Notes: generated by a model not told the origin, from the sequence alone. Positions 1 to 38,832 are shown, counted from the stretch's first letter. The stretch: DNA of 38,832 nt from an uncultured bacterium (GCA_963977445.1 CAXBPH010000030.1:1-38832), one strand, 5' to 3'. Made by a program: numbers and translations.

Positions 1-107
1 CGGCAGAACTCATTGCCCCCATCGCCATGACCCAGGAACTTCGCTTTGCAATCCGCGAAGGTGGCCGCACAGTCGGCGCCGGCGTGGTGACCAAGATTAT
101 CGAGTAA
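1..107 (+). CDS. tuf: Elongation factor Tu, C-terminal end (partial)
   Basis: Frame from nt 3 reads [34 protein letters not shown], the conserved EF-Tu C-terminus; TAA at 105-107. Confidence 0.97.
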
Positions 108-144
108 ATGGCCCTGCTGGCCAATAACGCGTGGGTATAGTTGC

Positions 145-294
145 ATGAGAGAGAAAATCACGTTACAATGCACCGAATGTAAACGGCGCAATTATACGGG
201 GATGCGCGACAAGCGTAAGACTCCCGATCGTTTAGAACTTAAGAAGTATTGCAAGTTCGAGCGCAAACACACAATTCATCGCGAAACGCGATAA
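145..294 (+). CDS. rpmG: 50S ribosomal protein L33 (49 aa; not in ORF track)
   Basis: [49 protein letters not shown]; canonical position between tuf and tRNA-Trp/secE. Confidence 0.96.
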
Positions 295-344
295 TTATCA
301 CCAACATGCTTTCGCTGGTTCCCCGTGTAGGGGGCCAGCCTTGC

Positions 345-420
345 AGGCCTGTAGCACAATGGCTAGTGCAGCGGCCTCCAAAGCCGAAGGTTGGGGGTTC
401 GAGTCCCTCCAGGCCTGCCA
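345..420 (+). tRNA. trnW: tRNA-Trp (CCA)
   Basis: Cloverleaf: acceptor AGGCCTG/CAGGCCT, D arm GCAC/GTGC, anticodon loop CT-CCA-AA (anticodon 378-380), T loop TTCGAGT, encoded 3' CCA; usual position before secE. Confidence 0.97.
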
Positions 421-454
421 AATATTTTTTGGTACACTTCTGCAAGGGCAATTC

Positions 455-679
455 ATGGCAACAGTAACGGAACAGAAAACGGGTCCTATCGCCCGCCTTC
501 AAGTATTTTACGAAGAAGTAATGGCGGAAATGGGTAAGGTCACATGGCCTACCTTGGACGACCTCAAGGTTTCGACCAAGGTGACCATGTTCTTGCTGTT
601 GGCCATGGCAGCTATTGTCTTTCTGTTCGATAAAGTATTCGAACAGTTTGTTCTCATGCTGCTGAACTTGGCCGGGTAA
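455..679 (+). CDS. secE: Preprotein translocase subunit SecE
   Basis: ATG 455; EMGKVTWPT motif followed by one TM helix; between tRNA-Trp and nusG. Confidence 0.95.
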   Translation: MATVTEQKTGPIARLQVFYEEVMAEMGKVTWPTLDDLKVSTKVTMFLLLAMAAIVFLFDKVFEQFVLMLLNLAG

Positions 680-691
680 GGAGTCTACATT

Positions 692-1351
692 GTGACCGAC
701 GAACCGTTGATCGACGAGGAAGTCCCAACTACATCTGATGAGGTGGTTGAAGAGGACGATGCGTTTGATGAGCCGGGTATCAAGCTGAACCCGGTGCCAG
801 AAGATGGTGTTCGACGACGCTGGTACGCCCTTCATGCCCATTCTGGTCAGGAAGGCAACGTACAGACCATGTTGGTCGCTTCTGCCGAGCAAGCCGGTTT
901 GTCAGACTTGATTTCCAACGTGCTGGTGCCCATGGAAGAGAACGGGGATTTGCGTCCCGGTGCCAAAACGGTAAGCAGCCGCAAGTCCTATCCGGGCTAC
1001 GTATTATTGCAGTTGCCGGAACATCCGGAGAAGTACGCCGAGCTCTGGCACTTGATTAAAGAGACGCCTGGCGTGACGGGCTTTATTGGTTCCCGCACGT
1101 TGCCTGTGCCCTTGGAAGACAGCGAGATTGAAGAAATCGTCGAAGTCAGCCGCGGTGAAAAGGAACGTCCCAAGCCCAAAGTCGAATTCGACGAGGGCGA
1201 GCGCGTCAAGATTATCGATGGTTCCTTTGCCAACTTTATTGGCAAGGTAGATGAAATAAATGCCGAACGTGGCAACATGAAGGTACTTGTAGAAATATTC
1301 GAACGACTGACCAGTGTAGAAGTTGAATTCTGGCAGGTTGAACGAGTCTAA
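692..1351 (+). CDS. nusG: Transcription termination/antitermination factor NusG
   Basis: [26 protein letters not shown], and KOW domain [14 protein letters not shown]...[19 protein letters not shown] before GTG. Confidence 0.96.
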
Positions 1352-1365
1352 GTTGGAGCAATCTC

Positions 1366-1794
1366 ATGGCGGCTAAACCGTTAAAAGCACAAATCAAACT
1401 GCAGGTCCCGGCTGGTGCAGCAAATCCCGCCCCACCAGTAGGCCCGGCGCTCGGCCAGCACGGCGTCAACATCATGGACTTTTGCAGTCAGTTCAATGAA
1501 CGTACGAAGGATCAGGCCGGATTAATTATCCCGGTTGTGATTAACGTTTACGAAGATCGTAGCATCAGCTTCATCACCAAGACCCCACCCGCACCCGTCC
1601 TTATTAAAAAGGCGGCGAAGTTGGCCAAGGCGTCCGGTGAGCCCAACAAGAAAAAAGTTGGCAAGATAACCGATGCACAGGTTGAAGAGATCGCCACGCT
1701 GAAGATGCCTGATCTGAATGCGGCTTCGGTGGAATCTGCGAAGCGCATGATCGCGGGCACAGCCCGTAGCATGGGCATCCTCATTGAGGGCTAA
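1366..1794 (+). CDS. rplK: 50S ribosomal protein L11
   Basis: [31 protein letters not shown]...GTARSMG. Confidence 0.98.
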
Positions 1795-1807
1795 TTAAGT
1801 ATTTTTT

Positions 1808-1845
1808 CGGCACCGTCCCGCAATGAGCAGGACGGTGTTGTTTTT
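1808..1845 (+). terminator. Terminator-like hairpin in the rplK-rplA spacer
   Basis: CGGCACCGTCC...GGACGGTGTTG stem followed by TTTTT. Confidence 0.5.
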
Positions 1846-1868
1846 CGTAATGGAAGTTCAACAAGAAA

Positions 1869-1897
1869 GTGGGAGAGGCTTGCCTCGCATGCACCAC
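1869..1897 (+). promoter_or_regulatory. Ribosomal protein L1 autoregulatory mRNA site (L1 leader)
   Basis: GTGG-GA-GAGGC-TT-GCCTC-GCATGCA-CCAC: GTGG/CCAC stem, asymmetric GA internal loop and inner hairpin, immediately before the rplA RBS; matches the GTGGGAG...ACCAC pattern of L1 sites. Confidence 0.75.
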
Positions 1898-1910
1898 GGG
1901 AGAACACCTA

Positions 1911-2618
1911 ATGGCAAAATTGAGCAAACGCGCCAAGCAGTTTGAAGGCAAAGTAGACCGCGACACGACCTATACGATCGATGAAGCTGCCGCAGGGTCC
2001 AAAGAATGCGCCACCGCTAAATTTGATGAAACCATCGAGTTGGCTTTCCTTCTGGGCGTAGATCCACGCCACGCCGACCAAATGGTTCGCGGTTCCGTTT
2101 CCCTGCCTCACGGTACGGGTAAAGTCGCTCGCGTCGTTGTTTTCTGTAAGCAGGCCGACCAGGTTGCCGCTGCAGAAGCTGCGGGTGCCGAGGCTGTTGG
2201 TGCAGAAGACCTGGTACAGAAAGTTCAGGGTGGTTGGACCGATTTCGATAGTGCTGTTGCTTCCCCCGACATGATGGCCCTTGTTGGTCGTCTTGGTAAG
2301 GTCCTCGGACCCCGCGGTCTTATGCCCAGCCCCAAGGCGGGCACCGTAACGCCCAACGTTGGCCAGGCCGTCGAAGATATCAAAAAGGGTAAGATTGAAT
2401 TTCGCGTCGACAAGAACGCAAACATTCACGTACCCGTCGGCAAGGCATCTTTTACCAAAGAGCAAATCATCGAGAACGTCGCCGAAGTTATTCGCGCCAT
2501 CGTCAAGGCCAAGCCGTCTGCTTGCAAAGGTATTTATCTCAAAGGTTGTACGATGAGCAGCACGATGGGCCCAGGCTTTCGCCTTGATGCCGGAACGCTG
2601 ACCGCACAGGTCAACTAA
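1911..2618 (+). CDS. rplA: 50S ribosomal protein L1
   Basis: ATG 1911 after [48 protein letters not shown]. Confidence 0.98.
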
Positions 2619-2660
2619 ATTTCGTTGCGACAAGAAATCAAGCCCACCTAGGAGACGACC

Positions 2661-3827
2661 GTGAGTTCCAATCGAATTCTATTTACGTCCGAATCGGTCA
2701 GCGAAGGCCACCCGGATAAAGTTGCCGATAATGTATCTGATGCAATCCTCGATGCCATGTTGGCCCAGGATCCGGCGAGTCGTGTAGCGTGCGAAACGCT
2801 GATTACGACCGGAATCTGTATGGTCGCAGGTGAAATTACTTCCAATGCGGATGTGGATATTCCTGCGGTCGTTCGAAAGACCATTCTCGACATCGGGTAC
2901 AAAGGCGGAGATTCAGGTTTCGATGGCGCAACATGCGCGGTTGTTGTTTCCCTGGACAAGCAGTCCGTTGATATCGCTCAGGGCGTAAATGAAGGCGAAG
3001 GCATCGATAAAGAGCAGGGTGCTGGCGACCAGGGCATGATGTTCGGCTATGCGTGCAACGAAACGCCCGAACTGATGCCGCTGCCGGTTTCGTTGTCCCA
3101 CAAGATACTTGGACAACTGACCAAGCTTCGTAAAGATGGCTCCATTCCCTGGCTGCAGCCCGATGCCAAGTCGCAGGTCACGGTAGAATACCTCGACGGC
3201 AAGCCGGTTCGAATCGATACGATTGTTGTTTCCAATCAGCACTCCCCAGACGTTGAGCACAAGGAAATTCGAGAGACCATCATTAAGGCTATCGAAAGTA
3301 TCCTTCCTCAGGAATTTGTCAAGGGTGATATTACCTATCACATTAATCCTACCGGTCGTTTTGTCGTCGGTGGTCCTGTCGGTGATTGCGGACTTACGGG
3401 TCGTAAAATCATCGTGGATACCTACGGCGGCATGGGACGTCACGGTGGTGGCGCGTTCAGTGGCAAAGATTCTTCGAAAGTGGACCGCAGTGCGGCCTAC
3501 ATGGCACGGTACATGGCCAAGAACATCGTGGCTGCCGGTTTGGCAGAGCGTTGTGAAGTTCAGTTGGCCTATGCCATCGGCGTTTCCAACCCAGTGTCCG
3601 TCCATGCGACGACATTTGGGACAGGCACCTTGGATGACGCCGCGTTGAGCGATTTGATCAAAGAGCATTTTGATTGTCGCCCGGCCGCTATCGTCGGCCA
3701 ACTGGATCTTCGGCGTCCTCAGTTTCAGAAGACCGCAGCCCTTGGACACTTCGGCCGCGAAGGCGAAGGGTTCCGCTGGGAAGATACGGATCAGGCGGAA
3801 GCGCTTAAGAGCAAGGCCGCAAAATAA
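2661..3827 (+). CDS. metK: S-adenosylmethionine synthetase
   Basis: [50 protein letters not shown]. Confidence 0.98.
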
Positions 3828-3855
3828 AAATTGTCGGCTACCCTTGAATTCTTTT

Positions 3856-3897
3856 AAGCCATTTGGCACGCTTGGTTGTGTCAAATGGCTTTTTTTT
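3856..3897 (+). terminator. Rho-independent terminator after metK
   Basis: AAGCCATTTGGCAC/GTGTCAAATGGCTT stem followed by a T run. Confidence 0.75.
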
Positions 3898-3915
3898 AAT
3901 AGGAAAGGTACCCCC

Positions 3916-4068
3916 ATGAAAGTACACGACTTTGCCTACCAGGTAGCAATACGCACCATTCAATTACTCGAAGAAAAGCAACATTACAAAGTCTCTGAGG
4001 AAAATCAGAAGGAAATTCTCGCCTTGGTTCACGAAGAAGTAGATACACTACTCGACAAGTCCCTCTAG
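3916..4068 (+). CDS. Small hypothetical protein (50 aa)
   Basis: AGGAAAGG RBS, ATG 3916, helical charged sequence MKVHDFAYQVAIRTIQLLEEKQHYKV...; 23 bp before the antiporter. Confidence 0.7.
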   Translation: MKVHDFAYQVAIRTIQLLEEKQHYKVSEENQKEILALVHEEVDTLLDKSL

Positions 4069-4091
4069 TTCGGCAGGATACACACGAACCT

Positions 4092-6089
4092 ATGCATGAC
4101 GCCCACCTTTTCAATCAGTCCGCCGTACTTTTCGGGACGGCACTACTTGCCGCCCTGATATTTCGGATTATGAAGGCCCCTTCAATCATCGGGTTTCTCT
4201 GTACAGGCATCCTGATCGGTCCCTTCGTGCTGGAAATGGTGACGAAGGAAGAGGTGGATACCTTTGCCGAGCTCGGCCTGGTGCTGCTGCTATTCGTCAT
4301 TGGCCTGGAACTGTCGCCTTCCTCATTCATTCGGGCGGGTCGCGGTATTGTCATCATGACCGTAGTGCAGCTCGGATTGACTACCGTTGGCGTAGTCGCC
4401 GTCATGACCACCGTATTTGGTTTCGGGTTTCTCACGTCCGCGCTGGTCGGCGTCGCCATATCACTAAGCAGTACGGCCATCGTCTTGAAAACGTTGAGCG
4501 ACCGTGGCGAAATACAGACGCCCGTGGGGCTCATCAGCACGGGCAATCTGCTCTTTCAGGACGTGTATGTCATTGTCCTCATGTTGACCCTTCCGTTTCT
4601 TTCGCCGAGTTCAGAGACCTCCGTTACAGAATCTATACTGAAGGCACTCCTGGGGCTCGTGTCCATGCTTTGTATGGTTGGCCTGCTCCGTATTCTTCTG
4701 CCACGATTCCTGAAAGTCCTTGGTCGTTTTGGCGGGCCCGAATTGGTGACCCTCTTTGCCGTTTCCATGGCCTTTGGCGGCGCGGCCTTTGCCGGATTTA
4801 TCGGCTGGCCCCTGGCGCTGGGCTCCTGTATTGCAGGCCTGCTGCTTGCCCAGGCGGACATACGTCACCAGCTCGTGGCGGAGATCACCCCCTTTCGCGA
4901 TGTATTTAATGCACTTTTCTTTATCTCACTCGGCATGCTGGTAGATTTAGATTTCGTTCGGGAGCATTGGCCAATTCTCCTGATTCTCGTCCTGACGATC
5001 CTGGTCTTTAAGACCGTCGTGACCAGCGGTGCCATTGTTGCCGGTGGCTGGCCCCTGCGCGTGGGAATTCACACGGGCCTCGGCCTTTGTACCGTTAGTG
5101 AATTTGGCTATATATTTCTTCGGGAAACGCAGCGGGCGGGTCTAATCGACGAAACATTGCCCCGTATGCTGATTCCCGTCATCGTGGGGACCATGATGCT
5201 CGGGGCGACACAATTGCCCATCGCCGGTGTGCTCTCCAGAAATATAGTGCGACTTCTCGGTCGAGACGGGGAGGAGTTGGTTACGTCGGGTGAAGAGGCC
5301 GTGACCCAAGGGGTCCTGGTGGTGGGATACGGAATCAATGGAAAAAACCTGTGCCGTGTGCTGGAATCAACAAAGATTCCTTGTGTGGTTGTAGAAATGA
5401 ACCGGGCCCTCGTTCAACAGGCACAAGCGGACGGAATGCACGTGGTGGTGGGGGATGGCACCCGCATGCAGATATTGGAAGAGGCCGGGCTCCATACCTG
5501 TCGCGCGTTGGTCGTGGCGGTAAATGATCGGGTGGCCACCCGGCGCATGGTGAGTCAGGCCCGGGCACTTCGTGCCGAGATGCCGATTATTGTGCGCACA
5601 GAATTTATCGAGGAGCTGGAACCCCTGCTCAGCTTTGGGGCGACGACGGTTATTCCGGCTGACTTTGAGATTTCCATAAAGCTATTTGCTCAGGTATTGA
5701 CCGAGCTTCGTGTTCCTGATAACGTGATCCAGGCCCAGATAGCCACCGTCCGTTCCGGCGGCTATGGTATTCTTCGCGGTGTACCCATCGAGCAATCCGA
5801 GGGGCTCCAGGAATTGCTGCAGGTATTCCGACTCACCGCCACCCAGACCTACTATCTGTCGGAAACCAGTCAAGCGGTCGATAAGTCCATTGCTTCGCTG
5901 AACTTGCGTGCCCGTTCCGGTGTGACCATTATCGCGGTGGTACGCGAAGGCAAACCTACGACCAATCCGTCCGCTTCTCACGTGCTCAAAATGGGTGACG
6001 TGCTTGTAATGGTCGGTAGCCACACCGAGCTCAGTGCGGCGCAGCATTGCCTTGGCGAATTGGTGAGCGAAAGCGAAGAACCAGCGTGA
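4092..6089 (+). CDS. CPA2 family (KefB/KefC-like) monovalent cation:H+ antiporter with RCK_N and RCK_C domains
   Basis: Multiple TMs with AELGLVLLLFVIGLE, SLSSTAIV, LLFQD, PFRDVFNALFF, SEF; GYGING Rossmann-like TrkA-N domain; C-terminal TrkA-C (GVTIIAVVREG). Confidence 0.9.
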   Translation: MHDAHLFNQSAVLFGTALLAALIFRIMKAPSIIGFLCTGILIGPFVLEMVTKEEVDTFAELGLVLLLFVIGLELSPSSFIRAGRGIVIMTVVQLGLTTVGVVAVMTTVFGFGFLTSALVGVAISLSSTAIVLKTLSDRGEIQTPVGLISTGNLLFQDVYVIVLMLTLPFLSPSSETSVTESILKALLGLVSMLCMVGLLRILLPRFLKVLGRFGGPELVTLFAVSMAFGGAAFAGFIGWPLALGSCIAGLLLAQADIRHQLVAEITPFRDVFNALFFISLGMLVDLDFVREHWPILLILVLTILVFKTVVTSGAIVAGGWPLRVGIHTGLGLCTVSEFGYIFLRETQRAGLIDETLPRMLIPVIVGTMMLGATQLPIAGVLSRNIVRLLGRDGEELVTSGEEAVTQGVLVVGYGINGKNLCRVLESTKIPCVVVEMNRALVQQAQADGMHVVVGDGTRMQILEEAGLHTCRALVVAVNDRVATRRMVSQARALRAEMPIIVRTEFIEELEPLLSFGATTVIPADFEISIKLFAQVLTELRVPDNVIQAQIATVRSGGYGILRGVPIEQSEGLQELLQVFRLTATQTYYLSETSQAVDKSIASLNLRARSGVTIIAVVREGKPTTNPSASHVLKMGDVLVMVGSHTELSAAQHCLGELVSESEEPA

Positions 6090-6168
6090 ACCCAATTGCC
6101 CGATACGCGGGTGTAAATCGAGTGGTGTCGGGCAGTCGCCTGGGCATCCCCATAGGAAAAGAGTAACG

Positions 6169-6390
6169 ATGATTTATTACAAGACTTCCCAGATAGTGCC
6201 CGGAAAAGGCAACGCATGGATGTACTACGAATGCGATGACGACAAAAAGGTTCTGCGTACCCTGACCCACATACCCGAAGCAGGGGAGACCTCCCGCGTT
6301 CCCGATCCCATCGTAAAACGACTGATTCGTCCTGAAATTTTGCAAGACGCAGCGGCAGAGGAATTCCTTTCGCTCTGGGGCGATGCCTGA
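6169..6390 (+). CDS. Small hypothetical protein (73 aa)
   Basis: Purine-rich upstream region (AGGAAAAGAG); protein-like composition; no family recognised. Confidence 0.65.
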   Translation: MIYYKTSQIVPGKGNAWMYYECDDDKKVLRTLTHIPEAGETSRVPDPIVKRLIRPEILQDAAAEEFLSLWGDA

Positions 6391-6622
6391 TTCGCGGCAG
6401 CAACTACGGGTGCAGTTCGGTTGCTACTGCACCGTGGAGAATACAGAAGCTGCGGGATAGCTCGGGCAGATGAAACTGTTCATGGCGCGGACCTTCAGCT
6501 CTTGTGTGCTGGATTGTCCGTTGTTCATGGGCCGTTTGCTTATGCTGGTAAGTTACCAGACCTTTGGCCCTGTGGAAAGTAGCGTTGCTTCGACGGGCCC
6601 GATAAGAGTGTCAGCGGCGTGG

Positions 6623-6653
6623 AAACAAATAAGCCCAGGCCGAAGGCCTGGGC
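6623..6653 (-). terminator. Rho-independent terminator of the redoxin gene
   Basis: Perfect 9-bp stem GCCCAGGCC-GAA-GGCCTGGGC, with T-rich tail on the minus strand. Confidence 0.7.
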
Positions 6654-6710
6654 GAACTTGATAGGTGATTTTTCAAAGGGCTCTACGTCGGTATCCTGTT
6701 TCGTCAGAAA

Positions 6711-7910
6711 CTACTCGGTCAATTCCGTCAGGAGTTTCGTCAGGTCCTCTTCGAGGGTAGGAATGACACCCGTGTGCACTTCCCGTATGATACCGTCTTT
6801 ATCGATGATGACGGTCTTGGGAATGCTGTTTGCCTGGTAATCCCGTTGGGCCGTCCGATTTTGGTCGAGAGCGACCGTAGCGGTGAGGCCCGACTGCTCC
6901 ACGAAGGCTTGTGCTGTGCCTTTGTCCTCACCGATGTTAACCGCATAGAGGACCACGCCTTTTTCCTTGAACTGCTCCGCTACCCGGGTGACGATGGGCA
7001 GTCCGATACGACATGGGCCACACCAGGAAGCCCAGAAGTCGAGAATGACAACATTCTTTCCCTTGTGGGAAGCCAGGTCCAGGGTGCCCTCGGAGAGAAG
7101 GGGGGCAACGATATTCGGTGCCGGTTGTCCCACCAGTGCGTCAGCGGGCTGTTCCATCTGCTGGGGAGCATACTTTGTCGCGCCTTCGGGAATGACAAAG
7201 GCGAAGTGATCGGCGGCGAGTTCTGGTTTCGTGTTCCAGTTTTCGAAGGAGTAAATGACTTTCGCGCTCTGCATATTGGCGCTGCTCTGTTGCGCAATCG
7301 TTGTGAGGTCCAGCGTGAACTGCCTTAGGAGTGGCGTATCGCCCTGTTGTATCCAGAAATCCGTTACCAGGTCAGAGCCGTTCACACTGATGCCGTCACA
7401 GTCCGGGAAGAGGCCGGAATCAAGTGCCGTGACCTCCGCAGTATCGATAGACTCCTGAAACGAAGATGCCCCATGGATGAAATCACTGAACATCATCTGG
7501 GCACCGCGAAAGGGGCCTGCGGGCATGGCGGTCAGTGCTTTGAGCCGGGCACCCAGTACGTCCCCTTCGATATACTGCTTTTGTTTGCCGAGATAGAGGA
7601 AGGTGTTTTCCTTCGAAGCAATCAACTCCAACGTGTCGTCGGGCATGACAACGCGGAATCGGGCGTTGTCCTCTCCATCGAAGGCCAGGGTCGCTGTGAG
7701 CGAGACGTCATCGGTCTTTCCGTCTTTTTGCTCCAGGACAAACTCCATGGTCATATCAACCGTGAAGCTGGAGAGGCCATCCACATAAGCTACCGCCTCA
7801 GCGAGCCGGCCGGCAGGATCTGCAAGGGGCTCGGCCGTAGCGTGGTTAGCGGCAATGGCAATAAGAAGGGCAATAGTCAGTGCGACAGAGAGACGCAGTC
7901 GGGATATCAT
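6711..7910 (-). CDS. Secreted protein with N-terminal LolA-like/DUF2092-type domain and C-terminal TlpA-like thiol-disulfide oxidoreductase
   Basis: Signal peptide; NWNTKPELAADHFAFVIPEGA resembles LolA-like domain ends; DFWASWCGPC and SIPKTVIIDKDG are TlpA/redoxin motifs. Confidence 0.85.
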   Translation of the reverse strand: MISRLRLSVALTIALLIAIAANHATAEPLADPAGRLAEAVAYVDGLSSFTVDMTMEFVLEQKDGKTDDVSLTATLAFDGEDNARFRVVMPDDTLELIASKENTFLYLGKQKQYIEGDVLGARLKALTAMPAGPFRGAQMMFSDFIHGASSFQESIDTAEVTALDSGLFPDCDGISVNGSDLVTDFWIQQGDTPLLRQFTLDLTTIAQQSSANMQSAKVIYSFENWNTKPELAADHFAFVIPEGATKYAPQQMEQPADALVGQPAPNIVAPLLSEGTLDLASHKGKNVVILDFWASWCGPCRIGLPIVTRVAEQFKEKGVVLYAVNIGEDKGTAQAFVEQSGLTATVALDQNRTAQRDYQANSIPKTVIIDKDGIIREVHTGVIPTLEEDLTKLLTELTE

Positions 7911-7981
7911 TGGGGGGTACCTCGTGGGTCGATGTAGGCCCGCAAGGGGCGTGAAATTCCCTTACAGTATAGCACAGGCGC

Positions 7982-8812
7982 CTAAGGCCGCTCTCCCCGT
8001 GCAAGACGGTGCTCAATTTCATCCAATACGGGGACCAGGTCGGCCACACCTTCAATGACATAGTGAGCACCGGCCTGGGCAAGTTTCAGCGTGGCCCGCT
8101 CGACGCGCGCGCGCAGTTCATCCGCAGGAAGGGCATCGGTATCTGCCTGGGAAAGTCCCACTTCATTGCCCGTTCGGGTTACGGCGACCGTCCACATGCC
8201 GGCGTTCAGTCCTTCCAGCACATCCGTCACCGTGTCACCGATTTTTACGATGGATTCCCAGGGGAATACCTGCAATTCCATCGCGGCTTTGACGGCCATC
8301 CACGGTGCGGGCCGTCCCGCTGGAACCTGGGTTACGGCTATGCTGACGTCGGGGATATAGCCTGCCGCCGCACCGGCTTCGCTGCACAGCGCCATCATTT
8401 CCTCGTTGTATCCGGTCGTTGCCCCGATCTTCATGCCCCGTTTACGCAGGGCCTCTACCGTGTCCACGACCCCGGGGATGACGTTAAGGAAATTGGGCAG
8501 GGCCTCCAATTGGAGAGGTATGAAGGCCTGAAAGAGCGCTTCCACATCTTTGTCCGTATGGGGGGCACCGTGTTCTTGAACCCATTGTGCGGCAAGAGGG
8601 GGCATGGCCAGCATGGTCGCAATATGGTCCCGCTTGTGCATGCCCATGGGCTCCCGGGCCTGGGCAATGGTGGCCTCGATGCCGTTCATCCGAAACAGTG
8701 TTTGAAAGGCACCTGCCGGGGCCAGGCAGCCGTAGTCGACCGTGGTGCCGGCCCAGTCAAAGATAGCGGCCTGCAGGCGGCCCCGGTAGTGGCGTTGGGT
8801 AAAAAAATCCAT
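7982..8812 (-). CDS. phnX: Phosphonoacetaldehyde hydrolase (phosphonatase)
   Basis: FDWAGTTVDYG HAD nucleophile motif, PMGMHKRDHI Schiff-base Lys motif, GRPAPWM, KIGDT. Confidence 0.96.
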   Translation of the reverse strand: MDFFTQRHYRGRLQAAIFDWAGTTVDYGCLAPAGAFQTLFRMNGIEATIAQAREPMGMHKRDHIATMLAMPPLAAQWVQEHGAPHTDKDVEALFQAFIPLQLEALPNFLNVIPGVVDTVEALRKRGMKIGATTGYNEEMMALCSEAGAAAGYIPDVSIAVTQVPAGRPAPWMAVKAAMELQVFPWESIVKIGDTVTDVLEGLNAGMWTVAVTRTGNEVGLSQADTDALPADELRARVERATLKLAQAGAHYVIEGVADLVPVLDEIEHRLARGERP

Positions 8813-8851
8813 GGTGTTCTCCTTAATTGTGTGTCAGCGTTGTCGCGAAAA

Positions 8852-9991
8852 TCAGGGTTGCTTTGGCTGCAGTGTTACGCCCATTTCCTCGAGTACCTCT
8901 GCGATGGCGGCCAGTAACGCCTTAACGTCGGCGATGAAAATACGGCCGATGTTTCCGATTCGAAAGCAATCCGCGTTGCTGACTTTGCCGGGATATATCA
9001 CGTAGTCCCGGGCATTCAGCCGATCATAGAATGTGGCGAAGTCCCATTGGGGATGGTTGGGATAATGGAATGAGGTAATGATATAGCCCTGGAGATCGCG
9101 CTCCAGGTATTCGGTGAAACCGAGTCGGGCCATACCGTCGACCAGGGTGCGGTAGTTGCCTTCGTATCGGGCGCCCCGCCCTGCAACACCGCCTTCTTGT
9201 TCCAGTTCCAACAGGGCCTGATGGAAGGCGAGCAGGGCGTGGGTGGGCGGCGTAAAACGAAATTGCCCATTACTCTCCAGCCCCCGCCACTGGGACAACA
9301 AATCGAGACTGAGGCTGCGGGCCCAGCCTTCGGTTTCTTCCAGGGCATTGCGACGTGCGATGACGAATCCGAAACCGGGTACCCCCTCAATGCATTTGTT
9401 TGCCGATGAGACCAGGTAGTCAATTTTGGCGTCGGCCAGGTGGAGGGGCACGGCACCAAAACTACTCATGGCATCCACAAAATAGGAGGTCTTAAATTCC
9501 TTGGCCAGTGCACCAATGGCCGCCACCGGATTGATGATGCCGGTCGTGGTTTCACAATGTACCGTCGCCACATCGGTGATGCTGTCATCCGACTCCAGGG
9601 CCGCGCGGATGGCCACCAAATCGGGAACTTCATTCTCCGGGAAGACGAGGCAGGTGGTGGCGATGCCCAGCATGGTGCACATGGTTGCCATGCGCTGCCC
9701 ATAGGCGCCATTGATGACCAGCAGGACCTTGCCGTCGGGGCGTATGGTCGATGCGAAAACCGCTTCAATCGAGAAGGTTCCGCTTCCCTGCATGGGGATG
9801 GCCACATAGGTGTCGGCCGAAACCTGGCCCACATCCAGTAGTCGTTGGCGAATATCGGAAACACGGGTAATAAACTCGTGGTCCCGCGAACCGAGGTCCC
9901 GGAGAAGGGCTTGCTTAACGGTCTGACTCGTGGTGAGTGGTCCGGGGGTGAAAAGAATTTTATCCTTCCAGCCGGAAATGCGTTGGCTCAT
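8852..9991 (-). CDS. phnW: 2-aminoethylphosphonate--pyruvate transaminase
   Basis: LFTPGPLTTS, HCETTTG, DAMSSFG, SSANKCIEGVPG (PLP Lys), FRFTPPTH, IYPGK; ATG 9991 best spaced from GGAG; adjacent to phnX. Confidence 0.96.
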   Translation of the reverse strand: MSQRISGWKDKILFTPGPLTTSQTVKQALLRDLGSRDHEFITRVSDIRQRLLDVGQVSADTYVAIPMQGSGTFSIEAVFASTIRPDGKVLLVINGAYGQRMATMCTMLGIATTCLVFPENEVPDLVAIRAALESDDSITDVATVHCETTTGIINPVAAIGALAKEFKTSYFVDAMSSFGAVPLHLADAKIDYLVSSANKCIEGVPGFGFVIARRNALEETEGWARSLSLDLLSQWRGLESNGQFRFTPPTHALLAFHQALLELEQEGGVAGRGARYEGNYRTLVDGMARLGFTEYLERDLQGYIITSFHYPNHPQWDFATFYDRLNARDYVIYPGKVSNADCFRIGNIGRIFIADVKALLAAIAEVLEEMGVTLQPKQP

Positions 9992-10257
9992 GAACATTTC
10001 TCCACAGGGTTACAGTTCGAGTTTGCGTCCCGAAAATAGAAGGGTATCGCTATATCGAGCCTATTGTGGCGGAGTATGTCAAAGCGATTGTATATAAAGT
10101 CAAGTGAGGATTTGATTGGCAAGGAGCGGGCTGGCAGAGGGTATAAACGGAGCGGATTTAACCCGCCTGCGGCGCGCCGTTGGCCAACACCCACAACGCT
10201 GTTCATGCCTCGTGTCTTTGGTCTTCGGGTACACTTTTCGATTGATTGACCCGGACA

Positions 10258-11964
10258 CTACTGGCTTTCCCGCTCCAGGAGCAGCAATTCCTGGTCCGGG
10301 CCGAGCCACGTTGCGTAGGGCAATACGTCCCGGGTTACGTAACCTTCTCGGGGCTTCCATGCGATGGCGTAGACGTCGTCCACAACCCACCAGCCTTTTG
10401 GCCCCGATTTCAGGAAGGCCATCGGACCCAACCGTTCAATAAAGTGGTCGCTCGTGTACCACCCATTGAATTCATAGCCCCCGTCGATTTTTTCCGGGCG
10501 TATGCCCTCGGCCATGAGTTCGCCCAGGGCCTTCCAACGGACCTGATTCCAGGAGAGGTAGTCGTGTTGGGCGGCGAGGCTAAAAGAGAATTGCAGCGCC
10601 AGGCATATTCCTTGTGCCCAACAGATTACGGGCTTGGTCAGGATTGGAGCGCTTGCCACAAGTGCCAGCACCGGGACCAGCGCACCCAGGAGGTAGCGGT
10701 CAAAACGAACGGGGAGCCAGGGGTGATAGAGTGCGAGAATCGCGATGATGGCCCAGATTCCCAGAAAGGTCTGTTGTCTCCGGCGGACGGCCATTGCTGG
10801 CTCACGGTTCTCATTGGGCTTGCCCTTAAGCCAGACCAGTATAGCGGCCCCCATCCATGCCGCGCCGAGGAGTCCGGCGGCCGTCAGCAACCACCAGCCA
10901 TTGCCCCAGGCATGGGGCGTCCACATGCCGTCCTCTGAATAGTTTCCCCGCATGGTCATGGGGCCCAGTCCGAGGTCGTAGATGATGTTGCCCAGGTAGG
11001 GCATGCGATGGGGCGCGCGGGCAGCGGTAAAAATGACCAGCATCGTCAGGATGGGTGCCGTCCAAAGGAGGCGTCGCTTCCAGCAACCCACGTGGGGGGC
11101 TAGCCAGCAGGCGGCTGCACCCAGCACCAGGGGCAGCGCGAAAAGAGCGAGGTAAACGAACGTGATTCCGTAGAATTCCGGCGCACCCAGAAGCTGCTCC
11201 ATCAGGCCGTTCCCCAGGTTTCGGGGTTTCCAGACATGGCCAAGGGCACCCGCGTGTTGGGGCATCAGGTTCAGCAGGGTGAAAGCGATGAGCCACGGGG
11301 CACCGAGTGCGACAGCACAACGTCTGATTTTCGGCGTCCGCCATGAGCGCCACCGAGGGATAGAGACCAACAGAAAGGCGATCAGAATGACGGGGGCAAA
11401 CTGGCGGATAAGCAGGGCACCCGCACCGAAAAGCGAGCCGAGGAGACACCAGCGGGAACGGGGTGTTTCCAGTGCGCGTACATACCCATAACCCGACACG
11501 GCCATCATTGCCATAAACGGTACATCGGTCATAAAGGTGTACCCGAGATTGAAGGCGAGGGGGTTGGCGATAACCAACGTTCCGGCGAGCATGGCGGACC
11601 AGCGTTGGGCACCTATGGCACGCGCCGTTAAGCCGGTCGTTGCGGCTGCCAAGGCCCACAATACGATCGTCGACCAACGGAGCACCTCAAAACTGAACCC
11701 GAAGATCAGGCAAAAGAGTGTGCCCCAGGCGGCCTGGCCAATAAGGCTGGCGGTAGAAAAAGGGTGGCCTTCGAAATGGCCTGCGGCAAGCCATTGGGAT
11801 ACGGCCCGCCCGTAAATCCAATCATCGTTGAAGGGGAAGTTGCCCTGTGGTGGCACCAGCACCAACGCAAGCGCAAGAAGGGCCAGAGGGACGCCCGCGA
11901 CCCACAAGGCATCCCGCCATGGTCGGTGCCGATCGGCCGGCTCGGGCAAGATGCGCATGGTCAC
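10258..11964 (-). CDS. GT-C fold (ArnT/PMT-like) integral membrane glycosyltransferase
   Basis: FNDDWIY acidic motif after TM1, TFMTDVP, LIRQ, DRYLL, many TMs; start is GTG 11964 or ATG 11958. Confidence 0.75.
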   Translation of the reverse strand: MTMRILPEPADRHRPWRDALWVAGVPLALLALALVLVPPQGNFPFNDDWIYGRAVSQWLAAGHFEGHPFSTASLIGQAAWGTLFCLIFGFSFEVLRWSTIVLWALAAATTGLTARAIGAQRWSAMLAGTLVIANPLAFNLGYTFMTDVPFMAMMAVSGYGYVRALETPRSRWCLLGSLFGAGALLIRQFAPVILIAFLLVSIPRWRSWRTPKIRRCAVALGAPWLIAFTLLNLMPQHAGALGHVWKPRNLGNGLMEQLLGAPEFYGITFVYLALFALPLVLGAAACWLAPHVGCWKRRLLWTAPILTMLVIFTAARAPHRMPYLGNIIYDLGLGPMTMRGNYSEDGMWTPHAWGNGWWLLTAAGLLGAAWMGAAILVWLKGKPNENREPAMAVRRRQQTFLGIWAIIAILALYHPWLPVRFDRYLLGALVPVLALVASAPILTKPVICWAQGICLALQFSFSLAAQHDYLSWNQVRWKALGELMAEGIRPEKIDGGYEFNGWYTSDHFIERLGPMAFLKSGPKGWWVVDDVYAIAWKPREGYVTRDVLPYATWLGPDQELLLLERESQ

Positions 11965-11970
11965 GGTAAA

Positions 11971-12357
11971 CTACGTGAGTTGCTGGCTGAGGTAGGCTTC
12001 GACCCGGCTGCGATGGTCGCCCTGGAGCTCAATGAAGTCTTCTTTCAACACACCGCCCGTGGCGCAGAGTTTCCGCAGGGCCTTCAAGAGGGCATTGCCA
12101 TCTCCCGAGATATTGCGAATCACCGTGACCAGCTTACCTGCGGCCCGTTTCTCGAAAGAAACAGGCCAGCCGCCTTTTCGCGTCTTCGCAACACGATAGG
12201 AAACGGTGATGGGTGCGATAATCTCTGCCTGGGGCGCGGCTTTCTTCGGTGATTCGGTAGGCAATTGGTCCCGAATCGCGCCGAGATTGCCAAAGGGAGA
12301 ATCGGAGAGGGGAGTTCGGTCTGATGAAACGTCCACACGCTTTTTGGGGGTGGCCAT
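11971..12357 (-). CDS. yciH: Translation initiation factor SUI1/YciH family protein
   Basis: EKRAAGKLVTVI...LRKLCATGG...IELQGDHR motif; AGGAG RBS before ATG 12357. Confidence 0.88.
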   Translation of the reverse strand: MATPKKRVDVSSDRTPLSDSPFGNLGAIRDQLPTESPKKAAPQAEIIAPITVSYRVAKTRKGGWPVSFEKRAAGKLVTVIRNISGDGNALLKALRKLCATGGVLKEDFIELQGDHRSRVEAYLSQQLT

Positions 12358-12587
12358 GATTGCTCCTGTACACAGTGGAAGGTTTGCCGCTATTGTAAGG
12401 AAAACTACGGTATTAAGCAACATGCTGCCCTATAATTACTTAGGAATAGGGCCCCTTTTGGGGTCCAGTCATTCATCGGGTGGGGTTCGGCTGTGCCTGC
12501 TCCGTCGATCTACCGGCACATAAGCCCCATAGCTGCTGATTTTGAATATTTGTGCCGTCGGGCCGTCTATCTCCTGCCGTCAGCACG

Positions 12588-12616
12588 TAGACTGTGCTTT
12601 CGGCGAATGGTATACT
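12588..12616 (+). promoter_or_regulatory. Sigma70-type promoter for mcsA-mcsB-clpC
   Basis: TAGACT-17 bp-TATACT with extended -10 TG, about 20 bp before the mcsA ATG. Confidence 0.6.
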
Positions 12617-12636
12617 GAAGTAGAGGAATTCAGGCT

Positions 12637-13158
12637 ATGTTGTGCCAAAAATGCCATAAGCGATCAGGTACCATTCGTTATGCGGAGGTGGTTGATGGTC
12701 GCGTCACCGATCAGTTCTGGTGCACCGAGTGTCTCGCGCAGCAGCGCTCCGGGGACGTAGGGTTCGAGATCTCCGAGATTTCTCCGACCCGACCGAACCG
12801 GGATGCTATCCATAGCGTGGTCAGTCGGGTGGTCCAATCCCAGCAGACCTGTCCGGCCTGTGATACGCCCTTACAGCGTATTGTGGAAAGTAACCGGGTT
12901 GGTTGCACCACCTGCTACGAGACCTTCGAAAAACCACTCTCCGAGTTGGTAAACCGTCTCCAGAACAATACGATTCACACGGGGAAGGCCGCCCACTTGA
13001 CTGATGCACGTACCCAACTGCGGTCCGATCTTCGGTCAAAACGTTCGCTGTTGCGCAGTGTGCTCAAGGCGGAAAACTATGAAGAGGCGGCCATGCTTCG
13101 TGATGAGATCCGTTCCCTGGAATCGGGACTCTATATTTCTGAATCAGGAGCGGACTGA
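12637..13158 (+). CDS. mcsA: McsA protein-arginine kinase activator (UvrB/UvrC motif)
   Basis: Four CxxC motifs (CQKC, CTEC, CPAC, CTTC), HTGK, C-terminal ENYEEAAMLRDEI UVR motif; precedes mcsB-clpC. Confidence 0.9.
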   Translation: MLCQKCHKRSGTIRYAEVVDGRVTDQFWCTECLAQQRSGDVGFEISEISPTRPNRDAIHSVVSRVVQSQQTCPACDTPLQRIVESNRVGCTTCYETFEKPLSELVNRLQNNTIHTGKAAHLTDARTQLRSDLRSKRSLLRSVLKAENYEEAAMLRDEIRSLESGLYISESGAD

Positions 13159-13161
13159 GCC

Positions 13162-14325
13162 ATGCATATAGCCCCCCTACTCAAGCAAGATCCGACCTGG
13201 CAACAGGGTTCAACAGGTGTACACAACGACGTCGTCATACTTTGCGACTGCAACCTGGGTCGCAATCTGATTGATTTTCCCTTTCCCGCTCAGTGTACTT
13301 CCGAAGAGCGGGTTGCGGTCGAATCCCGCATTGTCGCGGTGTTGGACCAGTTAAACCTGCTGGCCAGTGGTCACTATTTCCGATTGCCCGAATTGTCCTA
13401 TTCGGAGACCCAATTGCTGGCCGAACGCCAGTTAATCCCCCATGCACTGACCCATCCCGTATCGGGCCAGGGGGTCTATGTCTCCCAGGATCAAAGCCTG
13501 AGCATTATCGTCAATGATGAAGATCACTGCTGTATTCGCGTGCTGACCTCGGGTCTCCAGCTCCAGGATGGCTGGGCACGCGCCAGCCTGATGGACGATA
13601 CGCTGGGGGCCATCCTCGACTTTTCCTTCTCCCCGAAGTTCGGATTTCTCTCGCAGAACCTGTCCCATCTGGGTACCGGCCTCCTCTGCACCGTCCTGCT
13701 TCACTTGCCTGGCTGTGCCCAGCGTAACGAATTGCCGGAGCTCCGGGAACTTGCAACCAGCCTTGACATCAATTTTCGCGGCGTGGGTATCGGTGCGCCA
13801 TCATCTGGCTCCCGTGCGGAAGCGTCGGCCCACGCAGACCCCCGTCAGGCCCTTTATAGCAATATGGACGGGTTTGCGCCCCGTGCCCCCCATGAATCCG
13901 AGGGGGACCTTTTTCAGCTTTCCAATCACTCGACCCTGGGTCGGACGGAGGAAGAGCTCCTGTTTCAGTTGAAGCAGTGTGCCACTACCATTATTGAGCG
14001 TGAAGAAGGTATTCGCCGTCAAATGCGCGATAATGAAGGGGAAATACTGTCTGACCGGGTGGAACGGGCCCGGGCGCTGGCGCTGAAGGCCCGTTTGGTG
14101 CCTTTTGACGAGAGTATGAGTCTCTTGTCCTCCCTGCGACTGGGCGTGTCTCTGGGGCTGATTTCCGATGTTTCCCTGGCGGCCCTGAACGGTACGCTTA
14201 TTCAGTGTCAGGATGCCCACGTGGAAGCCCATCGGATCCGGGATGAAGGCCCTGTCGGAGATCAGGATCGCAAGCGTTTCCGGGCCGCCCTGCTGAAGGC
14301 ACAGTTTTTTTCGCCAAACAATTAA
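13162..14325 (+). CDS. mcsB: McsB-like ATP:guanido phosphotransferase homolog, catalytic residues degenerate
   Basis: LGRN..FPFP, VNDEDH, LGTG, HLP, FQLSNHSTLG, SSLRLG align with McsB; synteny with mcsA and clpC. See findings for missing residues. Confidence 0.85.
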   Translation: MHIAPLLKQDPTWQQGSTGVHNDVVILCDCNLGRNLIDFPFPAQCTSEERVAVESRIVAVLDQLNLLASGHYFRLPELSYSETQLLAERQLIPHALTHPVSGQGVYVSQDQSLSIIVNDEDHCCIRVLTSGLQLQDGWARASLMDDTLGAILDFSFSPKFGFLSQNLSHLGTGLLCTVLLHLPGCAQRNELPELRELATSLDINFRGVGIGAPSSGSRAEASAHADPRQALYSNMDGFAPRAPHESEGDLFQLSNHSTLGRTEEELLFQLKQCATTIIEREEGIRRQMRDNEGEILSDRVERARALALKARLVPFDESMSLLSSLRLGVSLGLISDVSLAALNGTLIQCQDAHVEAHRIRDEGPVGDQDRKRFRAALLKAQFFSPNN

Positions 14326-14488
14326 TAAGTCTCCGCACAACGCGGGGTGTAAACAACATACCCTTTTGCTTTAAACTACAGTAGCGCCTTGGGCTTCGCA
14401 ATCATGCGAAGGACTCGCGCGATACGGTGTCAGCCTCTCCAACCGGTCCCTATTGAGATCCGGAGAGATGAAATGAAAGGAACGCCAC

Positions 14489-16951
14489 ATGTGGGAACGA
14501 TTTACGGAGCGCGCCAAGCACGTTGTCAGCGCGGCACGTGAAGAAGCCACCCGCCTGGGTAGCGAATACGTACGTACGGAACATATTCTACTGGGTCTGT
14601 GCCGGGAACCTGAGGGCATCGCCGCGCGCGCGCTGGAGAATCTGGGTGTCGATATAGAGGCCCTGGCCAGCGAAATCGAGCAGCAGGTCCAGCCGGGTTC
14701 CGCCGCCGTATCGGGCGAAGAGATAGCCTTCACGCCCCGCGCCAAGAAAGTCCTCGAACTGGCCGTGGAAGAGGCACGTCGCTTCAACCACAGCTATATC
14801 GGTACCGAGCACATCCTCCTCGGCCTCCTCAAAGAAGGGGAAGGCATTGCTGCCAAAGTACTTCAGGACATGAAAATCGACCTCGGTCGCATTCAGGCCG
14901 AAGTCATTCGACTCCTGGGCGACCAGGGTCGTCCCAGTGGAGAGCAGGCGCAATCGAGCAAGAAATCTCAGACCCCGGCCCTTGATAACTTTGGTCGTGA
15001 TCTCACCCAATTGGCCCGCGATGACAAATTGGACCCCGTTATCGGGCGAGAAGGCGAAATCGAACGGGTAATTCAGGTATTGAGCCGTCGCACCAAGAAT
15101 AACCCGGTACTGATCGGTGAGGCAGGCGTGGGTAAGACGGCCATCGTGGAAGGCCTTGCCCAAGCCATTATCAACGGTGATGTGCCCGACCTGTTGCTCA
15201 AAAAGCGGGTACTTACCCTCGATTTGGCCGGTGTGGTCGCCGGTACCAAGTACCGCGGTCAATTTGAAGAGCGGCTCAAGTCGGTCATGAAAGAAATTCG
15301 TCGGGCGGACAATGTAATTCTGTTCATCGACGAGCTCCATACCATCGTAGGTGCCGGTGCGGCCGAAGGTGCCGTGGATGCGGCGAATATGCTGAAACCG
15401 GCCTTGGCCCGTGGCGAACTGCAGTGCATTGGTGCCACGACCATGGATGAATACCGCAAGTATATCGAGAAAGATGCGGCCTTGGCCCGTCGTTTTCAGA
15501 CCATAATCGTGGATGCCCCGTCGGTGGAGCAGACCATTCAGATTATCAAAGGCCTTCGTGACAAATACGAAGCCCACCACCGGGTTAAATTTTCCGACGA
15601 AGCCGTCATTGCTGCGGCCAAGTTGTCGAACCAGTATATTGCTGACCGCTATCTTCCAGACAAAGCGGTGGACGTTATTGATGAGGCCGGAAGCCGGGCC
15701 CGTCTCCAGATCACTACCCGCCCCATCGAGCACAAGCAGATCGAGCAGGAAATCGAGAAGGTGACGCAGGAGAAGGAATCGGCTATTCGTCGGCAGGAAT
15801 ACGAGAAGGCGGCCAGCCTTCGCGACGAAGAGCGTACCCTGATCAACAAGCTGGAAGAAAAGAAGCGTGAGTGGGAGATGAAGCGGGATTCCGCGGAAAC
15901 GATTATTAACGAAGAAGATATCGCCTATATCGTGTCCAAGTGGACCGGCGTTCCCCTTACCAAGCTGGAAGAAAAAGAGTCGGAGCGTCTGCTGCGCATG
16001 CGCGACGAGCTGCACCGCTCGGTTATCGGTCAGCACGAAGCCATTGATTCAATTACCCGGGCCATTCAACGGTCCCGGGCGGGTTTCCGGGACCACGCGC
16101 GCCCGGTGGGCTCCTTCCTTTGCCTCGGACCGACCGGTGTGGGCAAGACTCTGCTCGCCAAATCCCTCGCGTCCTTCCTTTTTGGCAACGAAGAGGCCCT
16201 GATTACCGTCGACATGTCCGAGTATATGGAACGCTTCGCCGTTTCACGGTTAACCGGTGCCCCTCCGGGCTATGTGGGCTACAACGAAGGGGGCCAGCTT
16301 ACCGAGCAGGTTCGACGTCGTCCCTATTCGGTTGTGCTCTTCGACGAGATCGAAAAAGCACACCCCGATGTGTTCAATGCCCTGCTTCAGGTTCTCGAAG
16401 AGGGCCAGATGACCGATTCTACCGGGCGTAAAGTTGATTTTCGTAACACGGTCATTATCATGACCAGCAACGTGGGTGCCCGTCGAATCAGTAAAGGTGG
16501 CGGTGCCATGGGCTTTCAGCGGGATGACGAAGCGTCCCTGTATGCCCGCATGAAAGAACGGGTGATTGAAGAAGCGAAGAAGGTCTTCAATCCCGAATTC
16601 CTGAACCGTCTTGATGACACCCTCGTGTTCCACCGTCTCAATGATGACCAGCTTATCGACATCGTCGACATCCAAGTAAAATCCATGGTAGATCGGGTGG
16701 CCGAAAAGGATGTACACTTGCGCCTCAACCGAGAAGCCAAAGAGTTCCTGGTTCGCTTGGGAAGTAATGAAGAATATGGTGCCCGGCCGCTTCGTCGCGC
16801 CGTTCAGCAATATATTGAAGATCCCCTGGCGGAATTGCTGCTGCGGGGTAATCTTGAACCGGGAACAAAGATTGAAGTCTGGCCCTCGGACACGGAAGAG
16901 AAATTGGTGTTTGAAACGGCTGCATTAGCTGTGGAAGGTGTAACTACTTGA
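14489..16951 (+). CDS. clpC: ATP-dependent Clp protease ATP-binding subunit ClpC
   Basis: Two Clp-N repeats, Walker A GEAGVGKT and [11 protein letters not shown]-type middle domain, MGF ClpP-docking loop, YGARPLRR. Confidence 0.97.
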
Positions 16952-19245
16952 AGAAACTAGCGTCTGGCCTGGCCCTTACGCTGATCGCTCTATTAACCCA
17001 CGTTCCGGCCCTGGCGCAGGGCAATCCAAACGTTGGTGCGGTTCGCATCGACGGATTGGAACGTGTGAGTGATCAGTTGGTACGATCGAAACTCGAAGTG
17101 CAGGCTGGACAAGCCTACAACCCCCGCGCGGTGTCTCGTGACATCCGTCGTCTGTATGAATTGGGATTTTTTACCCATATTCAGGCCGATCTCGTGGAGG
17201 AAGGCAGCGGCGTGACGCTGACCTATGTCGTCGCGGAAAAGCAGGTCATCGAGAAAGTCCTGATTCTTGGCAATCGCAAGATTAAGGACCGCCGTATTTT
17301 ATCCGCCTTGTCCATGCGCGAAGGGGACCCGTTTATTCCCGAAGCCTATGAAGAAGAGCGTCAGGCCCTGATCGATTTGTATGAAGGCAAAGGTTTCGCC
17401 AATACAACCGTCGACGTGGTCGCTGAGCGGGTTGGACCCTCCCGCATGCGCCTGAGCTACACCATCAATGAAGGTAAGAAAGCCAAGATTCGCAGCATCA
17501 AATTTGTGGGCAACGACGTGCTCAGCACCCATAAACTGCGGAAGCTCATGGGCACAAAGCGTGCCTGGTGGTTCCTTGGTGGCAAGTATGAAGAGGAAAA
17601 ACTGGAATACGATCTCCAGCAGGTTCTCGACAACTACGGCAACTATGGACGACTGGAAGCCGATATTACCCGCACCGACTTGCTCTACACCGACAACGGC
17701 AAGGGTATGGACCTGACGATCTATCTTGCGGAAGGTCCGGAATACCATCTGGAAAACCTCGACATCAACGGCAACATCGTGTTTGACGACGATGAATTGT
17801 TGAAAATAGTTGAAGTCGAAGCCGGAGACGTTCACGACAAGTCGCAGGTGGAGAAGGATGCCAAGGAACTGGAAGACGGTTACCAGGACAGCGGCTATGT
17901 CAAGGCCAGTGTGGCTCCTATCGTCACCCTCAATAAAGAGACCAAGACCACCCGCGTGACCCACAAGATCGCGGAAGGTGACCTTCGTTATATTCGTGAA
18001 ATCAAGATTATTGGTAACGAGCTTACGAAAGATGAAGTTATCCGCCGCTCCCTCGCCTTGCAGCCGGGAGAGCGTTACGATGGATCCCGTCTGGAATTGA
18101 GCAAGCGTGCCTTGCAGCGTACGGAGTATTTTGAAACCGTACGGACCAATCTCGATTTTGCGGACAAGCAGGATTTGTTCACCGATATTATTTTTGACGT
18201 GGAGGAAGGCAAACAGGGCAATTTCAATTTCGGTGCGGGCTTCAGCACCGATGATGGGCTGGGCGGATTTTCCGAGTTGCATCTGAATAATTTTGACCTC
18301 ACCAACTGGCCCAACTTTACTGGTGGCGGTCAGCAACTGGCGTTAAAATTAAATGTCGGCACCCGACGTAACCAGTATACCCTGAGCTTTACCGATCCCG
18401 AGTTTCTTGGCTATCCCTTCGCCTTAGGATTCGATCTCTTTGACGAGTCGTACCAGGTTCGTGGCTCCTCGAGTTATTCGGAAAATCGTCAGGGTGGGCA
18501 GTTGCGATTGGGCAAAACGCTCTCCAACTATGTAAGCATGCGGACCTCCCTCCGTTACGAAACCAATGAGATTGCGAGTCTGCCAATATTCGTCAATCCC
18601 GTCATTCGCCGTCAGGGTGGTGAGTCGACGACGGTTAGTATCCGCAATGAATTTGAACGGAATACGTTAAACGCGTTCCGCGACCCCTCCAAGGGCAGCA
18701 AGCACATCTTGAGCCTCGAGCTGGCGGGACTGGGTGGAGACAACGACTTCTACAAGCTCTACATGGATTCCACTTGGTATCGCGGCATCGACGAGGAGGA
18801 GAAGTGGATTCTTTCATTCCGTACCCGTGAAGGTTATGTGGCCGAGTATGGAAACTCCGACTACGTGCCGCTCACCGATAAATTCTATGCCGGTGGCACG
18901 GCTACCGTACGTGGATATAAGAACCGTGACATAGGACCGACGGCGAAGCAATTCATTTTCTTCGGCGATGACTTCCCCTTGGGTGGCAATCTCCTCTGGG
19001 TAGGTAACCTGGAAATGAAGTACAAGCTCACCGAGCAAATTCGCTTCTACTCCTTCGTAGATGCGGGTGGTGTCTGGGATGACAACAATATCGATTTGGG
19101 CGAAATTAAGTACAGCGTCGGCCTGGGTATTGGCATGGAAGTGCCCCGTCTTGGACCGATTCGCGTGGACTACGGCTTCCCCCTTAATCCCGACGAAGAC
19201 CAGGGCAGTGGTCGCCTGCACTTGATTTCCGGCATACGTTTCTAA
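16948..19245 (+). CDS. bamA: Outer membrane protein assembly factor BamA
   Basis: Signal peptide, POTRA repeats (GNELTKDEVIRR), VRGY motif, GPIRVDYG, C-terminal Phe; TTG start overlaps the clpC TGA. Confidence 0.95.
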   Translation: MKKLASGLALTLIALLTHVPALAQGNPNVGAVRIDGLERVSDQLVRSKLEVQAGQAYNPRAVSRDIRRLYELGFFTHIQADLVEEGSGVTLTYVVAEKQVIEKVLILGNRKIKDRRILSALSMREGDPFIPEAYEEERQALIDLYEGKGFANTTVDVVAERVGPSRMRLSYTINEGKKAKIRSIKFVGNDVLSTHKLRKLMGTKRAWWFLGGKYEEEKLEYDLQQVLDNYGNYGRLEADITRTDLLYTDNGKGMDLTIYLAEGPEYHLENLDINGNIVFDDDELLKIVEVEAGDVHDKSQVEKDAKELEDGYQDSGYVKASVAPIVTLNKETKTTRVTHKIAEGDLRYIREIKIIGNELTKDEVIRRSLALQPGERYDGSRLELSKRALQRTEYFETVRTNLDFADKQDLFTDIIFDVEEGKQGNFNFGAGFSTDDGLGGFSELHLNNFDLTNWPNFTGGGQQLALKLNVGTRRNQYTLSFTDPEFLGYPFALGFDLFDESYQVRGSSSYSENRQGGQLRLGKTLSNYVSMRTSLRYETNEIASLPIFVNPVIRRQGGESTTVSIRNEFERNTLNAFRDPSKGSKHILSLELAGLGGDNDFYKLYMDSTWYRGIDEEEKWILSFRTREGYVAEYGNSDYVPLTDKFYAGGTATVRGYKNRDIGPTAKQFIFFGDDFPLGGNLLWVGNLEMKYKLTEQIRFYSFVDAGGVWDDNNIDLGEIKYSVGLGIGMEVPRLGPIRVDYGFPLNPDEDQGSGRLHLISGIRF

Positions 19246-19253
19246 AATACTGC

Positions 19254-19290
19254 GGCCCCCGAATCGCTGTGGATTCGGGGGCCCATTTTC
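19254..19290 (+). terminator. Terminator-like hairpin after bamA
   Basis: 12-bp perfect stem GGCCCCCGAATC/GATTCGGGGGCC then CATTTTC. Confidence 0.65.
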
Positions 19291-19320
19291 TTGATTGAAA
19301 AATGGGGTTGTTGCTATAAT
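19291..19320 (+). promoter_or_regulatory. Sigma70-type promoter for skp
   Basis: TTGATT-18 bp-TATAAT with extended -10 TG. Confidence 0.6.
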
Positions 19321-19417
19321 TGACAGAATTCCCCCCGCTGTCTCAAAAGAAATGGCGCACTTTATTTATACGGGGATGATTTAGTTCATCGCCAGATACC
19401 TGAGAGGACGAAAACTC

Positions 19418-19960
19418 GTGATACGACCCACAAAGACCCTACTCGTCGCCGCACTTTTATGCACCCTAGGCGCGGGCCTTCTGAGCACACCCGCTCAGGC
19501 CCAGGATGGGAACTACAAGATTGCTGTTGTCGATATGTCGGCCGTCTTGGCGAAGTATGAGAAACGAAAAGACAAGTATGCCGATTTGCAGAAAAAGGTA
19601 GATGCGCTTCAGGCAGGTATCGACAAGATGTCCAAAGAAATCGAAGCCTCCAAAGCGGATTACGACAAGCGGAAAAAAGACCTTTCTGATGCCGAGCTTT
19701 TCGCCTTAGAGACAAAAATCAAAAATGATTACGCAAACTATCAGAACGAGCTGGCAAAAAATCAGCGCGAAATCGATGGCATGGAAGAACTCGTCCTGAA
19801 GGAAGTCCTGAAAGATATCCAGGACGCCATCAACAAGGTTGCCGAAGCAGACAACTACCACCTGATTCTGAATGATGGTAAGGGTCCCCGTGGTGCCGTG
19901 CTGTACGCCGCTGCTGGCATCGATATTACGCCTAAAATTCTATTGGAATTGAATAAGTAG
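19418..19960 (+). CDS. skp: OmpH/Skp periplasmic chaperone
   Basis: Signal peptide (AQA), KIAVVDM, long coiled coil, YHLIL...VLYA...DIT; follows bamA. Confidence 0.92.
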   Translation: MIRPTKTLLVAALLCTLGAGLLSTPAQAQDGNYKIAVVDMSAVLAKYEKRKDKYADLQKKVDALQAGIDKMSKEIEASKADYDKRKKDLSDAELFALETKIKNDYANYQNELAKNQREIDGMEELVLKEVLKDIQDAINKVAEADNYHLILNDGKGPRGAVLYAAAGIDITPKILLELNK

Positions 19961-20000
19961 CGCCAGCGATAAGCGTGAAAAAACAATCCCTGATTTACTT

Positions 20001-20030
20001 CGCGTATCGGGCCTGCGGGCCTGATACGCG
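20001..20030 (+). terminator. Stem-loop between skp and lpxD (terminator or mRNA stabiliser)
   Basis: CGCGTATCGGGCC-TGCG-GGCCTGATACGCG, 13-bp stem with one G-U; weak T tail. Confidence 0.45.
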
Positions 20031-20094
20031 TTGACTATATTGGACGACCCTGTTTTCGGGTTTCGTCCTCCCCCATTCGAAAGGAACTCCTACA

Positions 20095-21126
20095 ATGAAC
20101 ATGACGGTTGGCGATATCGCGGTCATGGTCGGCGGTACCGTTTCGGGTGACGCGTCGGTGATGATTACCGGTTTGAACGGAGTCGATGAGGCCGGTTCGG
20201 GAGATCTCTGTTTCTGCAGAAACCTCCGCTATCTGCCGAAGCTGGTGGCATCAAAAGCGTCAGCAGTCTTGATTCAGGAAGCGCCGGAAGGCCTGGCAAT
20301 GTCCGCCATCATCGTTTCCCAGCCCGATTTGGCCTTTGCCATGGTGCTCAAGCATTGCGAGACGCTTTTCTTGCACCATCCCAAGGGCATTCATGCCTCG
20401 GCGGTTATTCACTCCGAAGCGACGCTCGGTGCCGATGTGGCCGTGGGTGCGTGTGCGATTATCGAGGCCGGCGCAAATCTGGCCGACGGCGTGATTGTCT
20501 ATGCCGGGTCCTATATCGGCAGAGATGTGAAGATAGGCCATGGAACCATCGTCTATCCCAACGTGACCATACGTGAAGAGACCGAAATTGGTCGCCATTG
20601 TATTATTCACGCCGGTGCAACCATCGCCAGCGATGGTTTTGGCTACGCCCCGATGGACGGTACCTGGATGAAGATTCCCCAAGTCGGTCGGGTGGTGTTA
20701 GGAGACGATGTTGAAATAGGATCGGGCACCTGTATCGACCGGGCAACCTTCGGCGTTACGCGTGTCGGAACAGGTACGAAAATTGACAATTTGGTCCAAG
20801 TCGGACACAATGTTCAAATAGGAGAACATTGCGCGCTCGCCGGTATGGTTGGGGTCGCGGGTAGCGCCGAGTTGAAGGACCGGGTACAGGTCGGTGCCAC
20901 GGGTGCTATTAAGGGGCACCTGACGGTTGGCGAAGGAGCTACGGTGGCAGCACGGAGTGGCGTTGTGCGGTCTGTTGAGCCGGGTGCGACCGTGTCGGGA
21001 TTTCCCGCCATCGCTCACCATGAGGAGCTGCGGGTTATCGTCGCTCAGCGCCGATTGCCTGAACTCATTCGACGAATCAAGGTGCTGGAGCGGGAGCTCG
21101 AAGCAGTGAAAGAGCAGCTTACATGA
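20095..21126 (+). CDS. lpxD: UDP-3-O-acylglucosamine N-acyltransferase
   Basis: Hexapeptide repeats, DGFGY, KIPQVG, IDRAT, GTKIDNLVQVGHN. Confidence 0.96.
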   Translation: MNMTVGDIAVMVGGTVSGDASVMITGLNGVDEAGSGDLCFCRNLRYLPKLVASKASAVLIQEAPEGLAMSAIIVSQPDLAFAMVLKHCETLFLHHPKGIHASAVIHSEATLGADVAVGACAIIEAGANLADGVIVYAGSYIGRDVKIGHGTIVYPNVTIREETEIGRHCIIHAGATIASDGFGYAPMDGTWMKIPQVGRVVLGDDVEIGSGTCIDRATFGVTRVGTGTKIDNLVQVGHNVQIGEHCALAGMVGVAGSAELKDRVQVGATGAIKGHLTVGEGATVAARSGVVRSVEPGATVSGFPAIAHHEELRVIVAQRRLPELIRRIKVLERELEAVKEQLT

Positions 21127-22451
21127 GTAAACAAAAGACGATTAAAGAACCGGCCTCCTTTTCCGGAATCGGACTGCATACCGGCAGCCTGACCACGGTA
21201 AAATTCAAGCCCGCCCCGGAAAATTCCGGTATTACGTTCTATCGAGTCGATCTCGAGGGGTGCCCCGCGATTCCCGCAGATGTGGATAACGTGGTGGGCG
21301 TTGCCCGGGGAACGACGCTGGGTATCGGTGATGCCAAAGTTCACACCGTCGAGCATGCCCTTTCCGCTATGGCTGGCCTCGGTATCGACAATCTGGATAT
21401 CGAGCTTGACGCGGAAGAAATTCCCTCAGGCGATGGCAGCTCCATGCCCGTCATGACGGCCCTGCTCAAAGCGGGTATCGTGGAGCAAGAAGCAGAAAAG
21501 CAATATATTACCGTGGACCGTCCCGTTTACTATCGTCAGGGCGACGTCACGTTGAGCATACTGCCTTCAGATGAACATCGGGTTTCCATGACGATCGCCT
21601 ATGATCACGTGGCGATTGGAACCCAGTACGCGTCGTTTACCATTACGGAAGAAACTTACAAGAAAGAAATAGCACCGGCCCGTACTTTCTGCTTCCTTCG
21701 CGAAGTGAAGATGCTCCAGGAAAAAGGACTAATCCGGGGCGGCAGTCTGGAGAGTGCCGTTGTCATTGGCGACGACACTATCCTGAATGACGACCTCCGT
21801 TTTCCCGACGAGTTTGTGCGCCACAAGATTCTTGATCTTATCGGCGATATGTATCTCCTGGGCCGCCCGATTAAGGGCCATATCGTCAGTGTGAAGGGGG
21901 GCCACGAAAAGAATGTCCTCTTTTCCAAGCAAATAAAGAAAGCCCTGGCCAACGGCAGTGCCTCACGGAATCAGTCCGTACCGGCCTCCGCCCAGATGAA
22001 TCGTCCACCGGCCCTCGATGTGAGTAAGATCATGAAGATCCTTCCGCACCGTTACCCCTTCTTGCTCGTGGACCGAATTCTATCCTTCGTACCTATGGAA
22101 CGGGTGACAGGTATTAAGAATGTCACCGTGAACGAGCCGTTTTTCCAGGGACATTGGCCGGAAACGCCCGTCATGCCCGGTGTAATGATAATCGAAGCCA
22201 TGGCCCAGGTAAGCGCCGTACTCATCTTTGGCGACAACCGGGATCCCGATGGCAAGCTCGCCTTCTTCCTGGGGGTTGACAAGGCCCGTTTCCGTCGCAC
22301 CGTGGTGCCTGGGGATCAGTTGCTCATCGAATGCGAGATGGTACGGTCACGGCGCAACGCCTGCAAGGTGGCCGCCAAAGCCTTGGTGGACGGCAACGTC
22401 GTCGCCGAAGCCATCATGACCTTCGGCCTCATGGCGATGGACGAGCTATAA
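21123..22451 (+). CDS. lpxC-fabZ: Bifunctional LpxC deacetylase / FabZ dehydratase fusion
   Basis: GIGLHTG, TVEH, ARTF, HKILDLIGD (LpxC) followed in frame by LPHRYPFLLVD, FFQGHWP, PGVMIIEAMAQ (FabZ). Confidence 0.95.
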   Translation: MSKQKTIKEPASFSGIGLHTGSLTTVKFKPAPENSGITFYRVDLEGCPAIPADVDNVVGVARGTTLGIGDAKVHTVEHALSAMAGLGIDNLDIELDAEEIPSGDGSSMPVMTALLKAGIVEQEAEKQYITVDRPVYYRQGDVTLSILPSDEHRVSMTIAYDHVAIGTQYASFTITEETYKKEIAPARTFCFLREVKMLQEKGLIRGGSLESAVVIGDDTILNDDLRFPDEFVRHKILDLIGDMYLLGRPIKGHIVSVKGGHEKNVLFSKQIKKALANGSASRNQSVPASAQMNRPPALDVSKIMKILPHRYPFLLVDRILSFVPMERVTGIKNVTVNEPFFQGHWPETPVMPGVMIIEAMAQVSAVLIFGDNRDPDGKLAFFLGVDKARFRRTVVPGDQLLIECEMVRSRRNACKVAAKALVDGNVVAEAIMTFGLMAMDEL

Positions 22452-22663
22452 CCTGAATAGGCGAAGATTCGTCTAGAAAATTCTGCAACGCGTTTGATTG
22501 CCAGCGTTCAGCGCAGCCGGTTCGTCTGCATTACGTCGAAGACGTAAACACAACGTGCCCTCAGCCCGTGGCCGACGGGCAGTGCCCACCTTCGTGATCT
22601 CAAATCCGTTCAGGTATTTCAGCGGAAGCTAAGGTCAGATGGCACGCAGTATACCTGTGACAA

Positions 22664-24148
22664 TCACGGGAAGCGCCAGGTGGAGGAATCAAGCATCTCG
22701 ATGGCCTTCTCGAGGACCGCGTCTTTGCCATCCTGATAAATCGTTACCGCATTGCTTCGGTCCAGGGTGAAGAAGGCATCGGGTATCACGCCGCCAACGC
22801 CGGAGCCATCGGAAGCCCCCTGAATTTCGCCTGCCTCATTCAGTGAACGTCGGGCGGGATACATGACCGAATAGCCACCAGGAAGCGTGAGGTCTACTGT
22901 GGGCAGACCCGGGGCCGCCCCCGTGCCGGATTCACCGAAGATGCGCACGTTCTCTTTCCCTTTAAGGAAGCCCGCCATGGACTCGGCAGGACCCATGGTG
23001 TAGTCATCAACCAACACCACGATGTGGCCCAGGTAGAGGGGTTCCTCGGGCGTCACATAGACCGTTTCTTCGCTTTCTACAAGATACAGCTCCAATTCGC
23101 TATCCCAGACTCCCGGAATTTCGAGAAAGCTTTGCGCCTCCACGAGAGGTTGGAGCATCACGGGAACCAAGGTGCCATCGCCGCCCTGTGTGCCTCGGAG
23201 ATCGATAATAATACCGGCAGAGGCCTCTTTCTGGGCCAATCTTACCGCAGCCTTAAAATCGCGGGAAGGGAAGGGCGTCGAGAGGGTCGGGGCAATGGCG
23301 GCTACGCGAAGGTAGCGGTAATTTTCACCCAAGATATGGGTCTTAATCGGGCTGTCAAAAAGTTCTACCGGTGTCCAAAGAGGCCGCGATAGGGCCATGG
23401 TTTCATACCGGTCTTTTGCGAGGCTCAGGGTCGTCGTTGATTCCGAGGTCGCGCCGGGATTCATATAGCCAATGGTGTGGGTCGAGTCTACGGGGCCACG
23501 GGTCAGCCAATCCAACTGTTGACGCCGTCGTCCATCGGGGGTGCTCGCCGGGCTGTCCGCCCACAATACATTGGCTTTCGGTAAGGCAGCGCCCAGGGCT
23601 TCGCCGTCCCAGGAGAGAATCGTAGCGCCCCATTCAATGCCCGCCGCTTCTGCCGGGCTGTCGGGCAACAAGCCGACAACAATGACGGTACCATCGGAAA
23701 GGGGGGCCAATGCGAGGCCCGCTGAAGCGCCTACATCCGCATCACGGAGCACGTCGTTGGGATCGATCGTGACATTGCTGTCGGGGATAGCGAAGAGATA
23801 GCTGCGGACCGCCCGATACCAGGCCGCCCGGTCTTTGTTTTCCTCTGCAGCCAGCACCTCGGCCGCAGTCTTCTCATAGAGGCTATCCCAGTTGATGCCC
23901 TTGTGTTGGCTATAGGCGTATTCGCGTTCCAGCCGATCGTGGAGAATTTGGAAGGCCTTTGACCAGGTCCGGCCCCGTAAATCGTTCTCACCGCGCAATA
24001 CCGCAGGGAGGGGGATATTGGGTACGGGAACTTCGAATCCCGTAACGGGAATTCGTGCTGTGGTGCAGCCGCTGGCAAACAAGGAAAGGGGCACTACCGC
24101 AGCAAGAGCGAGTCGACGAAAATAAGGAATTGGCTTGCGCTGAATCAT
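22664..24148 (-). CDS. S41 (tail-specific/tricorn-like) peptidase-family lipoprotein with PDZ-like domain; catalytic Ser apparently absent
   Basis: Lipobox FASGC, GINWDSLY, PDSPAEAAGI (PDZ), IIDLRGTQGG, VVLVDDYTMGPAE, FGESGTG, GVIPD. Confidence 0.8.
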   Translation of the reverse strand: MIQRKPIPYFRRLALAAVVPLSLFASGCTTARIPVTGFEVPVPNIPLPAVLRGENDLRGRTWSKAFQILHDRLEREYAYSQHKGINWDSLYEKTAAEVLAAEENKDRAAWYRAVRSYLFAIPDSNVTIDPNDVLRDADVGASAGLALAPLSDGTVIVVGLLPDSPAEAAGIEWGATILSWDGEALGAALPKANVLWADSPASTPDGRRRQQLDWLTRGPVDSTHTIGYMNPGATSESTTTLSLAKDRYETMALSRPLWTPVELFDSPIKTHILGENYRYLRVAAIAPTLSTPFPSRDFKAAVRLAQKEASAGIIIDLRGTQGGDGTLVPVMLQPLVEAQSFLEIPGVWDSELELYLVESEETVYVTPEEPLYLGHIVVLVDDYTMGPAESMAGFLKGKENVRIFGESGTGAAPGLPTVDLTLPGGYSVMYPARRSLNEAGEIQGASDGSGVGGVIPDAFFTLDRSNAVTIYQDGKDAVLEKAIEMLDSSTWRFP

Positions 24149-24352
24149 AGGAAAAATCCTGACTGAATACCGAAAACCGCCCCGCACCCGGTGTAATGCC
24201 GTATCAACCCAAGACGAAACGGCCCCGCAGGACGTACTACACTAACTTTAGCATATCGTTGGGGAAAGTCCCAAAGTTAAATGGTGCACCGTTCAGGGTC
24301 GGGTGGAGGGGGAGGGGGACCCCAAAGAGATATCCGCGACGTGACGCCGTAT

Positions 24353-24400
24353 ACAGAAATGGACCCGGTGGGTGGTGTGTTGCACCGTCCACCGGGTCCA
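24353..24400 (-). terminator. Terminator of the oxidoreductase/HEAT/FG-GAP operon
   Basis: 12-bp perfect outer stem TGGACCCGGTGG/CCACCGGGTCCA, followed by TTTCTGT on the minus strand. Confidence 0.6.
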
Positions 24401-24428
24401 CAAACCCAGGAATTAAATCATTGTTGGC

Positions 24429-25544
24429 TTAGCGACCGAGGCTGGTAAAGAGATACATGCCCTCTTTGCCAGGGGCCACGATGTCGAGCCAGCCATTACC
24501 ATCGATGTCGGTAATCCAGCAGTAGATGCCGATGCCACTCGCCCGGCCTGCGGGGCCATAGTCCAGGGTGTGGCGAGTGAAGCCATCGGGCGAGATGTCA
24601 TAGTAGTAGGTGCCGATGGGATCATGGCCGCCGGGATCGTGGCCCCGGTGGGCGCGATAGCGCTTTCCGGTGACGAGTTCCAACTCCCCGTCGTTGTCGA
24701 TATCGGCAAGCTGCATTTCGTGGTACTGACTGCGGAATTCCTCGATAACATGTTGCGTCCACGTGCCGTCGTCGCCCTGTTCGAACCACCACAGGCCATA
24801 GACATGGGCTCCGCCGACAATAATATCGTTCTTACCGTCCTTGTTAACGTCATGAACCAATACCGGCACCGAGGCCGTGCTCAGGTTGAATTCAGGATGC
24901 CATTTCCAGGCGCTGACGTCGTAGGGATTCTCGGGCGCTTCCATCCATCCCCCGGAAAAGATGAGGTCCGGCCGACCATCGCCGTTCAGGTCCCCACAGC
25001 CAAAACCGTGACCACCACCGCCTTCCGTGATGGTGTACTGTTCGAAACGGCCTTGCCCGACACTATTCTCGTCGCGAACCAGGCGAAAGAAATGGACGGG
25101 ACTCGTCGTAGCGAACACTTCCACATAGCCGTCCCCGTCGATATCATAGAAAGAGCAGCGCTCGATGTTGCCTGTTTTAGCGACTTCATGGGTGGTCCAT
25201 TCCACGAGCTGGCCCTTGGGGTTTTCCCGCCAATAGACCGTGCCGCCAAACCACCCGCCGGTGACGATGTCCATATAGCCGTCCCCGTTAACATCCATGG
25301 GGTAATCGCTGAAGTCATCGTAATAGTCGTCGGCCTCCATAACGTCGCAGATCTTGTGGGACGTCTTGAAGTCGGGGCCAGCATGCCAGTAACCGCCGGA
25401 GACGATATCTACCTGGCCATCCTTGTCCACGTCGAAAACCGAAGCGGCCTCGTAGGTCGTATCCCCGATCTTCGTGCGCTCGAAGAGCACCGTGGGCTCT
25501 GCGGCGGCGCAAAAGGCCATCGCGAGTAGTGTTGTTGCAATCAT
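24429..25544 (-). CDS. Secreted FG-GAP/VCBS repeat beta-propeller protein
   Basis: Signal peptide and seven DxDxDGxxD/E repeats (DVDKDGQVD, DVNGDGYMD, DIDGDGYVE, DLNGDGRPD, DVNKDGKND, DIDNDGELE, DIDGNGWLD). Confidence 0.88.
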   Translation of the reverse strand: MIATTLLAMAFCAAAEPTVLFERTKIGDTTYEAASVFDVDKDGQVDIVSGGYWHAGPDFKTSHKICDVMEADDYYDDFSDYPMDVNGDGYMDIVTGGWFGGTVYWRENPKGQLVEWTTHEVAKTGNIERCSFYDIDGDGYVEVFATTSPVHFFRLVRDENSVGQGRFEQYTITEGGGGHGFGCGDLNGDGRPDLIFSGGWMEAPENPYDVSAWKWHPEFNLSTASVPVLVHDVNKDGKNDIIVGGAHVYGLWWFEQGDDGTWTQHVIEEFRSQYHEMQLADIDNDGELELVTGKRYRAHRGHDPGGHDPIGTYYYDISPDGFTRHTLDYGPAGRASGIGIYCWITDIDGNGWLDIVAPGKEGMYLFTSLGR

Positions 25545-25616
25545 AAACTATACCTCCCGTTTCCAAACGGTGTTCGGATTCTATACATTGACGTAGCCCT
25601 GATAGACAGAGCGTGC

Positions 25617-27692
25617 TTATTTCTGTTCAAACTGCAACGGAAATCCATCTGGCGTGGTCAGGCGGGCACAAAAGTTCCACCCACCCGCGTGCTGGATAAT
25701 TTCCAGCAACAGGGCATTGTCACCGGCCTTGAGGGATATCGGTACGAGGTCGCTATCCAGAGCCGTGCCACGGTCGATATCGTTCTCGTGAACCTTGACC
25801 CCGTTGACCCACGCACGAACGCCGTCATCGCTACCAATACGGAGCGTGGCTTCCTGGGCTTCGGCCACGTGGACGGTAACATAGGCGAAAGCCCGGACCT
25901 GGTCCTGCAGCGGAAAGTTGACGAGGGCCATAGCCCCGGCACCGGGTGTGGGAATCCACCGGACGGCGCCGTCACCTTCACCAAAGGTTACACTGAGATC
26001 CACCACACCATCGACCAGCACGGGGCTGCCATCGGTGGGGGCGTCTTTCAGCGCGAAGGGTTGGGCGATATGCCATTGATTCACGAAGCCCAGTTGGCGT
26101 GCGAAGTCTTCGTTGCTACCCGACACGGGGCCCATCTGCAGCAACTGCTGCACCGACGCTGTATCGTTCGCACGAGACATGAGGATGGTCTTCAGTTCAT
26201 TGGATTCATCGGTGCGCCCGGCTTCGGCGAGCACACGGGCCATACCGGTTAAGACCGAGGGTTGGAGCTCCAGAAGGCCATCGTCGCCCAGCGCCTGCTT
26301 CAACTGATCGAAGGCCTCCGGCACGGGGAAGGCTTTGATGCCTTCCATCGCCGTATTGCGCGTTTCGTCATTGTCGGCGGTGCGGTAGAGGCTGAGATAG
26401 GCACGCCCGGCCCCGGCATGATCGCCCTGATCGCGGAAGGCGGTCGCCATGGTCGTGATAGCCGCAATCGCGGCCGTCTTGTCTTCGGGACCACTCGTGG
26501 CCGCTAGACCTTCGAGGAGGGGCACACATTCAGGAAGGCGATATTGGGTAAGGGCGTCGATCTGAATGGCGGGAGCGATGTCTGTGGCACTCTGGAAGAC
26601 GGGCACGAAGCGCGGGTCCTGGGTGCGGGCCATAATGCCCAGCAGCTTCTCCTTCACGGCGACCGGCTGCCCGGCATAGACTTCGCTAAGACGTGGGGCC
26701 ATCGCGGGGTCATTGATGGCTTCGATAGCGGCAACGGCAGGGCCTTCGAGGAGGCCCGACGCGTCATTGGTCCAGGTGCTCATGATGGTATCCAGCACGC
26801 TTTCATCACCGAAACGTCCCAGGCCGGCCAGGGCACCGCCCTGAATGACCGGGTTCACCGATTGGGCGAGCATGGTGCGATAGAGGGCCATGCTGGCGTC
26901 CCATTTGCCGCCCGTGCGGACCAGGGCGTCGGCCAGACGCAACACCGCATCTTCCGCTTGAAATTGATGATTGATGTCGATTGAATTCGCCAGTGCCACA
27001 AAGGGTTCCACCAGGGTGGCGTCGCCCGTGCGGGCCAGGGCCAGGGCTGCCGCCGCCTTCTCCGCATCGGTGCCCCGGTGGAGTTTGGCGAGGATTAAGG
27101 GCGTCGCTTCGTCGTCCTGAGTTTTGTTGAGCGCATCCATCAGGGCGCAGGCAAAGGCTTCGTCGGCATCGGGCAGGGCACCACGGAGTGCGGCGCGGCC
27201 TTCGGCGGTGTTACTTTCCTGAATCGCCCGACGGGCCCGCTCTTTGGTGTTGTCTCTATAGAGCAACGCGCTGATGGCCTGAATATCGGCACCTTCGGGA
27301 AGCACGACAGGCAAGATACGCAGCAGGATGAATTGCTGTTTCTGCACATCCGTCGCGGCCAGCGCATCGAGCAACTGCTGGGCCACGACATCGCGCTCAG
27401 CTTCCCGTCCAGGCACGCTGACATCATTGGCGATATCCAGGATAATCTTATTCGCCGCCGAGGAGACAGAAGAATCTTCCAGGAAGAGCAAGGGGATCAG
27501 GTTGTGCACCGGATCAATGCCGTAGCGGGGGATAAGCTGGCGCGCCAGGCTCCGCTCAATTTCAGAGCCACTGCGCACTTGTTGCAGCAAGTCATCCAGG
27601 GTGGGTTTGGCCCCTTCTGCCACACAAATTGAAGCGGACAACGTAATGGCCAACGTAGCCACCAGGGGTCCATAGAAGCGTTTATAGTTCAT
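25617..27692 (-). CDS. Secreted HEAT/PBS-lyase-like repeat protein with C-terminal beta-sandwich (GSDDG..AWVNG) domain
   Basis: Signal peptide from ATG 27692 (GAGG RBS), alanine-rich helical repeats, C-terminal LRIGSDDGVRAWVNG...LKAGDNALLLEI. Confidence 0.78.
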   Translation of the reverse strand: MNYKRFYGPLVATLAITLSASICVAEGAKPTLDDLLQQVRSGSEIERSLARQLIPRYGIDPVHNLIPLLFLEDSSVSSAANKIILDIANDVSVPGREAERDVVAQQLLDALAATDVQKQQFILLRILPVVLPEGADIQAISALLYRDNTKERARRAIQESNTAEGRAALRGALPDADEAFACALMDALNKTQDDEATPLILAKLHRGTDAEKAAAALALARTGDATLVEPFVALANSIDINHQFQAEDAVLRLADALVRTGGKWDASMALYRTMLAQSVNPVIQGGALAGLGRFGDESVLDTIMSTWTNDASGLLEGPAVAAIEAINDPAMAPRLSEVYAGQPVAVKEKLLGIMARTQDPRFVPVFQSATDIAPAIQIDALTQYRLPECVPLLEGLAATSGPEDKTAAIAAITTMATAFRDQGDHAGAGRAYLSLYRTADNDETRNTAMEGIKAFPVPEAFDQLKQALGDDGLLELQPSVLTGMARVLAEAGRTDESNELKTILMSRANDTASVQQLLQMGPVSGSNEDFARQLGFVNQWHIAQPFALKDAPTDGSPVLVDGVVDLSVTFGEGDGAVRWIPTPGAGAMALVNFPLQDQVRAFAYVTVHVAEAQEATLRIGSDDGVRAWVNGVKVHENDIDRGTALDSDLVPISLKAGDNALLLEIIQHAGGWNFCARLTTPDGFPLQFEQK

Positions 27693-27765
27693 CGATAGTT
27701 CCTCGGAAAATTGTTTTCGTTGTATCGCGTTGGTCTCCAAAAGGAGACGGGAAGTCAGTTCGGTC

Positions 27766-29061
27766 CTAGAGCTTCCACGGCGGACGGTAGGCCCGGCTCA
27801 GGTAGCGGTTGGCCGCATCGTCATTGATGAACTGTTCCGCTTCCCCGTCCCAGTTGAGTTTTCGACGGGTCTTCAGTGCAATACCGGCAAGCAATACAGG
27901 TATCGTGGACCGCACGCCCTGCTCGATATCGGCAGCAGGTTTTTTGCGGGTGCGGATGCAGTCGAAGAAGTTATTGTGGTGATCAGCATTGGCCCAGCTC
28001 TTTTCAGGCTCGCCCACAAACTCTTCAATGCCCAAGGTGTCGGGGAATACCTTGAAGGTGGCCCGATCGACAATGAGTTTGCCTTCCGTGCCCTGGAACA
28101 TGATGCCCAGTCCCTTGCCGCCATGGTCATTGGAGTGTCGCTGTTCCCAGGTTACATTTACACCGGGATATTCCCAGATGGATTCGATGCTTTCAAAATT
28201 CTGGCTGCCGGCACCACCCCGGGGGCTTGTTCCAATGGCCTGCACATTGAGAGGTTTGTCCTGTCCAATACCCCATTGAACGATATCCATCAGGTGGACA
28301 CCCCAGTTGGTCAGTTGGCCACCGCGGGCATAATCGTGGTGCCCCATGAAGCCACCATAGCGGCCCATGGAGAAGGGTTCATAGGGTGACGGTCCGAGCC
28401 AGAGGTCCCAGTCCAGGCCATTGGGGATGGGTTCTTCGGTGAGTCCAGTGCCCCAGTCGTTTACACTGACCCAGGCGCTGGCAGACGTAATCTGACCCAA
28501 TCGGCCACTCCGTACGATATCTATGGCCTTCTGAAAAACCGGCATGGAGCGCTGTTGGGTGCCGAGTTGCATGACCCGGCCATAACGGCGTGCCGCTTCC
28601 ACCATGGCGCGGCCTTCGGAAACGGTCGGGCACGCCGGTTTTTCCACGTAGACATCTTTACCGGCCTGACAACCTTTGATAGCGAGTAAGGGGTGCCAGT
28701 GGTCGGGCGTGGCGACAAAGATGCCATCAATGTCATCACGGTCGAGGACATAACGGAAATCCTGGAATCCTTCCGGCCGACGTCCCGTCATTTCTTCCAC
28801 CTTATCCTGGCGGTTGAAATAGCGCCCTTTGGCCACGTCACACAAGGCAACAAGATGGCAATTGGGGTTTTCTGCCAGGGCCTCCACGTGGCGGCCACCC
28901 ATGCCTCCCGTACCAATGACGGCAATACGCACCTGGTCGGAGGGGCTGACCCGCGCGGCATTGGCCCGGCCCGACTTGGTGCCGGTCAAAAACACCGCGC
29001 CCGCACCGATGCTTCGGCACGAGCGGGAAATGAACTTTCGACGGTTAATAGCCTTGGACAT
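27766..29061 (-). CDS. Tat-exported Gfo/Idh/MocA family NAD(P)-dependent oxidoreductase
   Basis: NRRKFI twin-arginine signal, IGTGGMG, ATPDHWH, KDVYVEKP, GTQQRS, LDWDLWLGP, NWGVHLMD; GGGAG RBS. Confidence 0.93.
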   Translation of the reverse strand: MSKAINRRKFISRSCRSIGAGAVFLTGTKSGRANAARVSPSDQVRIAVIGTGGMGGRHVEALAENPNCHLVALCDVAKGRYFNRQDKVEEMTGRRPEGFQDFRYVLDRDDIDGIFVATPDHWHPLLAIKGCQAGKDVYVEKPACPTVSEGRAMVEAARRYGRVMQLGTQQRSMPVFQKAIDIVRSGRLGQITSASAWVSVNDWGTGLTEEPIPNGLDWDLWLGPSPYEPFSMGRYGGFMGHHDYARGGQLTNWGVHLMDIVQWGIGQDKPLNVQAIGTSPRGGAGSQNFESIESIWEYPGVNVTWEQRHSNDHGGKGLGIMFQGTEGKLIVDRATFKVFPDTLGIEEFVGEPEKSWANADHHNNFFDCIRTRKKPAADIEQGVRSTIPVLLAGIALKTRRKLNWDGEAEQFINDDAANRYLSRAYRPPWKL

Positions 29062-29345
29062 GGCTTGTAGTACTCCCTGGGTTATTGGATTCAAGTGAAT
29101 CGGTAAAGAAGTGTCCGGCAGGTGCGGCCCGGCATTCAGCACAACGGATCATGGCGTCACGATCGATTGCGGTAGACGGCCCGCTCACAGGAATGGGTTC
29201 ACCGTGCACCCGCAAGGATACACGGAAAGCCCCACGGTACTCGAAACACAGTGCACAGCCCATTGCCAACCAGAGAAATCCTGCACAGTTCAGGACAGCA
29301 GACCGGCAGCGGGACCTTGAATAAAAGACATCTCACTTGGGAATT

Positions 29346-29377
29346 ATCCTAGAGGACCGGACTGGACATGTCAAGTC
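29346..29377 (-). promoter_or_regulatory. Sigma70-type promoter for the leftward operon, overlapped by an 18-bp palindrome (candidate operator)
   Basis: Minus strand TTGACA (29374-29369)-17 bp-TAGGAT (29351-29346); GACTGGACATGTCAAGTC (29360-29377) is palindromic apart from one symmetric pair. Confidence 0.55.
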
Positions 29378-29508
29378 AAAATTTTGCACAAACGATTTCC
29401 TGTTGGATATTGTGTGTTTTAGAGACATTTTAAAAGCTTCCAGCGCCATGGGCGGGGCCACCGGCCGGGAATGTATCGGCCCGACTCTAATTCGGTATAC
29501 TTTCAATT

Positions 29509-30543
29509 ATGACGCAACGAACGAAAGTTACCATGAAGTTTTTGGCGGAGGAGCTGGACATATCGGTTTCGATGGTGTCCCGTGTCTTGAATGGCAAAGC
29601 CAAAGAGTATCGCATCAGCGAAAAAACCCAGCAACTCGTTCAGGAGGCGGCGGAAAAGCACGGATTCATGGTCAACGAGGTCGCCCGCGGTCTGCGCCTC
29701 CAGCGGACCAATACCATCGGTCTCCTCATGCCCGATATCTCCAACAGCATATTCTCCATGATTGCCCGCTCCGTCGAAAACACCTTCCGCCGTAACGGTT
29801 ATTCCACCATACTCTGCGATACGGCCAACGATGCCGAAGTGGAGCAAAAAGCTCTGGGCCTCCTTCATAGTCGCTCTGTCGATGGCATTCTGATGGCACC
29901 CGTTGGGAAAGAAACCCGGTATATAAAGGCCATCTTTGATCGGGGATTCCCCATCGTCCTCGTGGACCGTTTTTTCGACCAATTGCGTGTGCCCTACGTT
30001 ACCTCCAACAACTATCAGGGCGGCTATGTTGGTGCCATGCACTTGATTGATCATGGACATCGCCATCTTGGCTTTATTCAGGGTATACCCGATTCCAAAC
30101 CGAGTTCCGAGCGTCTGCGCGGCTTTCGCCAGGCCCTCCAGGATTGTCAACTGCCCTTTGACGAAACCCTGGTCGAAGGGAGTAAATTTGATGCCGAAGA
30201 CGGCTATCTCAGTGCCAAGGCCTTGCTGGAGCGTCCAGACCGGCCCACCGCTCTTTTTTCCTGCAGTTCCATCGGCGCCCTGGGGGCCATGAAGGCCTGC
30301 GGCGAAATGGGCCTGCGCGTGCCCGAAGATGTATCCCTCATCGGCTTCGATGAATTCCCCTACGCCTCTTTGCTCGCTACGCCGCTGACCACCATAGCGC
30401 AACAAACCGGTGCCCTCGGTGAAAGCGCGAGCCAGATGTTACTCGACTGGCTTGATTCCGGGAAGCCGCCTGCCATCACTTCACGGGTCTTTGATACCGA
30501 ATTGCACCCCCGCGCCTCGGTAGCTACCCGTAATCCGTCGTGA
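29509..30543 (+). CDS. LacI family transcriptional regulator
   Basis: TMKFLAEELDISVSMVSRVLNG HTH, ARGLR hinge, periplasmic-binding-like core, VPEDVSLIGFD, PLTTI. Confidence 0.95.
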   Translation: MTQRTKVTMKFLAEELDISVSMVSRVLNGKAKEYRISEKTQQLVQEAAEKHGFMVNEVARGLRLQRTNTIGLLMPDISNSIFSMIARSVENTFRRNGYSTILCDTANDAEVEQKALGLLHSRSVDGILMAPVGKETRYIKAIFDRGFPIVLVDRFFDQLRVPYVTSNNYQGGYVGAMHLIDHGHRHLGFIQGIPDSKPSSERLRGFRQALQDCQLPFDETLVEGSKFDAEDGYLSAKALLERPDRPTALFSCSSIGALGAMKACGEMGLRVPEDVSLIGFDEFPYASLLATPLTTIAQQTGALGESASQMLLDWLDSGKPPAITSRVFDTELHPRASVATRNPS

Positions 30544-30925
30544 CGACAGCCGACTCCGAGTGGGGGCTGTACCCCGTCGATTCACGTCGATGACAATCTT
30601 CAGTCAAGGTTGACCATTTATTGCGCTACGCGACACGATGTCTATTTACACTATTGCGCAATCCAATAGGGTCAATAGTGAGCAGACCCACCTTCCCTAT
30701 CCCTTTCTTCGCCCTGCTACGCTCCTTCTGCGTGTCATCGGGTTGTTGCCCAACCGTCCCCGAACCCCTGCTATATGCGAGTGTAAGTTGCTTAATAAAA
30801 GGGGGTTAGGAGGTTCAAGGTGCGATGCGTAGCATGACGTAAGTAGGTGGCATCCACCTCTGGGCGACCGTTGTAGAGTCCCTCTACTATGACGAAATAG
30901 CATCATTTTCAGGGGTGAACGCTCA

Positions 30926-30942
30926 TTGGCACGTAGGTTGCT
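30926..30942 (+). promoter_or_regulatory. Sigma54 (-24/-12) promoter
   Basis: TTGGCACG-TAGG-TTGCT matches TGGCACG-N4-TTGCW exactly; intergenic and oriented toward the gene at 31343. Confidence 0.75.
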
Positions 30943-31342
30943 CTAATACGAGTATCACAATCACCTCAACGCAGCGCCGAATCCGCGATGGAGTACGGCA
31001 CCCCCGCTCAGAATCTGGGCGACATCCTGCGAAGTATTGCGAATCGTTCCCAGGCGTCTTTTGTGACCGACCTCCAAAGGGCACCTGTTTCAGGGGGATG
31101 ATGTATTGGCCCTGAGGCCCGGTTGAGCGCGAATTGCGCCATCGCGCTGCTTCTCCAACGCAATGATTGAGTCCGAAAGCATTGGTTCACGATGCCGTTT
31201 TAACCCATGAACGATTTCGGATACCTCGACGGGTGACGTCACCCAATCAGGTTCAGCAGGTGTAGGACAATTCGACCAAGATCTGGAGATGCATAGCGGG
31301 CAGCATTGCCGGAAACTCCGATGGAGAAAGTTCAGGTGTAGC

Positions 31343-32437
31343 ATGGAAGTACATCATGAGGCACAAGAGAAAACGCCGCTGGCGAACCCAGCCGACAATC
31401 GTCGGCGGGGGCTTTACCTGACCATCGGGTTCATGATGCTCCTGCCAATTTTACTGGCACCAACCCACCCTATCGCCGTGTATGCCTTTCTCGCCGATAC
31501 CTACGGGCGGCCCTTGATCGAAATTGAGCCTCGCGAAATAGACCCCGATCTCGAAGCCTTTCTAATCACACCACACCAGCTTTCGCGCTACCGGGATGAC
31601 CTCCGTTCCGATATGCTTGACACCCGCACGGGCTGGCTCTTTGCTATCGTTCGCGGTGTGGATGGTCGCCTGGAGCAGGCACCAATACGAACCTGGAATA
31701 CATTTCTCCCCGATGTTGTGCACAAATTTCTGGGTGGGTGGCTCGACCAGAAGGAAATTCCCTATCTCGGTGATGCCGTAGCACTCTGGATGGATGGCGG
31801 CACCATCGTGGCCATGGGGCACTACCATCCCTTTGGTGGCGGTCCCTCTGCAGGTGACCGACGGGCCCAGTCCCTCTCCCTTTATGCCGAAGTCGTTGTT
31901 TCCAATGGGGTCATTCCCATGGTCTATGTGGAAGGTGAGGTTGTTCCCTATGGAGCCCATGCCCGCATTTCCGTTGACGTGTTCCGAAACATTCGCGCCT
32001 TGGAAAAAAGTCTTCTTATGGAGGTGAAAGATATCCCCATAGCGATGAAGGTTCCCAGCCGTGAGTTGATTTCGGTGCTTGCCTATCTACGGGATTACCG
32101 GGGGGCCAATCTGACCGACAAGAAAGATGTCGCGGCTACGCTCAGCACATTGTGCCTTGAATTCAGGGCGATCCATGAGCCGGTCTTTCAAAACGGATTT
32201 TCCCCACTGGCCTATCAATCTGATCCAGACAAACTGGCGGTTCTGCACAATCTCATCAATCTGGAATTCTGGACGGTTGTCGTGGCTGGGTCAAATCGAG
32301 CCTCTGGATCTCAGGATCTGGTGGTCGTAGAGAACGGCGGCGGGGAGATTCAACCGTTTATAGGGGGGGCCCCCGATACGAATTCCTCTACCCCAATGAT
32401 TGCGGCCCTGTCTCCCCAACACATAGACGCCGTCTGA
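31343..32437 (+). CDS. Membrane-anchored JAB/MPN-like domain protein, paralog 1 (Glu position is Thr)
   Basis: N-terminal RRR plus hydrophobic anchor; GHYHPFGGGPSAGD motif; gapless alignment to 34375..35337, which fixes the start at ATG 31343. Confidence 0.8.
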   Translation: MEVHHEAQEKTPLANPADNRRRGLYLTIGFMMLLPILLAPTHPIAVYAFLADTYGRPLIEIEPREIDPDLEAFLITPHQLSRYRDDLRSDMLDTRTGWLFAIVRGVDGRLEQAPIRTWNTFLPDVVHKFLGGWLDQKEIPYLGDAVALWMDGGTIVAMGHYHPFGGGPSAGDRRAQSLSLYAEVVVSNGVIPMVYVEGEVVPYGAHARISVDVFRNIRALEKSLLMEVKDIPIAMKVPSRELISVLAYLRDYRGANLTDKKDVAATLSTLCLEFRAIHEPVFQNGFSPLAYQSDPDKLAVLHNLINLEFWTVVVAGSNRASGSQDLVVVENGGGEIQPFIGGAPDTNSSTPMIAALSPQHIDAV

Positions 32438-32678
32438 CACCCTCTGCCCTGGTTGCGGCGTAAGGGGAATCGCCAAGATTAAAGTATTTACAGGCTTGGG
32501 CCGAAAACGGCGCCCATGACTGACAAGATCCACGGTCCGTGATAAAGTTTTGAGTGCAGGGCATGAGTGAAACGTACCCCTACCATTGCAGAAGCATACG
32601 TCTGAGGTGGTTCGCTTTATGAGGGGCACTATCTCATCGAAATAACAGGGGTCGGACTTCGTTCTATCAGGTTCAACC

Positions 32679-32723
32679 CAAAGCTTGTTGCTCGCCTCAT
32701 CGTGCTGATGGCGGGCGCTTTTT
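32679..32723 (+). terminator. Terminator-like hairpin about 35 bp upstream of the PASTA pseudogene start
   Basis: GCTCGCC...GGCGGGC stem followed by GCTTTTT. Confidence 0.4.
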
Positions 32724-32756
32724 CATGAACTGAACGGTCCTATCGAGGTGCTCACT

Positions 32757-33602
32757 GTGAAAAAGTTCGTTCCCTTTCTAAAGTTGCTCTCCACAATGGC
32801 AGCCCTAGTCGTTTTTCAGGGATGTGAACCTACTACAACGCTAGTTAGCGTTCCTGATGTGAAGGGTTGACGCAGGAGGCCGAAGAAACCTCGCTTGCCA
32901 ACGCGAACTTGAGCCTGGGCGCGGTATCAGAAGCGGCCAGCGATACCGTTGTCGCCGATTTGGTGATCTCACAAAGCCCCACCGGGGGAAACGATGTCGC
33001 GCCGTACTCTGCCGTCGCGATAACGGTCTTGACCGGGCCAGGCACGGCGGGCGAATGTGAATGTGAGACCTTCGAGACGACGGTAACGGGCCGCCTGGTC
33101 TACAACGATGAATCTCCCGTAAAAGGCGCAACCATCACGTCCAGTTTTGAGGGGACCGTTTCCAGCGATGCCAATGGCGACTTTTCGCTGGTCATCACGG
33201 TAACCGGAAATCCGGCGTCGCCCCCGGACGTAACCATATCGGCCACGGTTAGCGTGGAGCAGACTCGACCTGGTCGTGGCCAACTATGGCAGCCAGGGCT
33301 TGTCCGTGCTCTTGGGCAATGGAGACGGTACCTTCCAATCGGGATTGACCACCACGTCGGATGGGCCCACGGACATGGCGCTGGCAGACTTTGACAGAGA
33401 CGGCAATCTGGATCTGGCAACCGCCAATGGCACCGAAATAGTGATGTTCCTTGGCAAGGGTACGGGTCGTTTTGAGCCTGCTGTTCCCATTAGCAGCGCC
33501 CGCGGTTCCGACGCCATACTCTCAGGCGACTTCAATGGCGACGAGAAAATAGATTTGGCTACGACCAATGGCAACAATGTTCAGATAATTCTGCAACGCT
33601 AA
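32757..33602 (+). pseudogene. Disrupted lipoprotein: PASTA domain + Ig/carboxypeptidase-regulatory-like domain + FG-GAP repeats
   Basis: GTG 32757 (GAGGTG RBS) gives MKKFVPFLKLLSTMAALVVFQGC-EPTTTLVSVPDVKG*; the PASTA domain continues in another frame from 32867 (LTQEAEETSL...SDTV...VISQSP...TGP); second frame switch near 33261 into RLDLVVANYGSQGLSVLLGNGDGTF FG-GAP repeats. Confidence 0.82.
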
Positions 33603-33659
33603 TCGGGGCGCCGGATGGGTTCATTCGGGAGTCCCTGAATGCCCTGTAAAGTAAATAAG

Positions 33660-33702
33660 CCATGGGGAGTCGTAAGCATGTAATGCTTGCGACTCCCCAT
33701 GG
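33660..33702. repeat. Long inverted repeat (20-bp arms, 3-nt loop)
   Basis: CCATGGGGAGTCGTAAGCAT-GTA-ATGCTTGCGACTCCCCATGG, one mismatch (G-U on the + strand). Confidence 0.85.
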
Positions 33703-33950
33703 GTGTTTAGAGCGGGTGTGGCAGTGACGGGGGTGTAATTGGGGCACCCATCCCACCCGTCAACCTCCAGTCTCCCGAAGATGGGCCACACGCCAGTGTG
33801 TATGTGCTCTGTGCTCCGGAATCCAAAAATTTCTCGGAAAAGAGCGCATAGTCCATGTAGGGGCAGGAAACTGCTTCGCCCTTGGGGCACCGCCCTCCCC
33901 GGCGTTCTCAATCAGCATCTCCTGCCGCTTTTTCGCTCACCGACAGAAAA

Positions 33951-33967
33951 TTGGCACGCAAACTGCG
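33951..33967 (+). promoter_or_regulatory. Sigma54 (-24/-12) promoter
   Basis: TTGGCACG-CAAA-CTGCG: invariant GG and GC at correct spacing, two deviations in the -12 box; same relative position as the site upstream of paralog 1. Confidence 0.6.
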
Positions 33968-34034
33968 TTAAAGATGCAGTACTGCGGCACCAACCGGGAT
34001 GCCTCGCACCAGTAAATCGGCCGAATTATATCGC

Positions 34035-34047
34035 TAATGCACTGATA
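34035..34047 (-). promoter_or_regulatory. IHF-like binding site
   Basis: Minus strand TATCAGTGCATTA fits WATCARNNNNTTR, in AT-rich context about 70 bp downstream of the sigma54 site. Confidence 0.35.
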
Positions 34048-34374
34048 TAAAACGCGTTAACAGAAAGAGTTGACTTAAGCGGCAACGAGCGACGGGTCGT
34101 TATAAAGTGACCCCATCGTAGGGTTTCTTTGTAAAGTATCCGAATCGTAACCAAAACCAACGTCATCTCGGGCTTTGTCCATCCCACGCCCAGGGGAATC
34201 GGCATGCTCCGGCGCGAGAATCACTCGCCAAGACGACCAATAGTAATAATGCGTCTGAAAATACGTGAAAAATAAGACAAAACATACCCGGAATGCCAAA
34301 AAATAATACGCATGAGTAATAACGACGCATTGGTAGGTGTTGTTGTAACGTAAACCAAGGAAGTACGGTGTACC

Positions 34375-35337
34375 ATGGAAGTTCGTCATGAGGCACAGGA
34401 AGCTCCGCGCAGGTGTCAATTCAGATTCAAGCGCTATCGGATCCTCCTCACAGTTTTAATTGCAGCCCTCTTGCTGCCCGCGGTCTTGTCACCCACCCAT
34501 CCCATCGCCGTCTATGGCTATCTTTTCGATACCTATGTGCCGCCACTCATGGCCCCCGTGGCGGCCGGCGTGGATGATGGTCTCACCGACTTTCTCATCA
34601 CACCCGACCAGTTGGACCGCTATCGGGATGAATTGTTCGCTGATTTTAACGATGAACGGGGCGGTAAGCTTTTTGTCATCGTTCGGGAGTCCGGTGGTGA
34701 TTTCCGGCATGAACCCATCCGGACCTGGAATTCGTTCCTGCCGGAGGAATTACCCACCGCCATAAGTCGTTGGCTGGACCGAAAAGAATTGCCCTACCTG
34801 GGCGATTCGGTGGACCTGTGGATGAACGGCGACGAGATCGTTGCCGTCGGACACTATCACCCCTATGGGGGTGGGCCGTCGCCCGGTGATCAGCGTGCCC
34901 AGTCTTTCTCGAAATTTGCCGAGGTCGTGGTATCCAACGGGATCGTTCCCATGGTCTACCTCCACGGGGAAATCATACCCTATGGCAATAACGTGAAGAT
35001 CTCCAACAGCCATTACCGCACCATGCGGACGCTGGAGCGGGGCTTGCTCATGGAGATTAAAGAGATAGCGGTATCGCCCGCGACACCGAGCATCCGCTTC
35101 GCCGCCTTTCTTGCTTACCTGCGGGATTACCGCCATGTGGACCTCACCGACAAACATCGCGTCGCCAGCGAAGTGTACGCTATGTGCGCAACCTTTAAGC
35201 GCACCTACGCGGAGGCCTTCACCAAAGGCTTCCGACCTTTTGCTTACCGGGAAGAGCCCGACAAGCATTCCATGCTGAGCAACTTGAGCAATGTGGAGCT
35301 CTGGGCTGCGGGTGTTAAATACTTTCGGAATCCGTAA
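34375..35337 (+). CDS. Membrane-anchored JAB/MPN+ (JAMM)-like metalloprotease, paralog 2
   Basis: Basic n-region plus TM; LITPDQLDRYRDELFADFNDERGGKLF (E94) ... IVAVGHYHPYGGGPSPGD (H160, H162, S169, D172) ... EVVVS follows the JAB core pattern. Confidence 0.8.
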   Translation: MEVRHEAQEAPRRCQFRFKRYRILLTVLIAALLLPAVLSPTHPIAVYGYLFDTYVPPLMAPVAAGVDDGLTDFLITPDQLDRYRDELFADFNDERGGKLFVIVRESGGDFRHEPIRTWNSFLPEELPTAISRWLDRKELPYLGDSVDLWMNGDEIVAVGHYHPYGGGPSPGDQRAQSFSKFAEVVVSNGIVPMVYLHGEIIPYGNNVKISNSHYRTMRTLERGLLMEIKEIAVSPATPSIRFAAFLAYLRDYRHVDLTDKHRVASEVYAMCATFKRTYAEAFTKGFRPFAYREEPDKHSMLSNLSNVELWAAGVKYFRNP

Positions 35338-35398
35338 CGTTAGTTGAGGCCTGCACCGTCTCGCCCCACGTGCTGGCACCATTGAAGTCCTGCACCAC

Positions 35399-35444
35399 CG
35401 CGGAAACGCCCCAGAGTCGGGGCGTTTCCGCGTTTTCATTTTTT
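35399..35444 (+). terminator. Rho-independent terminator after paralog 2
   Basis: 14-bp perfect stem CGCGGAAACGCCCC/GGGGCGTTTCCGCG followed by TTTTCATTTTTT. Confidence 0.85.
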
Positions 35445-35644
35445 GGTTCCGCCTCTACGGGTATTGGCATAAGTACGTATTCGCCGTGAACGATTGGAGG
35501 CTGGCAGTCACGAAGCGCGGTACGTGTCTGTCATGTTCAGAGCTCTTCAATGAGACGGCCGAAATGGACCCTTGTGGAAACTTAGTTTTCCGAAGGGGCG
35601 GCACACGGTGGCGCCACGGCGCCTGTGCTACCCCCGGGGAGGGC

Positions 35645-36079
35645 TTAGTCCTCATTGCGCTTGGTCGCTGACTGAGGGAGGCCAAAGATCCGGTCAAAAG
35701 CCCAGGTGAAGACGATCGCGTATACGAAGAAGAAGACGAGGACGCCGAGATTCGTGACAAAGGCGGCGAGCAAGGATGTGTTGAGCCAGTAGGCCACGAC
35801 GGGAATTAGCAGAAATACCAGACCGCCTTCGAAACCGAGTCCATGCATCACACGGCGTTTAAAGGAGCGACCTTTCGTATCCTGACGAACTTCCCATCGT
35901 TCGAACAATCCATTGAAGATGTAATTCCAAACAAGGGCGATAGTGGACATCAATACAGCGAGACCCAATGTGGAGGTCATCGGCTCAGCAAAGAATAGTG
36001 CCAATCCAGGCCCAACGGCGGCAATCGCGATGGCTTCGTAAAGCACGGCCTGAACGATTCGGCGGGTTAAGGGATTCAT
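35645..36079 (-). CDS. PACE family (AceI-like) efflux transporter
   Basis: RRIVQAVLYE, WNYIFNGLFE, RSFKRRVMHGLGFEGGL, YAIVFTWAFD are tandem BTP repeat motifs; four TMs. Confidence 0.92.
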   Translation of the reverse strand: MNPLTRRIVQAVLYEAIAIAAVGPGLALFFAEPMTSTLGLAVLMSTIALVWNYIFNGLFERWEVRQDTKGRSFKRRVMHGLGFEGGLVFLLIPVVAYWLNTSLLAAFVTNLGVLVFFFVYAIVFTWAFDRIFGLPQSATKRNED

Positions 36080-36263
36080 CCCGGGTGACCCTTTCTTCGA
36101 TTGGTGATACGCCCGCAGCACGCTTAAAACAAATGGGGGAGCCTATCACACCCCAGATAAACAGGGCAATTGACTGCCACGAAAACAATTGGAAAGATCT
36201 TAGTGGCTGCTTGTAGATGCCCAGCCCCAATTCAGGATTTCCTCCAGCCCGACGCCGGCTAAG

Positions 36264-36432
36264 ATGGCACGTCTCCGCGTGCCTGGCAACCTCGGTTTCG
36301 ATGCGGCAAAACCCGTTACCTTGAGCACCATCATAGAGAGGCTAAACAATAGACCCGGAAAATCGCTTTACCGCGGTACGCCACACGATTCCCTGCAAGA
36401 GGCCATCGTTGCACTTGATGGTAGAATCTAGC
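36264..36432 (+). mobile_element. IS30-family remnant: transposase C-terminus and right inverted repeat
   Basis: Reads ...IIERLNNRPGKSLYRGTPHDSLQEAIVALDGRI*, compare the IS30 C-terminal LNNRPRK.L...TP...VAL pattern; stop lies inside IR-like CGTTGCACTTGATGGTAGAATCTAGC (36407-36432). Confidence 0.75.
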
Positions 36433-36700
36433 CGAGTTCTTCCCGGAAGGAGCTTGGGGAACACCACACCATTTTGGTAGTTCAGAACTGGGGAGAGCCA
36501 ACTGCTGTAGATTTATTCGCCGACCCTTGCTACACTTTCTCTAGTGCCAAAGGCGGGCTTCATCCCACCCTAATGATTAGCACCAGGAATAAGATTCAAT
36601 AAGGGCTGAACGGCCGCGCCATTTTACTCCCGGATAATCGGCTTCAATTACAAGTCAGACCACGCGGACACGTTATTCGTGAAAATGCGTACGTTTCTAC

Positions 36701-36726
36701 CGTAGATTCAATCGCCAAGTGCACCG
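36701..36726 (+). mobile_element. Isolated IS30-family terminal inverted repeat
   Basis: CGTAGATTCAATCGCCAAGTGCACCG matches the reverse complement of 36407-36432 at 19/26 positions and resembles the TGTAGATTCAAT start of IS30 ends. Confidence 0.65.
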
Positions 36727-36770
36727 CGACGTATACCGATGCCCCATAATTAGCACAGGAGAGTGAGGTC

Positions 36771-37541
36771 ATGAGTATAAGAAATGGCCAATGTTTCGTG
36801 GTTTTTGTCCTGTTGGCATCGAGTGCCGTTCTGGCGGTGGGAGATAGCAACGACAATACGAATGGTGAACTTCGAAAATTACCGCTGGTGCACCAGGAGG
36901 GAGATTGGGGACTTCCCGATGGTATGACCTGGAGCGATGCACTCCGTGTGATAGAGCGTTCTTACCGTAGTTTGATCTCCATCGAAACGCACAAAAAGCA
37001 CGACCCCAAAAAGCGCAATCTGGTTATTGAAGGGTATCCAGATCGTATGGCTTGGCAGATCAGGGAAATGGAAATTACAAAAGTGACCACGCTGGAGGAG
37101 GCGCTTAATCGATACTGTGTTGCCACGGACGACTCTTTTGAACGGCAGACCATTGGCGGGCAATTATGTCTATTGCCAATAGATGTGACGGGTGACCGGC
37201 TTACCACGGAGCTCGATAGACCGATATCTATTTCTCTCAAGAATGTTACTGCGGAAGTTGGTGTGGCTGCCGTAGTGAAAGCCTACAATTTGAGATATCC
37301 AGACGACAAGATTGTGTCTGGAACAAATGCGGAGCAGTTTCTCTGGAAAATGCCAAGCTCGTACTACGACGTGGCACAGATCACGGTAGAGGCCGACGAG
37401 CTCTCTACTCGACACGTACTCTGCGCCGTTCTAAATCAGGCCCCGCTTCAACTGGGATATGTTTTTCACGATAAGCTCAAACAAGTCCTTATAGTCGCGA
37501 ACTACAAGAGCCCGCAACCGAAACCAGATTTGGATGAATAG
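36771..37541 (+). CDS. Secreted hypothetical protein, possibly STN/N0-like domains
   Basis: AGGAG RBS, signal peptide (VLA cleavage), LDRPISISLKNVT resembles STN-type domains (weak). Confidence 0.7.
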   Translation: MSIRNGQCFVVFVLLASSAVLAVGDSNDNTNGELRKLPLVHQEGDWGLPDGMTWSDALRVIERSYRSLISIETHKKHDPKKRNLVIEGYPDRMAWQIREMEITKVTTLEEALNRYCVATDDSFERQTIGGQLCLLPIDVTGDRLTTELDRPISISLKNVTAEVGVAAVVKAYNLRYPDDKIVSGTNAEQFLWKMPSSYYDVAQITVEADELSTRHVLCAVLNQAPLQLGYVFHDKLKQVLIVANYKSPQPKPDLDE

Positions 37542-37776
37542 GGGATTCAATGACCTGCACGATTCGCTTACTCTCAGGTTTTGTCTTACTCTGGCGTGGA
37601 ATGCATTGGCAGAGTCCACATTCCAGGTCGTTGTCTCACCAGAACGCCTGGAAATTTTACCGGGTGAAAGGCGAAAATGCGTAGTCTGGCCCTTGCTTGT
37701 CCTAAAACGGCGGGAAACGCGCCCCCAATCCATACCTAACGACAACGTGCTGGCAGGAGAGAGTGATAGTGCCTGA
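37534..37776 (+). other. Short ORF or gene fragment of a secreted Ig-like protein
   Basis: FCLTLAWNALA-ESTFQVVVSPERLEILPGE looks like a signal cleavage site plus Ig-type first strands, then loses coherence. Confidence 0.3.
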
Positions 37777-38563
37777 TCTAACAGAAGAAATATTGAGCGA
37801 CGGCGTGAAGAATTCGCCTGACGACGATCCGTGGCGTGGTTGTTGGTTCCTTTTCCTCGCCTTTGCACTTTGTGTCGCAATCGCCATTATCTTGCCCAAG
37901 CCTGCAGATAATTGTGGTCGAAATCGGGCTGACGCAAAGCGCTTGTTGGAAGATATTGATGCGTGGAACAGTTGGCGTTCACAGTATCCTGAGCGTGGTT
38001 ACGATTTGAAGAATAGCGATTTTCGAGCGTGTAGCCTTGATGGAGCATTGCTTCAAAATTCAAGCCTTTTCAAATCATGTTTGACGGGCGTATCTCTTGT
38101 GGGAGCAAATCTCGAAAATACAAACATATCACAGGCATTTCTTGAGGATGCGAATTTAAGTAGCGCAAAACTTATGGATGCATCTTTTATTGGCTCGATA
38201 CTAACGGGGGTGAATCTCAGTAATGTAGATGCACGTGGCGCGAGATTTCGTACGTCTGACCTACGCAATGCGGATCTTTCTGAAAGTGATCTTACGAATG
38301 CTGAATTTTGGGGTGCCGACCTGAGTGGTGCCCGGTTGAATGGTGCTGATCTGAGTGGTGCAGACTTGACCTTTGCCTCGCTGGAAAACGTTGGCGGCTG
38401 GGATGCCATTAAGAGTATAAAATGCGCAAATATTTTTGGTATGAACGCTCAGTACGACTTCAGAATGTGGGCACTTGCTCATGGTGCATTAGAAATCGGG
38501 GAGGATGAAGTTGTTAATTGGAGAGAGTTACGAGATCAGTGCATGGGATCTGATGAAAATTAG
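37763..38563 (+). CDS. Membrane-anchored pentapeptide-repeat protein
   Basis: N-terminal TM, AWNSWR motif, long run of A(D/N)Lxx repeats; visibly more AT-rich than the core genes. Confidence 0.88.
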   Translation: MIVPDLTEEILSDGVKNSPDDDPWRGCWFLFLAFALCVAIAIILPKPADNCGRNRADAKRLLEDIDAWNSWRSQYPERGYDLKNSDFRACSLDGALLQNSSLFKSCLTGVSLVGANLENTNISQAFLEDANLSSAKLMDASFIGSILTGVNLSNVDARGARFRTSDLRNADLSESDLTNAEFWGADLSGARLNGADLSGADLTFASLENVGGWDAIKSIKCANIFGMNAQYDFRMWALAHGALEIGEDEVVNWRELRDQCMGSDEN

Positions 38564-38709
38564 GGCGGAGAGGTGGAAAGACTTAAGGGACGAATCGGCG
38601 AGGTCGAAGAGTTGTTGCGAATTTGGGCAGCAAAAGAATAGTCGATACAGAAGAGTGTTACTTGCGATGGCATAGAATCCATTGCAACATGTCCCAAACT
38701 ACGAGAAAG

Positions 38710-38779
38710 ATGATGATGAGAAGTCTTGTTTTTTTCAGCCTATTTGCCGCATTGCTTCTGTTGCCAATTCAAGGCGTAT
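38710..38779 (+). pseudogene. 5' fragment (signal peptide) of a secreted-protein gene interrupted by an IS
   Basis: MMMRSLVFFSLFAALLLLPIQGV runs into the IS end and stops at TAA 38794-38796. Confidence 0.5.
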
Positions 38780-38832
38780 TGGCCTGCCCCCTGTAAACTG
38801 ATCCATGTATTATGAGAGTCTACCCGGTCCGG
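38780..38832 (+). mobile_element. IS3-family (IS407-group-like) terminal repeat, truncated by the window edge
   Basis: TGGCCTGCCCCCTGTAAACTGATCCA...GAGAGTC resembles the TG(A/G)CCTGCCCCC... termini of IS407-group elements; transposase not in window. Confidence 0.6.

Follow-up and report, generated by a model that had tools for sequence, protein, structure and literature searches.

Two genes lying 1.9 kb apart on a contig of an uncultured bacterium encode paralogous proteins, each predicted to combine a single membrane anchor, a JAB/MPN-like domain with an intact metal motif, and a helical C-terminal domain. They belong to a tiny unnamed family that is found mostly in Hydrogenedentota assemblies. 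Judging by the alignments, the paralogs are not an active/inactive pair, because the usual catalytic Glu is absent from both copies. The account that we lean towards, with somewhat better than even confidence, is that both are JAB-fold proteins of equivalent standing that bind a metal and face outward; they may be hydrolases whose acid has moved, and in their relatives a link to periplasmic ThuA proteins is seen. In what follows the window means the whole stretch of DNA that was analysed (38,832 nt).

Two paralogous genes and their family

Features of the two genes, with positions counted from the first nucleotide of the window, are as follows.

31343..32437, + strand: paralog 1 gene, 364 aa (ORF list and translation; family HMM E 5e-140)
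31424..31480, + strand: paralog 1, predicted membrane anchor, residues 28-46 (Kyte-Doolittle mean 1.79)
31550..31957, + strand: paralog 1, JAB/MPN-like domain, residues about 70-205 (placed by its gap-free match with paralog 2)
31754..31756, + strand: paralog 1, equivalent of Glu138
31820..31858, + strand: paralog 1, putative metal motif H160-Y-H-P-F-G-G-G-P-S-A-G-D172
31973..32290, + strand: paralog 1, equivalent of the C-terminal helical domain
32291..32434, + strand: paralog 1, extra Gly/Ser-rich C-terminal tail, residues 317-364 (about 48 aa)
34375..35337, + strand: paralog 2 gene, 320 aa (ORF list and translation; family HMM E 4e-149)
34441..34497, + strand: paralog 2, predicted membrane anchor, residues 23-41 (Kyte-Doolittle mean 2.32)
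34582..34989, + strand: paralog 2, JAB/MPN-like domain, residues about 70-205 (modelled secondary structure, Foldseek PDB and BFVD matches)
34654..34665, + strand: paralog 2, codons 94-97 (E-R-G-G); the E94 column is variable and G97 occupies the Glu column of the distant relatives
34786..34788, + strand: paralog 2, Glu138, an invariant clade-specific acid and candidate replacement
34852..34890, + strand: paralog 2, putative metal motif H160-Y-H-P-Y-G-G-G-P-S-P-G-D172
35005..35322, + strand: paralog 2, C-terminal helical domain, residues 211-316 (AF2 model)
35399..35432, + strand: terminator-like hairpin, 62 nt past the paralog 2 stop (consensus match only)

The two proteins align by BLASTP with 160/314 identities (51%), no gaps and an E-value of 1e-114. 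For paralog 1 an alternative ATG exists upstream at 31289; we prefer the start at 31343 (M-E-V-H-H), which is supported by the M-E-V opening in 9 of the 33 family rows. Both start codons fall inside a shared 44-nt stretch of 84% DNA identity, and an in-frame stop lies 8 codons 5' of the paralog 2 start with no other start between them. The C-terminal domain is modelled in paralog 2 as four helices (211-225, 240-253, 260-277 and 295-316), and database searches with it gave no informative match. The tail of paralog 1 sits where relatives have linkers to ThuA or PKD domains, and appears to be linker-like itself. The hairpin 3' of paralog 2 has a 14-bp stem with 11 G-C pairs and is followed by a T-run. 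The sequence-only reading of this DNA had described the pair of gapless paralogs, each with a basic N-terminus, one hydrophobic segment and the motif H-Y-H-P-x-G-G-G-P-S-x-G-D, together with the extra tail of paralog 1, and this description is borne out by the translations.

Neither paralog was assigned to a family by Pfam, NCBIfam, PADLOC or PHROG, the names in the sources go no further than 'hypothetical protein', and our literature search found no membrane-anchored or periplasmic JAB family, in agreement with the earlier suggestion that the family is undescribed. Both paralogs fall within one 12-row clade (SH-aLRT 97). Of the nine stretches examined, namely eight loci and the window, eight carry one copy and only the window carries two. 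The assembly SJ408 also has two members, on separate contigs (L006 and L007); these come from different deep clades, and their residues at position 94 are D94 and R94.

Evidence for a JAB/MPN fold

The AlphaFold (AF2) model of paralog 2 has a pLDDT of 86.6 and a pTM of 0.82; a model of the domain by itself has a pLDDT of 38. The MPN fold, in the section cited (PMC9313428), is a beta sheet that has a long helix, alpha1, at its side and ahead of strand beta2; the metal motif is found where a strand ends and is followed by a helix. In the paralog 2 model the H-x-H, Ser and x2-Asp elements occupy the expected strand-then-helix setting. Nearly all Foldseek matches of this model in PDB and BFVD are JAB/MPN proteins (best E 7.7e-3 and 5.5e-3), none of them at E <= 0.001 in either database and with TM-scores of 0.2-0.45. 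Among the PDB matches listed, 43/45 are JAB/MPN and 2/45 are cytidine deaminases, with a top probability of 1.00. The JAB/MPN matches comprise two proteins from structural genomics, archaeal JAMM1 and Rpn11 homologs, a bacterial Ubl-deubiquitinase, RadC and BRCC36, the remainder being chains from proteasome, COP9 signalosome and EMC entries. The best-named BFVD matches are each a 'JAB domain-containing protein'.

In the ESM Atlas the top three feature clusters are 96-98% PF14464 at scores of 0.85-0.86, which count as leads only since they are below 0.9, and the Atlas structural rows covering residues 72-206 are built on the poor model of the Atlas itself (pLDDT 0.44). Pfam Prok-JAB (PF14464) matches paralog 2 over residues 80-177 with 12.6 bits and E 0.13, against a gathering cut-off of 25 bits. 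It is the sole Pfam match, and 1 of the 33 family members matches it at E <= 10. None of 12 distant relatives matches Prok-JAB, and profile searches of PDB sequences retrieved no JAB protein. A JAB/MPN fold, as had been proposed from the sequence, is supported by prediction for both paralogs: at the level of fold, the model and Foldseek point to the JAB/MPN superfamily through matches that are weak in E-value.

The putative metal site and the missing glutamate

The residues H160, H162, S169 and D172 are invariant in 58/58 sequences and the motif is therefore far beyond chance; on this pattern both paralogs would be expected to bind a metal. The Ser of the motif in JAMM enzymes has a catalytic and not a metal-binding role. 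In the cited section of PMC9313428 the JAMM motif is given as ExnHxHx7Sx2D, with an upstream Glu and a 7-residue His-to-Ser spacer. Both paralogs have the His-x-His...Ser-x2-Asp zinc motif of JAMM/MPN+ proteins with a spacer of 6 instead of the canonical 7, as was noted earlier, and in an hhalign comparison with E. coli YeeS a one-residue gap falls exactly at this spacer. The upstream Glu, which in JAMM/MPN+ enzymes stands at the beginning of the strand following helix alpha1, is what both of them lack.

Position 94 had been read as the JAB catalytic Glu site, with Glu in paralog 2 (D-E-R-G-G-K-L-F) and Thr in paralog 1 (D-T-R-T-G-W-L-F). The difference between the copies is real, but its interpretation has to be given up: across the clade that includes the window this column is variable (T 19, E 6, others 23, of 48), Glu was acquired there independently at least four times on the tree, and the Glu of the distant relatives stands at column 97, in 10/10 and aligned gaplessly. 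Column 97 is identified with the JAMM Glu by pattern, by its 63-residue spacing to H160 and by predicted secondary structure, in an alignment that holds no canonical JAMM sequence. Within the clade it is Gly in 43, Ser in 4 and Pro in 1 of 48 members, and Gly in both paralogs. Of 75 conserved columns, each paralog differs from the family consensus in 3.

Glu138 is found in 48/48 members of the clade and in 0/10 distant relatives; the exchange of Glu97 for Glu138 corresponds to just one split in the tree and carries no statistical weight. A precedent is provided by CSN5, whose Glu104, an Ins-1 residue, reaches the zinc according to the extract cited (PMC4822132). Asp93 is nearly invariant and constitutes a second candidate acid. 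From the alignment, either Glu138, which lies in the segment corresponding to Ins-1, or Asp93 may supply the missing acid; the loss of the canonical Glu may also mean no catalysis whatever.

Membrane topology, ThuA and the genomic neighbourhood

The anchor was taken as the most hydrophobic 19-residue stretch, and charges were counted over 20 residues before and 30 after it. Lys and Arg number 4 before versus 2 after the anchor in paralog 1, and 7 versus 0 in paralog 2. The N-terminal segment is the most hydrophobic one in 31 of the 33 family rows, with an excess of Lys and Arg on its N-terminal side in 30 of those 31, and in the paralog 2 model residues 7-38 form a long helix. One relative (P0041) has a PKD domain at its C-terminus, and all three longer relatives (3/3) have a C-terminal ThuA domain. 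The junction corresponds to the point at which the mature form of the free ThuA-DUF6807 protein begins; in locus L003 this free protein has a Sec-type signal peptide. That the natural fusion partners are PKD and the mature portion of a ThuA made with a signal peptide would place the C-terminal side outside the cytoplasm, and together with the charge bias this makes the N-in/C-out orientation of the earlier reading probable.

In L003 the ThuA gene begins 12 nt downstream of the family gene, an arrangement that is syntenic in L004 and L005, and fused and free ThuA parts share 62-70% identity; a functional link of the family to ThuA is suggested by these observations. A tblastn search found no ThuA gene in the window (best E 0.029). 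Neighbouring genes vary from locus to locus, those in the window being LacI, Gfo/Idh/MocA, an FG-GAP lipoprotein and a BTP transporter. Pfam searches detected no Ubl (ThiS/MoaD-like), E1 or E2 in the 25 larger ORFs of the window, nor any Ubl, E1 or E2 in 38 smaller ones (60-200 aa) lying at 29.3-38.5 kb, consistent with what had been stated from the sequence. In related loci, 28 Pfam queries with sampled ORFs that adjoin the family gene likewise gave none. PADLOC assigned both paralogs to 0 defence families.

Comparison with known JAB/MPN proteins

The best fold matches are Prok-JAB PF14464 and the archaeal JAMM1-type stand-alone peptidases (PDB 2kks, 2kcq, 5ld9), which share with the window proteins the H-x-H...S-x2-D block on a strand-then-helix element. 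These are soluble, cytoplasmic proteins of about 130-150 aa, whereas the window proteins are anchored in the membrane with a predicted outward orientation, have the shorter spacer and a Gly in place of the Glu of column 97, carry an extra 110-residue helical domain, and score far under the Pfam cut-off. RadC-like proteins (E. coli YeeS; PDB 2qlc, which is among the Foldseek rows) have in common with them an H-x-H-P-x-G...P-S-x2-D block, to which the hhalign match with YeeS is confined (37 columns, 11.5% probability), but they are cytoplasmic, and the loop in the window proteins is one residue shorter. Phage JAB proteins, including the lambda K-type tail protein (JAB + NlpC/P60), are the top BFVD matches and Atlas structural row 1, and represent prokaryotic or viral JAB folds that work without a ubiquitin system. 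The lambda K-type proteins differ in being fused to a C40 peptidase without any membrane anchor and in the spacer, which is 7 in annotated lambda K, and PHROG gave no meaningful match to the window proteins.

The eukaryotic pairs Rpn11/Rpn8, CSN5/CSN6 and BRCC36/Abraxas account for many Foldseek rows and resemble the window proteins in having an MPN fold followed by C-terminal helices; CSN5 further offers the Ins-1 precedent for Glu138 mentioned above. They target ubiquitin or Nedd8 in the cytosol or nucleus, while the window has no Ubl system. What defines their MPN- partners, in the extract cited (PMC4822132), is that they lack the JAMM motif; both window paralogs retain it. With CBASS Cap3 and the bacterial Ubl-deubiquitinase (PDB 8tyx) the common feature is the JAB fold, matched at Foldseek rank 9. 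Unlike the Cap3 system, the window has no nearby CD-NTase, Cap2 (E1/E2-like) or Ubl gene and no PADLOC assignment, and its proteins carry a membrane anchor and, by prediction, face outward.

Alternative explanations

The alternative to which we give most weight, though we still think it rather unlikely, is a non-catalytic metal-binding scaffold: the clade would have lost its general-base Glu and would serve periplasmic partners, ThuA-type proteins for instance, as their membrane tether, chaperone or receptor, with the His/His/Asp site retained for structure or metal sensing. That Glu at column 97 occurs in 0/48 clade members agrees with this, as do the secreted ThuA proteins fused or adjoining in relatives, which an anchor would predict, and the cited section of PMC9313428 describes MPN domains as frequently scaffolds. 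It is harder to reconcile with a new invariant Glu138 that arises in precisely the clade without Glu97. The invariant residues moreover include Ser169, a position that is catalytic in JAMM enzymes. Known MPN- scaffolds, as far as the extract of PMC4822132 covers them, do not have the JAMM motif, but all four residues H, H, S and D of this family are kept in 58/58. A quite different doubt is that the H-x-H...D motif is a chance occurrence in an unrelated or related-but-different fold, for example a cytidine-deaminase-like one. Every fold E-value is above 0.001, two cytidine deaminases are among the PDB matches listed and sequence profiles yielded no JAB protein; yet JAB/MPN makes up the other 43/45 of those matches as well as the top named BFVD matches, at probabilities up to 1.00, the independent Atlas leads and the only Pfam match agree on the JAB family, and the motif lies in its expected structural context, so we consider this highly improbable.

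The sequence-only reading had contrasted an active JAMM (paralog 2, E94) with an inactive MPN- partner (paralog 1, T94) in an MPN+/MPN- heterodimer and had called for a survey of co-occurring E and non-E copies. The E94/T94 difference, the closeness of the two genes and the two members in SJ408 would fit such a pair. We now hold it to be very improbable, as position 94 varies with repeated gain of Glu, the distant relatives' Glu falls in column 97, where both copies have Gly, all metal ligands are kept in both copies (the motif whose absence defines MPN- proteins, in the extract cited above) with equal closeness to the consensus, and the survey found single copies in 8/9 stretches and a D94/R94 pair from different deep clades in SJ408. 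Equally little credence is due to a canonical JAMM of a Ubl, sulfur-carrier or CBASS Cap3-like system, facing the cytoplasm and merely tethered to the membrane: the fold matches do include the bacterial Ubl-deubiquitinase and archaeal JAMM1, but no Ubl, E1 or E2 was found in the 25 larger and 38 smaller ORFs, PADLOC gave 0, charge bias and the PKD and mature-ThuA fusions place the C-terminus outside, and the neighbourhoods are variable and, in the ORFs sampled, without Ubl, sulfur-carrier or defence genes.

A proposed role at the cell envelope

Under our preferred account, that of two equivalent outward-facing JAB-fold paralogs, each would be a single-pass inner-membrane protein with a short basic N-terminus in the cytoplasm. 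The remainder, consisting of a conserved juxtamembrane helix, the JAB/MPN domain and the four-helix C-terminal domain, probably faces the periplasm. The JAB/MPN domain of each paralog would hold an intact His-x-His-x6-Ser-x2-Asp metal site, and neither would be the 'active' one, the JAMM-type Glu column being Gly in both. The most likely function would be that of an extracytoplasmic zinc-dependent amide or peptide hydrolase working independently of ubiquitin-like conjugation. In several relatives the family protein is physically coupled to a secreted protein, ThuA(-DUF6807), which is either fused to it or encoded by the gene that follows.

The two paralogs and their family

The two genes of interest are located on the + strand of the window as follows.

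31343..32437, + strand: paralog 1 gene, 364 aa (another possible ATG start lies at 31289)
34375..35337, + strand: paralog 2 gene, 320 aa

The two products are identical at 160 of 314 residues without a single gap (E 1e-114), and each possesses a basic N-terminus, a single hydrophobic segment and the block H160-Y-H162-P-[FY]-G-G-G-P-S169-x-G-D172 (residue numbers are common to both), in which the His-to-Ser spacer is 6 residues long. Position 94 is Glu in paralog 2 and Thr in paralog 1, and the C-terminus of paralog 1 is about 48 residues longer. The sequence-only reading had described the two ORFs, their gapless paralogy, the motif block, the spacer of 6, E94/T94 and the longer tail of paralog 1, and this description stands as written. 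For paralog 1 the sequences lead us to prefer the start at 31343 over that at 31289, because M-E-V opens 9 of the 33 family rows and the 44 nt around both start codons are 84% identical. The conservation of the M-E-V-[RH]-H N-terminus is unusually high for a cytoplasmic tail. An in-frame stop is found 8 codons upstream of the paralog 2 start. The in-frame stretch 34237..34374, upstream of paralog 2, opens with M-R-L-K, as do several long relatives, and is interrupted by two stop codons; its last 20 or so codons before the start weakly resemble (tblastn) the end of the cytoplasmic N-terminal domain of the family, of which the stretch is possibly a decayed remnant. The upstream counterpart region at paralog 1 is 31289..31342.

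The family is very small. At E <= 0.001 there were 32 proteins among 5.8 billion, and a set of 1.84 billion gave 37 representatives. A profile built from distant members (alignment A2) and searched against the 5.8 billion proteins as a bridge to Prok-JAB (PF14464) gave 23 matches, all within the same family. With one genome per species searched, relatives are encoded at 8 loci: six in Hydrogenedentota or Hydrogenedentales, one on a metagenome chromosome, and one in a Pacearchaeota archaeon (30% identity). Both paralogs fall within one 12-row subclade (SH-aLRT 97), the members of which start at M-E-V and are without the cytoplasmic N-terminal domain of about 90 residues seen in the family. A single copy is present in eight of the nine stretches examined and two copies in the window only; the SJ408 assembly holds two family copies on different contigs, and each copy falls in a different deep clade. 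A fragment in another public assembly (P0003, 224 aa on a 1010-nt contig) matches residues 1–215 of paralog 2 at 96–99% identity, so this organism or a very close one has been sampled elsewhere. The archaeal relative (L008, 9746..12148), 800 aa in length, keeps a canonical-type Glu and is extended far at its C-terminus; the end of this extension resembles the end of the bacterial relative P0048.

No library holds a name for these proteins. The only Pfam match was to PF14464, obtained with paralog 2; at 12.6 bits (E 0.13) it stayed below the cut-off of 25. This domain is matched by only one of 33 family members, and Pfam gave no JAB match among 12 distant relatives. NCBIfam, PADLOC and PHROGs returned nothing meaningful for the two paralogs, and no description of a periplasmic, transmembrane or membrane-anchored JAB/JAMM family was found in the literature searched. 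Both paralogs belong to a branch of the JAB/MPN superfamily that has no name and stands isolated by sequence.

Predicted fold

A JAB/MPN fold is well supported by prediction, though not proven. For full-length paralog 2 a 33-row alignment gave a confident AlphaFold model (pLDDT 86.6, pTM 0.82). It consists of a long N-terminal helix (7–38), a juxtamembrane helix (45–59), a helix (77–91) followed by strands 98–104 and 110–117 and then helices, a strand (154–162) that ends in the H-x-H, a helix (170–177) that starts at the Ser/Asp, two further strands, and four C-terminal helices (211–316). JAB/MPN-type entries account for 43 of the 45 Foldseek PDB matches listed, the other two being cytidine deaminases. 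The 43 comprise the structural-genomics proteins 2kks and 2kcq, PfJAMM1, a Caldiarchaeum Rpn11 homolog, a bacterial Ubl-deubiquitinase, RadC, BRCC36, and chains of proteasome, COP9 signalosome and EMC entries, which we take to be their MPN subunits. The named top rows in BFVD (Foldseek) are likewise JAB-domain proteins. In the ESM Atlas the top three feature clusters are 96–98% PF14464 with scores of 0.85–0.86, which serve as leads, and a Prok-JAB cluster matched to residues 74–206 gave a TM-score of 0.62 by the cluster's own length, the Atlas's own model being poor. The best Foldseek E-values were 7.7e-3 and 5.5e-3, and none was <= 0.001. Profiles A1 and A2 searched against PDB sequences gave nothing with E < 0.3 and no JAB protein, and a domain-only AF2 model (residues 66–210, 9-row alignment A3) was unusable (pLDDT 38.4, pTM 0.25).

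For the C-terminal helical part (paralog 2 residues 209–286, about 34999..35232) the best PDB matches of the family profile were Legionella Lpg2149 chains at E 0.7–1.0, which is not significant. Lpg2149, L10 and Bcl-2 homologs as relatives of this domain (E 0.7–1.3) were treated as chance.

Metal site and catalytic glutamate

We aligned 58 family sequences, with 3 database duplicates of locus proteins dropped and fragments < 280 aa left out, and compared the window's clade with the distant relatives, the archaeal protein among them.

Residues at the metal site and at candidate acid positions in the window's clade (n=48) and the distant relatives (n=10)
H160, H162, S169, D172: invariant in both groups
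Column 93: Asp in 42/48 of the clade; mostly kept in distant relatives
Column 94: in the clade T 19, E 6, other 23
Column 97: in the clade Gly 43, Ser 4, Pro 1; in distant relatives Glu 10/10, motif S-E-[KHR]-x-F-x-I
Column 138: in the clade Glu 48/48; in distant relatives Glu 0/10

The Glu of all ten distant relatives aligns gaplessly to column 97, 63 residues ahead of H160 and immediately in front of the strand that comes after the long helix. By the motif ExnHxHx7Sx2D and the fold description in PMC9313428, this is the place expected for the JAMM Glu. Exact Glu positions in Rpn11 and CSN5 also enter this expectation. Two other references were set aside for this purpose: hhalign of A2 against YeeS, a RadC-like JAB protein of E. 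coli, aligned the motif block alone at 11.5% probability, with a one-residue gap at exactly the His-to-Ser loop, and lambda K as annotated starts just before the H-x-H, without the Glu-bearing part.

The sequence-only reading had contrasted an active-looking paralog 2, with Glu at position 94, with a paralog 1 lacking the catalytic Glu. This distinction did not hold, as position 94 is variable and Glu has arisen there at least four separate times on the tree. Column 97, which is never Glu in the window's clade, is Gly in both paralogs. Both therefore lack the canonical Glu, and both keep all metal ligands.

An active/inactive heterodimer of paralog 2 and paralog 1, as also proposed, is on these grounds very improbable. 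MPN- partners are defined by absence of the JAMM motif (PMC4822132); both paralogs keep its metal ligands, and so they are not an MPN+/MPN- pair. Compared with the family consensus, each differs at no more than 3 of 75 conserved columns, and the two are equivalent family members. The heterodimer prediction (residues 62–320 of each, A1 and A4) scored 0.00 in both runs against a mark of 0.32 and counts neither way. What the sequences suggest for the clade as a whole is that the metal site has been kept and the canonical Glu lost, and we lean somewhat towards reading the paralogs as outward-facing metal-dependent hydrolases with a non-canonical acid. Glu138 is a candidate substitute base or ligand because it is Glu in 48/48 clade members without Glu97 and in 0/10 Glu97 bearers, because it lies in a segment that corresponds to Ins-1 of JAMM enzymes, and because CSN5 offers a precedent. 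It is placed within W-L-D-[RQ]-K-E-[LI]-P, with the second strand pair before it and the H-x-H strand after it; in CSN5 the Ins-1 residue Glu104 reaches the zinc as a fourth ligand (PMC4822132). On the tree the Glu97/Glu138 swap counts as one event only, and the model is less confident around Glu138 (block 131–140, pLDDT 71). Asp93 is another candidate acid, although most distant relatives have it as well. The proteins might instead be non-catalytic metal-binding anchors or scaffolds, which we regard as an unlikely alternative to the hydrolase reading.

Topology and ThuA fusions

The predicted N-in/C-out topology was strengthened. In 31 of 33 family rows no 19-mer is more hydrophobic than the N-terminal segment, and 30 of these 31 rows have more Lys+Arg in the 20 residues that precede it than in the 30 that follow; a strand of the JAB domain forms the second hydrophobic peak. 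Fusions point the same way: P0041 has a PKD domain beyond the helical domain, and all three relatives > 560 aa (P0036, P0070, P0071) have a C-terminal ThuA domain, two of these three being full length with basic N-terminus and anchor. At locus L003 only 12 nt separate the family gene from the start of a free-standing ThuA-DUF6807 gene, the product of which begins with a Sec-type signal peptide followed by L-Q-V-L-L-L-S-G-Q-N-N-H-A-W. The fusion junction, [VA]-L-[LI]-L-S-G-Q-N-N-H, is the mature start of this free ThuA, and thus an otherwise exported domain is joined to the C-terminus of the family protein, which takes the place of its signal peptide, so that the C-terminal end should lie outside the cytoplasm. 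Judged from these sequences, the membrane-anchored branch most likely faces outward. The ThuA link comprises two fusion lineages and one adjacency lineage, with ThuA parts 62–70% identical; no ThuA was found in the window.

Genomic neighbourhoods

By its Pfam content (BamA, Skp, LpxD, an LpxC-FabZ fusion, NusG and L1) the window resembles a diderm chromosome. Upstream of paralog 1 are a regulator of the LacI family and a divergent Gfo/Idh/MocA oxidoreductase whose N-terminus is twin-arginine-like; the latter was dropped as a conserved partner, being about 33% identical to all locus copies, with no specific orthology. A strong terminator-like hairpin follows paralog 2. Other features of the window are listed below.

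12637..16951, + strand: UVR-motif protein, ATP:guanido phosphotransferase and ClpC-type AAA+ ATPase in a row, directly upstream of BamA; presumably the McsA/McsB/ClpC arrangement, more familiar from Firmicutes and present here in a genome of diderm type
21123..22451, + strand: LpxC (PF03331) and FabA/FabZ-like (PF07977) in a single ORF, the LpxC-FabZ fusion
30544..31342 and 33603..34374: regions before paralog 1 and paralog 2, about 770–800 nt each, with no credible ORF
32758..33602, + strand: gene between the paralogs, broken across three reading frames

The first frame of the broken gene encodes a lipoprotein-type signal (ending F-Q-G-C) and the opening residues of a PASTA domain, up to a stop at 32868; a second frame (32867..33394) carries on with PASTA and then a beta-rich region, and a third (33276..33602) has FG-GAP repeats. 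Either the gene is a pseudogene or the assembly is wrong here. An Rfam search of the entire window found a tRNA at 345..417 only, and nothing in the two long upstream regions. Small ORFs there had no Pfam match, the two regions have no similarity to each other save around the start codons, and a promoter scan was at chance level (3 found, 3.4 expected). The earlier statement that no Ubl, E1 or E2 gene is present was borne out by Pfam in 25 larger ORFs of the window and in 38 ORFs of 60–200 aa (29.3–38.5 kb). Three small ORFs ending in Gly-Gly were considered as Ubl candidates and none is credible; the two scanned with Pfam had no match.

Neighbours of the family gene differ between loci. They include a BNR protein and CorA (L001, L002), a sulfatase, a metallophosphatase and an FGE-sulfatase/arylsulfotransferase protein (L006), TrkA and GH123 (L007), and, in the Pacearchaeota (L008), MNT/HepT and ParE toxin-antitoxin modules with two large proteins (692 and 533 aa) without family assignment. 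The L003 stretch 8869..16410 is operon-like, on one strand, and syntenic in L004 and L005, in the order xylose-isomerase-like TIM barrel, family gene, ThuA-DUF6807, Gfo/Idh/MocA (TAT signal) and FGE-sulfatase/BNR protein. Only the ThuA link was counted as specific because the other neighbours are abundant exported carbohydrate-active families.

Implications for the JAB superfamily

JAB/JAMM enzymes are known as isopeptidases of the cytoplasm or nucleus, with ties to ubiquitin-like modifiers, sulfur carriers, phage tails or CBASS. A bolder form of the hydrolase reading, which we consider rather doubtful as a whole, is that this is the first outward-facing JAB branch, a membrane-anchored zinc hydrolase of the periplasm. 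Its catalytic acid would have moved from the canonical strand position (column 97) to the Ins-1-like loop (Glu138), and, together with secreted ThuA-DUF6807 proteins, it would act on an envelope or glycan-derived amide substrate, without a ubiquitin-like protein. Immediate impact is limited, as this is a small family of uncultured organisms, known here from sequence and prediction. A conserved family with the metal site and without the canonical Glu would nevertheless carry the chemistry and cell biology of the JAB fold into the bacterial envelope. It is a natural test of whether a JAMM site works with a relocated acid, and it would give the first functional handle on ThuA/DUF6807 proteins, which are widespread and poorly understood in Hydrogenedentota-type genomes.
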